A stretch of 64,000 bases of DNA. Source: a virus (lineage: Duplodnaviria; Caudoviricetes). Positions within the stretch are counted from its first letter, which is position 1. Each line of letters opens with the position of its first letter. The notes beneath the pieces are model-generated. The model was not told the DNA's origin, searched no databases, and saw nothing but the letters and a program-made list of their open reading frames with translations. The stretch is taken from positions 70,183 through 134,182 of the IMG/VR virus record IMGVR_UViG_3300011989_000005. One strand, given 5' to 3'. This document shows positions 1 through 64,000 of the stretch, piece after piece. The translations under genes were made by a program, and so were the position numbers.

Positions 1-275
1 TTCATGATGTTGGCGTAGAAGTAGTGATCGTAGTAGTTGCGCACCGTCTCGGCTATGCGCTGGGTGGTGAACGTCAGCGGATATACCACCGTGTTGGCAT
101 GGCACGTAGTCTCGATGCCGTAGCTGTGCAGGCGGTAGTGCTTTCCGTCCTCGTCCTCCGCTATCTCGACGTAGCAGAGTTTCGCAGTGCTGTCGTACAC
201 CCACATGCCGGTGGTGCAGTCCTTTATCTGCCGCTCCGGCTTGCTGTAGTAGTATGGGATTTCTCTCTGTTCCAT
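1..275 (-). CDS. Hypothetical protein, partial (runs off the left edge)
   Basis: ATG at 275 after an A-rich leader; open frame MEQREIPYYYSKPERQIKD... to the window edge; not in the ORF track. Confidence 0.7.
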   Translation of the reverse strand, partial: MEQREIPYYYSKPERQIKDCTTGMWVYDSTAKLCYVEIAEDEDGKHYRLHSYGIETTCHANTVVYPLTFTTQRIAETVRNYYDHYFYANIM

Positions 276-286
276 TTTTGTTTTGT

Positions 287-1006
287 TTAATGTTTACGAT
301 TCTTCTTCCTTGACTGCTTCTGCGCCTTAGCCTTTGCCTTGCGCTTCTTCTTGTTGACAGGGCTGGGCGGCGTGTAGTTATTGTGCCGCCCGAAGCGCTC
401 GTAGTCCTCGTGGCTCAGCCGTCCAATCTTCCCCACCATTTCGGGGCTGGCGTTTGCGCCGATGTCAACTCGTCGCCCTGCCTCAGACTGTAGCGCCTCG
501 AACTGCTCGCGGCTCAGATAGTCAACGAAGTGCCGCTCATGCTGGCGGTCCATGTAAGTAATCTGATAGCCCGTCAGGTCGTGATGCTCGCCCGACTTGT
601 CACACACGCGGCCAAGGATTTCGAGCAGATGCCAGCCGTCCATGTAGATAGCGTCCTCGATGTGCTTCGGAAAACCGAAGTCCGAGCTGCTGTCGTATAG
701 CGTCACCATCCGCTTCTCGCCGTTCACGCCCCAGAAGCCGCCGCCGTCGCACCGTCCGTGGCGGATCTCGTCAGAGGAGAGCAGCGTGCGGTGCATATCG
801 ACGTAGCTGGCCCGGAACTTAAAGAGCGCCCCGTGCCTCACGATGACGTACTTCGGCTGCAGATCCTCGCGCAGATGCTCACGCTCCATCAGTTCCTCTA
901 ACTCGTCGCTATCGTTTCGTATCAGTTCTTTGATTCTCTCGTCAATGCCTTTCTCGGCATTCGCCCCGAGCATCTGCCGGAGCTCGTTGTACCTTTGGTC
1001 TTGCAT
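287..1006 (-). CDS. Hypothetical protein with basic C-terminal tail
   Basis: 239 aa ORF in a tightly packed minus-strand operon; ends KKKRKAKAKAQKQSRKKNRKH. Confidence 0.8.
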   Translation of the reverse strand: MQDQRYNELRQMLGANAEKGIDERIKELIRNDSDELEELMEREHLREDLQPKYVIVRHGALFKFRASYVDMHRTLLSSDEIRHGRCDGGGFWGVNGEKRMVTLYDSSSDFGFPKHIEDAIYMDGWHLLEILGRVCDKSGEHHDLTGYQITYMDRQHERHFVDYLSREQFEALQSEAGRRVDIGANASPEMVGKIGRLSHEDYERFGRHNNYTPPSPVNKKKRKAKAKAQKQSRKKNRKH

Positions 1007-1025
1007 AATCTTATTTGTTGTTTCA

Positions 1026-1274
1026 TTACAGTTGTTTCACAAACTCGTCGATGTTCTTTATCTCCTTCTCCACGAGGGCGGCCATGAGGGCGTTGAAGGT
1101 GTCGCTCTGGATGACGGCCTCCTTCTGCTTGCGCCCGTCTGCGGCGTAGTTGGTAGGCACGGTGACGGTCACGCTGGCCAGGCTTGGGTAGCTGCTCAGG
1201 ATGTCGTAGATGGTCTGCAGCTCGCGGCGCTTGCGGGCCATGCGCTCCGCCGCTTCAAGGTTCTTCGGGTCCAT
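1026..1274 (-). CDS. Hypothetical protein
   Basis: 82 aa ORF, operon packing, A-rich leader. Confidence 0.75.
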   Translation of the reverse strand: MDPKNLEAAERMARKRRELQTIYDILSSYPSLASVTVTVPTNYAADGRKQKEAVIQSDTFNALMAALVEKEIKNIDEFVKQL

Positions 1275-1320
1275 AATGTTGCTCTTTGTTTTCTTGTTGT
1301 TCTTCCTGTTGTTGTCATAA

Positions 1321-2082
1321 TTAAAATTCGTTTGATTCTTGTTTTTTATCTTTCAGCGGCAAGCCTAATTGTATTCCTAAGATTCGTCTTATATCCGAGA
1401 TGTCTTCAATATATCCCTCAAACATGGTTTCCCATTCGAACACATGAATGATAAAGGCTTCCACTTTAATCTGCATGCCGTACCTGTTCGGGATAAAAAC
1501 CCACAATCGGAATTTCGCATTCCAGTAGCTGTCACTTATCGGTTTGGTCAGATCCAACATGTCGTCCGTTTCCCAGATGCCGATATTATTTCCATGTCCG
1601 TGATACTTCATGTCGGGGAATATCTCCTGGAGCAGCGCATCTACGCTTTCCCTTGTCTCAGAGTAATTTTTCATTCCTTCTTGCAATTTCTTAGTCAGCA
1701 CAGCCAAATACGGCATACCGCCAGGCAGAATATTCCACATTGACCTCGGCTGCAGATACTTCATCTTGCCACATCCGATGCCGAGTATCACCAGTTGTTC
1801 CATCTCAGCGTGGCTGCCCGTCCACTGCGTCCCGTCCTCGCGGGTGCAAAGATTCAGGAACGACCATCCTCCACCGTCCGTCTCGCGGAACCCTCGGGGC
1901 AGTTGCATGAGCATCCCCTGTATTTCCTCCTGATAGAATTTCAATTTGTCACGACGCATGGCCATCTTTACATTGTACAGCACAGCTTCTACGAGGCGCA
2001 CATTGTCGCCCTCCTTCTCGTCGGACAGGCATTCTCTGAATACCCGTTCCACATTTTCTGATGTCAGTTCCATATTTGTCAT
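1321..2082 (-). CDS. Hypothetical phage protein, possibly a two-domain fusion
   Basis: 253 aa ORF; N-terminal half carries a GGGWSFLNLC...WTG...LPGGMPY segment. Confidence 0.75.
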   Translation of the reverse strand: MTNMELTSENVERVFRECLSDEKEGDNVRLVEAVLYNVKMAMRRDKLKFYQEEIQGMLMQLPRGFRETDGGGWSFLNLCTREDGTQWTGSHAEMEQLVILGIGCGKMKYLQPRSMWNILPGGMPYLAVLTKKLQEGMKNYSETRESVDALLQEIFPDMKYHGHGNNIGIWETDDMLDLTKPISDSYWNAKFRLWVFIPNRYGMQIKVEAFIIHVFEWETMFEGYIEDISDIRRILGIQLGLPLKDKKQESNEF

Positions 2083-2107
2083 AATGTTGTGTGGCTTTAT
2101 TAAATGT

Positions 2108-2329
2108 TTACATTTCTATTATCTCTGCCTCGCTGCGCTTGATGTCGTATGTGCCGTTCTCGTGGTCACAACGGTAGTAGGAGCCGAAGAAGTTGGTCCA
2201 TTGTTCTTTCACTGTCAGCACAGTGCCCTTTGGCAGCGTTGGCTTCTCCTTGAACCACGGTCGCGGGTAGTTCGTCAGCTCATGCAGGTCGTGAGCACAC
2301 ATAGCATTCTCTGTCAGTCGTATCTTCAT
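2108..2329 (-). CDS. Hypothetical protein
   Basis: 73 aa ORF preceded by the AAGGAGG junction motif. Confidence 0.7.
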   Translation of the reverse strand: MKIRLTENAMCAHDLHELTNYPRPWFKEKPTLPKGTVLTVKEQWTNFFGSYYRCDHENGTYDIKRSEAEIIEM

Positions 2330-2332
2330 CGG

Positions 2333-2902
2333 TCAGCCCTCCTTGATCTTAACAATTTCTTTCTTCTCTGCATCCCACTCGAAGCCTATTGACTTCAGTT
2401 TGGAAAACAGACGTTCACACTCGTCTTTGTAAGCCTTGCGGTAGATTCTGCTTCTAAAATTGCCGACACCTATATCCGGTCCGATGGAGGTGTACCCGTC
2501 CTCGATGTTCGTGCAAGCATGGTAGATGATGGCTGTGTTCGTGCCTCCGAACTTGCCCTCTGTGTCGATACCCTTATAGATAAAGATGCACTCACCCGCC
2601 ATCAGGATGTCGCCGTCCTGAGCCGTGCCGTCGGCAGCATTCACACCCTCAATGACTGGCTCGTGGGTGTTGCCGTTGTACTTGCGACCATCCCCGCACA
2701 CGATGTTATCGTCATCGTCATAATGCCAGCAGTCGGGGCAGTATTGCCGTCCGTCAATATCAAGCCAACCGCTCGATGTAGCCTCCGACAGCATATTGCC
2801 GCCGTCGGGATCATCCGTGTAACACGTGAACCCGTCGCCATTGACGAAATGCTCACCGCAGCTATCGCATACGATGATTATGGTTTCTACTTTCTTCTTC
2901 AT
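2333..2902 (-). CDS. Hypothetical protein with zinc-finger-like Cys pairs
   Basis: CDSC and CPDC pairs in a 189 aa ORF. Confidence 0.75.
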   Translation of the reverse strand: MKKKVETIIIVCDSCGEHFVNGDGFTCYTDDPDGGNMLSEATSSGWLDIDGRQYCPDCWHYDDDDNIVCGDGRKYNGNTHEPVIEGVNAADGTAQDGDILMAGECIFIYKGIDTEGKFGGTNTAIIYHACTNIEDGYTSIGPDIGVGNFRSRIYRKAYKDECERLFSKLKSIGFEWDAEKKEIVKIKEG

Positions 2903-2924
2903 TGTCGTATTCCTTTTAATAATT

Positions 2925-3845
2925 TTACTTTCTGTTCGGGTATCGCTCCTTGTAGATGCGGTCGGCCTCGGTGATGATGTTCTGGTAGTCGAAGTCGGGA
3001 TTGTGCTTCTTGATTTCGGCTATCATCAGGTGGCGCTCGATGGTCGTAAGGTCGGCACCATCTACCATCGTCCTGTATAGGTCGTAGTATTGCTTTGCTT
3101 CGTGCTCCCATGACCGTGCCTTGTTCTCAGCCGCCTTCAGTTCGTCCTGCAATTCCTTGTAAGATTTCTCCTGGTGCTTGCTGTCGAGTTCGTCTTGCAG
3201 CCGCTGGCGGTACATCAGCGAATAGTCCACCTGCTCGCGGTAGTTGCGCTGCCAGGTCTTCATGTTGTAGTAGAACTTCTCGCCGAGGTTCAACTCTGCG
3301 TCGGTGTACTTCGTCTTGTGCAGCTGCGGAGCCTTGCGTACTATCTTGATGCTGTGCAGCCACTTGTCTGGCTGGTCCTCAAAACCACCCTTGAAGGTGG
3401 TGACATACACCAGTCCTGCGTAGGGCGGCACCTCGTCGGCATCGAGCAGACCCTCCGGCACGGCATAGTAGAAGTAGTTGGGCATCCGCTCGCCCACGGG
3501 CTTCATTCTGTCCTTGGCCTGCTCTATCGTAATCTGCGGGTAACGCTTGCGCTTCTCTTTGAGCAGGTTGCCAAAGAGGTCTGCCTCGCGTGCCACGGTG
3601 CCCTCGTCGGGCAGGACCGAGTTCAGCAGCAGGTGCTTCTCCACCTTGTGACGGAAGTCGTTCATGTAGTCCGAGCGGCTTATCTTGATCTCGAACTCAT
3701 AGATGTAGCCTGCCTTGGTCCAGATGAGTTTGTCAGACTCCCAGCCGAATACAAACAGCCCGTCAACGCGGTACTTAGGCGAGGCGATGAATCCGCCCAG
3801 CACGTGCTGTATCTTCTGCTCGGTCAGTGTGGTGTCGATTGGCAT
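2925..3845 (-). CDS. PD-(D/E)xK-like nuclease-fold protein (MmcB-like) with coiled-coil C-terminus
   Basis: WESD...YIYEFEIKISRSDY and PNYFYYAVP motifs. Confidence 0.6.
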   Translation of the reverse strand: MPIDTTLTEQKIQHVLGGFIASPKYRVDGLFVFGWESDKLIWTKAGYIYEFEIKISRSDYMNDFRHKVEKHLLLNSVLPDEGTVAREADLFGNLLKEKRKRYPQITIEQAKDRMKPVGERMPNYFYYAVPEGLLDADEVPPYAGLVYVTTFKGGFEDQPDKWLHSIKIVRKAPQLHKTKYTDAELNLGEKFYYNMKTWQRNYREQVDYSLMYRQRLQDELDSKHQEKSYKELQDELKAAENKARSWEHEAKQYYDLYRTMVDGADLTTIERHLMIAEIKKHNPDFDYQNIITEADRIYKERYPNRK

Positions 3846-3847
3846 AG

Positions 3848-4357
3848 TCAGTCCTCCTTAATAATATCTTCCGAACCTTCGGCAAACCTGTGCAACGGGA
3901 ATCTGCCATCTGAAATCCATTCGCGTAGCACGTCCATCAGCGAGGAGGTCATGTGCTTGATGCACTCCACGATGTAGCGCGTGGCCTCCTTTCCGTCGTT
4001 GTCGCGGATGAAGTCGCGGATGTTTCCGCATTGATAAGCCATCTTGTAGTACCGCTCGTTGTATTTCAGATTGATGAATATCATCGGGAACGGCTCTCTG
4101 GTCCGCGAACCGACAAGAACCTCATACCATCCGCCTACGCAATCGCCGCGGCCGTCGTTTCCGATGTTGAAGATAATGTTCTTGATTGCAGCCAGACGGT
4201 AGTTCTCCTGCAAACACTTCACATACTTGACTCGTTTCTCCGTGCCATTGATACCGCAAATGCCTATGCAGTTCTCCGGCGCGTGTTCTGTTGCAACGAA
4301 AAACCCGCGCATCGTCAGTTCTTCGCTTAATGTTTCATAAAAAAATCTTTCTATCAT
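3848..4357 (-). CDS. Hypothetical protein
   Basis: 169 aa ORF, operon packing. Confidence 0.7.
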   Translation of the reverse strand: MIERFFYETLSEELTMRGFFVATEHAPENCIGICGINGTEKRVKYVKCLQENYRLAAIKNIIFNIGNDGRGDCVGGWYEVLVGSRTREPFPMIFINLKYNERYYKMAYQCGNIRDFIRDNDGKEATRYIVECIKHMTSSLMDVLREWISDGRFPLHRFAEGSEDIIKED

Positions 4358-4409
4358 ATTTCTTTATTAGTGTCAATTCGTTAAATTCGTTTGTTGAAAG
4401 AGAATTTGC

Positions 4410-4934
4410 TCATCGCACTGGCAGCGGCTTGAAGTTCGTTTCTTGGTAGTAGTCTTTGGGGTGCGTCTTGATGTACTCCTTGACTCGCTTGATACGCTTC
4501 GTCTTGAAGAATCCGCAGGCATCCTCTTTTTCGTCCACTTGCAGAAGAAGTTCGACGGGACCCTTGTAGTGGTTGTTCCTCTCGTTGCATTCTTTATTCA
4601 TGCCAATGCTGGCACAGTCGCCGTAGTGGTCTTTCGTGCCGTCTGTCTTTACATAGGCCATGTAGTAGCCGCATTGTCCGCATTTCCGGCACATTCTCCG
4701 ATTCTTCCTACAGGCGATGACCTTTTGAACATAGTCAGCCCATAGTTCCTGCTGGCTGACGGTTGTCGTGCCATACCACCAACGCTGCCGGTGCTTGCCG
4801 TACCAGCGATATACAATCAACCTGTCGTCTTCTCGCTCCGGGTGGGGCAGAATATGCAACACATGAGCCTTGCACACATCTTCCTCTGCCCTGTCGTCGT
4901 AGAAGTAATACTGCTTGCCTTCCTCTATTTTCAT
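4410..4934 (-). CDS. Hypothetical Cys-rich protein
   Basis: 174 aa ORF with CRKCGQC; junction motif upstream. Confidence 0.75.
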   Translation of the reverse strand: MKIEEGKQYYFYDDRAEEDVCKAHVLHILPHPEREDDRLIVYRWYGKHRQRWWYGTTTVSQQELWADYVQKVIACRKNRRMCRKCGQCGYYMAYVKTDGTKDHYGDCASIGMNKECNERNNHYKGPVELLLQVDEKEDACGFFKTKRIKRVKEYIKTHPKDYYQETNFKPLPVR

Positions 4935-4937
4935 CGC

Positions 4938-5342
4938 TCAGTCCTCCTTATCTTCTAATAGTCCTGCCACGCGCTCTTTCAGGTCTCGGTATTTCTTCTC
5001 CCAATAGCTTGGCCCGTGTTCCCAGTCTATCACGATGGGCACGAGGTGCAGGTCGTAGTCAATATTCATAGTTACGTTTCCATCTTGCTGCATTGTGTCA
5101 ATTTTCGGTTCTGACGCTTCCCATTGCGGCATAACCTCAAAACATAATTTCCATAGACTGACGCCACGGCACTGCGCCATATTGTAAAGCGTCATATTGG
5201 CGCGACATATCAGTTCTGCCTCCTGTTTGTCGGCATGATGCCGCAGATAAGTTTGCAGTTCGCCGTTGATGCGCTCTTCCAACTGAAGCATCTTTTGTCC
5301 GTTCTCAGGTGGCATCATGGCCACTTCATTTTGTTCTATCAT
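4938..5342 (-). CDS. Hypothetical protein
   Basis: 134 aa ORF, ATGA overlap with the upstream gene. Confidence 0.75.
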   Translation of the reverse strand: MIEQNEVAMMPPENGQKMLQLEERINGELQTYLRHHADKQEAELICRANMTLYNMAQCRGVSLWKLCFEVMPQWEASEPKIDTMQQDGNVTMNIDYDLHLVPIVIDWEHGPSYWEKKYRDLKERVAGLLEDKED

Positions 5343-5875
5343 TGTTTCTCCAGTTTAAATCTATAGCATCTGTTGTTTTGATAATGCTGCTGGCACCACT
5401 CGTGGTTGCTGGTCGTGCCGAAGCGGTGCTGGCATCGGGAGCAGCATGGGCCATTGAACTTCTGCTTGCGCGTTACCACAGGAGGCATTATGTCGAGATA
5501 TGGCCGTGCCATGATGTCAAACGTCCGCTCGTCCACAGGCTTGTCGTTGACAGCCTTGTAGGCGCCAGTCTCGAAGGCTCCCACCAGATAGCGTTCCTCT
5601 ATCTCGTCATCGAAGGGCGAGCCGTCCTTGGGGTACGCCGTTGTCAGCACCATGCCGCGCTCGGCATCGTAGCCCCGGATTTCGAAATAGTCAATCGGAG
5701 AGCTGAACGTCGGGCGGAACCGGCGGCCTTTCAGCTCGCCATACTGCTGTTCCTTGTTCAGAGTCCATGCTGTTTTATCTCCGTCTGGCGTATGGCAGAT
5801 GCCTGCGTATGTGCAGCATAACTTGCCCTCTTCGACTCTCATACCATATAGACAGGTATCACACACTTTATCCAT
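5339..5875 (-). CDS. Hypothetical Cys-rich protein
   Basis: 178 aa ORF with Cys clusters at both ends. Confidence 0.75.
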   Translation of the reverse strand: MDKVCDTCLYGMRVEEGKLCCTYAGICHTPDGDKTAWTLNKEQQYGELKGRRFRPTFSSPIDYFEIRGYDAERGMVLTTAYPKDGSPFDDEIEERYLVGAFETGAYKAVNDKPVDERTFDIMARPYLDIMPPVVTRKQKFNGPCCSRCQHRFGTTSNHEWCQQHYQNNRCYRFKLEKQ

Positions 5876-5887
5876 AACATAACGATT

Positions 5888-6187
5888 TTAATTCCCGTTT
5901 CCGGAGTTCTGTTCTATCAGGTGATCCATCTTCACGTTGCGAAAATTACTGCCATACTCGGCATTCAGGCCGTCGTACCGTGCGGCACACTCTTTGATAA
6001 TATCGCGGATGACGGGATAGCGCATCATCGCAAAGAGTATCTGCGCCGAAATCTCGTTGGCCTTGCCACTAATCACAAAATGGTTGCCCTGATGGCCGAT
6101 GAACATAAACGAGGCGTCGCTGCCCTGCAGGGTTTCGAGCCGCTGCTGAACGTCATCGAACACTTGCTTAATTTCGTTCTCTTTCAT
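5888..6187 (-). CDS. Hypothetical protein
   Basis: 99 aa ORF, operon packing. Confidence 0.75.
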   Translation of the reverse strand: MKENEIKQVFDDVQQRLETLQGSDASFMFIGHQGNHFVISGKANEISAQILFAMMRYPVIRDIIKECAARYDGLNAEYGSNFRNVKMDHLIEQNSGNGN

Positions 6188-6205
6188 AATTCGTCTTGTT
6201 AAGTA

Positions 6206-7045
6206 TTATATATACCTTTCCTTCTGATAGCCACGGACGATGACGGCATGGTCGCGCTCGTCAACGGTGATGCCCGTCTTCCAAGGACAGATGCTGCCAA
6301 TGCTGTTGTCGGGTACGCCTGCCTGCTCCAATAGTCTGCTCAACGCATCGTTTGGCCCGTAGTCGCAGTACGGCTTACTATTCACCCAGCCGTATTTGCC
6401 ATCATTATAGCGGCATCCGCCAAGGTAGTATTCCTTGCAGAGCTTGCGGAACTTCTCAATGACCTCGCTGCTGATGCCGCGCTTGGCCTTGTCTTTGGCG
6501 AGCGTGCCGAACACCATTGCCAGTCCGCCTGCGTCCGACAGGTCGCCGTTGTCCTGCATGTGGTTGCCGAATATCATGCGCGTCCACTCGTCGGCTGCTA
6601 TCTGGCAGGCTTCTTCCATTGTGTGACGCTGGCCGTGGCGATAGACGTATTCCCATTCCACGAGTTTCGTCCACTTCTCGAAGCGGTCGTCGTGCCATCC
6701 GTAGAAGTATTCCCGCCATTCCTTATACTCATCGGAGTCGTATTCAGGCTCTGGCCAATATTGCTCCTGCAGTCGGGCTTGTATGGTGTATCGCAACTTG
6801 CGCCACGAATCCACCTCGTTCATCACTTGCACTACGATGGGTGCTGCCTGCTCTCGTTTGATGCGGTCGCACTCGGGGAATGCGGTCATCAGTTCCTCGT
6901 CGGTTCTGCGTTTCGTCTGTTCTTCCATACGCTGTTGTGCTAAGGGTTTTGCTAAGTATTGCTGTCTGAATTGCTCTGGCGTGAAGCGGCGTGCAAGCCG
7001 CTTTATCCAGTCCATGCCTAATATCTTTTTTTCAGATGTTTCCAT
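6206..7045 (-). CDS. Hypothetical protein
   Basis: 279 aa ORF, operon packing. Confidence 0.8.
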   Translation of the reverse strand: METSEKKILGMDWIKRLARRFTPEQFRQQYLAKPLAQQRMEEQTKRRTDEELMTAFPECDRIKREQAAPIVVQVMNEVDSWRKLRYTIQARLQEQYWPEPEYDSDEYKEWREYFYGWHDDRFEKWTKLVEWEYVYRHGQRHTMEEACQIAADEWTRMIFGNHMQDNGDLSDAGGLAMVFGTLAKDKAKRGISSEVIEKFRKLCKEYYLGGCRYNDGKYGWVNSKPYCDYGPNDALSRLLEQAGVPDNSIGSICPWKTGITVDERDHAVIVRGYQKERYI

Positions 7046-7803
7046 GTCCGTTCTTTTAATATCCTGTCTGCTTTCTCTCCGTCATAGTGGTCGCCGCCAA
7101 GAGCGTCCATAAACTCTGCGTAGTCTTCCTGCGTCATTCCGTTGTGCTGACGGCGGAAGAAGGTGTCGTAGGTGTCGAACGAGAACATCGGCACACCGTT
7201 GAAGATACCGTAACACATTCCGAATACTTTTCCTATGTGACGTGTAATCTTCAGGCAGTCCTCCTTACTGTACTTGTAAGGGTACTCAATAAGGAACATG
7301 CCGCTGCGGGTCGAATAGACGGGTACGATGTCCAGCACCTTGTCTGTTCCTAACTCGCGCACTTTGAAGTCGCAGATAAACATGTGACTCTTCAAGTCCT
7401 CGCGTATCTTCCTCTCCCGTTCCCATACCGGCTGCATACGCTCACGGTACTTCCTGCGCTCCGACAGGCTGCCGTTCGGGTCGTACTTGAAGTCAAGTAT
7501 CTCTTCGGCCAGTGTCTCGCCGTCGGTGCAGAGGTCGCGCAGGGCACCGCAGATCATGTGTGCCGCCGTGCCGTTGCAGTCGAACTCCTGAAACTTGTCG
7601 TAAGCCTGGCGGCGACGATCCGCCAGCGGCATCGCCTCATTGTGCATAATCTCGCAAAGGAGCAGCACGCTGTCCACGTAGCGCAGTCCCATCCACGACT
7701 TGCAGTTGTTGTCAACCATCTTGTCGAAATTCTCCCACTTCGATTCTTCGATAACGCCGTGTCCCCGTTCCTTCAGGGCTTCGGCTGAATAATTATCTGT
7801 CAT
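7018..7803 (-). CDS. Hypothetical protein
   Basis: 261 aa ORF, short overlap with the next gene. Confidence 0.8.
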   Translation of the reverse strand: MTDNYSAEALKERGHGVIEESKWENFDKMVDNNCKSWMGLRYVDSVLLLCEIMHNEAMPLADRRRQAYDKFQEFDCNGTAAHMICGALRDLCTDGETLAEEILDFKYDPNGSLSERRKYRERMQPVWERERKIREDLKSHMFICDFKVRELGTDKVLDIVPVYSTRSGMFLIEYPYKYSKEDCLKITRHIGKVFGMCYGIFNGVPMFSFDTYDTFFRRQHNGMTQEDYAEFMDALGGDHYDGEKADRILKERTWKHLKKRY

Positions 7804-7809
7804 AATTCG

Positions 7810-8286
7810 TTATTTTCTTTTTACATTCAACACTTTGAGAATCTGCAGGCACTTGTCGTAGGGTATGCCATTGTACTTTCCATCCTTTCCATCGAAGTCC
7901 ACATAGAAACGGCGGCTTGGCTTGGCAAACTTGTTCCACTGCTTGATGATTTCGCGGATATGATACACCTCCTTGCCGTAGCCTGGAAGATTGATAAAGT
8001 CGCACGGTTTGCAACCGCGATACCACTCATGTTTGCTATTGTACTCGATACCCCATCGGATATCGCCCTCTACCCATACGTGGATAATCTTCTTGATGTA
8101 CTCCTTGCGTTTCCTGCCGCTGCTGCGCTCCCGAGCCCAGCACTGGACGTAGGCGTTGGCGATGTTGTACCACATGCCGTATGACGTACCGTAGTCGCCG
8201 TGGCGCATCTGGTCGTACATCCATTCGAGGCGGTAGTAAGTATGCAGCGGTCCTCGCCCGTGACGTGTCATTCTGACGTGCTTCAT
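7810..8286 (-). CDS. Hypothetical basic, aromatic-rich protein
   Basis: 158 aa ORF preceded by the junction motif. Confidence 0.7.
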   Translation of the reverse strand: MKHVRMTRHGRGPLHTYYRLEWMYDQMRHGDYGTSYGMWYNIANAYVQCWARERSSGRKRKEYIKKIIHVWVEGDIRWGIEYNSKHEWYRGCKPCDFINLPGYGKEVYHIREIIKQWNKFAKPSRRFYVDFDGKDGKYNGIPYDKCLQILKVLNVKRK

Positions 8287-8289
8287 CGT

Positions 8290-8538
8290 TCAGTCCTCCT
8301 TGATATATTTCACTCCAAAGCACCAACGAAGCATACGGCGACGGAACCAGCCAATGCGTTTGAATACTGCGATGCGTGTCATTGACTCTTCATGTTCAAG
8401 GTAGCCGATAGGTTTCGGTGGTGTCTGCACCGTGCAACCATCCATGTCGGATGCCTTGACACCCATCTGGCTAATGGCTTTACCCAACTGTTTTATGCAC
8501 TCCGCAGCCGACGGTTTCTCATTTGTTTCTTTATCCAT
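8290..8538 (-). CDS. Hypothetical protein
   Basis: 82 aa ORF ending in the junction motif (KED*). Confidence 0.7.
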   Translation of the reverse strand: MDKETNEKPSAAECIKQLGKAISQMGVKASDMDGCTVQTPPKPIGYLEHEESMTRIAVFKRIGWFRRRMLRWCFGVKYIKED

Positions 8539-8665
8539 AGTTCCTTATATTCGTTTAATTCGTTCTGTTTTTTGTAAATGAAGAGTGAAGAATGCTGCGA
8601 TTAAGCGAGAGCCATGATGCTTGCATCAATGGCCGAGCGTGAGCAGTATCGGCGAAGCCAATTTG

Positions 8666-8974
8666 CTACTGCTTGGGGGTGATTAGGTAGTCCATATTGC
8701 TCCAACCGCCTGCGGCTTTCACGTTGACGATTTCGCGATACTGCCATGCGTCTGGTATATCGTTGAGCAGTTCGCCGTATCGGTATTCTATGCGAGTGCG
8801 CCAATGGAATCCTTCGCCTGCTGGTCCATCTTTCACCTCGATATATCCCCATTCATTTGGGCGTTGCACCAGCACTTCGTGGATAAACTCGACGATGGTC
8901 TTTGCTTGGTAGTCACTCACGTCGTAGGGTGCGGTCTCATCGCCACCTGTGGGGGCTGTCTGTGTAAACTTCAT
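8666..8974 (-). CDS. Hypothetical phage protein
   Basis: 102 aa ORF preceded by the junction motif. Confidence 0.75.
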   Translation of the reverse strand: MKFTQTAPTGGDETAPYDVSDYQAKTIVEFIHEVLVQRPNEWGYIEVKDGPAGEGFHWRTRIEYRYGELLNDIPDAWQYREIVNVKAAGGWSNMDYLITPKQ

Positions 8975-9456
8975 CGCTCAGTCCTCCTTTCTTTATTATA
9001 AAGATTACTCAACCTCCTGCCGATATATTTCATCTGTTTGGGGAACCACTCGCAGGCTTCATCCTCGCTGTCGAGTACCTGGTCGATTTTCCACGCAAGG
9101 TCGCCCTTGATATCCTCAAAAGATTTCACCTGCTTCAAATCTTCAACAATACAGTTGATGTCATCTTCATTCCAGCTGCAGACGATCAGCGCGGCATTGA
9201 GCAGGCAGCCGCACTCCGCGCAATGGCTGAAATGGTCGCTCTCTGGCGATGTCTCTTCATATACCTGATGATAATACTTACCGCCATCCTCTTTGTCGAG
9301 ATTTCTCGCTTTCTCGGTGGCACAGAGATGGCAATAGTCACCGTCAATCTCTTCCACCTTGAACCCCTCACCGTCGTGCTTCTCAATATAGCACACGCTT
9401 TCAGGGGTAGAAGCCATTTGCCAAATCTCTTTTCTGATGTCTTCTGATAAATTCAT
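8971..9456 (-). CDS. Hypothetical protein with CxxC pairs
   Basis: CHLC and CAEC; start placed at ATG 9456 behind the GGAGG junction motif (track start 9486). Confidence 0.7.
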   Translation of the reverse strand: MNLSEDIRKEIWQMASTPESVCYIEKHDGEGFKVEEIDGDYCHLCATEKARNLDKEDGGKYYHQVYEETSPESDHFSHCAECGCLLNAALIVCSWNEDDINCIVEDLKQVKSFEDIKGDLAWKIDQVLDSEDEACEWFPKQMKYIGRRLSNLYNKERRTER

Positions 9457-9460
9457 ACGC

Positions 9461-9838
9461 TCAGTCCTCCATTGGTTTGCGGTCATTGCCGTTGGTGTGT
9501 ATTCGGTTGTACTCGTCGCATCGGTTCCATAAATCTTCAGGGATTCGTATCACGTCATGCTCGTCGATAATCTGGTGTATATGTCCCCACCGCTCGCAGT
9601 AGTATTCTACAGCCCGCTTATTCGTCGGATTGTCTTTCAGTCCATAGACAAACAGCCCCGAAGACACAAGGTTCTTTGCACTCACTACTTTGTTTATCTG
9701 CTTCGGCTTTTCGTTTTTGAATGGAGATTTATGCCAAGTGCCTTTGGTCAGCAGATACTCTTCGATAATCTTTTCAATGTCCATCTCCCGATAGTCCTTC
9801 AGCGTCGGGTCGCTGTAAAACATGTTGTCCTTAATCAT
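9461..9838 (-). CDS. Hypothetical protein
   Basis: 125 aa ORF. Confidence 0.7.
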   Translation of the reverse strand: MIKDNMFYSDPTLKDYREMDIEKIIEEYLLTKGTWHKSPFKNEKPKQINKVVSAKNLVSSGLFVYGLKDNPTNKRAVEYYCERWGHIHQIIDEHDVIRIPEDLWNRCDEYNRIHTNGNDRKPMED

Positions 9839-9964
9839 ATCGTTCTATTTTTTAATTCTATTCTTTCTTCTAAAGACAGCTGCCAGTGCGGACATTCCTC
9901 GCATCGAATGATTGAAGCTATCCTGCACCATTGCGGTTTTTTCCTTACTCCACATTCCATATCC

Positions 9965-10183
9965 TCACTGTTCGTTTAATTGTACTGCCAGTAATTTCTG
10001 AATCGTGTCGTTTACCTTCTCTTCCGTCGGGAACGGACCGCCGTCAAACAAAAGCATGTGAGGTTCTTTGTCTTCATTAAGAAGCCAGCACTCTATGTGA
10101 ATGCCGTCTTTCACTTTGCTCTTGTCGATTTTTATCTGCTCTGGGTATGCCATCTGGAATAGCATCAATGTGTATCTCGTCAT
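9965..10183 (-). CDS. Hypothetical protein
   Basis: 72 aa ORF preceded by a junction-motif variant. Confidence 0.65.
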   Translation of the reverse strand: MTRYTLMLFQMAYPEQIKIDKSKVKDGIHIECWLLNEDKEPHMLLFDGGPFPTEEKVNDTIQKLLAVQLNEQ

Positions 10184-10187
10184 ACGC

Positions 10188-10595
10188 TCAGTCCCCCTTC
10201 TTTAGCTTAATCTCCATATCCACCGAGCAGTGGGTTATGAAATGTTGCAACTCATGTACCCAACCGATGTTCACGCACTCAATGGGGAATCCGCCCATTT
10301 CGATGCAGTCATGCCCCGCGTGCCACATGCCGTCATTGAACTCGTGTGCCGTCATCTTGCAGAAGTCGTCTGCCCAGAAATAGCGTTTGTCGTACTTGCC
10401 GCCCTCCATGCGGTGCCACCCGATGCTGTCGAAGAACTCGGCAGAGAGTGGTATTGGCTCTACGGTGTCTTCGTGAAACTGTCCGTCTTCGCCTTCTGCT
10501 CTGATGTACGGCGGTACTATTGCAGAGACTTTCAGAATCAGTCCGCTGTGCTTCTGCCTAACGATGTCGCCAGCCATTAACTCTTTTGCTTCCAT
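10188..10595 (-). CDS. Hypothetical phage protein
   Basis: MEAKELMAGDIV...EPIPLS...VHELQH pattern typical of small Bacteroidetes phage proteins. Confidence 0.75.
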   Translation of the reverse strand: MEAKELMAGDIVRQKHSGLILKVSAIVPPYIRAEGEDGQFHEDTVEPIPLSAEFFDSIGWHRMEGGKYDKRYFWADDFCKMTAHEFNDGMWHAGHDCIEMGGFPIECVNIGWVHELQHFITHCSVDMEIKLKKGD

Positions 10596-10600
10596 ATTAG

Positions 10601-11026
10601 CTATTCCGCTCCTTTATTCCACAGTCTGTTCCACCAGTTGCGCTTCATTAGCCGGTCGATGCGCCCGAGCGAACTGTCAAGTTGCTCCTGGCTATGCTTC
10701 AACTGCTCTTTCAGCTCTGAGATTTCCTGCCGCTCCTGGCTCTGGATGCGGTTAGCCATGTCCTTATAAAACTGGCTCTTGGCCTCCTGCTCAATATCGT
10801 CGAAGTTCAGGAACTCGTACTTCTCGGTGCATGAATCCAATGCGTATTCGTTGACCGCCTTCCACGGGTTGCGCGTTATTGTCACCGTCTTCTTGATAAC
10901 CCTCAGACGACCATCCTCTGCTTTGTCTTCGATGGCCTCCGAAAGGTTCCTGTTCTCACACTCCAGTTGTTTTACTCTGTCTCTGAGCGAATCATATTCA
11001 CTCAGTTCAATGTTTAATATTGGCAT
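10601..11026 (-). CDS. Hypothetical coiled-coil protein
   Basis: 141 aa, heptad-rich, ends RNWWNRLWN. Confidence 0.75.
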   Translation of the reverse strand: MPILNIELSEYDSLRDRVKQLECENRNLSEAIEDKAEDGRLRVIKKTVTITRNPWKAVNEYALDSCTEKYEFLNFDDIEQEAKSQFYKDMANRIQSQERQEISELKEQLKHSQEQLDSSLGRIDRLMKRNWWNRLWNKGAE

Positions 11027-11029
11027 AAT

Positions 11030-11341
11030 TCAGTCCTCCTTCGTTGGTGCCAAATCATCCTTGTATGCCCACATGGTATAATTGGCTCCGTATTTCTTGT
11101 TCATTGCATTTACAAACATTGAATCGAAGCCGAGCATACATCTGCTCGGAGGGCTCATATAGCCGCCATCGACATCGTAGAACACTACAGACTTGCTGCT
11201 GTCGGCTTTCTCGTCGATGCTGTGCCACACACTCGGCATCGCTTCAATTTTCGCCAGCAGCACTTGCAGCATTGTATAGACCACTGGAGATGAACTTTCG
11301 TCTGCCTCACCGTTGTTGACAGCCTCCTTGAAGTCCTCCAT
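11030..11341 (-). CDS. Hypothetical protein (start uncertain)
   Basis: 103 aa ORF ending in the junction motif. Confidence 0.6.
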   Translation of the reverse strand: MEDFKEAVNNGEADESSSPVVYTMLQVLLAKIEAMPSVWHSIDEKADSSKSVVFYDVDGGYMSPPSRCMLGFDSMFVNAMNKKYGANYTMWAYKDDLAPTKED

Positions 11342-11414
11342 CTCTTAATCCATCATTCCTCGGATTATCGCCTTAATCTCTTCAATCTGTTTCATATCGT
11401 CATATATACTATTC

Positions 11415-11696
11415 TTATTTATCCGTCACTTGTCCGAAGTCACCCAGCATATCGACGATGAGCGCTTGCATCACACCGTCGAAACCCTCTATCATGTACT
11501 TCAGCCCGCAAGTCATGGTCATCAGGTGTGCCAGTCGCAGGTATTCGGGCGTGCCCTTCTTCTCTTCGCCGAGCTGCTGTAGGCGCTGTGCCATCTGCTG
11601 CGCAGTCTGGTTGATGATGCTCGTCACCATCTGGAAGTCGCGTGTCGCTATCGACAGCGATACTCCCCATAGTCTCTCGTCTTCTGATTTTGCCAT
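11415..11696 (-). CDS. Hypothetical protein
   Basis: 93 aa helical ORF. Confidence 0.7.
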   Translation of the reverse strand: MAKSEDERLWGVSLSIATRDFQMVTSIINQTAQQMAQRLQQLGEEKKGTPEYLRLAHLMTMTCGLKYMIEGFDGVMQALIVDMLGDFGQVTDK

Positions 11697-11705
11697 AGTT
11701 CGTTT

Positions 11706-12218
11706 CTATTTAGTTTGGTTCAACTTGTCAATGCGTTCCTGTAACTCCCTGCTCTCGCGTTCCTTGTCGTAGGGTCGGATGGTGCCCGTTTCTTCCAGCT
11801 CTTGAAGCATCTCACTCATGTTGCCGACGGCGATATACAGGCCCTCAATGATTTTGCTGGTGGAATTGCCGTCGTATTCGTGAGGAAACATTGCGAACAT
11901 CATCCGTTGGTCGGCCTTCAGGCGGTCGATGTGGTCGAAGATGCGCTCCTTCCATGCTTCGACCAGCATTCTTGGGCGAATATACTGCGTTGTCTGGTAG
12001 TCGTCCTCCGTGGTAGCGGGGCGGGGCACTACGTCCATATAGCACTGTCCGAAGGTCTTAAAGCATACCACGTCGGAGCGGTGCGGGTCATCGTTCTTCA
12101 CGTGGATGATGTCGGGATAGTCCATCACTTCCATCCGGCGGTAGAACTGCCGGTTGATAAGTCGGTGCGTCTCGATAGACGACGGCTGTTGTTTCTTTAC
12201 TTTGCGGTTGCTGGTCAT
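11706..12218 (-). CDS. Hypothetical protein
   Basis: 170 aa ORF preceded by the junction motif. Confidence 0.75.
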   Translation of the reverse strand: MTSNRKVKKQQPSSIETHRLINRQFYRRMEVMDYPDIIHVKNDDPHRSDVVCFKTFGQCYMDVVPRPATTEDDYQTTQYIRPRMLVEAWKERIFDHIDRLKADQRMMFAMFPHEYDGNSTSKIIEGLYIAVGNMSEMLQELEETGTIRPYDKERESRELQERIDKLNQTK

Positions 12219-12446
12219 TATTCAGTCCTCCTTTCTTTCACCCGCAGTGCCCGAAACCTCGGTTGACCGGCTCGTAGGTGGCGCAATGCCCGTAGCCTAC
12301 CTTTCGGTATAGGGTTTCTCCACTTGTGCAGTGACTGGCACCGCCACCTGTTGAGCAGTGGCTCATCTTCAGCGCGTGTTGCGCCATCATGTTTCTAAGA
12401 AATTTTGTCCACATAGCTGTTGATGTTATTAAATGGTTTGTAAATG

Positions 12447-12929
12447 TTATACCCACCCGTTGCTGAGTGAGCCGTCTTCATAGACTACGGCATAGTGTTG
12501 TGGTCGCGGTCTGATCAGACACTTGCGCAATACCTTGATGCCGTGCGCCCAGAGACAGACGCTGTCGAGCTGGAACTGCTTGATAATGTCGCGCAGATAA
12601 TTGAGAGCGCCTATGGTGATGTCGGCGATAGGCTCGGCCAGTCCTTGGCAGACGGTGTGCTTGGCTTCGTCGCTCTGGCGGCTCCACCAGTCGATGGTGG
12701 CGGGGGCGAAGTCCATTCCTTCGACCACACAAGAGCGGAGATCAATGTATGTCACGTATGGCTCTGGCCATGCACAGGCCTGTTCCTCGGTGGTCTCACC
12801 GGTTTCGTCGAGCACAAACGGGTCGCTCTCTGCCTCGCGTCGCCAGGGCACGATGGCCACCTGCATCGGTGCGGCGTTGGCTGTCAGGGCGAAGGTCTCA
12901 AAGTCGATGGTAAAATCTAAGTGCTTCAT
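12447..12929 (-). CDS. DEDDh 3'-5' exonuclease-like protein (Rv2179c-like), apparently truncated at the C-terminus
   Basis: TIDFET (ExoI), TIDWWSRQS and LWAHG present; downstream FD and HxAxxD motifs absent. Confidence 0.6.
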   Translation of the reverse strand: MKHLDFTIDFETFALTANAAPMQVAIVPWRREAESDPFVLDETGETTEEQACAWPEPYVTYIDLRSCVVEGMDFAPATIDWWSRQSDEAKHTVCQGLAEPIADITIGALNYLRDIIKQFQLDSVCLWAHGIKVLRKCLIRPRPQHYAVVYEDGSLSNGWV

Positions 12930-12933
12930 TGTC

Positions 12934-13092
12934 TTACATTGAAATAATATTTCTACGCTTCAGGATTTCTCTCACTGTGTCGGCATTCACCTTGGCGATG
13001 CTGGCGATGTTCGCTACGTGCCATCCTTCTCTCTGCAGCCGGATGACTTGTTGTTCGAGGGTATTGCCTCCATGTACTCTTGCTGTTGTCAT
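12934..13092 (-). CDS. Small helix-turn-helix protein (52 aa)
   Basis: Manual translation MTTARVHGGNTLEQQVIRLQREGWHVANIASIAKVNADTVREILKRRNIISM; below the ORF-track cutoff. Confidence 0.65.
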   Translation of the reverse strand: MTTARVHGGNTLEQQVIRLQREGWHVANIASIAKVNADTVREILKRRNIISM

Positions 13093-13125
13093 AATACTTC
13101 AGTCGGTTGTTTAGGTTAATAATCA

Positions 13126-13347
13126 TTATCTATTGTATCTGAATGAGATTCGTCCACGTGTGAGGTCGTAGGGCGAGAGCTCCACCTCCACGCGGTCGCC
13201 CGCCACGATGCGGATATGGTTCTGACGCATCCTGCCAGAGAGTGTGGCGAGGATGGTGACGCCATTGTCGAGATGAACATGGTAATTATCATAGCCAAGT
13301 GACTCGGTTACCTGACCTTCACTTTTAATGCAGTCTTTTTTGCTCAT
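13126..13347 (-). CDS. infA: Translation initiation factor IF-1
   Basis: 73 aa with IF-1 signature EGQVTESL...LDNG...ILATLSGRMRQNHIRIVAGDRVEVELSPYDLTRGRISFR. Confidence 0.95.
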   Translation of the reverse strand: MSKKDCIKSEGQVTESLGYDNYHVHLDNGVTILATLSGRMRQNHIRIVAGDRVEVELSPYDLTRGRISFRYNR

Positions 13348-13367
13348 GTCTCGTTGTGTCCTGGTTT

Positions 13368-13826
13368 TTATTTATCATAATTATTATTATCTTGCATTTC
13401 AGTTTTAGTTTTTTTACGCCTTCTTTCCCGCTCGTGCTGGCGGAAATCAGCGTCTCTCCAGTATTTCCGCCGCCGCTTTTCCAGATAGTTCTGATGACGT
13501 CGCTCATTGTCGTGCTCCAAGAACGGGCTGCTGAACTCCTGTTGGTTATCGGCCAACTCATGCAGTATGCGGATGGCTTCGCACTGATCCCCGGTCATGT
13601 CACTAAGGATGGGCAGGGCTGCAACACAATCCTGAAGCAGAAGTTTGATGTTCTCAACCCGTCGCCGCTGTATAGCCGTCCACCGCAGCTGACGCTGACG
13701 CTCGCGTTTCACAGTCCGATAGTAAGCGGTTTTAGCTGCCTCTTTTGACGGTCCGCTGTATATCCACACCGCACGGCCTGTGCGACATGAGTGACGGATG
13801 ATTGTCGTTATCAATGATGGTCTCAT
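13368..13826 (-). CDS. Hypothetical basic protein
   Basis: 152 aa Arg/Lys-rich ORF between the primase and infA. Confidence 0.65.
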   Translation of the reverse strand: MRPSLITTIIRHSCRTGRAVWIYSGPSKEAAKTAYYRTVKRERQRQLRWTAIQRRRVENIKLLLQDCVAALPILSDMTGDQCEAIRILHELADNQQEFSSPFLEHDNERRHQNYLEKRRRKYWRDADFRQHERERRRKKTKTEMQDNNNYDK

Positions 13827-13844
13827 GTTAATTGTATGTTTAAA

Positions 13845-16800
13845 CTATTCAGTTTCTGGGTCTTTCTCGCTCGCCGCCTGTACATAGCCTTCCTCATATT
13901 CTTTGCCTGAAGTATAGGGCTTGATGGGAATGCAGCCGGGTCGATTGCGGTAGAAGTAATGTACGAATACGGGCTGTGCCGACAGTTCGCGCGGCATGCG
14001 CTCACCGGTCAAAATCTCATGCCGGTAAATGTTCTTCACCTTCTTACCCACAGGTTTGCCCTGCTGGTCGAGCACAGTCAGCCATGCCCTGCTACGACGA
14101 CCACCGTTGCGGCGGTATGAAGGGGTGTTTAGGACCACGTCCGGATCCATCACGATGCCCATGCGGTTCAGGCAGGGCTTCAGACTCTTGGCGATGCGTT
14201 TCTTTGCCTTCTCGATCGTTTCATAGTTCACGCCCTCGCCCTCGCTGTCGAGCAGGCTGATAGCCATCTCTTGCGGCGGGATGGGCTGACCGATGTGAGG
14301 ATTGTTGGGGATGTCCTCAAAGTACTGCACCAGCCAGTCGGTCAGTGCGCCGTCCTTGGTCATGGCGTAGAGCTCGCGGCGCAGGCTGCGTGTCTCGGTC
14401 GGCGGAAGGATGACCTCACCGGGGTGCTGCAGATAGAATTGCGCGCAGGCCACCATGAGGTTCTGTGCCTCGTTGAGCAGGTCGGGCGGCAGGCCGTTGG
14501 CCACCTCCTGCACACCGTACTGCTCCTGGAACTCGTCGGTCGGAGTGAAGTCGAGCCAGCGTCCGTCGTCGGTGGCGGCGTGGTAGTAGTCGCTGGTGAA
14601 GCAGGGGTAGATGCGCCCTTTCACTGAGCCGCCGGATCTGTCGAAGGGCTTGTTGCTGGCGATGAATATCTTGGGAACGTCCTCGCCGCGCAGCGTGACG
14701 GGCTGTTTGTAGAGGGTCTTGATGACGATGGTGGTGCCGGTGTTGAACATATCCTCGAACTTGAAGTTGTCTGGCAGCTCGTCGATGCAGACGAGCGAGT
14801 GGACTCCTGGCACGACGTTGCCCATCATCACCTCGATGGTGATGTTCTTCATGCTCTTGCCCGCGATGTTGGCCGACGAGGGGCGCACGGTGGCCAGCAG
14901 ATCGATATCGGCGCTCTTTCCGTTACGTCCGCTGGCCTTGTTCTCGTCTGTCACGCTATAGTCAGTGATATGAACGGCCCGTTGCACGGCGCGGCTGCGG
15001 TGGCGCGTCAGGACATAGCCGAAGGCGTGGACCTTATTTATGAGGTGCATGTCCTGCATCTGTCGCTCGGTTGCTGTCAGTGTCTCACCAAAACTCTCCT
15101 TCTCCCAGAAGATGCGACCCTGGTTGTAGAGGAAGCGGAAGTGCATGGGCATCTGTTCGAGGGGCTTATCCATAATGAGACGGTATTTCCAGAGCTTCTC
15201 CCATTCCTTCCAGCGCGTGTTCTCAGCCGCACGCATGGCGGGCGTGGTGCATTGACGGCTGATGTCCTCGTGGCGTTTCTTCTCGGCCTCGTATTTCGGG
15301 TTGATGATGATGCGCCACGGCTGCGGGATGACCGTGAAGTCACCCGGCATGATAAGCTCCTCGTTGGTCAGGTAGGGCATCGAGGCATAGTCAACGGCGG
15401 TAATCTTCTCCCTGGTGACGAGCACGGCGGTATTCCCGAAGAAGAAGTAGTCGAAGTCCTCGCCGTAGCTGTGGTCGTTGACGGGCAGCGACGGCATGGT
15501 GCTCAGTGTGCGTCCGTCAAGTCCCTTGCCGGTGAAGACGGCGTTCACGAGGTTGGCCTTATAGGGCGCGTCGGCTTCGCTGATGTGCGCATCGAGCCAG
15601 TCGAGCATCGCCGTGCGGCTGACGCTCTCTAACTGGTTGCCCGTGCGCCCGTTGTCAAGCAGACGGTAGGTGTTCTTGTGCGTCAGCTGATAGAAGACCC
15701 GCTGCCCCTGGCTGCCGGCATAGCAGCGGATGCCCTTCGCCTCCAAGAACTGCAGGAGGTTGGCCACGCTCAGGACGTAGCGCACGTTGGTCTCGCGGCT
15801 CTCGCCGTCGCGGTTCTTCTTGGTCGTGGCTTTGTCTATCCAGAACTGCATCGTCAGGGCATTGTCGAGCAAGCGCATCAGCGCGGCACTGGGGTTGGCC
15901 TTGCGCAGGTCGGGGGCCAGCAGCTTCTGTATCTGCGGGAAATGCGTCACGAAGTCGGTGACGTCCTTCGCCGTTTTCATGCGGCCGTCTGTCTTGCTGA
16001 CGACCACCTGGTCCATCTCGCGTGGCAGCCGCACCCAATGCACGTTGGCGTTCTCCAGTGCGATGCTGCTGCTACTGCCGATGCCCGTCGCGTCGGCATC
16101 GTAGCATACATATATATTACAGGCCACCGCCTGCATGCGGCAGAGCAGCGCCTGCAGCCATTCCTCCACCACGCCGTCATGTATGCCCGATGTCTCGGAG
16201 TTGAGCCACAGTACATGGGCATCGGCGGCAGCCCACATCTGCATCGCGTCGCGCGGACCGGAGCACAGCACCAGTCGCTTCATCTTGTAGCAGGTATTCT
16301 TCTCTCCTTTCACCTCCCTCGTCAGTTCCACTATCGGGTGTCTGCGTTCCCGCTTCCAGTCGGCATACCAGGGGCGTTCCTGTGCGGTGGCAAATTCTTC
16401 ACTCTTCACCCTTAACTCTTCACTTTTAAGGGCCGCCACCGCCACGCTGTCGCCATACACCTTCGTCGCCACGCCCTCCTTCTTGTCCCAGTACCACTTC
16501 GTGCGGCCGCTGGCTCTCGGCTCATATTTCTTCACGCCCCAGTCGTAGGTGAAGGCGAAGATGGGGTATGACGGACGGGCATGCACCTCCAACGAGCACT
16601 TGCCGCCCTGCTTGACCTCCACCGGCCCGGTAACGAACGTTGCCACGGGGAACACGCTGAACTCGCGCTCCAGCACTGCGCCCCACTCCTGTGCAGTCTT
16701 GGTCTCTCCCCTGCCCCGCCAGTAGTTGCGGTCGAGCGAACAGCGGTACAGCGGCAGGCCGCTGTCAGGGTCGAACTCCGTCACCATGTCGCCTATCTGT

Positions 16801-17348
16801 ATCTCGGCGCGGTCGGTATCGTCGGCCTCTCCCCCACCCTGCTTTATTTTCTCCACGTCCTCCTGCTCGGCCTTGCGCCTTGCCAGCTCCACCTTGAAGC
16901 CCAGCGCCCGCAGGTGCTGCTCGGTCCAGGGTGTCAGGTGACTTGGATCGCACTCCTGCGGCTCGACGGCCTTTGTGTGCTGCTCCGGTGCGGTCGGTGC
17001 CACACCGCTTATCTCTATGCCGTGGTCATCGACGAGCCGCTGCAGCACCTCCCCCATTTGTTTCTTGGACAGCGCCGTATGGTCGTAGCCCATCAGCGCG
17101 GCCTGCAGCGAGATTGCCCCGTAGCCCCGTCGCCCGCATTTGCCGTAGCATATCCAGCCAAGCGAGTCGGCACCGCCGCTGATGGCCTGATCAACCTTGA
17201 ACGATGGTGTCCTGTCGTTGTGGTCGGGGAACGGACAATAGTACGTCGCCTTACCCTTCTTCGGCAGATGGTAAGGCTCATATCCGTTTTGCCGCATAAC
17301 ATCGACAAGTGATATCTGGTTCAGTATGTCTCTGTCCTTCTCGTTCAC
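13845..17348 (-). CDS. DNA primase-helicase
   Basis: N-terminal CHC2 zinc finger (CPFPDH...WICYGKC), Toprim-like SGPRDA / VCYDADATG, P-loop SGRNGKS, Walker B CIDE. Confidence 0.85.
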   Translation of the reverse strand: MNEKDRDILNQISLVDVMRQNGYEPYHLPKKGKATYYCPFPDHNDRTPSFKVDQAISGGADSLGWICYGKCGRRGYGAISLQAALMGYDHTALSKKQMGEVLQRLVDDHGIEISGVAPTAPEQHTKAVEPQECDPSHLTPWTEQHLRALGFKVELARRKAEQEDVEKIKQGGGEADDTDRAEIQIGDMVTEFDPDSGLPLYRCSLDRNYWRGRGETKTAQEWGAVLEREFSVFPVATFVTGPVEVKQGGKCSLEVHARPSYPIFAFTYDWGVKKYEPRASGRTKWYWDKKEGVATKVYGDSVAVAALKSEELRVKSEEFATAQERPWYADWKRERRHPIVELTREVKGEKNTCYKMKRLVLCSGPRDAMQMWAAADAHVLWLNSETSGIHDGVVEEWLQALLCRMQAVACNIYVCYDADATGIGSSSSIALENANVHWVRLPREMDQVVVSKTDGRMKTAKDVTDFVTHFPQIQKLLAPDLRKANPSAALMRLLDNALTMQFWIDKATTKKNRDGESRETNVRYVLSVANLLQFLEAKGIRCYAGSQGQRVFYQLTHKNTYRLLDNGRTGNQLESVSRTAMLDWLDAHISEADAPYKANLVNAVFTGKGLDGRTLSTMPSLPVNDHSYGEDFDYFFFGNTAVLVTREKITAVDYASMPYLTNEELIMPGDFTVIPQPWRIIINPKYEAEKKRHEDISRQCTTPAMRAAENTRWKEWEKLWKYRLIMDKPLEQMPMHFRFLYNQGRIFWEKESFGETLTATERQMQDMHLINKVHAFGYVLTRHRSRAVQRAVHITDYSVTDENKASGRNGKSADIDLLATVRPSSANIAGKSMKNITIEVMMGNVVPGVHSLVCIDELPDNFKFEDMFNTGTTIVIKTLYKQPVTLRGEDVPKIFIASNKPFDRSGGSVKGRIYPCFTSDYYHAATDDGRWLDFTPTDEFQEQYGVQEVANGLPPDLLNEAQNLMVACAQFYLQHPGEVILPPTETRSLRRELYAMTKDGALTDWLVQYFEDIPNNPHIGQPIPPQEMAISLLDSEGEGVNYETIEKAKKRIAKSLKPCLNRMGIVMDPDVVLNTPSYRRNGGRRSRAWLTVLDQQGKPVGKKVKNIYRHEILTGERMPRELSAQPVFVHYFYRNRPGCIPIKPYTSGKEYEEGYVQAASEKDPETE

Positions 17349-18277
17349 GATATATTATGGATTTTGTTCTCCACCTGCACGATGGCGCGGAATATCTCGT
17401 ACATCACCTGCGGGACGATGGCGTTGCCGTAGGCTTTGAGGGCCTCCTTCCGCCATTTGCTGAAAGGAATGGATGCTCCGTCCATCCCAATGGAAAGCCC
17501 ATCATTTCCTGAGTGTACAGGGGACTGAGTAGGGAATAGCTCCCAACGCCCGCAGCCAGCTCTTTCGGCGTCGGCAGGAGATGATGCAGAGCCAAGTCTG
17601 CCAAGCCCATCGAGTGACTGGACTCTGCCTTGTGGTTGTACCGCCTGCCCTGCCCGTTGACCTTGCTGTTCGGATGTGGATTGTCTACCACGACAGGTGT
17701 CGGCAGCAGTCCTTCGCCCGATGATGAACACGCGGTCTCTCCGGTGCGGGGCTCCAACGGCACAAGCCGGTATAAGCACCGGCTGGACTGCATATCCGTC
17801 TGCCTCGATATCACGGCAGATGCGTTCAAGGGTAAAGGTCTCTCTGAGTCGGTATCTTCGTAGTCGGTTATCCGCTCCGAATAGGTCGGCTGCGTCTGCC
17901 AGCGGAGTAACGTCGCCTTGCTCGACCATCGACGCGATTCCAGCAACGTTCTCACACACAACCCAATCGGGTCTGACTTGGTTAATACACCTGTGCATGA
18001 ACGGCCAGAGATAGCGGTCGTCGTCCGCTCCTCGTCGCTGCCCGGCGTAACTGAAAGGCTGACAAGGGAACCCTCCTGTGAGTACGTTAATTTGCCCCCC
18101 CCATTTGGAGAAGTCTGTCTTGGTGATGTCTTCATACGATTCTGCGTTTGGGTACCAGTAGTCGAGCACAGCGCGACCGAAGGGATTGATCTCGCAGTGG
18201 AACAGGTTCTCCCATCCGAGCATGCTTGCCGCCACCTCCGGACCACCGATGCCGCTGAATACTGATGCATGTGTCAT
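17345..18277 (-). CDS. DNA (cytosine-5) methyltransferase, main polypeptide
   Basis: Motifs I FSGIGG, IV GFPCQ, VI ENV, VIII PHRRDRVF and X YGNAIVPQV. Confidence 0.92.
   Translation of the reverse strand: MTHASVFSGIGGPEVAASMLGWENLFHCEINPFGRAVLDYWYPNAESYEDITKTDFSKWGGQINVLTGGFPCQPFSYAGQRRGADDDRYLWPFMHRCINQVRPDWVVCENVAGIASMVEQGDVTPLADAADLFGADNRLRRYRLRETFTLERICRDIEADGYAVQPVLIPACAVGAPHRRDRVFIIGRRTAADTCRGRQSTSEQQGQRAGQAVQPQGRVQSLDGLGRLGSASSPADAERAGCGRWELFPTQSPVHSGNDGLSIGMDGASIPFSKWRKEALKAYGNAIVPQVMYEIFRAIVQVENKIHNIS
17404..18270 (-). CDS. Nested alternative-frame ORF, probable second methyltransferase polypeptide (true start unknown)
   Basis: 288 codons open on the same strand inside the MTase gene; carries motif IX-like LSPLYTQEMMGFPLGWT and two LLPTP repeats. 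Confidence 0.55.
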   Translation of the reverse strand: MHQYSAASVVRRWRQACSDGRTCSTARSIPSVALCSTTGTQTQNRMKTSPRQTSPNGGGKLTYSQEGSLVSLSVTPGSDEERTTTAISGRSCTGVLTKSDPIGLCVRTLLESRRWSSKATLLRWQTQPTYSERITDYEDTDSERPLPLNASAVISRQTDMQSSRCLYRLVPLEPRTGETACSSSGEGLLPTPVVVDNPHPNSKVNGQGRRYNHKAESSHSMGLADLALHHLLPTPKELAAGVGSYSLLSPLYTQEMMGFPLGWTEHPFLSANGGRRPSKPTATPSSRR

Positions 18278-18567
18278 TTCATCTTACTTTTTTCTTCAAT
18301 GAAGAATTTACCGTATTCACGCCACTGCTTCTCAATGATGGCGTCCTTGTCGGAGATGCGCTCCCTCAGGTTCTCCACGAGCTGCAGAAGCGAGGCAACC
18401 TTTTTCCTTTCGTTCTCCCATTTCTCCAACGCTTTATAATAGAGGTTGTTCAAGCCACGGACATTCTCGCCAGCCAGTCGCAACTTCTCTTCCAGATCGT
18501 CGCGCTCAGCCTGATACGGGTTTTTGCCCTGCAGAATTTGAAGAAGATTCCTGAAGTATTGTTTCAT
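18274..18567 (-). CDS. Hypothetical coiled-coil protein
   Basis: 97 aa, ATGA overlap with the MTase gene. Confidence 0.75.
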   Translation of the reverse strand: MKQYFRNLLQILQGKNPYQAERDDLEEKLRLAGENVRGLNNLYYKALEKWENERKKVASLLQLVENLRERISDKDAIIEKQWREYGKFFIEEKSKMK

Positions 18568-18578
18568 GCCGTCATCTC

Positions 18579-18770
18579 CTACTTAGTCCGTGTGATACAT
18601 ACAGCCGATGCGCCGGAATCCGTGCGCACCTCGTACTCCTTGTTCTCCAGTTTCATGTCATGTACCTGGACCTTGACCGACTTTATCTTCTTCTTGTCAG
18701 TCAAAATGAAGATACGCGACTGCCGGACGCGTATACTTCTTAACTCTTCTTTGCTCACGGTTTCCTGCAT
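18579..18770 (-). CDS. Small basic protein, first gene of the early operon (Cro-position)
   Basis: 63 aa, divergent from the repressor; role inferred from position only. Confidence 0.55.
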   Translation of the reverse strand: MQETVSKEELRSIRVRQSRIFILTDKKKIKSVKVQVHDMKLENKEYEVRTDSGASAVCITRTK

Positions 18771-18829
18771 AAGTTTTTAAAATCTCTTAATTTGTAGGCA
18801 TGAATAACTTGAAAACGAGGGAAAAGCCT

Positions 18830-18837
18830 TACCTTTG
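18830..18837 (+). promoter_or_regulatory. Bacteroidetes -7 promoter box toward the repressor
   Basis: TACCTTTG matches TAnnTTTG; TTG at 18809-18811 upstream. Confidence 0.6.
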
Positions 18838-18950
18838 CAAGTGTTCTAAGTTCGCAAGGCGGCGCACGGCTTCCTTCTGAAAGGCGCTTCATCGCGTCTG
18901 CAGGCTTTCCTTATACCCCCGTCGGAGAGTTAACTAACTAACTCGGGGTA

Positions 18951-18958
18951 CAAAGGTA
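18951..18958 (-). promoter_or_regulatory. Bacteroidetes -7 promoter box toward the early operon
   Basis: caaaggta reads TACCTTTG on the minus strand. Confidence 0.6.
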
Positions 18959-19025
18959 GGGAAAATTTAGCAAAGCCGTGCGTTGTGTAGCAAAGTATTA
19001 ACGTAATTTAATAATAAGGCTAAGT

Positions 19026-19535
19026 ATGAAAACAACTGAGATCTTTATGAAAATGGTGTATTGGCTTGTAGACAATACCGAAATGAAGAACCCTACTGAT
19101 GTGGCCCGAAAGGCTGGCATCAACGCGGCAAACGTTACTAAGATTAAGACTGGAAAAAACAAGTCGGTGCAGTATGAAACAATGGTAAAGCTGAACAATG
19201 CCTTTGGAAATGTGTTTAATCCGGAATGGATGCGTGGTGAGAGCGACGTTATGCTGGTAGCCGACTTAGCACCGGTTCGTACAGAGCTGCCTTCCCCCGC
19301 CCTGCAGGTTGCCGACCCCATTGCCGCCCTCCTCGCCGCCAAGGACGAGACCATCGCCTCGCTGAAGCGCGAACTCGCCGCCAAGGACGACGACATCAGC
19401 ACGAAGGACAAACTCATCTATACCCTTCAGCAACAGATAGACGACTTGCGTTTGCAAATCGCCGCGGAAAAGGGGCTTCATTCCGCTGGTGTTTCCCGAT
19501 CGGAAGCTGCTGAGAAGATTCACCCGAGTACATAG
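19026..19535 (+). CDS. CI-like XRE-family HTH repressor with coiled-coil C-terminus
   Basis: PTDVARKAGINAANVTKIKTG HTH and FNPEWMRGE; divergent from the early operon; no S24 peptidase domain seen. Confidence 0.8.
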   Translation: MKTTEIFMKMVYWLVDNTEMKNPTDVARKAGINAANVTKIKTGKNKSVQYETMVKLNNAFGNVFNPEWMRGESDVMLVADLAPVRTELPSPALQVADPIAALLAAKDETIASLKRELAAKDDDISTKDKLIYTLQQQIDDLRLQIAAEKGLHSAGVSRSEAAEKIHPST

Positions 19536-19571
19536 GCAGGAACGTATTTTTCCCATTATATATAATTATGT

Positions 19572-19610
19572 ATAAGAAGAACGATTAACAACGTTCTTCT
19601 TATTTTTTTT
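19572..19610 (+). terminator. Intrinsic terminator after the repressor
   Basis: 12-bp stem ataagaagaacg / cgttcttcttat followed by a T run. Confidence 0.85.
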
Positions 19611-19645
19611 GCCCTTGACCACCAGTCTTACTCAACATATTTTGG
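19610..19645 (+). promoter_or_regulatory. Putative late promoter, copy 1
   Basis: TGCCCTTGA-N19-TATTTTGG. Confidence 0.7.
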
Positions 19646-19676
19646 AAACAAAAACAATAAAAACATAATAACGATT

Positions 19677-19991
19677 ATGACTGTACCAGACATCAACAAA
19701 CTGAAGCATGTCATCGCGCAGCAGCTTCACCTGTATTATGAGACACTGGAGGACGGCACGAACGTGCTCCGGCACATCCGCGTACACCAGCGCACACTTC
19801 AGATGCCCGCCGACGGCGGAGTGACCGTAGACATCGTGACACCCGACGGCAAGATAGCCGACGGCAAAGTCAACAGTCAGTCTGTAGAAGACGAGACCCT
19901 TGAGTTGCAGGACCTCTCGCCCGAGGCCCGTGAGGCTATGGAGAACCACTTCGCCACCGACGACGACGTGCGTGCCGCCCTCGGACTCTGA
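19677..19991 (+). CDS. Hypothetical virion-associated protein
   Basis: 104 aa; first gene after the late motif; C-terminus shared with the next gene. Confidence 0.7.
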   Translation: MTVPDINKLKHVIAQQLHLYYETLEDGTNVLRHIRVHQRTLQMPADGGVTVDIVTPDGKIADGKVNSQSVEDETLELQDLSPEAREAMENHFATDDDVRAALGL

Positions 19992-20086
19992 CACTTTAAG
20001 GCTGTCCAGCAGACTGCCGCACCACGGCAGCCCGCCAGCATATAGTTCACTTTATTTTTTTTACCAACACAAACAACAAAAGCAAC

Positions 20087-20533
20087 ATGGCAAGGACCAA
20101 TGCAAACAGCGCCCTTAACATGGCGCACCTCCTGCTCATCAAGCAGGCTCTTGATGCAGTGAAGACTGCAAGTGAAGGACAGGGCACCGAGCTCGCCGCC
20201 CGTATAGCAGCCCTGGAGGCTCTGCTCAACGACGGTGACAACGTGACCGCCGCCATCGACAAGTTCAACGAGATTGTCGCCTTCCTGGCCGGCATCGAGA
20301 ACACTCAGACCCTGGAGGGCATCCTGGCCGGCATCAACACCGCCATCGGTGCAAAGTACACCAAGCCCGCTGACGGCATCCCCGCCAGCGACCTGGCTGC
20401 CGCTATCCAGACCACGCTGACTAACGCTGCCACCGCCTACGGCTGGGGAGACCACGCTCAGGCCGGCTACATCGTGGGCGAGTTTGCCACCGATGCCGAG
20501 GTGCGCACAGCTCTTGGGCTGCCCGCCGAGTAA
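20087..20533 (+). CDS. Fibre-like helical structural protein
   Basis: AIDKFNEIVAFLAGI and KYTKPADGIPASDL segments resemble phage fibre repeats. Confidence 0.65.
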   Translation: MARTNANSALNMAHLLLIKQALDAVKTASEGQGTELAARIAALEALLNDGDNVTAAIDKFNEIVAFLAGIENTQTLEGILAGINTAIGAKYTKPADGIPASDLAAAIQTTLTNAATAYGWGDHAQAGYIVGEFATDAEVRTALGLPAE

Positions 20534-20548
20534 GCCTCTTCCGCTCAC

Positions 20549-20582
20549 GGAGAGCCCGGAAAGTCCGGGTTCTCCTTTCTTC
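20549..20582 (+). terminator. Intrinsic terminator-like hairpin
   Basis: ggagagcccgga-aag-tccgggttctcc followed by tttctt. Confidence 0.6.
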
Positions 20583-20606
20583 ACCTCTTAACAGCAAAAC
20601 AAGAAT

Positions 20607-21053
20607 ATGCCAAACAATAACACTCTTGAAAAGGCCGTCAACCTCGGGCATCTGCAGATGGCTTATAAAGCCGGAGCATTGCTGCCCGTGGACATCTCGA
20701 CGCTCACGCCTGCATCGACGTTCCCCAAGAACGCCGTCATCGGCATCGGCGGCGTGCTCTACCGCGCCAAGCGGGCCACGGCCTCGATGCCGCTGACGAT
20801 GGTGGTGAGCGACGGCAAGTTCGTCACCCATGAGGTGAACGGACAGAAGGCCTTCGTCGTGCAGGACATGACCGTCAACGCCGACTGGGATGTGTGGATG
20901 GATGCCGGGCTCAGCTACGCCTACTCGCTTGCCGACCAAAGAATCACGGCACTGGAGACCGAGACCTACACCGCCAACGGAGAACAATACACGCGCCGAC
21001 AATTACTGCAGGCCGTGGCCGAGCTGATGCAGAAAACCATTGTCACGCAGTGA
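20607..21053 (+). CDS. Hypothetical fibre-associated protein
   Basis: 148 aa ORF directly upstream of the DGR target. Confidence 0.7.
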   Translation: MPNNNTLEKAVNLGHLQMAYKAGALLPVDISTLTPASTFPKNAVIGIGGVLYRAKRATASMPLTMVVSDGKFVTHEVNGQKAFVVQDMTVNADWDVWMDAGLSYAYSLADQRITALETETYTANGEQYTRRQLLQAVAELMQKTIVTQ

Positions 21054-21100
21054 CATTATGGCTCTTGAAATATATCACGAAAACAAAAAAAACTACAATC

Positions 21101-22006
21101 ATGGCAGACAACATTGGAATAGTTACTATTCAAGAAGCGCTGAAGAACGTGCAGAACGGTCTCACGGCGCAAGACACGGCGTCGAAGACACAGACACAGA
21201 TGATCTTCGGACCCGACGGAGCACCTAACGGCAAGATACCCCTCTCGACCGATGCCGTCATCGACCTGAAGACAGGCAAGAAACTCTCCGACATCCTGGA
21301 ATACCAGAAGCCCTACGTCGACTCGGAACTCTTCGTAGACATGGGCCTGCCCTCCGGCACGCTCTGGGCCAAGGCCTCCATCGACCTCACCACGCCGTCG
21401 AAATTCCAGGAGGTGGACGGCGCAGTATCGCCCTTCAAGTACGAGTGCTCATTCTTCTCTTGGGGCAACCAGGACGGACACAATCCCAGCAGCACATCAG
21501 CCTTCGACTACAACTGGGGCGGCGTGAACGAGCAGGAGCCCTACTACGACGGACAGCCCTACGGCACGACACCCGGCAACGCCCTCACGGGCAACATACC
21601 GCCCTCGATGGACGCCGCGCGCGCCTGCCTCGGTGCGCCCTGGCGCATGCCAAGCATGGAGGACTTTTCGGAACTGTTCGCCAATATCGACTACATCGAC
21701 GCCGACGGCAACGTGGTGACGGCAGAGACCAGCATCGCCAAGACGGCTGCCGACAAGCGCGTGACGGTAAACGGCATCAACGGCCTCTACCTGCGCTCGA
21801 AGATCAACGGTAATCGTCTTTTCCTTCCGGCGTCCGGCCTCGGCTATGGCCGTTCGTGGGGCCATCGCACGGGCAATGGCTACTTCTGGTCGTCGGCGTT
21901 CCATTCGGCTCGCGGCGCCCGGTACCTGTCCTTCAATCCGCATGGTGTCGACCCGCAGGACACGAGCGGTCGGTACGGCGGTTTCCCGGTTCGGCCGGTC
22001 CAGTAA
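21101..22006 (+). CDS. DGR target protein (C-type lectin-like fold, probable receptor-binding protein)
   Basis: ATG 21101 after an A-rich leader; VDMGLPSGTLWA, WRMPS, LFLPASG, YFWSS and GFPVRPV motifs; 3' end is the VR. Confidence 0.9.
   Translation: MADNIGIVTIQEALKNVQNGLTAQDTASKTQTQMIFGPDGAPNGKIPLSTDAVIDLKTGKKLSDILEYQKPYVDSELFVDMGLPSGTLWAKASIDLTTPSKFQEVDGAVSPFKYECSFFSWGNQDGHNPSSTSAFDYNWGGVNEQEPYYDGQPYGTTPGNALTGNIPPSMDAARACLGAPWRMPSMEDFSELFANIDYIDADGNVVTAETSIAKTAADKRVTVNGINGLYLRSKINGNRLFLPASGLGYGRSWGHRTGNGYFWSSAFHSARGARYLSFNPHGVDPQDTSGRYGGFPVRPVQ
21817..22003 (+). repeat. DGR variable repeat (VR)
   Basis: 187 bp ungapped match to 22961-23147 with 22 mismatches, all opposite TR adenines. Confidence 0.97.
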
Positions 22007-22038
22007 TACTTCCGCCCGAACCATTCCTTTGTGCGCTT

Positions 22039-22080
22039 CACTGCTGCACCGCCGCGCCCCAGCGCGGCACAGCAGCAGTG
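22039..22080 (+). other. Hairpin or cruciform downstream of the VR
   Basis: cactgctgc / gcagcagtg outer stem and gccgcgc-ccca-gcgcggc inner stem. Confidence 0.7.
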
Positions 22081-22127
22081 GGGCGGACGAAGGAAACCAA
22101 CAGAAAAAATAACAGACAAATAGAGAT

Positions 22128-22808
22128 ATGTCAACAGAACAGACACAACAACAGAACCAGCCGTCTGCCAAAGTCCAGCTGCTCAGGCAGCAGGGCGAGC
22201 GGAAGGGATTCACCAACCAGGAAATCCAGACCATCGAGGCCGACAGGAAGGAGCCTGAGAAGTGGAACGTGGTTCATTTGCTGCGCGATGGAAACTACTG
22301 GCACGCCAACGAGTGGAGCGCGTGGCTGGTGGCTGTGGTCATCACCTCGCAGATGAAGCGCCTGCACCCCGACATGGAGATTGACCCGCCCACGCCGGTG
22401 AAGAAATTCGCCAAGAACATCAACGGTGAATACATCTTCGTGGGATTCCAGGAGAAGTCGTTCGACAAGTACCTGCCCAAGGAACTGGTGCTCGACTGGC
22501 GCGACGTGGAGGACGGGCGCATAGACGTGCCCGTCCAGATGCCCGACGACCACGGCGAGCTGACCTATGAGCGCCTGCAGGCCGCTTATCAGAAGTGGAA
22601 GAGCGAACAGCCGCTGTCGAATGAGAAGGGCAAGAAAGAAAGCACCAACGGCGACCGTCAGGGCCGTGGCGGCGCGATGGGCGATACGCCCGGCCACATC
22701 CTCGCCATCATGGGGCGCATCATGTCGCTGCCGCTTCACCGCACGTCGCCGATAGATGCTCACAAATTCCTCGAAGAGGTGCAGCGCGAACTGCTGGCGC
22801 ATCTCTAA
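22128..22808 (+). CDS. DGR accessory protein, MutS-like (MSL-type) rather than Avd
   Basis: Lies between VR and TR; VVHLLRDGNYWHANEWSAW and YIFVGF resemble MutS domain I; C-terminal SPIDAHKFLEEVQ helix. Confidence 0.65.
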   Translation: MSTEQTQQQNQPSAKVQLLRQQGERKGFTNQEIQTIEADRKEPEKWNVVHLLRDGNYWHANEWSAWLVAVVITSQMKRLHPDMEIDPPTPVKKFAKNINGEYIFVGFQEKSFDKYLPKELVLDWRDVEDGRIDVPVQMPDDHGELTYERLQAAYQKWKSEQPLSNEKGKKESTNGDRQGRGGAMGDTPGHILAIMGRIMSLPLHRTSPIDAHKFLEEVQRELLAHL

Positions 22809-22960
22809 ACAAAAACTGATAACCCATAAAAAAGAATGGTCCGGAAGTATTTCATAGGTCGCCCGTCATGCCCCCGCAGGGGGTGTGAAACAGTGAAGAG
22901 ACAGTCTGGTCTTGCCACGTGCAACCCCTCGCTGCCGTCGTGTAAGGTGGCGACCGAAGC

Positions 22961-23147
22961 TCTTTTCCTTCCGGCGTCCGGCAACGGCAATGGCCGTTCG
23001 TGGAACAATCGCACGGGCAATGGCAACTTCTGGTCGTCGACGTTCAATTCGGCTCGCAACGCCCGGAACCTGAACTTCAATCCGAATGGTGTCAACCCGC
23101 AGAACACGAACAATCGGTACAACGGTTTCCCGGTTCGGCCGGTCCAG
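22961..23147 (+). repeat. DGR template repeat (TR)
   Basis: 17 AAC/AAT codons in the VR frame; directly upstream of the RT. Confidence 0.97.
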
Positions 23148-23190
23148 CAATCTCAGCGGCCATTCTTTCTCTTCTTAACGCCACCGTCTG

Positions 23191-24387
23191 ATGACGCTTA
23201 CCTATCCACAACTGCTGCGCGACCTGCACGTGGCCTTCGCCAGTGCTGCCCGCCACAAGGGCAAGATGAGCTACGTCCGCCACTTCCGCTCACAGCTGCG
23301 CCTGAACCTGGCGTGCCTGGCACTGGTGCTCATCCTGCGTCGCTACGTGCCGCTGCCGTCGCGGTGCTTCATCGTGTTCCATCCCAAGCAGAGAGAGGTG
23401 TTCGCGGCGCAGTTTCCCGACAGGGTGGTGCATCATCTGTACTTCTATTATACCCACTGGCTCTACGAGGCGACGTTCATACGCGACTCGTACTCGTGCA
23501 TCGAGCATCGCGGCACGCTCGACGGCATCCTGCGGCTGGCGCAGCACATCCGGCAGGAGAGCCGCGGCTATACCCGCGAGTGCTACATCCTGAAGCTCGA
23601 CATTCGCGGCTATTTTATGCACATCGACAGACGGCGGCTGCTCAGGATATGTCTCTCGACGCTCGACAGGATGGCCACGCACCGATTGCCGAAGGAGGCA
23701 GCAGCGGTGCTCGGCGTATCACCACGGAGCACGTGGCAGCAGGTGCTCGACATGGACTTCGTGCGCTGGCTGACGGAGGTCATCGCCATGCTCGACCCGA
23801 AGACATCCTGCGAGAGGGCTATGCCCATCGAGGCGTGGAACGGTCTCGATCCCGCAAAGTCGCTCTTCTGCACGGAGGACGGGTGCGGACTGCCCATCGG
23901 CAACCTGACCTCGCAGCTGCTGTCGAACGTCTACCTGAACGTGCTCGACCAGTTTATGAAGCGTGTGCTGAAATGCCGTCGCTATGGCCGCTACGTGGAC
24001 GACTTCTACGTCGTGTCGTGCGACCGCGAGTGGCTGCTGCAGCTGGTTCCGAAGGTGCGGCGGTTCCTGAAGCAGGAGCTTGCACTCGACCTGCACATGG
24101 GAAAGGTGTGCATCTGCCGCTCGACGCAGGGCGTGGAGTTCCTGGGAGCCTACGTCCGTCCGTGGCACATCACGCCGTCGGCAGCCTCGCTGCGGCACAT
24201 ACACCGCCATCTGCGCGAGATGGACTTCAGCCGTCCCGACAAGGTGGTGCGCACGGTCAACTCCTACCTCGGCATCCTGCGCCAGACGGCCAGCTACCGC
24301 CTGCGCCGCGAGCTGTTCTTCCGGCCCGAGTACCTGCGCATCGGCCACTTCGACGCCGACATGACCTGTATGCAGCGAGCCGCATAG
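23191..24387 (+). CDS. DGR reverse transcriptase
   Basis: PKQREVFAAQFPDRVVHH, LKLDIRGYF, GLPIGNLTSQ (SQ signature) and YVDD. Confidence 0.96.
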   Translation: MTLTYPQLLRDLHVAFASAARHKGKMSYVRHFRSQLRLNLACLALVLILRRYVPLPSRCFIVFHPKQREVFAAQFPDRVVHHLYFYYTHWLYEATFIRDSYSCIEHRGTLDGILRLAQHIRQESRGYTRECYILKLDIRGYFMHIDRRRLLRICLSTLDRMATHRLPKEAAAVLGVSPRSTWQQVLDMDFVRWLTEVIAMLDPKTSCERAMPIEAWNGLDPAKSLFCTEDGCGLPIGNLTSQLLSNVYLNVLDQFMKRVLKCRRYGRYVDDFYVVSCDREWLLQLVPKVRRFLKQELALDLHMGKVCICRSTQGVEFLGAYVRPWHITPSAASLRHIHRHLREMDFSRPDKVVRTVNSYLGILRQTASYRLRRELFFRPEYLRIGHFDADMTCMQRAA

Positions 24388-24473
24388 CGGAAATCTCCCT
24401 CCGTCCCGTATGCTGCGATGGTATCGCAGCCTCACGATAAAATCATTATTCACCCATTTAAATAATTATCACA

Positions 24474-25022
24474 ATGATGAACAAGACCACAGGACCCGTG
24501 AGCGACTTTGCTCCCCTGCGCGACGAGGGTTCGCGCGTCACCGTATGTTATGGACTGCAGCAGCCTGAACAGGCAGGCGGCCTTGCCTCCTGGTATGAGG
24601 TGTATCTTTACAAGCGTCAGCACGCCACCATTTCGCTTGCCGACGTGAAGCAAGCCATCTTGACCGACATCAACGCCCGTACTACCGAGAAAATCGTTTC
24701 CGGTCTGGTGTGGACATCTGCCGATGGCGAGCAAATCCCCGTGTGGCTCTCCGTAGAGCAGCAGCTCAACTTCATGGCTGCCTATACCCGTGCCATACAG
24801 ACCAGCGGTGACAACCTGCCCGTCACCTTCAAGATGGGCGAGGACGCAGAAGGTAATCCCGTCTACCACACCTTCGTGACAATGACCGAAGCAGAGGACT
24901 TCTACCAGCACGCCACAGACCATATCCATAGTCTGCAGGCCGCAGGCTGGCAGGAGAAGGACGCTATCGACTGGACTCCCTACGAGGCCCTGTTCCCCGC
25001 AAGCGGCGGCACCGGCGAGTAG
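24474..25022 (+). CDS. Tail-fibre assembly/chaperone-like protein (DUF4376-like)
   Basis: VWLSVEQQLNF...LPVTFK...GWQEKDAIDW; position next to the fibre locus. Confidence 0.55.
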   Translation: MMNKTTGPVSDFAPLRDEGSRVTVCYGLQQPEQAGGLASWYEVYLYKRQHATISLADVKQAILTDINARTTEKIVSGLVWTSADGEQIPVWLSVEQQLNFMAAYTRAIQTSGDNLPVTFKMGEDAEGNPVYHTFVTMTEAEDFYQHATDHIHSLQAAGWQEKDAIDWTPYEALFPASGGTGE

Positions 25023-25087
25023 TCGTCCCGTCTGTTGCGATACTATCACAACAATCTCTTTCACTCTTCCCTCGGGGGCGAGAGTAT

Positions 25088-25228
25088 AAAAAAGCCCCCG
25101 ACGTTCCACAAAGGAAGAACCACCAACCATTTGCGAATGCGAGCGTTACAGGTCGCCGTCGGGGGATATAGTACCCACTGCTCGACCTGTAACGCTATTG
25201 TTTTTATATCCGCGAAGGTTGGTGGTTC
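25088..25228 (-). ncRNA. Candidate structured RNA of about 140 nt
   Basis: TATCTTTG box at 25240-25233, three perfect helices (12, 14 and 9 bp) and a terminal T6 on the minus strand. Confidence 0.5.
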
Positions 25229-25274
25229 GGTGCAAAGATAATAAGAATATTTTAATCTTTAACAAATTTGCACG

Positions 25275-25514
25275 ATGAGACGCATAGATTTAGTGGAATT
25301 TAACAAGGAACTGCTTCAAAAGCTGAACGAAGCGGGCATCCGCTTAGAGGATTATAAGTACTGCGACTTATACCGCGACTATCTTGAATTGTCTCAGACG
25401 ATGGTCACTCGCAAGGCAGTCATCTTGACGCTGGCCGAGCGTCATCATATCAGCGACAGACAAGTCTATAACATTCTTCACCACCTCGAAATGTCAGTAA
25501 ACAGAAGACATTGA
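25275..25514 (+). CDS. Small HTH DNA-binding protein (Bacteroidetes type)
   Basis: LAERHHISDRQVYNIL HTH; N-terminal FNKELLQKL..AGIRLED. Confidence 0.75.
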   Translation: MRRIDLVEFNKELLQKLNEAGIRLEDYKYCDLYRDYLELSQTMVTRKAVILTLAERHHISDRQVYNILHHLEMSVNRRH

Positions 25515-25590
25515 AACCACCGCTTCACGGATGAACAGCAGGCTTCCGGCGATATGCTTTCATTTGCTTCATAGTCAAGTGATTAGTGAA

Positions 25591-25598
25591 TAACTTTG
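25591..25598 (+). promoter_or_regulatory. Bacteroidetes -7 promoter box for the six-gene cassette
   Basis: TAACTTTG, about 70 nt upstream of ATG 25668. Confidence 0.6.
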
Positions 25599-25667
25599 CC
25601 CGTGGGTTCGGATTTCCCGACCCGCGAGTTAATTCACATTATTCACCAACACAAACACTTTACAACA

Positions 25668-26750
25668 ATGAGTGACATGAAAGTTTTCTCTATTCCCGAC
25701 TCGAACGGCGGCAATGGAGGTAATGCGCTTGCCAACGGCATCGTGCCCTTCATGCTCGGAGCGGGCATGAGCGGCGGCATGGGCTTCGGTGGCTTCGGCG
25801 GCGGCTATGGCGGATGGAACGCCATGAATATGAACAACATCACAGAGCTGTTCGCCATGGGCATCCTCGCCAGCATGTTCGGATGGAACGGTAACGGCGG
25901 CTTCGGCGGCATGGGAGGCGCAAACGGCGTAGGGTTCCTCGCCAACCAGCTGAACAACGACAACGGGCGTGAGCTGATTATGCAGGCCGTCACCTCGCAG
26001 GGCGAACAGGCACGCACGGCTACGCAGACCCTTTCGACCATGCTCGGCCAGGACTTCAACCTCGTCAACAGCGGCATCCAGCTCATCCAGAGCTCGCTGT
26101 CAAGCATCGCTGCCCAGCAGGGCATGACTCCGCTGCAGATCATCAACAGCATCCAGGCTGGCAACGCAGCCCTGAGCCAGCAGCTCTGTCAGTGCTGCTG
26201 CGACAACAAGTTCGCTATCGCCGAACAGACATCTCAGCTGCAGCAGGGCATGAACACCGGCTTCAACGGCGTGCAGATGGGTCTGAACACTGGTTTCAAC
26301 GGTGTAGAGCGCGGTCTCTCTGGCATCCAGACGCAGATGGCTCTCAACGCAGGCAAGGACGAGCTGGCCACCTGCCAGCAGACCTACATCCTCACCGACG
26401 GCGCGAACCGCAACACGCAGGCCGTTCTGGCCAAGCTCGACGCTATGCAGACCCAGGTGCTGCAGGACAAGCTCGATGCTGCCCGCGAGAAGAACACACA
26501 ACTGGCCGGCGAGATTTCGCAGCTTAACCAGAACCAGTACATCGCTGGTGTGGTAGGTCAGACGATGGCTCCCGTGAACGCACAGCTCGCTGCCCTGAAC
26601 AAGGAGGTGGACGACATCAAGTGCAAGCTGCCTAACACCGTGAACGTGCAGTACCCGAACCTGGTGGCTGTCAACGCTACGCCTTACGTGAGCGGCGGCA
26701 TCTATCCTAACGGAATGTTCGGAGGCTACGGCGGCAACTACGGTTTCTAA
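25668..26750 (+). CDS. Gly-rich, coiled-coil protein with CQCCC motif (function unknown)
   Basis: ATG 25668 after an AC-rich leader; Gly/Phe/Met-rich hydrophobic N-terminus, Gln-rich helices, 11-aa tandem duplication. Confidence 0.85.
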   Translation: MSDMKVFSIPDSNGGNGGNALANGIVPFMLGAGMSGGMGFGGFGGGYGGWNAMNMNNITELFAMGILASMFGWNGNGGFGGMGGANGVGFLANQLNNDNGRELIMQAVTSQGEQARTATQTLSTMLGQDFNLVNSGIQLIQSSLSSIAAQQGMTPLQIINSIQAGNAALSQQLCQCCCDNKFAIAEQTSQLQQGMNTGFNGVQMGLNTGFNGVERGLSGIQTQMALNAGKDELATCQQTYILTDGANRNTQAVLAKLDAMQTQVLQDKLDAAREKNTQLAGEISQLNQNQYIAGVVGQTMAPVNAQLAALNKEVDDIKCKLPNTVNVQYPNLVAVNATPYVSGGIYPNGMFGGYGGNYGF

Positions 26751-26766
26751 CGGAAGGAGGTGAGCT

Positions 26767-27111
26767 ATGGGATGTAATTTCAATATTCCAACTAACCAGG
26801 GCGGCATACCTTACCTGCAGTCCACCAACACCACCGTTGGCACCACGGCTGTAGATATTGCCCTCGGCTTCAACCGCCGTCCGCTGCCGCCCGTAGGTTA
26901 TTTCACAGTGCGGCTCACCGATGCCATTCCTGCCGGAACCACGACCACGCTGCCCGTCACGCTGACCCGCAACGGCCAGACGCGCCAGCTCACACTCTTC
27001 GACGGCACGCCCGTCACAGTGGCCGAGCTGATTGGCGGCACCGGTGTGTTCACCGTCTTCAACGACGCTGGCAATGGCATACTCCAACTGATGAGCCGCA
27101 CCGTCGTCTAA
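26767..27111 (+). CDS. Small beta-rich protein
   Basis: 114 aa Thr/Val-rich; preceded by AAGGAGGTGA. Confidence 0.8.
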   Translation: MGCNFNIPTNQGGIPYLQSTNTTVGTTAVDIALGFNRRPLPPVGYFTVRLTDAIPAGTTTTLPVTLTRNGQTRQLTLFDGTPVTVAELIGGTGVFTVFNDAGNGILQLMSRTVV

Positions 27112-27172
27112 ACTTCCGCAGGCTGCGGAAACTCCGCAGCCTGCTATTAACTAACACAAAAAGTAAAACAAC

Positions 27173-27730
27173 ATGGATTTCCAAAGTCTAAAGCAAGGTT
27201 CTCCCATATATATTCTTCAGGAAGGCGGCACCGAGCCACAACTTACCGTTGCGACGGTGGCCAACAAGCCAGAACCAAAGCCAATGTATATGACACAGAC
27301 ACCTGGTGCTACGCCCGGTATCTATGCCGGCACGAACATGATGCAGCCCGTCGTGGAGATTGTGGTCCACATGGGCAATGAGGACGTTCCGTTCTCCAAC
27401 CTCTCTCCGACAGCTTCGACAGCCACATATAATAACGGTCAGACTACTATCAGTTGCACGACTGAAGGAATGCTGCCAGCCGTGGATGCCATGATGCAGA
27501 AGGCCAGAAAGCGCATCGAGGAACGTCCCTACGACGATGCGGTTATGGTGAAAGGCAAAGAGTTCCTGATGTCGCTCAACCCTCGCTACAAAGAGGAGGA
27601 AGAGCAGAAGCAGGATATCGCCAACCTGAAAGGACAGATGGGCGACGTGGTAAACACCATGAACACCATGATGACTATGATGCAGGATCTTAACAAGAAG
27701 ATTTCCGGCACCTCGCCGAAGGGCAAGTAG
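27173..27730 (+). CDS. Hypothetical protein with C-terminal coiled coil
   Basis: 185 aa ORF. Confidence 0.8.
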   Translation: MDFQSLKQGSPIYILQEGGTEPQLTVATVANKPEPKPMYMTQTPGATPGIYAGTNMMQPVVEIVVHMGNEDVPFSNLSPTASTATYNNGQTTISCTTEGMLPAVDAMMQKARKRIEERPYDDAVMVKGKEFLMSLNPRYKEEEEQKQDIANLKGQMGDVVNTMNTMMTMMQDLNKKISGTSPKGK

Positions 27731-27795
27731 AAGTCCGTGTGCCGTGCGGCAGAACCGCACGGATAGTAAGTAACCCTTTTAAAACAGCAACGACT

Positions 27796-28137
27796 ATGAT
27801 TTTCGGAATAGAATTTCGTGACGAGCAAGACAAGCGCGAGCTCGTCGAACTGGCACAGACTGCGAAGGATAATGTCTGTGACCTGTGGGACAAGTTGGCC
27901 GAGCACATTCCCGAGCTCCAGCAGATCCAGGAGCGTGGTGGACGCTACCGCGGCGGCTACGGCATGGGATGGCAGGGCAATGTTGGCTACCGCAACTACG
28001 GTGGCGGCACCAACTTCCGCGAAGGCGGCTATCCTCCTCACATGATGGGTGGCTACGGCCCAGCTATGGGAGGCTACGGCCCAACTTTCCGCGAGAACCC
28101 CGCGTACACTGGCGGCGGTGACCGTCGCGGTTACTAA
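27796..28137 (+). CDS. Protein with Gly/Tyr/Arg-rich low-complexity tail
   Basis: Start placed at MIFGIEF; RGGRYRGGYG and repeated GGYGP. Confidence 0.75.
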   Translation: MIFGIEFRDEQDKRELVELAQTAKDNVCDLWDKLAEHIPELQQIQERGGRYRGGYGMGWQGNVGYRNYGGGTNFREGGYPPHMMGGYGPAMGGYGPTFRENPAYTGGGDRRGY

Positions 28138-28147
28138 TTCTCCCCTT

Positions 28148-28207
28148 GGGCGGGCGCTGGCGCCCGGTGCTTCTCAGCCGGGTCAATCCCGCCGCCCGCC
28201 CGTTTTT
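28148..28207 (+). terminator. Terminator-like hairpin
   Basis: gggcgggcg ... cgcccgccc followed by gttttt. Confidence 0.55.
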
Positions 28208-28264
28208 ATCATTCCTAATATCCAGTATGCTGCGGCATTGCCGCAGCCCTAAAAAAGAAAGAAT

Positions 28265-28675
28265 ATGCACCAGTACGATATAATTCCAGAGGAGCTTAGA
28301 AAGTACCTCGCCCAGTTTGGTAAGCACTTCAACAAAAAGCTCTGCGACTACGCCGTCTCCCTCATGATGAAGGCCGGACCCGACGGCAAGCCCGTCCGCA
28401 TCACTCCCATGACCCGCGAAGAGGTTGACACCCTTCTGAAGACCCACGGCGTAGAACTGAAGAACAACGTCCTCTACGATCACGTGTTCGTTGCAAACAT
28501 GGTCAAGTCCGACCAGCTCGGCTCCAGCATCATCGACGCGAAGCATCACGCACTCGCCATCAAGGACTACATCGACGATGTTGACAAGGCCGAAGGCTAT
28601 CTCTTCGACCGCTGGATGTCAGACCTCTGCGGTCTCGGTCCCCATTACCTCCCATACTGGGAAGACATGATTTAA
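28265..28675 (+). CDS. Hypothetical helical protein
   Basis: YLAQFGKHFNKKLCDYAVSLM...YDHVFVANMVKSD...YIDDVD...WEDMI. Confidence 0.85.
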   Translation: MHQYDIIPEELRKYLAQFGKHFNKKLCDYAVSLMMKAGPDGKPVRITPMTREEVDTLLKTHGVELKNNVLYDHVFVANMVKSDQLGSSIIDAKHHALAIKDYIDDVDKAEGYLFDRWMSDLCGLGPHYLPYWEDMI

Positions 28676-28714
28676 CGTTCAGTAAACGGCGGTAGTACCG
28701 CCGCCCCATTCACT

Positions 28715-29110
28715 ATGACCCGCGACTACTTAGACATTGACCGTCACTGGGGCATCCTGGCCTACTATGACGTCATCCCCGCCGACTTCTCACAGCTCGG
28801 CCCCATCCTCCGTGAGTTCTCCTGTCCCGAGGAGGAGATAGAAAAAGCCTGGCAGACCATTCACTACTCAAACAAGGCATTCATTTTCAATGTCCCCTGG
28901 GCACGCATGTCTGTCCTTGTTGTCGGCCACGTCACCCACCCCTCGCAGTTCCTCAACTCCCTTCTGCACGAGTTCGACCACCTACAGGATGCTATCCTCA
29001 AATACTACGACGTGCCCCACGGTACCGAAGACGCAGCATACCTCCAGGGCTACCTCGGTCAAATAGCCTACGACGGCATCCTGCCGCTTCTCTGTCCTGT
29101 CTGCCCTTGA
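28715..29110 (+). CDS. HExxH-motif protein (possible zinc metallopeptidase)
   Basis: LLHEFDHL with downstream EDAAYLQG. Confidence 0.7.
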   Translation: MTRDYLDIDRHWGILAYYDVIPADFSQLGPILREFSCPEEEIEKAWQTIHYSNKAFIFNVPWARMSVLVVGHVTHPSQFLNSLLHEFDHLQDAILKYYDVPHGTEDAAYLQGYLGQIAYDGILPLLCPVCP

Positions 29111-29137
29111 CCTTTTCCCGCTTGTTAGTTATTTTGT
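29102..29137 (+). promoter_or_regulatory. Putative late promoter, copy 2
   Basis: TGCCCTTGA-N19-TATTTTGT. Confidence 0.7.
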
Positions 29138-29158
29138 GCGGAAAAGGCGATATACACA

Positions 29159-30529
29159 ATGGCTCGCACTTCCTCACTCTATTATATAGCGCCGTCGGCT
29201 GTCAACGTCGTGCCTAACTGTAACGGCACGGCGAGCGACCTGTCCGTAAATGTCAGTCGCGACACTAAACTGAAAGTGTATTATCCCGACATCGCCGATC
29301 TTGACATCAGCGTGTCGGCTAACACTTATCTGGAGTGGCAGTTGAAAGGTCGCAACCGCCGGCTGAACGAAGTCAAGCCATATACCATCTACGCCCGTCT
29401 GAGTAAAACAGATCACAGCGACGGCTATATGGTATTCGCCGCGCAGGTACAAAACCCAGCGACGGGCGAATACGAAGACCCTTACATCCTGTCACCTAAC
29501 ACCAGCAGTTCCATCAATGTCACCACCACAGACCGTCGTGGGACAAAGCACACTTGGAGACCTGTACCATCGCGACAGTCACAAAGCAACCGGACAGACT
29601 TCTGGTGGATAAAAATCGGCACGGTCTCGGTGCCGGAGAATGGCAAGCGCACCGTCACCGTTGACACAGGCATCCTTGGCACCGACCAGTATAACACACA
29701 ATGGAGACTGAACCCCGATGATCTTCCTGACAGACCTGTACGAATCATCCTTGAGGACCGAGGCGCATGGACTGATACGCCATATTCCGTATATACGGGT
29801 CCCACCGGACGACGCACTCCGGACGGAACGCTTGACCCCACCGTGGCGGCGTTACTGATTTGGACTGGATCTGAGCCAATGGCAATCAACCATGGCGACC
29901 CTGTCTACGATCCCTATCACCGTGAGTCCCTGTCCCGCCGGCGCTGGATAGAGATGCGCATGTCAGAGGAGTACGCCGACCTGACCGACGCTGAGCTCTA
30001 CGTCAGGCTGACGCAGGAGACTAAGGGCTGGGAAAACGAGAACGAGCTGGAGACGAGCCGTGTGTGGCGGGGCGACAAGCTGTGGGAGTGCCTGGCGGAA
30101 GGAACCACGGAGGCTCCTGGACTTGGCTGCGCCGACTGGCGCGTTGTCAGCGGCGACACCACGTTCTATGCCGGCATCTACACCAGCAACGGCCGGACGT
30201 TCCGCAATGGCAACATTGACAGTGTGCTGACCATGCGCGTATGGTGGGGAAGCGAGGAAGTGACCGACGTGGTGCTGGCAGACCACGGGTATGACATCGC
30301 GTGGAAGCGGTTCACAGCCTACGACGCACAGACGGAGGAGTACACACAGCAGCCAGAGGACCTGTCGTGGACTGCCACAGCGGCAGGTCAGAACAAGATA
30401 CACCTGCGGCGCGGAGATATGGGCAGCGGATGGATGAGAAGCTATCGCAGCGCCATGATACGGGCTACGATGACAGCGGGCATCATCAACGGCGAGGTGA
30501 GCGAGGTGACGGCAGATTTTATATTCTGA
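29159..30529 (+). CDS. Putative tail/baseplate protein
   Basis: 456 aa beta-rich; DRGAW and LWECL...PG...DW segments. Confidence 0.6.
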   Translation: MARTSSLYYIAPSAVNVVPNCNGTASDLSVNVSRDTKLKVYYPDIADLDISVSANTYLEWQLKGRNRRLNEVKPYTIYARLSKTDHSDGYMVFAAQVQNPATGEYEDPYILSPNTSSSINVTTTDRRGTKHTWRPVPSRQSQSNRTDFWWIKIGTVSVPENGKRTVTVDTGILGTDQYNTQWRLNPDDLPDRPVRIILEDRGAWTDTPYSVYTGPTGRRTPDGTLDPTVAALLIWTGSEPMAINHGDPVYDPYHRESLSRRRWIEMRMSEEYADLTDAELYVRLTQETKGWENENELETSRVWRGDKLWECLAEGTTEAPGLGCADWRVVSGDTTFYAGIYTSNGRTFRNGNIDSVLTMRVWWGSEEVTDVVLADHGYDIAWKRFTAYDAQTEEYTQQPEDLSWTATAAGQNKIHLRRGDMGSGWMRSYRSAMIRATMTAGIINGEVSEVTADFIF

Positions 30530-30557
30530 ATGCAAAATTTATAAGCGAGATAAGACA

Positions 30558-31901
30558 ATGGCAATAAAAAGTAGAGCTTCACACAGCCAGCAGGTTTTCG
30601 ACGCACTGACGCTATCGTCGGAGATCACGGTTCGAGGCGGCAATCCGAGGCAGATGTACTCTGCCGTGCTCGGCACTTTCGAGGACGACCGCCGGTACGT
30701 GCCCTGCATCCTTGGCGGATTTGTGTTCGTGTCAGACCCGGCCGGCGTGATGAACGGCGTGGCACAGCTGACAGACATCGAATGGTACACACAGCTGCCC
30801 ATCGAGAACGACTACGCTACCGGGCGCATCACCAATCCGTCGGCAGAGATTCTGGAGGATACCGATGTGATAGACCCTGATACGGGTGCTGTCACCCACG
30901 AGGCACTATGGCGCAGTGCAGACTTCCTTGTCAGCGACGGGTCGGACAGTCCATGGTGCTCGAACGTACCGAAAAACTGCCTTATTATTCACAAGAACAT
31001 GCCTGCTGACACGTCTATGACTATTTACGGCGTGTTGAAATTCATCGACCAGCGCACAGGCGATATTGTACGGCGACTGGAGTCGAAGGATATCGGCACG
31101 TCCGGATTCAACGACGAAGCCACCGTGCTGCGCGGCCCAAGCGGAGCAGAGATTATGATTGACGCACTGGCCATACCGGATGCTGTTCCTGCAGGTCAGA
31201 CAATACTCGACATTCCATGGACGCAACGCATATCAGTACAGCTGGTAGGAGCCGAGGGTAATGTTCCTGACACGGAGGCATGTTACCAGTGGGTGGTGGA
31301 GGACTCCGACGCTGTTGCCGGCTGGCGGGCATTCACCGCCATGGAGATTGCCGCCATGCGGATAACGGGGGAAAACACCAAGTCGCTGACATACGACGCG
31401 CGAATGATAACAACCGAGACGATGCGGATGCGTTGCTATGCCGCCCGTCGCGAGGAGGGAGAGGCATGGAGCAGTCCGATTGGCAGAGACAACCCGTTCT
31501 ACGACTACCGTGTGACGGCTGAGCTGAACGGCAAGCTGACAGCAGATCCGGTTCAACTGCGCGGGGCGGTGCAGGACCTCGGCATGAGCAAACAGGTGGA
31601 GTACACAATGGACCTTCGCTACAACGGCAAGGCGGTACCATTCCCCAAGAAGTGCCTGTTCCTCGTCCACTGGTTCAGCTCAGGAAGAGTGCTTCGCAAC
31701 GGCAGTTATGTCTACGAGAGGAACGACATGGGCTACGGGCCGAACCTGATGTTCTATCCCTGCGACTACGGTTACACCTATGCCGATGGCTTTATGGTTG
31801 ATGCAGAAGTAGAGACGTACAAGGGCTGCGCGGCCGTCATGAGCGGCAACAGCTATGTCAGGCAGGGCGACAGCATGGTGATAGCTCCCACTTACGAATA
31901 A
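30558..31901 (+). CDS. Putative tail/baseplate protein
   Basis: 447 aa in the structural operon. Confidence 0.6.
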   Translation: MAIKSRASHSQQVFDALTLSSEITVRGGNPRQMYSAVLGTFEDDRRYVPCILGGFVFVSDPAGVMNGVAQLTDIEWYTQLPIENDYATGRITNPSAEILEDTDVIDPDTGAVTHEALWRSADFLVSDGSDSPWCSNVPKNCLIIHKNMPADTSMTIYGVLKFIDQRTGDIVRRLESKDIGTSGFNDEATVLRGPSGAEIMIDALAIPDAVPAGQTILDIPWTQRISVQLVGAEGNVPDTEACYQWVVEDSDAVAGWRAFTAMEIAAMRITGENTKSLTYDARMITTETMRMRCYAARREEGEAWSSPIGRDNPFYDYRVTAELNGKLTADPVQLRGAVQDLGMSKQVEYTMDLRYNGKAVPFPKKCLFLVHWFSSGRVLRNGSYVYERNDMGYGPNLMFYPCDYGYTYADGFMVDAEVETYKGCAAVMSGNSYVRQGDSMVIAPTYE

Positions 31902-31922
31902 CCCGAACAAAAAGATAACGTT

Positions 31923-32111
31923 ATGTACCTACTTATCCCGAGGGAGCGGCTACCCCAGAACCGTCATTACGAACTGATGCCCGACGGACGCGCCATCGTG
32001 AGCGGACGCGAGGCAAAGACAATGGGTGCGCTGGAAGGCGTCACCGTAGTACCCAACACCGCCATACTGCAGCAGCTGCGGGCAACAGGCACAAAGAAAC
32101 AGGAGGAATAA
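31923..32111 (+). CDS. Small hypothetical protein
   Basis: 62 aa ORF that fills the gap between tail genes. Confidence 0.65.
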   Translation: MYLLIPRERLPQNRHYELMPDGRAIVSGREAKTMGALEGVTVVPNTAILQQLRATGTKKQEE

Positions 32112-32114
32112 GAC

Positions 32115-33371
32115 ATGAACATATCAGCAGGAATAGTCATCGAAGGCGTTATTGACGGCACCACCATCGGTTATCAGGTTGTAGTCCACGGCGACAGACC
32201 GCTGGAGCAGTCGTACAACAGCAATACTGGCAAGTGCTCGCCAGACTGGGCGGCAATATGGCAGGACATAAAAGACAACGGCGTGTCGTCGGAAAAGCTG
32301 AACAGGCTGCCACGTGTCTATATCAAGGCCCGTGACCTCACGTCGGGCGAGGATGTCACCGACTCACTTGTCATTGCGAAGGTCAAGTACAACGATGCGG
32401 AGGTGGCATGGAACGACGGAGGAACGGCATTCGACATCATCAGGATGGTGGGAAAGAACGATGCCTCATACGGGCTGCCGTTCGGCGTGCCCTGTGCCAT
32501 GTTCATAGGCAACCCTGCAGACAGCCAGAACAATCCCGACAACGACCGCATAACCTTCAGCGGCACGGTGGTCGCTAACGGAGCACAGGTGTCGTTCTCC
32601 GACATCGGAAAGGACGTGAAGATATATCCTGAGCTGTCGGCGAATACAGGATATCTGGTGACGCTGAAAGTGCCCGATGACGGTGACTCCTATATCTATG
32701 ACAAGAAGGTCTCCACCATACGTGTCGCCAAACTATGGTATGACCATGAACTGATAGATCCGGCAAAGACACCTCACTTCTTCAGATACTACGACATCAC
32801 CGGCTCTGACGACACGCCTCTCGCCGATACGGCTGGCAGGATAGCCATCACTACCGTTGCTGATGGTGGAATCACCGCAACGAGCAATAAGATTGAGATA
32901 TTCCCTGATGCTGTTGACAGCATGATGACCCTGCGCTGCGATGCCTTCGCGGGAACTCCAGAGAACCCGGGCGAGCTTCTTGCCAGCGCCATCAACGTCA
33001 TCTACGACCTGAGCGATGAGTACCAGGTGCAATGGACCCTGGCGGACAATGCATCGTTCAGCAGCGGACAGGAGATGACCAGCAGCAATGACCTGAGCGA
33101 GGGACCGCGCTTCATGCTGCGCAAGGGCATGAGGAAATATTTGCGGCCCACCATTGTCGACAAAAGCGGAGAGGCTGTCGTCTTCGAGAACACACCAACG
33201 TGGACGTTCAACGCCGACAGTCCTGACGGCAATACAGCCATCAGTGACATGACCGACACAAACATCAACAACCATACGGCAGGACAGGCGTACTGCTTCA
33301 TCCAGTACTCCGACGTGGTGAAGGACAACCGCCGCCGACCGGTGAAAATCCATGCACAGACAACTATCTGA
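32115..33371 (+). CDS. Putative tail protein
   Basis: 418 aa; N-terminus paralogous to the next gene. Confidence 0.6.
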   Translation: MNISAGIVIEGVIDGTTIGYQVVVHGDRPLEQSYNSNTGKCSPDWAAIWQDIKDNGVSSEKLNRLPRVYIKARDLTSGEDVTDSLVIAKVKYNDAEVAWNDGGTAFDIIRMVGKNDASYGLPFGVPCAMFIGNPADSQNNPDNDRITFSGTVVANGAQVSFSDIGKDVKIYPELSANTGYLVTLKVPDDGDSYIYDKKVSTIRVAKLWYDHELIDPAKTPHFFRYYDITGSDDTPLADTAGRIAITTVADGGITATSNKIEIFPDAVDSMMTLRCDAFAGTPENPGELLASAINVIYDLSDEYQVQWTLADNASFSSGQEMTSSNDLSEGPRFMLRKGMRKYLRPTIVDKSGEAVVFENTPTWTFNADSPDGNTAISDMTDTNINNHTAGQAYCFIQYSDVVKDNRRRPVKIHAQTTI

Positions 33372-33389
33372 ATATTCGGTAAGAAAAAA

Positions 33390-36005
33390 ATGATCATATC
33401 CGCAGGCATTACATTCGATGGCGTCATCGACGGTCAGAACGGCACTAACGGCGACACCACGCTGCAGGCATACAAGTGGAACCAGAGCGCCACAACGGGA
33501 CCGGAGAAGCCGTCAAGGGGACAGTACGACAAAGGATGGACCGCCACAGCCCCCGACCGTCCCGTCACAACCGGCGACCACTTCCTGTGGATGACGCAGA
33601 CAGTGAGGCATACCGCCGAAGACGGCACCGTCACCTACGACGAGTGGAGCACACCCGTGCGCATCTCCGGGGACACTGGCAAACAGGGCGACGACGGCTA
33701 CGGGCTGACGCTTACGCCCTCGTCACTCATCTTCGAGGAGAAGGTGAGGACGGTGGACGGGTCAGAGGAAACCTACGTCGACTATGCGAACAACATCGTG
33801 TCGGCGGTGGTGTACAAGGGAGAAGAGCCACAGAGAACTACTGTCAGTGTCATCACCACCGGGCAGACAAGTGAAGGCTGCGACCTTAGCAAGATAACCG
33901 TATCTGGCGGTACTGTCACAATGGGTAGCGGAAGCATCAGCGACGACGTGTCATCAGGTCACTTCACCATCCGCGTGACAGCCGACGGCGGAGCCTTCGA
34001 CCGACTTGTGCGCATCAATTTCTACGTCAACAGGCTGGGTTCGTGGCGCATGAGCGTCAAACAGGATGCCATCACCGAGGCGGGTCGCCAGATAACTACC
34101 GGGCTGGGTCCTGACGGAGCTATCACCAAGGCATACGAGGGCGCCATTGACCGCCGTGCCGCAGGTTTGCGCAGTGAGTTCTCTGAACGGATTTCACGGG
34201 CTGGTGCCGACGGGCGCAACCTTTTCGGGTTCAGCAAGGGAATAGTGTTCGGCACTTTCCTGCCGTTCGTTCAAGGTTACGGTATTGTCAGCAACGTCGG
34301 CAGCGCCGGTCAGGCATACATACATCATCTGGGCTTCGACGGAGTTCCCGGTCACTACGTTGTCACCTTCCAGGCTCGCATGCTCACACAGTCCCGCAAG
34401 CTCTTCTTCCGTCTGTGGGGCGAGGGCGAGACCACCGCTCAGGAGGAGACCGTCACTACCTCATGGCGGGACTACGAGCTGCATTTCAGCATCGACTCTT
34501 TCCTGAACGACACTTCCGCATCGGGGCAGCTCTACATCAACGACCTGCATAAGAACGACGCAGGCGTGGAACAGTCGGACGCCAACTGGAACCGCATCGT
34601 CATCCGCCATCTGAAGATTGAGCGCGGACTCGCGGCTACAGGATTCTGCGCCTCCGACGAGGACATCGCCTATATCGGGCAGGGGCAGCGGATAACCAGC
34701 CTGACCCTCAGCGAAGGGGATTATCCTGTCACCTTCCCTGCAACTGTCGACGGCAGGGGCAGCGTCTATCAGGTCAGTGTGTCAGGTCTGAGCAACACCT
34801 ATCCATGGAGCCGGAATGGCGCAGGGCAGACGTATTGGGACTACATCAGCCAGCAAGGGGTGACAACGCTTGAAGCGGGCCGTTGCTACACACTGAGTTT
34901 CTGGGCGAAAGCCAGCGTTGGCGGAGTTACTATTACTCAGCACCTGTATCGTTCCGGATATGACCTCATAGACAATATCGGATCCGACTTGTACATGTCT
35001 GGCAGCTACGGGACTGTCAGCGAGAGCATGACATCCGACGGAAAAACCCACGTCCAGCTGACTACGGCATGGAAACAGTATTTTGTTCACTTCTATGCGA
35101 AAAACCCTATACCGTCAGTCAATGTGATTCCGCTACGCGTTGAGAAGGACATGAACTATGGTTCCGGCAAGAGCATCGCATCCTGCTCCATCTATATGTC
35201 AGACATCGTGCTGCAGGAGGGCTACGTCATGGACACCGCCACCTTCTCGTCGCTCATTGAGCAGAACGCCCGTCGCATCAGCCTTGTACAGCAGGCGGGA
35301 ACCCGCCGTGCCGGCATCGACGTGCAGGAAGGCACCGTAAACCTCTTTGGCGACCGCGTGTCCTTCAGCAACGCTGACGGAACCATCAGGGATAAGGTTT
35401 GGATAGATCCAAATGACGGTACACTGCATGCGGTGAATGGAGATTTCTCGGGCAATGGCACATTCCGTGGAACGGTGTATGCTTCAGATGGAGAATTTAC
35501 AGGCAAGATAAAAGCGACGGGCGGATTCTTTAAGGGAGAGAACTCTAATGGGTTCTCAATAAACTTCAACGCCGATGATCGGAGAATCACAATCAAAGGA
35601 CCGAGTTCCGTTAAAAACGTGTCAACATTAGCGCCAGCAACAGGCTCTGTCGAGGTGGAGTATGTTTCTATAGGACAATTTAGGCAAGCAGGTGGATCCT
35701 CAGAAGTGCATGGTGGTGAGCGACAGTATTATATACAATCAGATATTAGACTATACCGTCCTGGGGCGACCAACAACTATAATGGAATGATGGCTCAGTT
35801 GGATACTTATGATGGATTGATTTTTAAATATATACACAAAGTTACAGGTGAAACGAATAGATCGTGCTATGGTCCGAATAGTATGCGTGTATTCGGAGGT
35901 ATTATTTTTATTGACGACATTCCTGATTATGTTAAAGACAGAAATTCAGTTGTAGTTGGTCAAGTATATCTTGATGGCGAGACGCTAAAAGTCAGATTAA
36001 CGTAA
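33390..36005 (+). CDS. Tail fibre/spike-like protein with carbohydrate-binding-like modules
   Basis: WSTPVRISG, YTLSFWAKA and LTTAWKQY motifs; beta-repeat GTLHAVNGDFSG...GEFTGKIKATGG. Confidence 0.7.
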   Translation: MIISAGITFDGVIDGQNGTNGDTTLQAYKWNQSATTGPEKPSRGQYDKGWTATAPDRPVTTGDHFLWMTQTVRHTAEDGTVTYDEWSTPVRISGDTGKQGDDGYGLTLTPSSLIFEEKVRTVDGSEETYVDYANNIVSAVVYKGEEPQRTTVSVITTGQTSEGCDLSKITVSGGTVTMGSGSISDDVSSGHFTIRVTADGGAFDRLVRINFYVNRLGSWRMSVKQDAITEAGRQITTGLGPDGAITKAYEGAIDRRAAGLRSEFSERISRAGADGRNLFGFSKGIVFGTFLPFVQGYGIVSNVGSAGQAYIHHLGFDGVPGHYVVTFQARMLTQSRKLFFRLWGEGETTAQEETVTTSWRDYELHFSIDSFLNDTSASGQLYINDLHKNDAGVEQSDANWNRIVIRHLKIERGLAATGFCASDEDIAYIGQGQRITSLTLSEGDYPVTFPATVDGRGSVYQVSVSGLSNTYPWSRNGAGQTYWDYISQQGVTTLEAGRCYTLSFWAKASVGGVTITQHLYRSGYDLIDNIGSDLYMSGSYGTVSESMTSDGKTHVQLTTAWKQYFVHFYAKNPIPSVNVIPLRVEKDMNYGSGKSIASCSIYMSDIVLQEGYVMDTATFSSLIEQNARRISLVQQAGTRRAGIDVQEGTVNLFGDRVSFSNADGTIRDKVWIDPNDGTLHAVNGDFSGNGTFRGTVYASDGEFTGKIKATGGFFKGENSNGFSINFNADDRRITIKGPSSVKNVSTLAPATGSVEVEYVSIGQFRQAGGSSEVHGGERQYYIQSDIRLYRPGATNNYNGMMAQLDTYDGLIFKYIHKVTGETNRSCYGPNSMRVFGGIIFIDDIPDYVKDRNSVVVGQVYLDGETLKVRLT

Positions 36006-36024
36006 TATAAGTAATAATAAAACT

Positions 36025-36279
36025 ATGAAGGTAGATTTTGAGAACATCGAGGTTTATACAGACCTCGACAAAAAGAACAAGGTAACGGCAAATGTCCGTA
36101 AAGAATTTGCAAATGTAGTTTACCAGAATGGGCAGGGCATAGCGTTCCACGCTCTCGCTCTGAAAATTTGGAACGGGGAAAAAGAATATTCCGATGAGGA
36201 ATACGAGTTGATTATGAAAATAGCGGAGGCGTATTATTCACCATGTTTTATTGACGCACTTCGTGCCTATAAACCATGA
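36025..36279 (+). CDS. Small hypothetical protein after the tail fibre
   Basis: 84 aa ORF with an A-rich leader. Confidence 0.75.
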   Translation: MKVDFENIEVYTDLDKKNKVTANVRKEFANVVYQNGQGIAFHALALKIWNGEKEYSDEEYELIMKIAEAYYSPCFIDALRAYKP

Positions 36280-36301
36280 AAACGGGGCAGGTATAGGAGC
36301 G

Positions 36302-36805
36302 TTATTTTCTCCTATATCTGCTGCATATAATAATGGTCACATCGCCGCGAGAGACGAGATAGATGGTGTTATAATCCGTCTCAAAGAAAACGTCGTAATA
36401 AAGGAACTCTGATATTTCGCGGAACAAAGAACTACCACTGCCATCGTAATTCAACCAAATAAAAGGTTTTTCTGCACTGATAGTGTAAGTGCCTTTATAT
36501 TCTTTTTCCGGGTCTACGTCAGAAACGTTCCTGTTCAACTCAAACCTTCCGTCACTCCCGAAAACCAGCGTCGCTGGATTACGGTCAATAAACTCGGATG
36601 TACACCCAGAGATAATGTTGCCATTTATGCTTCCAGACAACTCACTGATGTCATTACAAAAGAAATCCCCGTCATGTTCCCATGAGCCGACTATATGCTG
36701 TTTGATATCGGTAACTTGTTTGTCTTCCATACTCTCACTGTCTTTCGAGCACCCCGTCATCAGCATTCCTGCGACGAGCATTGCCATGAATAAAACCTGT
36801 TTCAT
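36302..36805 (-). CDS. Lipoprotein (lipocalin-like), moron-type gene
   Basis: MKQVLFMAMLVAGMLMTG-CSKDSE lipobox; IVGSW and GTYTI motifs; lower GC; own TATCTTTG box at 36853-36846. Confidence 0.8.
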   Translation of the reverse strand: MKQVLFMAMLVAGMLMTGCSKDSESMEDKQVTDIKQHIVGSWEHDGDFFCNDISELSGSINGNIISGCTSEFIDRNPATLVFGSDGRFELNRNVSDVDPEKEYKGTYTISAEKPFIWLNYDGSGSSLFREISEFLYYDVFFETDYNTIYLVSRGDVTIIICSRYRRK

Positions 36806-36885
36806 TGTGTAGCTTTTTTTTAGTTTGAAAATGTCGTAGCAAGTGCAAAGATAGTGCAAACCAAATAAAAAACCAAATAAAAGAC

Positions 36886-36922
36886 AGAAAAATCCACCGT
36901 CGCATTCCCGCAGCGGTGGATT
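36886..36922 (-). terminator. Intrinsic terminator ending the minus-strand late operon
   Basis: aatccaccg / cggtggatt stem with an A run on its left (T run on minus). Confidence 0.65.
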
Positions 36923-36930
36923 ATCGTTTC

Positions 36931-37581
36931 TCACTCATAACGGTTTCGGGCGCGCCGCCAGTTTTTTTGAGGTTCTCCGGCAGTTGGTTTTCTGCTCACA
37001 TAAGAAGGAGTGTCCTCCGTAACTTCGCTCTCCCTGGTCTCCGCTTCCGCTTCGGGTACATTTTCCGCTACCTTCCGGTATTTCTCCCACAGCCCTTCCA
37101 CGTCCTCGCGCTTGCCGTAGGCGGTGGCTGTGAAGTGCTTGCCGTAGCGCATGTTCACAGGTCCCTCGATGGCGAAGTCCGGCAGCAGTATCGCCGTCGC
37201 GTCCTGTCGTATGTCATGCAGCACCAGACGCTCCCCGTAGGGGTTCTCCTTCAGCCACGCCGAGGCATCGGGCGATGCCGCCTCCGACAGGTCGCTGACG
37301 ATGGTCAGCCTTCGTATATAGTTCAGCCGGCCATTGCCGTCCATGCGGGCGATAGTTCGCCGCATCCACGTGGCTATCACCTCCGTTGCCTGGTCGGGCA
37401 GCGTCGGTGCTATAATCATCAGTTCCGTCTCAGCATACCGCGTCAGTATCGCTGGCAGCAGTTCCGTCAGACTCAAGTCGCCATAGCCCTCTATCTCCAT
37501 CGTTCCCTTCGTCCCGATGGCATCGCGTACCGAAAGCATGTGCAGCCCGGCGCAGCAGGGTTCTATCAGTTTCTTCATCAT
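36931..37581 (-). CDS. Hypothetical protein
   Basis: 216 aa ORF. Confidence 0.75.
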   Translation of the reverse strand: MMKKLIEPCCAGLHMLSVRDAIGTKGTMEIEGYGDLSLTELLPAILTRYAETELMIIAPTLPDQATEVIATWMRRTIARMDGNGRLNYIRRLTIVSDLSEAASPDASAWLKENPYGERLVLHDIRQDATAILLPDFAIEGPVNMRYGKHFTATAYGKREDVEGLWEKYRKVAENVPEAEAETRESEVTEDTPSYVSRKPTAGEPQKNWRRARNRYE

Positions 37582-37713
37582 ATCTTCCGTTCTTTATTTT
37601 CTGTTCAGTATGCTGCCGTAGTACGGCAGTCTTCCCTCATAATCAGCGAGGCCCAGGCCCTTCTATATGAGCCTGAGCCTCGCTTTCCGTTTCAGAGAGT
37701 CTGCGTAGGTCGC

Positions 37714-38292
37714 TTATGCAGCGTCCTCCTGCTCGATCACACCGTAGTATTTTACGGTATCATAGGGCTGGAAATCACAAACTACAGTGAATGTGGTTCC
37801 ATGATCGTCGCCACGTGCGGCACCCGTGTCGCTGGCACGGCTCCAGGTAATGTCGCCGGTGGGGTTGCCTACTACCAGCCACTCAGGAACGGGAGTACCG
37901 CCTGCGGTGGCAGCCTTCTTTACGCCAGTGGGGAAGAAGCACAGGAAGTTGCCGTCGAGGTTCGACAGTGTGCGGGAGAGCACAGCCATCTCGTCGATGC
38001 CAATCTCCACACGGCCCGTACCGGTCACGGTGTTACCCTTGCCGGAACCGTTGTCCTCACTGGTCACCTGACCCGTCTGGCCCTTGAAGTCCACGCGGTA
38101 GCCCTTCAGAGCGGGAGCGGTATCGCCAGTGCCTGCGGCGGTGATGTTGTACTGGTTCTTCTCATCGTTTACCTCGATGGAAGCCACGTGGTCGCTGTCC
38201 AGCGGTACAATCATGCAGTAGTTCGACACACCTGCAGGATTCTCCTTACACTGGTTAGCACCTTTAAGTACAGAATTAAATTTGCAAGCCAT
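37714..38292 (-). CDS. Putative major tail (tube) protein
   Basis: 192 aa beta-rich, downstream of the capsid gene; C..NPAGV start and WLVVGNP...DTGAARGDDHG. Confidence 0.55.
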   Translation of the reverse strand: MACKFNSVLKGANQCKENPAGVSNYCMIVPLDSDHVASIEVNDEKNQYNITAAGTGDTAPALKGYRVDFKGQTGQVTSEDNGSGKGNTVTGTGRVEIGIDEMAVLSRTLSNLDGNFLCFFPTGVKKAATAGGTPVPEWLVVGNPTGDITWSRASDTGAARGDDHGTTFTVVCDFQPYDTVKYYGVIEQEDAA

Positions 38293-38434
38293 AATCTTTA
38301 TAAATTTTGTGTTTGTGTTGGTTTTCGTGTTCAGTATGCTGCTGTATCACAGCAGCCATTGAGAGCGGTCAGAGGGCGGCGGCACGGGCGGCGATATGAT
38401 TCATACCCGCGCCGCCGCAGCACCTCCGATGCGT

Positions 38435-39859
38435 TTAGCCCTTCGTGTAGTAGGTCTTGCCTTCTACGACCTCGGTGTCAGTGGTCTGTGAGTAGGTGTT
38501 GCCACTCTTCTCATACCAGCCCTGCTCGGCGGGGTTGCCAGAGGGGTTCTCTACGGCTGTGTAGGTGGGAGTAGGCTCAGGAGTAGGCTCAGGAGCAGCG
38601 CTTGCCTCTGTAGCCGGCATGAACTTGGCCTTCAGCTCGTACACGCCACCGGGGAAGGTGAAGTTATACGTCTCAGAAGTGCCGCCGTCGCTCCAGTTCA
38701 CGAAGATGTAGCCCTTCTTCGGCGTGGCCTTCACCTGAATCAGGTCGCCAGCCTGGAAGAGTTCCTTCTCAGTCATCACCTGGACGGTACCCATCTTCTC
38801 GTTCTCGCTCACAGCGGTGAAGATCTCGGTGAGATACTCGCCGGCAGGCATCAGGGGAGCCACGTTCTGCACGTCGTTGACGGCGAACACCTGTGGGTCG
38901 AAGTCGCGGATGCGGACGGTGGCGCGGACGTTGGCCTGGAAGTCGAAGACGCGCAGGTCCTTGTTCACCTGGCCGATAGAAATCAGCGCCTGGTCCTCGC
39001 GCTTGTCACAGATATACTCGATATTCTTTTCGAGCGTTGCGATGAGCTGGCCTCCGGTTCCGAGGGCTGCGCTGGTGGCGAGCACCACATTAGGCATCTC
39101 GGCGAACTTCCAGCCGGCCTGCAGCACGGTCGGCGAAATCTGCGGGAAGGTAATCATGTAGCCCTTCACGGCCTTGCGGCAGAACTCGTCAGAGGCGATG
39201 ATATACAGCTTCTTGTTTGGGTCCTTCAGGGCAGGTGACAGCTTGCCGTAGAAGTTCACCAGCAGGTCGTACACCTGGTCGGCCTCCAGATTGGTGATGT
39301 CGCCGGTCGGAATCAGGTTGCCGTTCTTCTCGCTGATGGTACCGTCTGTGCGGCGCATGGCGATGATGGTGTAGAAACCGTTGAACAGGCTCAAACCTTT
39401 CTTCACGGCATTCTCGGGAGTTTCCTCCAGCTTGCGGTAGGCCATGTTTCCGAAAGGAATGTTGGCGCGGACGTCCTCGGCGAGGTTGCCGGAGAGGTTG
39501 TTCAGCAAGAACTGAGTGTGCTCAGTGTTCTCGGTGACGTTAGTCACGTCGAAGGGACCTTTCTCCGTGTAGCGCTCGATAGAGTCGCTGGTGTGGAGAT
39601 AGATTTTTTCAACTTTGGCAGGGTTGTCAGTGAACTTACCCAGTTCGCTGTCCTTCACATTGCCAACAAAATAGGGACGAGCCTGCAGACCCTTGCGGTG
39701 GAACAGGTAGCAGACGTCGATATTCTCGACATCGGTTGTCACCTTGATACCCAAGTCGCCAAACATGCTGTCGGTGAGCAGATAAGCATGGGCTATCAGC
39801 TCCGGATTGATCGCTTCCTTAACGGTCGTGATCTGTGCTACTGAAAGTGCGTAAGCCAT
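38435..39859 (-). CDS. Major capsid protein with C-terminal InlB-B-repeat/Ig-like extension
   Basis: Follows the protease/scaffold gene; strong codon bias; ATPKKGYIFVNWSDG domain and PEPT linker. Confidence 0.7.
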   Translation of the reverse strand: MAYALSVAQITTVKEAINPELIAHAYLLTDSMFGDLGIKVTTDVENIDVCYLFHRKGLQARPYFVGNVKDSELGKFTDNPAKVEKIYLHTSDSIERYTEKGPFDVTNVTENTEHTQFLLNNLSGNLAEDVRANIPFGNMAYRKLEETPENAVKKGLSLFNGFYTIIAMRRTDGTISEKNGNLIPTGDITNLEADQVYDLLVNFYGKLSPALKDPNKKLYIIASDEFCRKAVKGYMITFPQISPTVLQAGWKFAEMPNVVLATSAALGTGGQLIATLEKNIEYICDKREDQALISIGQVNKDLRVFDFQANVRATVRIRDFDPQVFAVNDVQNVAPLMPAGEYLTEIFTAVSENEKMGTVQVMTEKELFQAGDLIQVKATPKKGYIFVNWSDGGTSETYNFTFPGGVYELKAKFMPATEASAAPEPTPEPTPTYTAVENPSGNPAEQGWYEKSGNTYSQTTDTEVVEGKTYYTKG

Positions 39860-39927
39860 AATTTTGTGTTTGTGTTGATTGAGGGTTTATTACTATTGTT
39901 TACTGTTTCTGTGTTGTGTTGCTAAGC

Positions 39928-39963
39928 CGAATTTACGGAATGCCGAAATGGAAATCAAGGGCA
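39928..39963 (-). promoter_or_regulatory. Putative late promoter, copy 3 (capsid)
   Basis: TGCCCTTGA-N19-TAAATTCG. Confidence 0.7.
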
Positions 39964-40017
39964 GCCTGAGCCGCTTGTTCCGTAAGCTGCGATATTATCG
40001 CAGCCATCCGGCGCGAG

Positions 40018-41847
40018 TTATTTCTTCTCCCGCTTCCGCTTCTCGAACTCCTGGATTTCCTCGTAGGTCATCTCGCTCGTGATGCGCTCCTGCTTCTTCG
40101 GTCCTTCGCCTGTTCCGTTATCCTGCGGGATGCCGGCCTGCTCGTCCACCATCGGTGCGGGCTTCTCAGAGAGCTCCTTCACCTCGCCCTGCAGCTCCTT
40201 CACCTGCTTGTTCAGCTTCTCGATGGTAGCCACATGCTCGGCAATCTTCGCGTCCTTTTCAGTGATAGCCTTGCCCTTCTCGTCCACCTCGGCGGTCAGC
40301 GTCTCGATGGTCTTGTCGCGCTCGGCGATGGTGGCGTTGGCCTGGTCGCGCTCCTCGGCGATGCCGTTCAGCGTGGCCAGCGTTTCCTTCAGCTGGGTAA
40401 TCTCATTGTCCTTCTCGGCAATCTTCTGCTCCGCCGTGTGCAGCGTCTCCTGAATCTTGTTGATCTCGGCAGCGGCGTTCTTCTGAGCCTCCTGCGATGC
40501 AGGCTCGGCAGCGGGTTCTGCGGCAGGGGCTCCCTCCGGTGCGGCGGGCTGCTCCTCCTGTGCGTTCTCTTCACTGACAGCAGGTGCCTCGGTTGCTGCT
40601 GCTCCCTCGGCTGGCTGTTCCGTAGCAGGAGTCTGCTCCTGCGTGGCTGCGGGCTGCTCGGCAACCTCTGCGGCCTTCTTCTCTTCGTCTGTCATATCTT
40701 CTTGGTTTTGGGGTTTGGCTATCTCTACAGTCTCAGGACCGAAAAAGCCCTGCTCTTCTTTCATTACATGACCGTCATCGACTATTCTCAGGTCGCCACG
40801 GCTCGTAGCGACAGCGGCTTTCTGCTGTGCGTTGAGCTTGGCTATCTCCTCCGGTCCCTCGTCGTCTGGCTGCTCACCGCCCGGCTCGTTCTTAGGCTCT
40901 GCCGTCACCAGACGTGCGGCTGTCAGCGTCTCGTTGGCCAACTCGAACACGCACTCGATGGCGCGGATCATGTCGCCTATCTCATCGACCAGAGCCGGCA
41001 TAACCTCCTGCGCCTCGAACACCTTTCCCGTCAGCATGTCGGCAGTTACGAGCGGACGGTTCTCACGCACGGTCTGGTGGAACTGTTCGGTGTCTCTGTC
41101 GAGTTCCGCCTGCAGCTTCTCATACTCGCCTGCGGCGGCCTTGCGGTACCAGTCGTTCTTCTCGGGGCAGTCCTTGCCGACGAGCTCCACATAGCGGTAG
41201 CCGTCCTGATCGACGGTATTATGGGCGACGGCCCAGAAAGCAGCCATCGTGCCGATGCAGCCGAACTCGTCGAAAGGGTTCATCACCACCACGCGGTCGC
41301 ACCGACAGGCAAGGTTCACACCGCTGCTGCAGCACATACCGTCAACGAAGGCGACGGTAGGCTTGCCGGCCTTGCGGCAGTCGTCAATCATCATCTCGTA
41401 GTCGTTACGGCACGATGCCTGTCCGCCCGGCGTATTGATGATAAAGAGGTGACCTACCACCTGCGGAATCTGGTTGGCATACATCACCTGGTCGCGGAAG
41501 TCCTTCGTGCCATACGAGCAGCCGTCGCCGTCGCGGGTCACGGGACCGTCCACCACCACCACATTGATAATCTCGTCGACCTCCTGCAGCTCCTCGTCAT
41601 TCCAGTACAGGTGACTCTCTATGCGGTGGATGTTGCCGACGTACAGTTTATCCTCGAAGTTGGCCCCTACGGTCTTTCCTTCTTTCTGGTAGCCCTTCTT
41701 CGAGAGGAAGTAGCCGTGCTGCTTTTTTATGTCGTTGGGCAGGTGCAGCTCTACGGCATTCTTCAGCGCATCGGCATACGTCTGTGCCAGGTCTGGGCGG
41801 AAGTCCCACACCTTGTTGTGCATGATGTTCAATAGTCCGATGTTCAT
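40018..41847 (-). CDS. S49/ClpP-like prohead protease fused to an acidic coiled-coil scaffold
   Basis: INTPGGQ, AFVDGMCCSSG, FGCIGT and LVDEIG motifs; Glu/Ala/Pro-rich linker and coiled coil. Confidence 0.85.
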   Translation of the reverse strand: MNIGLLNIMHNKVWDFRPDLAQTYADALKNAVELHLPNDIKKQHGYFLSKKGYQKEGKTVGANFEDKLYVGNIHRIESHLYWNDEELQEVDEIINVVVVDGPVTRDGDGCSYGTKDFRDQVMYANQIPQVVGHLFIINTPGGQASCRNDYEMMIDDCRKAGKPTVAFVDGMCCSSGVNLACRCDRVVVMNPFDEFGCIGTMAAFWAVAHNTVDQDGYRYVELVGKDCPEKNDWYRKAAAGEYEKLQAELDRDTEQFHQTVRENRPLVTADMLTGKVFEAQEVMPALVDEIGDMIRAIECVFELANETLTAARLVTAEPKNEPGGEQPDDEGPEEIAKLNAQQKAAVATSRGDLRIVDDGHVMKEEQGFFGPETVEIAKPQNQEDMTDEEKKAAEVAEQPAATQEQTPATEQPAEGAAATEAPAVSEENAQEEQPAAPEGAPAAEPAAEPASQEAQKNAAAEINKIQETLHTAEQKIAEKDNEITQLKETLATLNGIAEERDQANATIAERDKTIETLTAEVDEKGKAITEKDAKIAEHVATIEKLNKQVKELQGEVKELSEKPAPMVDEQAGIPQDNGTGEGPKKQERITSEMTYEEIQEFEKRKREKK

Positions 41848-41877
41848 AATCGTTTGTGTCGTTAATTGTTTCTGTCT

Positions 41878-41913
41878 GCATTATAATGGCAAGCGCTCTG
41901 ATAATCAAGGGCA
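41878..41913 (-). promoter_or_regulatory. Putative late promoter, copy 4 (protease)
   Basis: TGCCCTTGA-N19-TATAATGC. Confidence 0.65.
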
Positions 41914-41918
41914 ACTCT

Positions 41919-43145
41919 TCATTTTATCTCCGGTGTCCTGTGTGTAGCCGGGAAAGCGGTGAACAGCCGCTTGCGGCTCTGCTCGCACGCTGCCTTGCGC
42001 CTGCGACACTCCGCAGCCTGTGCGTTCGCTCGTGCCTGAGCCGCCTGCGCCTCCCTCTCCCGTGCGTTATTATATATAGGTGTGCCAACCGCCGCGTCGC
42101 CCAGTGTCTCCAGGTTCTCCGCGATATAGTCACACGCCATCGCCATCGCCTGCTGTGCGTCGGTCATGCTGTCGCGCCGTGCCAGCCGCTCCTCCTTCTC
42201 GATGCTGCTGCCGGTGCCCCTCGCCGATGTGCTCACCGTCAGGCTCAGTCGCGATATGTTCGTTCGTCGGCTCTCCACGTAGAAGGCCAGTGCTATGCGC
42301 AGTTTCTTCAGCAGCGTCTTCATTACAGTACTATCGCCGCCGTTGTTGGCGAAGTCCACAACAGCCTCCAATAGTCGTGCGCCGATGCGGGGCTCCAGGT
42401 AGGTGTCCTGACAGAACCGTATATCTCTCACCAGGCTCACATACACCGACCGCTGTTTTCTTATGTCGATAAACTTGTCGAGCACCGTCGCCGTTTGGAA
42501 CAGCAGGTCTTTGTTCAGGTAGAAGGCGTCGGCATACTGCCACATCTCAGCAAACAGCTTCTCTCCCTTTGCGTCGGCTTCGAGGAATAGCAGCAGCGAG
42601 TCGACGGCACGTCCGGCTCCGCCCAGTGCGTCCATCACGGCGCGGTCTTTCGCCTTCTCGTCAGCCGGGTCGTAGCTCTCGCCGCTCGATATGTTCATGC
42701 CCCCGCCCTCGTTGAACGAGATCGTCAGCAGCCCCGCCTTGTTGGCCAGCATTCTGTACCATTCTATGCGCTGGCAGATGCGAATCAGTTGGATGGTCTT
42801 CATATCCTTGGCGGATACCTCCTTCTCGCCCTCCTCCGGCACGGTGTAGGTCTCGCGGTATTTTCCCTGCGCCACCTGCTCCAGGCGCTCCGTCACGTCG
42901 GCATGCGCCAGGCGCGGGTCCTGCTTCGCCTTGCCTGTCGGGCGCACGGTGGTAGCCGTGATATCCACATACTCCTGCCGCAGCCGGTCGTATTCCGTCA
43001 GCACATGCTGATAGAGCCTACTGCCCAGCAGCGGCTCCAGTGCCACCGCTTCCTCTTCCTCCAGGTAGCCGAACAGCACCTGCGGCTTATCCCACCGCGC
43101 CGTAGGCATCAGAGCCTGTATCTCGTTCTGAGTTGTTATTAACAT
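41919..43145 (-). CDS. Putative head-tail connector/virion protein
   Basis: 408 aa helical with internal duplication (LEPLLGSRL / LEPRIGARL); role from position. Confidence 0.55.
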   Translation of the reverse strand: MLITTQNEIQALMPTARWDKPQVLFGYLEEEEAVALEPLLGSRLYQHVLTEYDRLRQEYVDITATTVRPTGKAKQDPRLAHADVTERLEQVAQGKYRETYTVPEEGEKEVSAKDMKTIQLIRICQRIEWYRMLANKAGLLTISFNEGGGMNISSGESYDPADEKAKDRAVMDALGGAGRAVDSLLLFLEADAKGEKLFAEMWQYADAFYLNKDLLFQTATVLDKFIDIRKQRSVYVSLVRDIRFCQDTYLEPRIGARLLEAVVDFANNGGDSTVMKTLLKKLRIALAFYVESRRTNISRLSLTVSTSARGTGSSIEKEERLARRDSMTDAQQAMAMACDYIAENLETLGDAAVGTPIYNNAREREAQAAQARANAQAAECRRRKAACEQSRKRLFTAFPATHRTPEIK

Positions 43146-43185
43146 GGTCGTCGTTTTTGTGTGGACTGTCGTTATATTGTTATAC

Positions 43186-43221
43186 CGAAATTACGTGATG
43201 ACGAAAGAGGAATCAAGGGCA
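43186..43221 (-). promoter_or_regulatory. Putative late promoter, copy 5
   Basis: TGCCCTTGA-N19-TAATTTCG. Confidence 0.7.
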
Positions 43222-43301
43222 GGAGGATTAAGTGAAGAGTGAAAGATAACAAGCGGCGACCCAGTGCGGCAGCAAATTCTTCACTCTTCACTCTTCACTT
43301 C

Positions 43302-46300
43302 TTACAAGTAGTTCTCACCGTGGCGCTGGGCTTCCTTCTGCATCTTGTTATACATGGCAGGGATGCCGTCACTGCCCGTCCATTTGTTCACGGCGACGAT
43401 GGGCTGGTTCAGCCGCTCCAGCAGAGCCTGCTGTACGGCGGTGTTGGCATCAAGCGACGACTGTAGGGCAATGGGATCGAAGCCTAAGCCCGTTCCGTTT
43501 GCGACGATAGCATCGCCGCTCATATCCTCGAACTCCCCGACGTTGCCATCCGCGAAGGCGGGCATGCCAGTGCCGCGACGGCGGCGGGTGCTCAGCCCCG
43601 AGATGGAACCGCCGTTATATAGCGTCTGGATATCTCGCCAGATGCCGGTGTCGTTCATCTGCAGCAGGCGGGTGGTCTTGGCGTCGATGATCGCCTCGCG
43701 GCCTGCCTCGCCCACAAGGTGGAACTCCGGCCCGTTGGTGATGTGCGTCTTCGCCCCTTTACCCATGTACTTTGCACGGTAGGTCTTGCCGTCCGCCCCG
43801 TCCACGTTGTACTGCCTGCCAGGTGTCAGCGAAGCCGGATCGGTCAGCTCGTTCACGTTACCCTCGGCGTAGGTCAGCATGCCCGTCGCCAGTCGGCCTG
43901 CACCTACCGATGCGCCGGTGGCTTGGGCGATCTCCGACTTCGACTTGGCAATCTTCGACGTAGCCAGTCCCATCAGTCCGCCGATAAGGGCGGTGAATAC
44001 GCCGACGGCCACGGGACCACCGATAGGACCGAGCTCTTTCAGCGTCTTTGATATCCACGAAGGAGCATTGGCAGCAGTCTCACCCGTCGATGCAGCCATT
44101 GATGCGGTCAACATCGAAATAGCGGCCTGACCCGCTGCCTGCACAATCATCATCTGAACCTTCTGCGACGTATCGAGGTTGTCGTTGCTCATCGTCTGAT
44201 AGGCGATTCCGTACATATTAGCGGCGGCAGTCATGGCGGCAAACGACGACTTGTTGGTCTTCACCATCTGCTGGTCGTTCTGCTGCTCACTCTTCTTCAC
44301 CATCTCCTGAGCCTGCATCTTCGCTTGGGCGATCTCGGTGCTTGCGTCGATTTCCTTCTGCTTCAGTGCGTCCAGTTTCTCGCCCGTGGCCTCTATCTGT
44401 TCGTCGGTGATGGATAGCGGCGACGGTACATACCCCGGCAATTCAGTCAGCATCTCAGCCTTCTCCGTCTCGGCAGCGATAGCCTGCTCCTTATATGTCT
44501 GCCACAGCAGCCCCATGTTCTCCTGACTCTTGGCTACTTCCTCGTCGGTCATCTGCCACGGGGCTTTCGGCATACCCTCGCCGCTCGGCGTTTCGCCCGT
44601 TGGCTGTACGGGAGCGATAATCTGTCCCTGCTCGTCCACGGCGAATCCCTCGGCATTGCGCTTGTAGCCGTCGCCTGAACCGCTGCCGCCCGCTGCGCCC
44701 ATCGAGGCATAGAGCGCTTCGGTGTTCTTGATAACCGCTTGAGTGTTGGCATCAATGACAGAGTTCTGCAACAGGGCGTTGAGCTGGTCGGTGATGGTTT
44801 CGCTCATCTTCATGTTCAGGTCGTCCATGAGTTTGCGCCAGGCTTCCGCCTGTGCGTTCTGGACTTCTATCTCATGCTGCCTTTCCAGTGCCTGGCGCTC
44901 GTCGAGGTGTTCATAATGGGCGGTGGCATCGCTGGTGCCGGCATCGTCGATGACGACGTAGGTGCCTGCACCGGGACCACCTTTGCCGGTCAAGTTCAGC
45001 TTTGCCCGCTCATTGTAGTATTCGGCATCCCCCGCATGGCTGGCCTCGAAGACGCCCTGTAGACTGCTCGTCAGCAGGTCGGCCCACGAGCGCAGTTCGG
45101 TGTATAGTCTGTTCTGCGATTCCTCCGTGCGGGCAATGATATCCTCGCGCTGCTTGGCCAGTTCGGTCTCTTCCTTCGCCGTGGCGAGGTTCAGCGCCAT
45201 CTCGGCGTGCTGCGCGTCGAGCCGCTTGCGGGTGGCTTCCTCCGCATTGCCGCGCCGCTCGGCAGCGTCGGCCTGCTGGTTGAGCATATCCACATGGGCG
45301 CGACCCTGCTTCTTCATCAGGTTATAGTAGTGCTCCTGCATGGTCAGTTGCAGGCGCATCTGCTGGATAGCCAGTTTGTCGGCCACGCGGTCGCTCGCCA
45401 CGCCCGCCCCTATCAGGCTGTTGGCACGGCTCACGCGCCCCTGGTCGATGCCCAGCTGTGCCACCGTGCGGTCGAGCATCTGCTTCATCGTTGTCTTGCC
45501 GTCGCCGCCAGGCACGAGGATGTTGTTCCACATGATCTCCGCCTGCTTCTTCAACTGCGAAGCCTCCTTCTTGATGGCGTCCTGTATGGCGTCGTAGGTC
45601 TGGCGCAGCTGAGCCATCAGTGCCTCCTGCTGTTCGGGGCGGATGGAGAGCCAGTCGGCCCACTGCCCCATGTTCTTCTCGCGCATCTGCTGCATCACGC
45701 GGTCGATGGTCGTAGAGTAAGCCTGCTCAGCCTCGCCCAGCAGGAACGACGTGCGCTGCAGCTCGGCGCGACCCTGCCGCTCGTTGAAGTCGCGCATGTC
45801 CTTGCCCGCCTTCATCAGCTCGTCGTACTCCTTGCGCATGTCGCCCGTCAGGATGTCCATCGTCGAAAGGCTCTCGCGCAACTGCTTCGTGATGCCGTTG
45901 AAGGGGCGCTCCTTGTCGATGATATCCTCGATGGCTTTCATCTGCTTGGTCAGCGCCTGCTGTCCTTTCAGGTACGAGCGCTCCGTGTCGAGCTCCACCT
46001 GCGACATCCAGCGGTGGACGATGGCAGCACCCTTGTCGCCCGACTTCTCGATGGCATCCACAAACTGGTTGGTCTTCGCTATCTGCGCCTTGACAAACGA
46101 CTCCGTGTCGCCTGTGCGCTCACTGATGATGTGGTAGATGGCGTTCAGTTCCTCCTGCGTCACCTCCTTCTGCTTGCGGCTGTAGAGCTTCTGCAGTTCG
46201 GCGCGTCGCTGCTGCCACTCCATCTCGTTGGCCAGTGTGCGGTTGCGTATCTCGGCCTCCGTCAGTCCCTCGTCGGTGCCCGCTTCCTCTATGCGCGTCT

Positions 46301-49300
46301 TGCGCTCCGTGTAGTAGGCGTCCAGTTCGTGCAGGTAGGCATCCATCTCGTCGCGGAACTGCTTCTTGGCCCCGCGCTCCTTCTTCGGGTCGAGCCAGTC
46401 GCCCGTGTTCGTCAGGTGGCGGGCGTGCAGCTCGTCCTGAATCTTCAGGCGCTCAGTGTTGTACCACTCGATAACCGTGCGCATGTCGCTCGACATGCCC
46501 GCCTCGATGGCTTTCTTCAGCGCCTTGTCCTCGTTGAGCACGGCCTTTACGTCGGTGTCGGTCTGGATGCTGTTCACGAACTTGTTCATCTGCTCGCGGC
46601 GGTTCACCAACTGCTCGGCGGTCATCTCCGTGTAGGTGGTGGAGTCGGCACGCTCGGAAGTGCCCCATGGGGAATTACCGCTACCCTCGTTGCCGTTGGT
46701 GAAGTCGGTGTTCTGTATCTTCGACTCGGCACGCTCGGCGGCATCCACGGCACGGATGCTCTCGTCGGCCACTTGGCGCAGTCCCTTCTCGTAGCTCTTC
46801 ATGTTCTCGATACTGCGCTCTATCGTGCCTTTGCGTTTGTCGTTGGTGAAATAGTCGGCATTATTGGCAAACAGGTTATTGTATGAACGCTGCTGCTTAT
46901 ACACCTCCACGGCCAGTTTCTCCTTCTCCTCGCCCTCGGCTTTCTGATAGCGGGCGAGTGCATCCTTCCAGTCGGCCATGATGGAGTTGAGTGTTCTCAC
47001 TGCCGACTCGCGCGACTCCTTGCGCAGCACATTGGCACGGGCATCAAACACGCGCTCTGCCGTCTCTACCTGCTTCTGGTATTCCTCTACCGACGCCCGG
47101 TAACTCTCGGCACGGGCACCGATGTTGCTGGCAATACTGCTCACTATCTCGTTGTCGGAGGCTCCCCTGCCCGACTGTGCATAGGCATCGCGGAAGTCCT
47201 TCTTGGCACTCTGACTGATAAACTGCCGGTTGGCCATGACGATTTTCTGAACCTCTGCCTGGAATTTCTTCTGGTCCTTGGCGTATTTCTGTGCGGCCTC
47301 GCTGACGGCAACCGACACACGGGCGTAGGCTTCGTCGTTGCTGCCGAAGTACGACGCAATAAGGTCGTCGGTGCTCGATGCGCCCTTGCGAACCTTGCCG
47401 CCATACTCCTGCTCAATGTCGCTCAGAGCGGCCTCCTTCTGTTTCAGGGTGATGGTCTCGCGCAGTTTCTTGTTGATCAGTTCGCGGGCTTCAGCCAGCT
47501 GTCTTGCACTGGCGGTCTCTGAGAGCATGTAGCCCAGATAGGCACCATACTTCGAGTTGATTTCACGGATGATGCGAGCCGATTCCTTGCCCTCGGCGTT
47601 CACGCGCTTCATGCCCTCCTCCACCTTGGCGGTCTGCTCGGCGGCTTTCTTCTCACTGCCAGCCAGCTTATCGGTTTCCTTCGACAGCTTGTCCGTCTTG
47701 TCTGCCGACTGCTCCACCGCCTTGCCTTTCTCGGTCTCTGCCTTGGTCTGCTCCTTGGCGGCGAGTGCTGCCACGCGCTCCTGCTCCCTCACCTTGGCAA
47801 GTGAGCGGAACAACTTGTTGGCGGCAGTCATCTGTTTGTGTAACTGCTTTTCAACCTCGCCCATAGCCTTCGACGTTTCCGACATGGCGTTGGCGGCATT
47901 TCTCAGCGAGTACACCAGCATGGCCATGGCAGATGCAGCAGCAACAAACACATTGGCCCATTGTGCGAGAGTAAGGGCTCTCAGTTTAAGGATGACAAGA
48001 TCCAGAGCGATGCGCCAGTTCTTGAAGAGGTCGATAATCCTGGCAAGACCCAGCGCGATGGCATTCCACATAATACCTATAATATTCGTCTTCAGCACCA
48101 ATACGAGCGTAGAGATGGTAGCCAGAGCGGTAGTAAGTCCGCCGCCCCCCATCAGCAGGTCAACTATCTTGCGCAGTCCGTCGATGACGGTACCAAGGAA
48201 TCGCTGCGCATTATCACTCACAAACGCTTCCTCAAACGCATTCTTCAGCCTCTCCCACTTCGCAGCCGTCGTCTCGTTCATCTTGTCGAACTCCTGCTGT
48301 ATGGCGATGTTCTCCTCATACGCCTCGCCGGCCACGCCGAGTTGGCGGCGCAGCTCGTCCACGTTCTGCGACAGTCCGGAGAACACGATGCCCGCACGGG
48401 CGCCCTGCTGGTTCAGGTCCTTCATGATGTCGCGCATACCGGCCATGCCCAGCATCTGCTCCACCGAGTCGGCGTCCATGCCCGTGTCCTTGATGCGCTG
48501 CAGTATCATCAGTATCACCTCCATGCCGCGCCCCGTGTCGAAGAGGTTGCGGATAGTGTCGGGTGTCACGCCGATGGCCTTGGCCAGCTCGAAGGCGTTG
48601 TTGCGTATGGCGGGAATCATGCGGCTCAGTGCCGTTGCCGACATCTCGATGCGCATACCCAGGCTACTGACCGTCGAACCCAGTGCGGCCACCTGGTCGA
48701 TGGTGATGCCGCTCTGTGCGCCCACGGCGCCTACGCGCTTCACGAAGTCGGTAATCTCTGGGGCGGTACTGGCACTGCTGGCACGCAGACGGTCGATGGT
48801 CGAAGCAATCTTCTCCATAGCCACAGCCGTTGCCGACGAGCCCTCGACGGTGCCCTCCTGCAGCTGCTTGCGTATCTTGTCCACCTCGCCCGTGGCGATG
48901 GCCACGCGCATCATCTCCGTAGCCGCCTCGCGTCCCATTTCGGGCAGGGCAATCATCAGTTTGTTGGCAGCCTCGGTGAATCCCTGCACGTCCTCCAGCG
49001 TCTTCAAACCCAGCTGTCCGGCACTGGCGGAAATTTCCATGAGTGAGGTCAAACTGGTCCTGACGTCCATTTTCTTCAGGTTCTCCGACAGCCGTCCCAC
49101 CTCGTCAGCGGTGAAGCCCGTCGTCTTGCGCACCTCGCCCATGCGGTCGGAGAGGTCCATCAGGTCGCCCATCGTGGCGGTGACTTTCTGCATGGCTACG
49201 GCGGTACCGACGTACACACTGAGGTAAGTCCTCACGCGGCTCCATGCTTTCTCGAAGGCCGATGCCGCACCTTTCGAGCTGTTGGCCAAATCCTTCATCT

Positions 49301-51713
49301 CCTGGTCGGCTGCTTTCACCTTCTTGGCCAGTTCGTCGAAGGCCTGCTGTCCCTCCTTGGTGGTGCGGTCCATAGCGTTCAGCGCCAATCGCCCTTGCTC
49401 TACGGCTTGCTTCAGAGCATTAAACGAACGGCCCTTTGGAGAGTCGAGTACACTCTGGACTTCTTGGGAGAGATGACCGACATTTTTCAGTTCTACCCCT
49501 ATTCGTTGAAGTGCCTCCTGCATACGTCGCCATGCCAGCCCGCCTTTTACGGCTTTTGCTGACATCTCTTCCAATACCTTCTTGGCTTGCGTCAACTGTT
49601 CAATGGAACCTTTGAAACCACCCTTACCAGCTTGTGAGCTGATTTGCATCGCCTGCTTCCACGACATCGTTTGCTCGGCGGCTTTCTTTGCCGACATGCC
49701 TGCCTGTTCCAAATATTCGTTTATCTTGGCGATAATATCAACATAAGTTTTCTGCGGCAGGGTGTCGCGCCATTTTTTCAAGGCTTCTGCCTGCTGCTTC
49801 ACCTCCCCCATACTGGCGGTCTCATGGTCGCCACGCTGGAAGAAGTCGAAGGCTTCCTGTCCCTGCTTGCGCACCATGCGGCGTTGTAGGCGCTCCACCT
49901 CCTTCAGATTATCCTCATATTCTTGTAGGTTCTTTCCGGCGTTCTTTGGGTCGTCGATGAGTTTTTGCCAATACTGATGCTGGCTTTTCAGCACATCCGC
50001 CGAAACGTCGTTGAACTGCGCCATCTGATTAGTCATCTCCGTCAGCTGATTCTTCATCAGCCTGTCGGTCTCCTTGCGCTTCTGTGCCACGCGCTCCTCT
50101 TCCAGCCCGAACTGGTGCAGATAGTTCTCTGCTTTGACGATGGCCTCGGAGTACTGTTTGTGCAACGTGTCGCCCGTCTTCAGTGCCTGCTGATATTGCT
50201 TGGCGGCTTCGATGGCGCTGCGCAGTTCGCTCTCGCTCATGTTGGTGTAGTTGCCGCTGAGTATGCTGGCCGACTGCTTCTGCGCTGTGATGGTAGCCCG
50301 CTCGCGTTCCTCCTGCGTCACCTGTTCCAGTTTCTGGCGGTACTGGTCGAGTTCGGTGCTGCCATGCTCGGCACCTGCCACCATCGCCTCCCAATATTTC
50401 TTCACCTCCTGCAAGCCCGATGCCGACAGCGACGAGAGATTGTTCATCTGCTGACTGATGTGATCGGCGGCTTCGCTCTTGGCCAACTGGTCAAGATATA
50501 CCCTTCCCTGCTCCACCATCTTGTTATACTGAAACCATACGGGAATGCCTTTCTGCACGGAGTCGCGTAGTTTCTCGGCCTCCTGCACAGCGGCTTTTAC
50601 TTCGCTGACGCCAAACTTTGACGGGTCGCCCAATATGTTGCCCAGTTCCGTGCGTCGGGCGTTGCGCTGATAGCCATCAATCTTCTTCAGAGCGGCTTCT
50701 GCTTTGTTGAACTCCGTAGTGCCCTCGGCTGCCCCGTTTTTCTGTGTTTCCCAATACTTGCGCGTCTCTACAAGTGCATCAGCCGATAGGTTCTTCAAGT
50801 CGCGCAAACGCTTGTTCATCGTCTTAGCCAGTTCCTGCTCCAGTTGCAGTTGCTCTTTTTCACGTGCTGCCTGCCGTGCTGCCTCTATACCGTGCTCCTT
50901 TAGGTACTGGTCGGCGCGGACGATGTTGTCGGCCAGTGCCTTTGCCTCCGGGCTGGCGGTCTTGTAGGTGGAGAGCAGTTCGCGGGCGTTGGTGATGGCG
51001 GTGCGTATCTCGTCCTCGGTGTAACGCCCGAAGTCCTTGCTGCCCAACAGCGATACGGCGGCCTCGCGCTCCTGCCGGCGGATGCTGGCCACGTGAGTCT
51101 CCATCTGCGTCAGCTGCTGGTTGTACTTGTTCCACTCGTCGGTGCCCTTGGGTACGAGCGTGAGGATTTCCTTCAGTCCCTTTATCTCCTTGTCGAGCGT
51201 GGCCTGTGCTATGACGCCGCCCTTGTCGAGCGTCTCGATAACCTTCTGCGTGTCGCGGTCGAGGTTGTTCAGCTGCTTGCGGCTCTCCTCGATCACCTTG
51301 TTCAGGTCGCGCTGCTGCTCCAGGTCTTCTGGATCGCTCTCGCGGACGCTGCGCTTGCGGGCTTCGGCGGCGTTGATGGCGCCCTTCAGCTCGGCGCGGC
51401 TGCTCTTCTCTATCTCGCCCAGACGGATGTTCTGCACCACGGTCTCCAGTGCCGTCGCACCCTTGACGAGTTCGCGCAGGGCCTGGTCGTATGACTTGGC
51501 GGCCTTCTGTGCCTGGCGGAACTTGTCGGCCACGTCGAACTCCACGCCGTTGGCATCCTTCATCCGCTTGATACCCTTGTCGAGTGCTTCCTGCAGTCGG
51601 TCCACTTCGTCGTGTGCATCCTTCGAGCTCTGGCGCATGGCGTCGAGTGCGGGGTTCACGCCCTTGGTGTCGGCGCGAAACTGGATGGTTGCTAAAGTTA
51701 TCTTGTTGCTCAT
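43302..51713 (-). CDS. Tape measure protein
   Basis: 2803 aa helical; TP901-like core VRKTTGFT...AGQLG; hydrophobic segments; C-terminal LVGEAGREAII. Confidence 0.9.
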   Translation of the reverse strand: MSNKITLATIQFRADTKGVNPALDAMRQSSKDAHDEVDRLQEALDKGIKRMKDANGVEFDVADKFRQAQKAAKSYDQALRELVKGATALETVVQNIRLGEIEKSSRAELKGAINAAEARKRSVRESDPEDLEQQRDLNKVIEESRKQLNNLDRDTQKVIETLDKGGVIAQATLDKEIKGLKEILTLVPKGTDEWNKYNQQLTQMETHVASIRRQEREAAVSLLGSKDFGRYTEDEIRTAITNARELLSTYKTASPEAKALADNIVRADQYLKEHGIEAARQAAREKEQLQLEQELAKTMNKRLRDLKNLSADALVETRKYWETQKNGAAEGTTEFNKAEAALKKIDGYQRNARRTELGNILGDPSKFGVSEVKAAVQEAEKLRDSVQKGIPVWFQYNKMVEQGRVYLDQLAKSEAADHISQQMNNLSSLSASGLQEVKKYWEAMVAGAEHGSTELDQYRQKLEQVTQEERERATITAQKQSASILSGNYTNMSESELRSAIEAAKQYQQALKTGDTLHKQYSEAIVKAENYLHQFGLEEERVAQKRKETDRLMKNQLTEMTNQMAQFNDVSADVLKSQHQYWQKLIDDPKNAGKNLQEYEDNLKEVERLQRRMVRKQGQEAFDFFQRGDHETASMGEVKQQAEALKKWRDTLPQKTYVDIIAKINEYLEQAGMSAKKAAEQTMSWKQAMQISSQAGKGGFKGSIEQLTQAKKVLEEMSAKAVKGGLAWRRMQEALQRIGVELKNVGHLSQEVQSVLDSPKGRSFNALKQAVEQGRLALNAMDRTTKEGQQAFDELAKKVKAADQEMKDLANSSKGAASAFEKAWSRVRTYLSVYVGTAVAMQKVTATMGDLMDLSDRMGEVRKTTGFTADEVGRLSENLKKMDVRTSLTSLMEISASAGQLGLKTLEDVQGFTEAANKLMIALPEMGREAATEMMRVAIATGEVDKIRKQLQEGTVEGSSATAVAMEKIASTIDRLRASSASTAPEITDFVKRVGAVGAQSGITIDQVAALGSTVSSLGMRIEMSATALSRMIPAIRNNAFELAKAIGVTPDTIRNLFDTGRGMEVILMILQRIKDTGMDADSVEQMLGMAGMRDIMKDLNQQGARAGIVFSGLSQNVDELRRQLGVAGEAYEENIAIQQEFDKMNETTAAKWERLKNAFEEAFVSDNAQRFLGTVIDGLRKIVDLLMGGGGLTTALATISTLVLVLKTNIIGIMWNAIALGLARIIDLFKNWRIALDLVILKLRALTLAQWANVFVAAASAMAMLVYSLRNAANAMSETSKAMGEVEKQLHKQMTAANKLFRSLAKVREQERVAALAAKEQTKAETEKGKAVEQSADKTDKLSKETDKLAGSEKKAAEQTAKVEEGMKRVNAEGKESARIIREINSKYGAYLGYMLSETASARQLAEARELINKKLRETITLKQKEAALSDIEQEYGGKVRKGASSTDDLIASYFGSNDEAYARVSVAVSEAAQKYAKDQKKFQAEVQKIVMANRQFISQSAKKDFRDAYAQSGRGASDNEIVSSIASNIGARAESYRASVEEYQKQVETAERVFDARANVLRKESRESAVRTLNSIMADWKDALARYQKAEGEEKEKLAVEVYKQQRSYNNLFANNADYFTNDKRKGTIERSIENMKSYEKGLRQVADESIRAVDAAERAESKIQNTDFTNGNEGSGNSPWGTSERADSTTYTEMTAEQLVNRREQMNKFVNSIQTDTDVKAVLNEDKALKKAIEAGMSSDMRTVIEWYNTERLKIQDELHARHLTNTGDWLDPKKERGAKKQFRDEMDAYLHELDAYYTERKTRIEEAGTDEGLTEAEIRNRTLANEMEWQQRRAELQKLYSRKQKEVTQEELNAIYHIISERTGDTESFVKAQIAKTNQFVDAIEKSGDKGAAIVHRWMSQVELDTERSYLKGQQALTKQMKAIEDIIDKERPFNGITKQLRESLSTMDILTGDMRKEYDELMKAGKDMRDFNERQGRAELQRTSFLLGEAEQAYSTTIDRVMQQMREKNMGQWADWLSIRPEQQEALMAQLRQTYDAIQDAIKKEASQLKKQAEIMWNNILVPGGDGKTTMKQMLDRTVAQLGIDQGRVSRANSLIGAGVASDRVADKLAIQQMRLQLTMQEHYYNLMKKQGRAHVDMLNQQADAAERRGNAEEATRKRLDAQHAEMALNLATAKEETELAKQREDIIARTEESQNRLYTELRSWADLLTSSLQGVFEASHAGDAEYYNERAKLNLTGKGGPGAGTYVVIDDAGTSDATAHYEHLDERQALERQHEIEVQNAQAEAWRKLMDDLNMKMSETITDQLNALLQNSVIDANTQAVIKNTEALYASMGAAGGSGSGDGYKRNAEGFAVDEQGQIIAPVQPTGETPSGEGMPKAPWQMTDEEVAKSQENMGLLWQTYKEQAIAAETEKAEMLTELPGYVPSPLSITDEQIEATGEKLDALKQKEIDASTEIAQAKMQAQEMVKKSEQQNDQQMVKTNKSSFAAMTAAANMYGIAYQTMSNDNLDTSQKVQMMIVQAAGQAAISMLTASMAASTGETAANAPSWISKTLKELGPIGGPVAVGVFTALIGGLMGLATSKIAKSKSEIAQATGASVGAGRLATGMLTYAEGNVNELTDPASLTPGRQYNVDGADGKTYRAKYMGKGAKTHITNGPEFHLVGEAGREAIIDAKTTRLLQMNDTGIWRDIQTLYNGGSISGLSTRRRRGTGMPAFADGNVGEFEDMSGDAIVANGTGLGFDPIALQSSLDANTAVQQALLERLNQPIVAVNKWTGSDGIPAMYNKMQKEAQRHGENYL

Positions 51714-51746
51714 AATCGTATGTGAATATGGTGGGTGATGGTGTTG

Positions 51747-52274
51747 TTACTTTCTGCGCCGCATGAGCAGTTCGTTCATCTGCTCGTAGTTCTCGCGGTT
51801 AGAGCCGGCGGCGTAGGTGAGGAAGCCGAGTCCGATGAACGAGAAGTGGTTCACCAGCAGCCGCTCGAACTTGCGTGCCTGCTTGCGCATCTCTGTGGTG
51901 CTGTGGGGCTTGGCCCTGCGCTTGCGTCCACGGACGGGGATGGGCTTCCATGCCCTCGTGGTGAAGGGGTCGATGGGGGTGTAGGGGTTGTTCCTGCCCA
52001 CGGCCAGCTCCACGAACTGTCCGTACTTCAGGTAGGTTTCCTGAAACACCTCTGCGTCGCCGCCCGAGTCGCTCCATGCCTTCCATCCGATGGAGCGTAT
52101 CAGCTGTCCGGTCTTGATGGCCGTCAGTCGCTTGATGTTCTTGCGTGAGTCCTGCTTACCGAAGGTGATGAAACGGCGTATCATCTGCATCACCTGCTCG
52201 TCGCGCCAGTCAAATTTCGTGGCGAATATCTGGTCTGCATACGGGTCGTGCTCCCGCCATCGTTCGTTTGCCAT
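51747..52274 (-). CDS. Putative neck/tail-completion protein
   Basis: KTGQLIRSI and YGQFVELAVG resemble HK97 gp10-like motifs. Confidence 0.5.
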   Translation of the reverse strand: MANERWREHDPYADQIFATKFDWRDEQVMQMIRRFITFGKQDSRKNIKRLTAIKTGQLIRSIGWKAWSDSGGDAEVFQETYLKYGQFVELAVGRNNPYTPIDPFTTRAWKPIPVRGRKRRAKPHSTTEMRKQARKFERLLVNHFSFIGLGFLTYAAGSNRENYEQMNELLMRRRK

Positions 52275-52316
52275 GATGTCTGCTTATTGTCTGTTTGTGT
52301 TGGTGATTTCTGAAGG

Positions 52317-52352
52317 GGAAGATAGGGGGTGAGAGGGTGAAAAGCAAGGGCA
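52317..52352 (-). promoter_or_regulatory. Putative late promoter, copy 6
   Basis: TGCCCTTGC-N19-TATCTTCC. Confidence 0.6.
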
Positions 52353-52460
52353 GTGCGAGGCGAGAGCAGAAACACGAAAGCGTGCTTTCGGTGACTATGC
52401 CGAGCCGCTGCCTGCGCTCGGCGAAGCCAGGGACAATGCGAGGCAGAAGCAGAGACTTAT

Positions 52461-52501
52461 AAAAAAGCGGATGCAGCAGACCGTCGCGGTCTGCTGCATC
52501 C
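52461..52501 (-). terminator. Intrinsic terminator
   Basis: ggatgcagcagaccg / cggtctgctgcatcc stem next to A6 (T6 on minus). Confidence 0.75.
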
Positions 52502-52588
52502 TGATACAATTTAATTTAGCAAACTTTTTTGCCTGCGAGCCTCGCGGCGGGCGGATGGCAATAATTTGTACATCATATTATTATAACC

Positions 52589-53191
52589 TTAAATGATTGT
52601 TGTCTCTTCAGGTTGGCTGGTCGATGATATATCGGGTTGGCGGGTCAATGCTGCATCGGCTTCTTCATTTACCCTCTCCTCATCCATCTGCCGGACGAGC
52701 ACGTTGGCGAGGCAGTGCTGCCATCGGCGGTGCAGCTCGCCGCCCTCGCGCTCGGCTACGTCCATGGCGCGGTAGAGCTTGTGCTCCGTATCGCCCCACT
52801 GCCCCCGGTAGAGTGCCGTCGGCTCCGCCAGCTGCTCCTCAACGGAGGCCAGCAGGCGCATCACCAGGCGCGCCTCTGCGGTGCGGGCGGTGCGTATGCG
52901 GTCGGCCAGGGCGTGGTAGTAGGCAGCGTCGCGGGGCTGGGCAGTTCTGCCGTCCTGCTTTCCGTTATTTCGATATTCCGGTATATTGTTATTGCGATTT
53001 TGTTCCGGCGAAGCCAGCGTCTCCAGCAGCGCCTGCGCCGCCAGTTCCGCATCGTCGGGCTCCGGGGTGAGCGGTGCGGGCTTCACGCCCTCGATGCGGA
53101 GGGGAAACCTCTCCCCCACCCCATTCCCCGCAGGGCGGGGAGCAGTATGCTTGCGTCTGAATATCTTCTTGATAGCGTCTGTCAGTTTCAT
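52589..53191 (-). CDS. Hypothetical protein, probably leaderless
   Basis: ATG 53191 (MKLTDAIKK) lies 4 nt after late motif copy 7. Confidence 0.65.
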   Translation of the reverse strand: MKLTDAIKKIFRRKHTAPRPAGNGVGERFPLRIEGVKPAPLTPEPDDAELAAQALLETLASPEQNRNNNIPEYRNNGKQDGRTAQPRDAAYYHALADRIRTARTAEARLVMRLLASVEEQLAEPTALYRGQWGDTEHKLYRAMDVAEREGGELHRRWQHCLANVLVRQMDEERVNEEADAALTRQPDISSTSQPEETTII

Positions 53192-53195
53192 GCCC

Positions 53196-53231
53196 GCAAA
53201 ATAGGGCGCGACGGTATGAAATTCAAGGGCA
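53196..53231 (-). promoter_or_regulatory. Putative late promoter, copy 7
   Basis: TGCCCTTGA-N19-TATTTTGC. Confidence 0.7.
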
Positions 53232-53237
53232 GAGAGT

Positions 53238-53274
53238 AAAAAGATGCAGGGCACCGTCGCGGCGGCCTGCATCC
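53238..53274 (-). terminator. Intrinsic terminator, paralogous to 52461-52501
   Basis: gatgcagg...cctgcatc stem next to A6. Confidence 0.65.
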
Positions 53275-53402
53275 GAACATTTAATTTATACCTATGACAA
53301 ATTACAAGATTTATTCTCAAACGACCCGCCGGCAGATCTGACGGTATGCCTGGCGGGGACTCTTGTCTTTATGAGGTATCATTTTAACTTCGGTGAAAAT
53401 GG

Positions 53403-55235
53403 TCACGCCCCCTGCCCCGCTACCGTTTCGACCATACCCGTCGGGTTGCGGTCCAATGTTGTGAAACTCATCTGACGTATGGCTGGCTCCAGATGCGAGT
53501 CGAACCTGTTGAACGTGAAGACATCCATCAGGAAGCGGAGGTACATGCGCTGCCGCACGTTGAGCAGCTGCTGCTTCATCAGGCGTATCTCGCGCAGGGC
53601 GGTTCCGCCGTTAGAGGCGCTGACCATCGGCACACCGATGTCGCGGGGGTCAACACCGAAGGCGAGGAAGATGGGTGAGGTCGATAGTTCCAGTTCCTCC
53701 TTGCCAGCCTTCACCGCGTCGTTGGTAGTCTCTTTCACATCGACTATCTCGACGTTGTGATGATCCTTGCCGTCCTGGCCGAGCCACATGAACTGTCGCA
53801 TCATCTTGCCGTTGTTCTCGCGCTGCTGCAGGAACGTCTCTACGTCCTGGTCCAGCCCGTCGATGAACTCCTGCTGCGCCGCCTTGTCGCCGGCAATGCC
53901 ATTGTCGGCAAACACCATGTCGAGGTAGTCGAGCGAGATGTAAATGATACGGCCCCAGGTGGTGTTGTTCTCGCGCTGCTTGGCCTTGTCGTAGAGGATG
54001 GTGCTGGAGAAATCGTAAGCCTTAGATGTAAAGATGCTCCACCAGTCGGGCTGCTGATAGTAGTTCTTGTTGCCGTAATAGACGGGGCAGACGGCCCATG
54101 TGGGGCGGGCATTGATGCGTTTGCGCTGGTTCGACGATACGAGGTAGCGCATGTCGCTGACGCGGGCGGTAGCCTCGCAGACGGGGTACATCGTCACCTT
54201 GTCGTCGTGAGCCCCTATTGTGTTGTGCTCGCCGATGCCCTTCGCCCTGAAGCGCTCACCGAAGTACACGTGCTGGATATGGCGGTATTCCGACATCGCC
54301 TCATAGCGGATGCCGTCTATGATTTTCAGTTGACCTATCTTCACGATGCGCGGGTCCCAGCGGCCACGGCGGCCTCGCTCGAAGCCTACGGTGGGGAAGT
54401 AGAGGTCGTACATCATGCAGTCGAGCATGCACTGCGAGAGGTGCAGGTCGAGATTGTTCTCCTCCAGGAACTGCTTCACGCCGGGCACGTGGCGCTCCAT
54501 GTCGCTGTCGTCTTTCTCGTCGTAGCCCTCCCATGTGCGCTCCCACTCGTAATAAGCCTGCTCCCAGTAGTCGGGGCCGATGCCCTGCAGCCGCTTCTTC
54601 GGACGGTTCTCGGGGGCTATCTCGGTGATGGGCTTCAGCGGATCTTCACCGGGGGCGGCAGCGGGGTCGATAGCCATGTCGCCACCGTACTCGTCCTGCT
54701 GCTCTCCCTTGCGGGCCTGCTGGCAGCGCAGCCGCAGGTTGAAACCCGCGTGCTGAAACTCGCAGTAGGTGTCGTCCTCGAAGTGGTACATCAGCCTTAC
54801 GCTCAGCCCCGTGGCCAGGTCGGCCAGGTAGCGCAGCGGTGCGGCGGTGTAGGGGCTTGCCTTCGCCAGCGAGTAGATGACGCCGGGCAGGTTGTCCTTT
54901 GGTCCCCACTTCACGTAGCCGCGTCCCATCGGATTGCCGTCGGGTCCGCTGATGGTCATCGGCGTTGAGTCGGTGCTGTCAAACGACCATGCCACCTGCG
55001 AGAGCGGGCCGTTGCTCAGCGTGCCGCAGCTCATGCCGGAGGCCATCGACTGTGCCTCACCCTTTGACGGGTCGCGGTCGCCGAGGGAGAGCGAGCGCAC
55101 CTTGCCTTTGAGCACGTCGAGCGCCACAAACCCGCGCTTCCGCAGCGAGCGGTCGAGCTTCTGATATTCCGAGAAGGTCTTCGGGCGGTGTATGATGCTG
55201 CCCGCATTACCTCTGTTGTTCTTATTCTTAGCCAT
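53403..55235 (-). CDS. Putative portal protein
   Basis: 610 aa from MAKNKNN; directly downstream of the terminase; WGPKDNLP, YYQQPDWWSIF and AFGVDPRDIG motifs. Confidence 0.75.
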   Translation of the reverse strand: MAKNKNNRGNAGSIIHRPKTFSEYQKLDRSLRKRGFVALDVLKGKVRSLSLGDRDPSKGEAQSMASGMSCGTLSNGPLSQVAWSFDSTDSTPMTISGPDGNPMGRGYVKWGPKDNLPGVIYSLAKASPYTAAPLRYLADLATGLSVRLMYHFEDDTYCEFQHAGFNLRLRCQQARKGEQQDEYGGDMAIDPAAAPGEDPLKPITEIAPENRPKKRLQGIGPDYWEQAYYEWERTWEGYDEKDDSDMERHVPGVKQFLEENNLDLHLSQCMLDCMMYDLYFPTVGFERGRRGRWDPRIVKIGQLKIIDGIRYEAMSEYRHIQHVYFGERFRAKGIGEHNTIGAHDDKVTMYPVCEATARVSDMRYLVSSNQRKRINARPTWAVCPVYYGNKNYYQQPDWWSIFTSKAYDFSSTILYDKAKQRENNTTWGRIIYISLDYLDMVFADNGIAGDKAAQQEFIDGLDQDVETFLQQRENNGKMMRQFMWLGQDGKDHHNVEIVDVKETTNDAVKAGKEELELSTSPIFLAFGVDPRDIGVPMVSASNGGTALREIRLMKQQLLNVRQRMYLRFLMDVFTFNRFDSHLEPAIRQMSFTTLDRNPTGMVETVAGQGA

Positions 55236-55258
55236 AATTTTATGTTGGATTTTTGAGC

Positions 55259-55294
55259 CTAAGATATGCGCGGATAGGCGGTTAATCAAGGGCA
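55259..55294 (-). promoter_or_regulatory. Putative late promoter, copy 8 (portal)
   Basis: TGCCCTTGA-N19-TATCTTAG. Confidence 0.7.
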
Positions 55295-55581
55295 GTGCGA
55301 GGTGCCGTCCTACCCTACCCGAAAAATTTTTCTGCCAAAATGCTTGCACGGTTCAAAGATAATGTCTATGCTTTGCAGCATCAAATAAGGCACCGCAGAG
55401 AGTGACGGTGTTCCTGAAAGTCCTTAAAGGTGGGGTCTTCACGTCGGCCTCGGAAGACAGTGCTTGCACATCCGACATTAAATAAACACCGGCAAGATCG
55501 GGACGAATAGGTAAATAGCCGTCACAACAGTTCAATAGAGGGGTTGACCGCAAGGTTAGCTCCTCGTTTTTTGTTTTCTTC

Positions 55582-57528
55582 CTACCTTGGTATGCCTGCC
55601 AAATTCTGGAATCTGCCTCTCAGCCCGCCTCCAATCTTGCTCTTTGTCTCCGCACACTCCCTGACCCCTATCACCAGATCGTCAAACGCATCTGAAATGG
55701 TCGTTCTCTCACGCTTATCCCCGCCTATTCCGCTTTCCGAGCGAAGTTTCTCTGTTTCCTTGTATTTGCGGAACGTGCCAGGAACTACGGCGGCATTCTC
55801 CAGCGAGGCACGCAGATAGACGCAGCGGTCTGCCTCACGGTTGATGGTGACAAAGGGCGACTCGGTGCCGGAGAAACAGTCGTTGATAAACTGGTACTTG
55901 CGCTCATGCCGCCACGACGTAAATTCCGCCCGCGTCACCTTGAAACCGTAACTGGCAAGTTCGTCGGCCACCACGATATCGAAGCGCGACTGCTCCGATT
56001 CCTCCAGGGCATAGGCTTTGTTGGCACCCTGCTTGATGCTGCTGGCCACGTAGAAGATAACCTCCTTGCAGCCACGGCGCAGGAAGGGGCGGTAATACTG
56101 GGCGAAGAGTTTCGACAGTCCGCGCAGGCGCACCTCGCCCTGCACAAAGAACTCCTTCATCACCAGCAACGACGCGCGGCCCTGAAACATCCGCGTCTGG
56201 CCTACCACAAAGCAATTGATGTCGGCATTGGCATCGAGGGCTATCCTTAATGGCTCCTTATAGTCAAGGTCTAAATCAAGGCTACAGTCTTCGCCGTCGT
56301 GCTGCAGTTGGTCCCATTCCATCGTCTCAGTCTCAAAGTCGGTGGGCCACCGCTGGCTGTCGAGCGCACGGCCTTTGATGCGGGTGGTATATTTGTCGAG
56401 CACAAGGTCGGTGATGTCGCTGCACTCGTAGGTGTTCAGTTCTGAGAAGTTGCAGTAGAAGCCGTCCTTGGCCTGGCCACGGGGCTGGTTCAGGATCTGC
56501 AGGCGGAACAGCAGGTCGGGCAGTTCGCGCTTCATCTGACGGATCCACGCCTCGCCGCCCAGCAGGGCAGCATTCTCTATCGACGAGAACCGCCAGAAGG
56601 TTTCCGACTGTGTGCGCAAGGCGTAGAGCTTGCGCAGGTATTCCTCGTTCTGTGCCAGCCGGGCAGCCAGGTTGGTATGGTGCTCCTTGTCGTACAGCTC
56701 CGCATACCTCACCTCGGCCATCATCTCCTCTATCTGCCGGTTGACGTCGGTCGTCTCATACTCGGCCTCCTTCTCCCAGAGACATTCGCGGGCGTTCAGT
56801 CCGGCATCGCTCACCCACAGCTGCGAGAGCCACTTGTTGTTCATCTTAGGGTCGGTGCCGTAGCCCCACCGCTTCTGCTCGGTCTTGCGATACGCCTTGG
56901 GCAGGAAGTCGCCGCGCAGCGTCGGCAGTACCTCTTCCTTTACCCGTTGCCACGGCATGTACTTCGTCTCGTCGCCCATCAGTGCCGCAAGGTTCAGACC
57001 GTTGGCACTACCCTTGACCGCGAGTGAGATCATCTGGATTACATGCCCATTAGCGAACGACACGCAATTTTCCCACACCCTCGGCTTGGCCAGCGGCATG
57101 GGCCATCGGAGCCGTGCGGGCGGTCGGCCCAGGAAGTAATGCACACCCTCCAAAAATCCCAGCAGGTTCATTACCTTCAGCACGTTAGGCATCGTGCGGG
57201 TGTAGTTCTGCTTGGCACTGGCACCGCAGAATCCGCTCATCATGCGAGCCAGCCCTATCACGATGTCGGCCATGTTGAACGCCAAGAACGCCGACTTACC
57301 CGTACCGCGTCCTGCCAGCACCTTCGTGGAGCGCGAGCCGAAGTTGCGCACCTTCTTCTGCCACGGTGCCATATACACCGTGTTGCGCCCGTCGCCCTGA
57401 TAGTCCACATACTCGCCCTGCTCCTCGCCCTCGTCGTCGGCACCGGGCTTATAGTCCTCCACGTTGGGCAGCATGCGGGCCTCGAACAGGTCGCTGCTGT
57501 TGTTAGGGTTACTGCCTATCCTGCTCAT
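55582..57528 (-). CDS. Terminase large subunit
   Basis: Walker A AGRGTGKS, Walker B LMGDE, RNase H-like IALDAN and DAFDD. Confidence 0.88.
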   Translation of the reverse strand: MSRIGSNPNNSSDLFEARMLPNVEDYKPGADDEGEEQGEYVDYQGDGRNTVYMAPWQKKVRNFGSRSTKVLAGRGTGKSAFLAFNMADIVIGLARMMSGFCGASAKQNYTRTMPNVLKVMNLLGFLEGVHYFLGRPPARLRWPMPLAKPRVWENCVSFANGHVIQMISLAVKGSANGLNLAALMGDETKYMPWQRVKEEVLPTLRGDFLPKAYRKTEQKRWGYGTDPKMNNKWLSQLWVSDAGLNARECLWEKEAEYETTDVNRQIEEMMAEVRYAELYDKEHHTNLAARLAQNEEYLRKLYALRTQSETFWRFSSIENAALLGGEAWIRQMKRELPDLLFRLQILNQPRGQAKDGFYCNFSELNTYECSDITDLVLDKYTTRIKGRALDSQRWPTDFETETMEWDQLQHDGEDCSLDLDLDYKEPLRIALDANADINCFVVGQTRMFQGRASLLVMKEFFVQGEVRLRGLSKLFAQYYRPFLRRGCKEVIFYVASSIKQGANKAYALEESEQSRFDIVVADELASYGFKVTRAEFTSWRHERKYQFINDCFSGTESPFVTINREADRCVYLRASLENAAVVPGTFRKYKETEKLRSESGIGGDKRERTTISDAFDDLVIGVRECAETKSKIGGGLRGRFQNLAGIPR

Positions 57529-57537
57529 GGTTTATCC

Positions 57538-58218
57538 TTATTTTTGTTCAGTAGGCTGCGGCAGTGCCGCAGCTTCCTCCGCAGCATCCTCTCCCTTGCT
57601 CTTGGCGGCCATTGTCTCCACCATGCGGTTGATGTTGCCCTCCTTCTCGTCCACGAAGCCGCCATACTTTGCAATGATGCGCTTCATCTCCCGGTCATCC
57701 ACGTCCTCCTTGGTCTCGTCCACGTCCTTCACGCTCGTCGTCACCACGGGCGGCAGGAATGCCATCCTGCCCATATCCACGCGCTCTTCCTCCGGCTTAT
57801 CCAGCCCGGCCACCTCATACAGCCTCTTCGAGCCTTTGTCGAGCGCCGTCACGTTGTCGGTCTCCAAACCTATCTGTATCATCTTCTCGGCGGCGTGGCG
57901 CACCTTTATCTCGTCCTGGCGGCGCGAACCCGACTGCAGGTGGTCCACCACGAACTCGAAGAGCATCTTGTCCTTCTGTGCGGCATGGGTTATCTCGGTC
58001 ACGCCGGCGTACTTGCCCGACTGCTTCACCAGCTGGCGCAGCAGCTGGTAGTAGTCGAGCATGGGGTTCTTTATCCACACCCAATAGACATGCACCACGC
58101 GGCTCAGCCGGTCCTTATGTTCCCGCCGCATGTCGAGGTCGTCGATGGGCACCCCGTTCTGGAAGTGCAGCAGTGCCCCCGACATCAGCGATTGTGACAT
58201 TCCTGTTTCTCTTGCCAT
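57538..58218 (-). CDS. Putative terminase small subunit
   Basis: 226 aa helical ORF directly upstream of the large subunit. Confidence 0.55.
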   Translation of the reverse strand: MARETGMSQSLMSGALLHFQNGVPIDDLDMRREHKDRLSRVVHVYWVWIKNPMLDYYQLLRQLVKQSGKYAGVTEITHAAQKDKMLFEFVVDHLQSGSRRQDEIKVRHAAEKMIQIGLETDNVTALDKGSKRLYEVAGLDKPEEERVDMGRMAFLPPVVTTSVKDVDETKEDVDDREMKRIIAKYGGFVDEKEGNINRMVETMAAKSKGEDAAEEAAALPQPTEQK

Positions 58219-58264
58219 AGTCTCGTCTCGTTTTTGTGTTTCTGTGTTGCCGTTCGGTAAGCCC

Positions 58265-59053
58265 TCATATCCCCGCCACGAACTCCGCCCACCGGTGGCT
58301 GTCGTTCTTGCGGGTGGTCTGCTTCCCTGCGGTATCGAAGAGGGGACCGTCGTTCCAGCCTGACACCCCAGGGCATAGCTTGCCCGTCACGTCGTAGTGG
58401 CGGATGACGCGCTCGCGGGGTATGTCGTAGGCCATCATCAGGAAACGCACCAGTCGCAGCGTGCGGTCCACCACGCGGTCGCTCAGCGTCCAGCCCTCGT
58501 GGTTGGGAGCTGCCGCCGACGTTCCCTTGGCGAGCGTTGAGCACATCTCGATGCTCACGGTGTTGCGGTTCACGGCCTTGCCCGAGAGCCGTGCGCCGCC
58601 CGTCCAGGGGTTGCGCTTGTCGCCCACGGCCCAGCAGTAGTAGCTGTCGATGTCGGGGTTCACCAGCACCGTCTGCTCGTCGTCCACCACGAAGTCGGCA
58701 CTCGCAGGCCGCTGCATGAACACGTTGCGGTTGGTCATCGCCGCCCCGCGACGGCTCGACGCCCCAGCGGTGTAGTGTATGGCGATGTATTTCACCTCGC
58801 GACCCGGTGCAAACGTGATGTGCTGCCTGATGTGCGCCTCCGTCAGCGTTACGCCCGTCAGCCGTGCCAGCGTCTTCTGCCCCGCCATGCCGTCAGCCGT
58901 CAGATGCTCTGCCTGTTGGAATGCCGTCACCGCCGCCACCGTCCGTGCCCCGTATTCGCCGTCAGCCGTCAGCTGGTAGCCCCGCTGCAGCAGCAGACGC
59001 TGCAACAGTTGCACGCTCTCCCCCCTGCTCCCTTTCTTATATACTTTTGCCAT
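58265..59053 (-). CDS. Endolysin: peptidoglycan-binding domain plus N-acetylmuramoyl-L-alanine amidase
   Basis: ADGEYGART..AVTAFQ PG-binding motif; IAIHYT, SIEMC and IRHYDVTGKLCP. Confidence 0.92.
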   Translation of the reverse strand: MAKVYKKGSRGESVQLLQRLLLQRGYQLTADGEYGARTVAAVTAFQQAEHLTADGMAGQKTLARLTGVTLTEAHIRQHITFAPGREVKYIAIHYTAGASSRRGAAMTNRNVFMQRPASADFVVDDEQTVLVNPDIDSYYCWAVGDKRNPWTGGARLSGKAVNRNTVSIEMCSTLAKGTSAAAPNHEGWTLSDRVVDRTLRLVRFLMMAYDIPRERVIRHYDVTGKLCPGVSGWNDGPLFDTAGKQTTRKNDSHRWAEFVAGI

Positions 59054-59081
59054 AGTCTTTATTTCGTTTTTGTGTTTGTGT

Positions 59082-59345
59082 TCACAATTCGTCTATTTTG
59101 TGTTGTATGTCTGATAAATCATTTTGTATATCGGAACGCACGGCTTTTAGAGCTTCGTATATTCTCTTTGGCATGCGATGAAGTTTCATCTTATTTTCGC
59201 CTGAATGCCATCCCGTTACTGTGAAGTCTACCACCACATCGTCCGGGTTTACTTTCAGGATTTCGTCGTACTGACTTAACTCCTGTAGTTTGACTGCCTT
59301 CTGGCTCAGAAGTTCTTGCAGCTGCTTGATTGTTTCTTCTGTCAT
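59082..59345 (-). CDS. Hypothetical protein
   Basis: 87 aa ORF. Confidence 0.65.
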   Translation of the reverse strand: MTEETIKQLQELLSQKAVKLQELSQYDEILKVNPDDVVVDFTVTGWHSGENKMKLHRMPKRIYEALKAVRSDIQNDLSDIQHKIDEL

Positions 59346-59372
59346 ATTGCCTTAAATTTTTGATAATTTCTT

Positions 59373-59966
59373 TCAGTTAAACCACCTCACCTCCGGTGCT
59401 CCCTTATATCCCTTCTCCCAAACGAACCACGCATACGCCGTGGCGCGCCATGGTGAATGCTCGAAGTCCCCGTTCTTAGCGCACAGCAGCCGTGCATGGC
59501 TGACCCAAATACGTCGGGGGGGGTGATTTTCAAACAGCGCCGCCCGGCGTTTCCCTTCGAGAAACGTCAGCTTCAGGAACATCGCCACCTTCCTGCCCCC
59601 CGGGATGATCGCCAGCGCCTTCTCCACGAACTCCTGCGCAAAGGAATAGGGCGGGTTCGTCACGATGTCACCCTCCCAGTGGGTATTGTCGGCAGAAAGG
59701 AAATCAGCCACCTCGCCATACCCACGGTCTGCCAGGTCACGGCTCACCACCTCGTACCCCGCCCTGATGAGTTGCCGCGAGATATGCCCCTCGCCACAAC
59801 TCGGCTCCAGTATCGGTCCGTCGAAGTGCTCGATGCGACAGAGCCAGTCCGTCGCCGCCGGTTCCGTGGCGTAGTAGTCGAGGTCCGCCCGCTCATGCTC
59901 GCAGTGGCTCGATGCCCCGATAGTCTTGAAAGTGGAAGCCGCGCCTCCTTTCCAGTCTCTCGCCAT
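59373..59966 (-). CDS. DNA amino-methyltransferase (N6-adenine type)
   Basis: DYYATEP, LEPSCGEG SAM-binding motif and VTNPPY catalytic motif. Confidence 0.85.
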   Translation of the reverse strand: MARDWKGGAASTFKTIGASSHCEHERADLDYYATEPAATDWLCRIEHFDGPILEPSCGEGHISRQLIRAGYEVVSRDLADRGYGEVADFLSADNTHWEGDIVTNPPYSFAQEFVEKALAIIPGGRKVAMFLKLTFLEGKRRAALFENHPPRRIWVSHARLLCAKNGDFEHSPWRATAYAWFVWEKGYKGAPEVRWFN

Positions 59967-59972
59967 AGTCTT

Positions 59973-60206
59973 TTAAGTGAAGAGTGAAGAATGAAGAATG
60001 AAGAATTTGCTACCGCACATCACGAACAGCGTGAGCATCAGCAGGAAAAGGATAGCGGCCACGACATAGAATGCCTTGCGCCATGTATCGCGCTGGCTCT
60101 CCATGTGCATACGCTCGATGTCGGCACGCAGAAACTTGTGCCATACTTTCATATAGTCCTCGTCGTCCAGCCTCGGACACGGGATGTCTGGTACTTTTAC
60201 CGTCAT
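59973..60206 (-). CDS. Small membrane protein; C-terminus derived from a repeat
   Basis: One hydrophobic helix; ends GSKFFILHSSLFT, encoded by the heptamer repeat. Confidence 0.6.
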   Translation of the reverse strand: MTVKVPDIPCPRLDDEDYMKVWHKFLRADIERMHMESQRDTWRKAFYVVAAILFLLMLTLFVMCGSKFFILHSSLFT

Positions 60207-60284
60207 ACTCTTTCACAGTTTTGTAGTTCACAAGATTGTGAAGAATGAAGAGCGGTAGCAATTTTTTCACTCTTCACTCTTCAC

Positions 60285-60962
60285 TTACTTAAATGCCGGA
60301 TCGTAATCGCGTATCTCGCCCGTCACCGCGTCTATAAACAGCACGTCGTCCACATCGCCGAAAGTCCACTGAGGGTTACAGTCCTTGGGGCCAACTGGCA
60401 GGCGCAGAATGATAAAGTTGCAGTCCTTGGGAAGAATACCGTTCCACTCCTTCAGTCGAATCAATGCCTGCTCGGCACTGAGCTTGATGGGCTTGTCGCT
60501 CATGTCCTTGTCCTCAATCCACACGTCGTTGATAGGCCAGGGGATTTGCGTGCCGTCTTTTACGTGGTCGGTGATATACTGCACCTGCGGGCCGCGCTGG
60601 TTGTCCCAGTAGAAGAATACATCCCTGATGCTGACCACGTGCAGGTCGTCGATGTTCTCCATCGTCACAGTGTCGTTCAGTATCACGAGGCTGTTGCGCC
60701 ACTGGTACTTGCCGTTCAGGGCAATCGTGTGCCCCTCGTCCTGCAGGTGCTGAATCAGCGAGTACATCGTCTGCCTGTGTAGCGCCTGGATATGACCCAC
60801 GCCAGCCGTGAAGTCCTGTACGACGCCATCATAATCATGATAAACCACCACGGGGTCATCAATCTTCGGGGTCTTCCCCTTGCAGCCGTTGCAGCTGCAC
60901 ACGAGGGTCATCACTGCCAACAGCAGCACCCCCATCACTTTTCCGAAAAAATCCTTTTTCAT
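60285..60962 (-). CDS. Lipoprotein with PepSY-like C-terminus
   Basis: Signal peptide ...MTLVCSC; C-terminal FIDAVTGEI. Confidence 0.7.
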   Translation of the reverse strand: MKKDFFGKVMGVLLLAVMTLVCSCNGCKGKTPKIDDPVVVYHDYDGVVQDFTAGVGHIQALHRQTMYSLIQHLQDEGHTIALNGKYQWRNSLVILNDTVTMENIDDLHVVSIRDVFFYWDNQRGPQVQYITDHVKDGTQIPWPINDVWIEDKDMSDKPIKLSAEQALIRLKEWNGILPKDCNFIILRLPVGPKDCNPQWTFGDVDDVLFIDAVTGEIRDYDPAFK

Positions 60963-60991
60963 TGTCGTTAAAAATTAAGTTAATACTATAG

Positions 60992-61246
60992 CTATTCAGC
61001 CTTAAAAACGTTTCCCGTTGTGCTGCACGTTACCTCCCACCGTTGTCCGTAGAGCGGACTGATTGGGTTTGTCGGCCATATCGTCGGCACAATCTGCGGT
61101 ACATACTGCACTTCATTCTGCTTGTCAACAATGAATGACAGGAGAAAGAAGTAGTCATCGTCACTGAGGGTGGGCGTACCATCGTCAAACCCTTTTGCTT
61201 TGAGGTTGTTTAGGATTTCAATCCCTTTACGCTGTTGTTCTGTCAT
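60992..61246 (-). CDS. Hypothetical protein
   Basis: 84 aa ORF. Confidence 0.65.
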   Translation of the reverse strand: MTEQQRKGIEILNNLKAKGFDDGTPTLSDDDYFFLLSFIVDKQNEVQYVPQIVPTIWPTNPISPLYGQRWEVTCSTTGNVFKAE

Positions 61247-61289
61247 AATTCGTATAATTCGTTAAATTCGTGGTAGAAATAAAATCCGT

Positions 61290-61721
61290 TCAATCCGTGT
61301 CATCCGTGGTCGAAACTTCTTCGGCGGTCTCCCACCCCGTGTCCGGCACGAAGTCCTCCCGCTCCTTCAGATACATCACCCGCTGCCCGCCCAGCCAGTG
61401 CCACCGGAATCCATGCCCTATCAGTTTCTGTTCCGCTGCCGGCCACGGGTCGCCCCAGTCGATAGAGGCCCTGAGTCCCATCGCGTCGCGCAACTGGCTC
61501 ACGCTCATCACCTCCACGTCGAGTCCGAACTCCGGCATCGAGATCCACCTTTTGGCAAACTCCTCCACCGCCATCCGCACGTTCTCCTTCAGTGCGTCGA
61601 TGTCCGTCACCTTCTGTGGCGCTTTCTCTTCGTCGTTCTGTGCCATATTCCTATGTATATACGGCAGGGCTTCCTCCATGGTCTTGAAGGTCATCCAGCC
61701 GGTCTTTTCTTTCTTGCTCAT
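61290..61721 (-). CDS. Hypothetical protein
   Basis: 143 aa ORF. Confidence 0.7.
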   Translation of the reverse strand: MSKKEKTGWMTFKTMEEALPYIHRNMAQNDEEKAPQKVTDIDALKENVRMAVEEFAKRWISMPEFGLDVEVMSVSQLRDAMGLRASIDWGDPWPAAEQKLIGHGFRWHWLGGQRVMYLKEREDFVPDTGWETAEEVSTTDDTD

Positions 61722-62028
61722 AGCGTATCGTCGACTTTCAGGTCGTCACTCCTCCATTCCTCACACACCATCCTCCCATTCACCCGCATGTCGGGATTGA
61801 GCAAGCACCCCCGCTGTCCGTCGCTGTCCTGCGTCTTGTTCTGGCAGTTCAGGCAGCATTTCCTATCCGTCTCTTCCATATCGTTCTTTTTCTTTTGTGG
61901 CCGCCTGTCGGCTCGAAATTTTATTTAGAATTGATGTTTAGAATTTTATTTAGAATTTATGCGGTAGCCATTTTAAATCGTATTATAAATAAGAATTTTA
62001 AATACCATTTCAAGTGTAGCGCCCAATA

Positions 62029-62589
62029 TTACTCCCCGTCACCGTCCGACTCCGTTCCCGGCACATCTCCGGCGGGCAGTTCATCCTCCTCTGGCATAAA
62101 GTCCTCCGGGTCCAGCTCGTCATCCACGCAGAGTTCTATCGGCTCCCTTCTCTCAAACTGTATCATCTCCGCTGCCCATCCGTCCTCCAGAGGTCCTATT
62201 GGCTCCACGTACAGGCGGTCTTCCAGATTAATGCGCCCGAAATCTCCGTTCGGCGAGTCCTCCTCGTGCCTTTTCTTCAGCCACGCATAGAAGCGCATCG
62301 CGTGACGCGCCGCTTCCTTATACGCCACCGCCAGCGCGTCGCTGTCCTCCAGCCGCTCTGCCCTCACGAAGAAATACACAGGGTAGTTCCACGTTGCCAG
62401 TCCGTCATCTATCTCGCCCTGTTCCCCTGCCTCCATCACAACACAGGGCGAGAACTTTGTAGAAATACTCTTCGGCATCGACCTCACGCCGTCAATGCTT
62501 TTAGCGATGTAGAACCGTCGGTTCTTTCTTCTGTCGCGCATCGGCGGATATCTTTTACACCAACTGCGCACTATCGAATAAAAAGTCAT
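62029..62589 (-). CDS. Hypothetical protein, possibly tail-completion type
   Basis: 186 aa; SPCVVME and PIGPLEDGW segments; acidic tail. Confidence 0.6.
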   Translation of the reverse strand: MTFYSIVRSWCKRYPPMRDRRKNRRFYIAKSIDGVRSMPKSISTKFSPCVVMEAGEQGEIDDGLATWNYPVYFFVRAERLEDSDALAVAYKEAARHAMRFYAWLKKRHEEDSPNGDFGRINLEDRLYVEPIGPLEDGWAAEMIQFERREPIELCVDDELDPEDFMPEEDELPAGDVPGTESDGDGE

Positions 62590-62617
62590 AGTCTATTCCG
62601 TTTTTGTGTTGTTATCG

Positions 62618-62688
62618 TTGGCCGTACAGGGGTCGAACCCACACTTCATGAGCCAGAGTCATGCGTGCTACCATTACACCAACAGCCA
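62618..62688 (-). tRNA. tRNA-Gln (anticodon CTG)
   Basis: Cloverleaf TGGCTGT/ACGGCCA acceptor, GTGT/GCAC D stem, CATGA-CTCTGGC-TCATG anticodon arm, TTCGACC T loop; no encoded CCA. Confidence 0.85.
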
Positions 62689-62697
62689 ATCTTGTTT

Positions 62698-63954
62698 TTA
62701 TTTTCCCGTCTCAGCGTTTTCGCCCTTTGTCCCGTCGTCGCTCTCTTTCTTCACGCCGTCCGCGTCAGCCCCGTGCTCGTCGGTATTTCCGCCGATGTCA
62801 ATCCCGAAGTGCTTTGCCGCCTCCAGAATCTTCTCGTCCACCAGAGCCTTCTCCTTCGGCTCCAGCGTCAGATATTCCTGCCAGTTCACGCGCCATTGTT
62901 CGATGCGTTTCTCACGATCCTTCCCCTCCTTGCCGCGCCGCAGGTCGATGAGCCACTTACGCAGTTCCCTGCGCCGCTTCTTCTGTTCGCTGGTAAGCTC
63001 CGCAGGCTCCCGCTCTCCGCCTTCACCGTCAGCCGATGTGCAGTCCTCGTTCAGTGCCGCGTCGCATTGCGACGTGGGAACAAGATGTGCCATCCCCAGG
63101 TCGTCAATCATCACGCGCCCGCTCTCCGCCACCTTCTCCCACTCCCGGTCCAGCTCGTCGCGTATCGCCCGTATCTTCTTGTCGAGCTTCGTCGCCTGCT
63201 TTGCCCACTGCTCTCTGCTCTTTGCGCTCGCATGGTCATCGTCCATCAGCAGTTGCATATTATCTCGTGCCTCGCCCAACTGCCGCATCAGTTCCCCATA
63301 TCCCGCAGCCCTCTCCTGCGTCTCTTTCGGCAACAGGTGAACATACTGGTCGATATGCTTCGGACGGACCGGCACCACAGCACACTGAACCCTCACCGTG
63401 TCCGTCGCCGCATCATACTCCGTCCCTACCGTCTTAATCATCGGCAGCGGCTTCCCCGTCTGTGCCGCCTCAGTGCCCTGCTGTTTTGCAGAAGGAGATG
63501 ATACTGCCCCCGCCCCTACAGGGGTGGGGAGTGCCTGCGGTTTGCCCGCTCCGGCTCCGGCGGCGCGTTTTGGCTCTTGGTTGTAGTGCGCAGCCGCTCC
63601 CCTTCCGCTTGTATTATGTGCGGTGACCTTTGACGGCGGTAGCAAATTCTCCACTCTTAACTCTTCACTCTTCACTTCCGACAAGACGCTCACGACTTGT
63701 CGGATTGCCCGGTATGCAGACTTTATATAGATCTGCGTCGGCAGCCACGTCTCAGCCACCGCCACCATTGACGACATCAGACTGATGCCATCCGTCATAG
63801 CCTTACAGTCCTCTGCCGTCCACCGTGTCGTGACCGTCATTAAGTTCTGGCTCCGTGCCAGCGGTCTGTCCGTCAGCGTCAGCAGCCGCATGCCGTCGCG
63901 CACCAGCCACTCCCCCACCCTGCCGACGAACGCTTTGCGTTCCTCCGCCGTCAT
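62698..63954 (-). CDS. Hypothetical phage protein
   Basis: 418 aa ORF with a low-complexity middle and RPKHIDQYVHLLP segment. Confidence 0.8.
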   Translation of the reverse strand: MTAEERKAFVGRVGEWLVRDGMRLLTLTDRPLARSQNLMTVTTRWTAEDCKAMTDGISLMSSMVAVAETWLPTQIYIKSAYRAIRQVVSVLSEVKSEELRVENLLPPSKVTAHNTSGRGAAAHYNQEPKRAAGAGAGKPQALPTPVGAGAVSSPSAKQQGTEAAQTGKPLPMIKTVGTEYDAATDTVRVQCAVVPVRPKHIDQYVHLLPKETQERAAGYGELMRQLGEARDNMQLLMDDDHASAKSREQWAKQATKLDKKIRAIRDELDREWEKVAESGRVMIDDLGMAHLVPTSQCDAALNEDCTSADGEGGEREPAELTSEQKKRRRELRKWLIDLRRGKEGKDREKRIEQWRVNWQEYLTLEPKEKALVDEKILEAAKHFGIDIGGNTDEHGADADGVKKESDDGTKGENAETGK

Positions 63955-64000
63955 ATCATCGATCCCTTTCAGGTAATCACGTACAAGTATTTTCCTGATC

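Follow-up and report, generated by a model that had tools for sequence, protein, structure and literature searches.

The window analysed here is a 64,000-nt stretch of a 134-kb phage genome record, the completeness of which is estimated at 100% (CheckV). At the locus under study it carries a cassette of genes together with a promoter box, hairpins and a putative late-gene motif, as follows.

25275–29110, + strand: the whole cassette, seven of seven co-oriented ORFs (g1–g7) found
25275–25514, + strand: g1, putative HTH protein, 79 aa (phrog_17790, E 3.8e-16)
25591–25598, + strand: TAACTTTG, -7 promoter box (Bacteroidota type) for the g2 operon, placed by conserved position and RNA contig starts
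25668–26750, + strand: g2, 360 aa from ATG (phrog_16490, E 2e-35)
26767–27111, + strand: g3, small protein, 114 aa, starting 16 nt past the g2 stop (phrog_31654, E 1.1e-12)
27118–27144, + strand: 12-bp hairpin in the g3/g4 gap, -25.5 kcal/mol, z -7.6
27173–27730, + strand: g4, 185 aa (phrog_28898, E 1.2e-18)
27742–27762, + strand: 8-bp hairpin in the g4/g5 gap, -15.8 kcal/mol, z -3.2
27796–28137, + strand: g5, 113 aa from the ATG at which homologues' N-termini begin
28148–28201, + strand: GC-rich hairpin then T-run, 3′ of g5, -37.4 kcal/mol, z -3.5
28229–28247, + strand: hairpin before g6, of the window-wide 'GTTCAGTAnGCTGC...' family (D2), z -4.3
28265–28675, + strand: g6, DUF7841 protein, 136 aa (Pfam PF25223, E 1.8e-21; phrog_38431)
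28687–28703, + strand: hairpin before g7, 'GTTCAGTAnGCTGC...' family (D2), z -2.5
28715–29110, + strand: g7, HExxH...E protein, 131 aa, putative small zincin-like metallopeptidase
29101–29110, + strand: CTGCCCTTGA, exact copy of the putative late-gene motif, overlapping the g7 stop codon, 49–58 nt before g8

The ORFs, motifs and hairpins reported in a preliminary description of this DNA were all present on re-inspection. For g1, matches to Pfam HTH models were all sub-threshold. The gene is found in 27 of 58 related loci, which were collected through G2, an unrelated HTH_17 protein takes its place in seven more, and the abundant RNA contigs over g2–g5 leave it uncovered. The operon has g1 as an optional companion on its upstream side, and these observations do not establish the earlier view that the cassette is self-regulated. 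The pattern TAnnTTTG occurs at chance level in the window as a whole (16 found, 15.3 expected). Before G2 it is present in 24 of 36 distinct upstream regions, compared with 7.6% of random 150-nt windows, and in most of those 24 it lies 57–85 nt from the G2 ATG. The host-type box noted previously, TAACTTTG, is thus present at a conserved position, and the operon has its own conserved, predicted host-type promoter. Use of a host-type promoter and not the phage's own CTGCCCTTGA motif would count against a virion part. Since the late motif was left unspecified in the preliminary description, we took it to be CTGCCCTTGA. Allowing up to one mismatch, this motif has 10 matches against 4.65 expected, a number reached in one of 100 shuffles, and those copies that were positioned relative to gene starts are found 5′ of head and tail genes. 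The cassette was said to lack the late motif, and no CTGCCCTTGA occurs within 25275–29100; the exact copy at the g7 stop marks the cassette's downstream edge.

Although g2 starts at TTG 25596 in the ORF list, its true start is almost certainly ATG 25668, because the N-termini of homologues align there and RNA contigs begin at 25620–25668. As described before, the product is Gly-rich and contains CQCCC: it is 15% Gly overall, 26% Gly over the first 110 residues and 20% Gln+Asn, and CQCCC begins at residue 174, with the CCC invariant in 18 of 18 aligned homologues. The protein consists of a conserved N-terminal peptide, Gly/aromatic-rich low-complexity ends and a Gln/Asn-rich helical core. In the homologue alignment there is also a conserved Trp/Phe/Met-rich segment, and the C-terminus is the best-conserved part, which is unexpected for a receptor-binding fibre. 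The aromatic, hydrophobic segment suggests membrane contact, a property that would speak against a virion part. Maximum KD19 hydropathy of g2 is 1.22, and the classical KD threshold of 1.6 for a transmembrane helix is reached by only 2 of 41 G2 orthologues. Its relatives fall into at least 4616 clusters (90% identity), none of which has a name, and the profile matches coiled-coil fusion proteins at sub-threshold scores only.

The small protein g3 is present in 55 of 58 loci; its profile found no match in the PDB, and neither a signal peptide nor a lipobox was found in it. The model of g4 (AF2, pLDDT 79) shows a beta-barrel of SH3/KOW-like type, after which come a helical hairpin and a long helix; one of its three helices spans 42 residues. 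Residues 1–97 resemble EF-P domain I (VIA Z ~6), and apart from this the fold search gave no clear match and no solved virion protein. In g5 a short structured N-terminus, which includes a conserved Cys, is joined by an acidic stretch and by a tail rich in Gly, Tyr and Arg; 21 Gly, 9 Tyr and 6 Arg among the 64 residues of this tail bear out the low-complexity character assigned to it earlier. The loci examined have a small positional equivalent of g5 in the G4–G6 interval, most of these equivalents having the acidic stretch and an Arg/Tyr-rich tail in common, and in crassvirus cr109_1 G6 is fused to a g5-like acidic/RYG tail, a Rosetta-stone link.

g6 is likewise found in 55 of 58 loci and scores 76.9 bits against PF25223, where the cut-off is 25.2. 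The HExxH protein of the preliminary description is g7, with the motif HEFDH; all 18 aligned sequences keep H85, E86, H89 and E105 unchanged. Its model (AF2, pLDDT 95.5) matches a BFVD protein labelled 'PolyVal Metallopeptidase superfamily domain' (E 1.7e-10, TM 0.89). The invariant HExxH followed by a Glu in the next helix resembles MPTase-PolyVal and SprT-like phage zincins, and 'PolyVal metallopeptidase' is the depositors' label on both the closest BFVD model and the G7 homologue of Bacteroides phage C3_41T2LP. Unlike those zincins, however, g7 falls in no Pfam family, and Pfam peptidase models match neither it nor the 17 relatives aligned with it nor the C3_41T2LP protein. Among solved PDB structures its fold has no clear match: no zincin was retrieved, and the best hit, at Z ~5, was a CorA N-terminal domain. 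None of the cassette proteins belongs to any characterised family, in line with the earlier statement that no core virion or replication gene could be recognised.

Across relatives, 50 of 58 loci hold G2, G3, G4, G6 and G7 together, six of the eight incomplete ones being truncated by a contig end, and the genes are collinear in 57 of 58. The order g2-g3-g4-(g5)-g6-g7 is fixed while the surroundings change. No flanking gene cluster is common to more than 7 of 42 loci, and in one relative (L005) the cassette proteins are 93–98% identical, yet g8–g11 are absent. Many Bacteroidales phages share the cassette, an operon that is self-contained and horizontally portable. The preliminary description had made its discrete multi-gene unit depend on co-occurrence in other genomes, and the unit stands. 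Its claim of insertion between tail modules was half right, in that conservation lies in the cassette and variation in its neighbours. Carriers include crassviruses, which are short-tailed, as well as a phage whose tape-measure protein is 2803 aa long; one module in such different virion types is unusual for pieces that fit a particular virion. Recognised holin or endolysin genes lie 1–8 genes away in nine non-redundant loci (L002, L003, L019, L022, L025, L028, L030, L031 and L039; recognition by holin PF05105, Phage_lysozyme, Amidase_2/3 and endolysin PHROGs), a neighbourhood that also would not favour a virion part.

In virulent Suoliviridae crassviruses (Crassvirales), G2-G3-G4 plus G6 are present directly 5′ of tail ring protein 2. 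The order in cr109_1 and cr4_1 is holin, a LysB-like gene (cr109_1 only), G6, G2, G3, G4 and CrAss_Ring_2. THA and THB of crAss001 stand immediately ahead of ring 2 (PMC10172136); homologues of crAss001 gp36 and gp38 were not detected in either cr109_1 or cr4_1. Cassette genes contain in-frame TAG codons in nine relatives (seven AT-rich loci and both crassvirus loci), with for example 7–9 such codons in G2, and TAG recoding belongs to late structural and lytic genes (PMC9523058). No integrase, resolvase, or tyrosine or serine recombinase was detected in the 134-kb genome. Given the TAG codons and the lack of a detectable integrase, lysogen-specific expression, which had been thought probable, is unsupported; the tail-ring context in crassviruses and the RNA found alongside from a putative capsid gene argue against it as well. 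The cassette is most probably not a lysogeny-specific system.

Parts of the stretch are contained in 20 metatranscriptomic runs from nine studies. Contig depth is a poor proxy for expression. RNA contigs of four runs (four studies), picked for containing the stretch, cover about 25620–28140, one contig being 25668–28118, and end ahead of the GC hairpin with its T-run. In bins wholly within g2–g5 (26004–28004) depth is 35–47.5, 11.2–11.3, 7.9–23.2 and 3.4–6.4 per run. At 28148–28201 it drops from 11–47 to 2.5–3.7, and g6–g7, behind the hairpin, remain at lower depth. This hairpin, one of five intergenic ones (z-scores -2.5 to -7.6) that punctuate the cassette as reported, is likely the terminator or attenuator of the g2–g5 transcript. 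Depth in the four runs is at most 5 over 20001–25336 and nil over 29339–33340; in three of them it is 1.5–21.6 over 36676–40000. RNA contigs also lie over the phage's putative head genes, and the putative capsid gene is covered in three of the four runs, at a depth within a few-fold of g2–g5.

We favour the reading, to which we give a probability of roughly 40%, that the cassette encodes a portable fibre and adaptor set, made in abundance, associated with the virion and accompanied by helper proteins. The products would be made in bulk during productive infection and would build an accessory structure of the particle. G2 may be a coiled-coil fibre, oligomeric and bearing a cysteine knot, that docks via its conserved N-terminal peptide and carries sticky Gly/aromatic-rich ends. 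G3, which is small, and G4, with its SH3-like barrel and coiled coil, would serve as adaptors for it at the head or neck. Within Suoliviridae the two occupy the gene position of the crAss001 tail hub, right before ring protein 2. G5, G6 (DUF7841) and G7 (zincin-like peptidase) may act as helpers, made or needed in smaller amounts. As a variant, G2 and G5 could be packaged 'cargo'. A Cys-rich virion protein is plausible because disulfide bonds stabilise crAss001 virions (PMC10172136). No cassette protein matches any solved virion protein by sequence profile.

The closest positional parallel is crAss001, with its hub (THA gp38, THB gp39), fibre gp22 and capsid auxiliary gp36. Its gp36/gp38/gp39 position corresponds to that of G2-G3-G4 in Suoliviridae, with broadly comparable sizes (333, 215 and 114 aa in crAss001; 327, 146 and 188 aa in cr109_1). 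In crAss001 this hub grips N-terminal residues of a trimeric fibre (PMC10172136), and G2 has a conserved N-terminal peptide. The cassette, however, shows no sequence similarity to these crAss001 proteins (hhalign against gp36, gp38 and gp39 gave nothing, nor did the PDB profile search), the G4 model retrieves no crAss001 chains, and the cassette also occurs in long-tailed phages without ring proteins. Coiled-coil head or neck fibres are represented by phi29 gp8.5 and T4 fibritin. The Gln/Asn-rich helical core of G2 suggests an oligomeric coiled coil of this kind, but there is no detectable homology, and we know of no such fibre with the Gly/aromatic low-complexity ends and invariant CCC of G2. 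Unrelated phages do swap such fibre modules, as seen in crAss001 gp21, whose C-terminal domain shares 40% identity with phi29 gp8.5 (PMC10172136).

Other explanations fit parts of these data. It is unlikely, though well worth weighing, that the cassette is an accessory to egress, or one acting on the envelope, within the lysis programme, to which spanins and the cationic 'disruptin' peptide belong. On this view G2 has an interfacial segment rich in Gly and aromatics and, besides its long coiled coil, a C-terminal end of similar composition; in concert with the SNARE- or HRB-like helix of G4 it would span or disturb the Bacteroidota envelope, and the Arg/Tyr-rich tail of G5 would be a cationic membrane-active peptide, masked by the acidic part and perhaps freed by the G7 peptidase. 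The coiled coil with conserved cysteines, the cationic Arg-rich G5 tail, the conserved Trp/Phe/Met-rich segment and the frequent holin/endolysin neighbours (in L039 a holin and amidase directly follow G7) are consistent with this. So are sub-threshold profile matches of G2 to coronavirus S2 HR1, influenza HA2 13-85 and mitofusin (E 0.01–1) and of G4 to paramyxovirus F and SNAREs (E 0.1–1), but matches below significance are typical of any coiled coil. The sole endolysin found in this genome (Amidase_2, about window 58367–58804) is ~30 kb away, and on sequence inspection L022, L026 and L034 have a separate gene with a lipobox and C-terminal hydrophobic helix that looks like a unimolecular spanin. 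The cassette itself has no lipoprotein partner, G3 having neither signal peptide nor lipobox, and no clear transmembrane helix given the G2 hydropathy, and six conserved proteins are many for such a task.

A non-virion intracellular assembly during infection seems to us quite unlikely. Self-association would be driven by the low-complexity stretches of G2 and G5, Gly/Tyr/Arg or Gly/aromatic and RGG-like and FG-like in composition, and would give, for example, a scaffold, filament or condensate organising replication or the assembly of particles, or else a counter-defence factor made in bulk, with G7 as processing enzyme. Portability across unrelated virion types, co-evolution of the six proteins as a single unit, abundant RNA and the lack of likeness to known virion proteins in profile and fold searches all suit such an assembly; against it, the crassvirus copies are embedded in a tail-gene block. 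To our knowledge, there is no precedent for it in phages of this size. The preliminary description suggested superinfection exclusion or a host-modifying assembly, probably expressed in the lysogen. Read in this way, the cassette would be a moron-like unit with prophage or constitutive expression that excludes superinfecting phages or alters the host surface, which we regard as improbable. A filament or pore with a processing peptidase, also suggested there, would be a further candidate. Morons are independent promoter-gene-terminator units between late genes, and the conserved host sigma-type promoter, the terminator-like hairpin, the place among variable late genes, the interior free of CTGCCCTTGA, the small HTH gene usually upstream (g1 or HTH_17) and a tyrosine integrase (Phage_int_SAM_5 / phrog_1) adjoining the cassette in two or three relatives, e.g. 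L014 and L028, recall that architecture. Yet morons have one or two genes, not six conserved ones, no recombinase was found here, and crassviruses carry the cassette inside the tail-gene block. Furthermore, TAG-recoded relatives are unable to translate its genes before the late code switch (PMC9523058), and RNA of the putative capsid gene was co-detected at a depth not orders of magnitude below that of g2–g5.

The six-gene block, heavily transcribed judging by its RNA contigs, is a strongly conserved module of many gut and rumen Bacteroidales phages. Consistent with the virion-associated fibre and adaptor set that we favour, the cassette appears to make up a portable, accessory phage structure rather than a lysogeny system.

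The preliminary description proposed that genes g1 to g7, at 25275-29110 (+) of the window, form an undescribed multi-gene unit, and their co-occurrence and fixed order in relatives support this. We scanned IMG/VR with G2, the family of g2 (G3 to G7 are named likewise), which gave 39 loci, and GTDB genomes gave 19 more, for a total of 58; the GTDB loci come from rumen or gut Bacteroidales MAGs, bar two short contigs in Clostridiales- and Eubacteriales-labelled bins. Gene presence was scored by tblastn against the 58 loci, using all cluster members as queries. As every locus was found through G2, the counts are co-occurrence given G2 (58/58 by construction): G4 had a match in 56/58 loci, G3 and G6 in 55/58 each, G7 in 51/58, G5 in 32/58 and g1 in 27/58. 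The complete core of five genes (G2, G3, G4, G6 and G7) was found in 50/58 loci, and the cassette was collinear and co-oriented in 57/58. Six of the eight incomplete loci end with their contig less than 2.8 kb past the G2 start, and the other two are L028, which is without G3, and L031, which is without G7. G5 diverges fast; in the loci we examined, G4 and G6 are separated by a small ORF, whose product in most cases has an Arg/Tyr-rich tail after an acidic stretch.

The viral record from which the window comes is 134,182 bp long and complete by CheckV, and the window covers its right-hand 64 kb. The phage is long-tailed; the minus strand encodes its tape-measure protein (phrog_28, 2803 aa) and its prohead protease (phrog_53). 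The features around the cassette are as follows.

20894-24387: DGR region, just upstream of the cassette
21817-22007 and 22961-23151: DGR template/variable repeat pair, 5′ of the cassette, 191 nt, 88% identical; the first copy lies at the 3′ end of the 370-aa DGR target ORF
22128-22808: 226-aa ORF in the DGR region
23191-24387: reverse-transcriptase-sized ORF, upstream of the cassette
24474-25022: DUF4376 protein, upstream of the cassette
25275-29110 (+): the cassette, g1 to g7
29159-36005: g8 to g11, four large ORFs downstream of the cassette (456, 447, 418 and 871 aa)
38435-39859 (-): 474-aa ORF beside the prohead protease gene, with an InlB B-repeat (Flg_new_2) insertion

The seven co-oriented ORFs between DGR/DUF4376 and g8-g11 are as first described, with two starts corrected. 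We place the g2 start at ATG 25668 and not at the listed TTG 25596, since homologue N-termini align at the former and the latter lies inside a promoter box, and the g5 start was moved to ATG 27796. The protein features noted earlier were also found, namely the Gly-rich ends and an invariant CCC in g2, the Gly/Tyr/Arg tail of g5 and the HExxH motif of g7, as were the hairpins, of which five are intergenic with z-scores of -2.5 to -7.6.

Flanking genes are far less constant. When all ORFs of 42 loci were clustered, no flanking cluster was common to more than seven loci, and the cassette proteins of L005 are 93-98% identical to those of the window, yet this locus is without g8-g11. The cassette is thus stable, and its neighbours are swapped. 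The matches of g8-g11 are to tail or carbohydrate-binding proteins and are all weak, including a CBM_4_9 match of the 871-aa protein; the block has been swapped in and looks host-range related. DGR target-type proteins of a similar kind flank the cassette in several relatives (the window's own locus, L008-L010 and L033), and head genes directly adjoin it in several close relatives. The cassette is common to very different phage types, and its gene order is among the better conserved ones once the classical modules for head, tail and replication are set aside.

Several other elements were observed in the window. Between the DUF4376 gene and g1, 25142-25196 folds into a perfect stem of 14 bp that encloses an inner hairpin (-33.4 kcal/mol, z -5.0). 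Seven intergenic hairpins (19998, 24397, 28214, 28671, 37597, 38323 and 57540) have the flank GTTCAGTAnGC in common and one DNA orientation throughout, with neighbouring genes on either strand; two of them fall within the cassette, 5′ of g6 and 5′ of g7. These could be recombination/shuffling sites or RNA-processing sites. A repeat of ~50-80 nt with TTCACTCTTCACTCTTCACT occurs in four copies (16367-16443, 43249-43325, 60235-60311 and 63619-63702), with related copies, inverted relative to these, at 8572, 43226 and 59971. The sole Rfam match in the window at gathering threshold is one tRNA at 62618-62688 (-), with 54 bits. g3 is preceded by a strong Shine-Dalgarno-like GGAAGGAGG at 26754-26762, and the other cassette genes have A-rich leaders lacking a Shine-Dalgarno sequence, as is typical of Bacteroidota.

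G2 belongs to a large family. It falls in phrog_16490, which has no functional annotation, and among 8000 candidates at least 4616 clusters at 90% identity match it with E ≤1e-5; the 120 clusters listed are all without a name or Pfam domain, and the protein atlas returned unnamed viral clusters only. The homologues conserve an N-terminal peptide (MxxxK-V/I-F/Y-x-F/I-P-D/E), a Trp/Phe/Met/Leu-rich segment between Gly/Asn runs, a Gln/Asn-rich helical core, the motifs QQLCQCCC and CQQT, a block ...DDIKCKxPNTVxVxYPNLxAVNxTPY and a Gly/Tyr/Phe tail whose last residue is aromatic. Judging from its hydropathy (KD19 maximum 1.22, with 1.6 reached in 2/41 orthologues), G2 is not a classical membrane protein. 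A G2 profile had sub-threshold matches only in the PDB, to coiled-coil fusion proteins, which explains the 'fiber' and 'spike' labels given to G2 in GenBank. Fused longer forms of G2 (631-2000 aa) or G6 (239-2000 aa) were not found, which is weak evidence, and a complex prediction with G2 residues 100-360, G4 and G3, run without controls, scored 0.00 against a mark of 0.32 and is neutral on binding.

The remaining proteins resemble little that is characterized. g1, a putative HTH protein, has sub-threshold HTH matches only in Pfam (HTH_Tnp_ISL3 0.038, HTH_23 0.047 and others) and belongs to phrog_17790 (E 3.8e-16), a family of unknown function. G3 has no match in Pfam or by profile search of the PDB, and profile searches of the PDB with G7, G3, G4, G2 and G6 gave sub-threshold or irrelevant matches only. 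The AF2 model of G4 (pLDDT 79) has an SH3/KOW-like barrel, a helical hairpin and a 42-residue helix, with EF-P domain I as the best fold match (Z 6.2, rmsd 2.2 Å over 63 residues); beyond this generic barrel (Z ~6), fold searches returned coiled-coil noise only. g6 is a DUF7841 protein (PF25223; 76.9 bits against a gathering cut-off of 25.2, E 1.8e-21).

In g7, residues H85, E86, H89 and E105 are invariant in 18/18 sequences. In its AF2 model (pLDDT 95.5), HExxH lies in helix 76-97 and E105, 16 residues past the second His, opens helix 105-126, so the motif in a helix with a candidate third ligand downstream is the predicted arrangement of a zincin. The nearest BFVD model carries the label PolyVal metallopeptidase (E 1.7e-10, TM 0.89, 25% identity), and weak BFVD matches include SprT-like, IrrE and metalloprotease entries (E 0.06-0.12) along with many phage proteins, crAss-like ones among them. 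G7 matches neither a Pfam peptidase model nor a solved zincin structure: the 18 members had chance-level Pfam matches only (best DUF6782 0.035, M78 0.045 and SprT-like 0.054, each for a single member), Foldseek against the PDB gave nothing at E ≤1e-3, and the best VIA match (Z 4.9-5.0, the CorA N-terminal domain) is under that tool's stated noise level. We therefore describe G7 as zincin-like by motif, without assigning it to a family.

GenBank phages carry cassette genes as well. By tblastn, G2 is found in 16 records, from Suoliviridae (cr109_1, cr4_1, cr116_1 and cr271_1-cr273_1), crAssphage ctcc615, Bacteroides phage C3_41T2LP and six uncultured phages, and 12 of the 16 have G4, each ~1 kb downstream of G2. 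The cassette DNA itself had no match among INPHARED phages. The order in the crassviruses cr109_1 and cr4_1 is holin, a LysB-like gene (cr109_1), G6, G2, G3, G4 and a CrAss_Ring_2 protein (PF25702, E 2.5e-82), with G7 absent from both loci. Their G2 is labelled 'outer capsid protein/viral fiber' and their G6 'sigma factor/ubiquitin-like'; DUF7841 was confirmed for the latter (148 bits for the cr109_1 counterpart). The C-terminus of cr109_1 G6 is an acidic and Arg/Tyr/Gly tail like that of G5, and this fusion ties G5 and G6 together functionally. C3_41T2LP (OR296439), which was cultured on B. uniformis, has the full set at ~31100-34400 of its record, with a small protein in the G5 position, and ends it with a G7 homologue that its depositors labelled 'PolyVal metallopeptidase'; this protein matched 0 Pfam families at E ≤0.01.

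We next turn to transcription. A TAACTTTG box lies at 25591-25598, 5′ of g2. Its general form, TAnnTTTG, is not enriched in the window (16 found versus 15.3 expected). However, 24/36 distinct upstream regions have such a box in the 150 nt before the G2 start, in most cases between -57 and -85, against a background of 7.6% in random 150-nt windows of the same loci. The module therefore includes a conserved promoter. A second motif, CTGCCCTTGA, which we take to be the 'late motif' of the preliminary description, is found upstream of head and tail genes in five exact and five one-mismatch copies (10 versus 4.65 expected) and may be a late promoter or activator site specific to the phage. Exact copies are at 29101, 39955, 43213, 53223 and 55286, and one-mismatch copies include 19609, 41905 and 52344; they point the same way as the head and tail genes that follow them and lie 50-100 nt before the starts that were checked. 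The cassette has no internal copy; at its end, one exact copy overlaps the stop codon of g7, 5′ of g8. A hairpin with a T-run follows g5 at 28148-28201.

The cassette is abundant in metatranscriptomes, where 20 runs from nine studies contain 6-20% of its sampled words. RNA contigs of four runs, one per study, were placed on window 20001-40000.

RNA contig depth in metatranscriptomic runs X1, X2, X5 and X7 (genes cannot be ranked by contig depth, the runs were picked because they contain the cassette stretch, and DNA carry-over is possible)
20001-25336 (DGR, DUF4376): ≤5 in all four runs
26004-28004 (three bins inside g2-g5): X1 35-47.5; X2 11.2-11.3; X5 7.9-23.2; X7 3.4-6.4
28005-28671 (past the 28148-28201 hairpin, into g6): 2.5-3.7 in all runs
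29339-33340 (g8-g10): nil
36676-40000 (putative head genes): X1 9.9-21.6; X2 2.0-4.7; X5 1.5-16.3; X7 ≤1

The X1 contigs span 25620-26624 and 26595-28005, and a single X2 contig spans 25668-28118. A single abundant transcript of g2-g5, read through more weakly to g6-g7, would account for such sharp contig ends at promoter and terminator. No contig covers 29339-33340 or 34008-36008, and since this stretch is not conserved in relatives, the gap says nothing on expression. Head-gene RNA was detected in the same samples as g2-g5. Within the putative head region, the 474-aa ORF matched no PHROG family and has a protein-atlas lead only (0.87-0.88) to Phi29-like major capsid proteins. Four independent IMG/VR contigs (L024, L027, L029 and L036; 2614-2780 nt) hold the cassette alone, from G2 to within G7; they begin 33-51 nt 5′ of the G2 ATG, are AT-rich and have many in-frame TAG codons. 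They look like assembled mRNAs. We also considered a small circular element and dropped it, as they have no terminal repeats.

Cassette genes have in-frame TAG in seven AT-rich loci (L024, L027, L029, L030, L033, L036 and L037) and in both crassvirus loci, with 7-9 TAG codons in G2 in six of the seven AT-rich loci. Metaproteomics has shown that crAss-like phages read TAG as Gln, and its authors connect the recoding with genes for late structural and lytic functions (PMC9523058); the same study catalogues proteins found in VLP-enriched faecal metaproteomes of two TAG-recoded crAss-like phages. Two or three relatives have integrases next to the cassette, and the 134-kb genome of the window had no match to PF00589 or PF00239 recombinases, which control genomes did match; carriers thus include temperate phages and phages without a detectable recombinase. 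The earlier suggestion that the cassette is probably expressed in the lysogen is not supported: with no recombinase found in this genome and core genes in crassviruses, nothing points to lysogen-specific expression. The preliminary observation as a whole was confirmed.

What the cassette makes can be read in several ways. Our best reading, at a probability of about 0.4, is an abundantly made, portable, virion-associated set of fibre and adaptor with helper proteins. It is favoured mainly by analogy with crAss001, whose virion has tail-hub proteins THA and THB (gp38 and gp39) encoded directly before ring protein 2 (gp40), with an auxiliary capsid gene (gp36) just upstream (PMC10172136). G4 of cr109_1 and cr4_1 is likewise directly 5′ of ring protein 2. 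The analogy is positional only, however: hhalign probabilities stayed below 1% when profiles of G2, G3 and G4 were compared with gp36, gp39 and gp38, these three proteins are not among the PDB profile matches of G2-G4, and no crAss001 chain is listed in the fold searches with the G4 model. A single-sequence search of cr109_1 and cr4_1 for gp36 and gp38 found none, which shows little as it was run without a positive control genome. We consider an assembly that is not part of the virion quite unlikely.

An envelope or egress machine is unlikely in our judgement. Recognised holin or endolysin genes lie one to eight genes from the cassette in nine non-redundant loci, but the sole endolysin found in the window's genome is 30 kb away, and a spanin-like gene is present separately in three loci. 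The flank clusters that resemble holins, endolysins or spanins had no tblastn match in this genome, from which PF00959 and PF01520 are absent. Unlike spanins, G3 and all other cassette proteins lack a signal peptide and lipobox at the N-terminus, and the hydropathy of G2 falls short of an inner-membrane TM segment. A role in lysis is possible and not the best fit. A flanking cluster, c43 (L022, L026 and L034; e.g. L026:6727-7173), encodes proteins of 135-149 aa with a signal peptide, the lipobox LPAC and a C-terminal hydrophobic helix; it matched no PHROG family, and its predicted architecture is that of a unimolecular spanin, a type that to our knowledge is little documented for Bacteroidales phages. 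The cassette does have the independent promoter and terminator of a moron, in the TAnnTTTG box, the hairpin and T-run after g5 and the lack of an internal CTGCCCTTGA, and a moron-type exclusion system is nevertheless very unlikely in our view. We regard as doubtful a previously unrecognised, horizontally portable machine of Bacteroidales phages outside the canonical virion, in the form of a self-assembling structure that acts on the envelope or inside the cell. In such a machine, an aromatic/Gly-rich, cysteine-knotted coiled-coil G2 would act with the small partners G3 and G4 and the acidic/Arg-Tyr-Gly G5, and would be matured by G7 as a dedicated mini-zincin with the DUF7841 protein G6 as helper. 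If true, this would possibly be a new way to breach or remodel the Bacteroidota envelope at egress or entry.

Our literature search found no paper naming DUF7841, PF25223, phrog_16490 or phrog_38431, none on C3_41T2LP or MB20-41, and no Suoliviridae virion proteome. Bacteroidales phages, including crassviruses, feature prominently in the viromes of gut and rumen, and the majority of their genes lack an assigned function. The existence of a cultured carrier, C3_41T2LP, makes the function of the cassette directly testable. Once known, that function would provide annotation for thousands of genes, and it could reveal how these phages attach to, enter or exit capsulated Bacteroidales cells.
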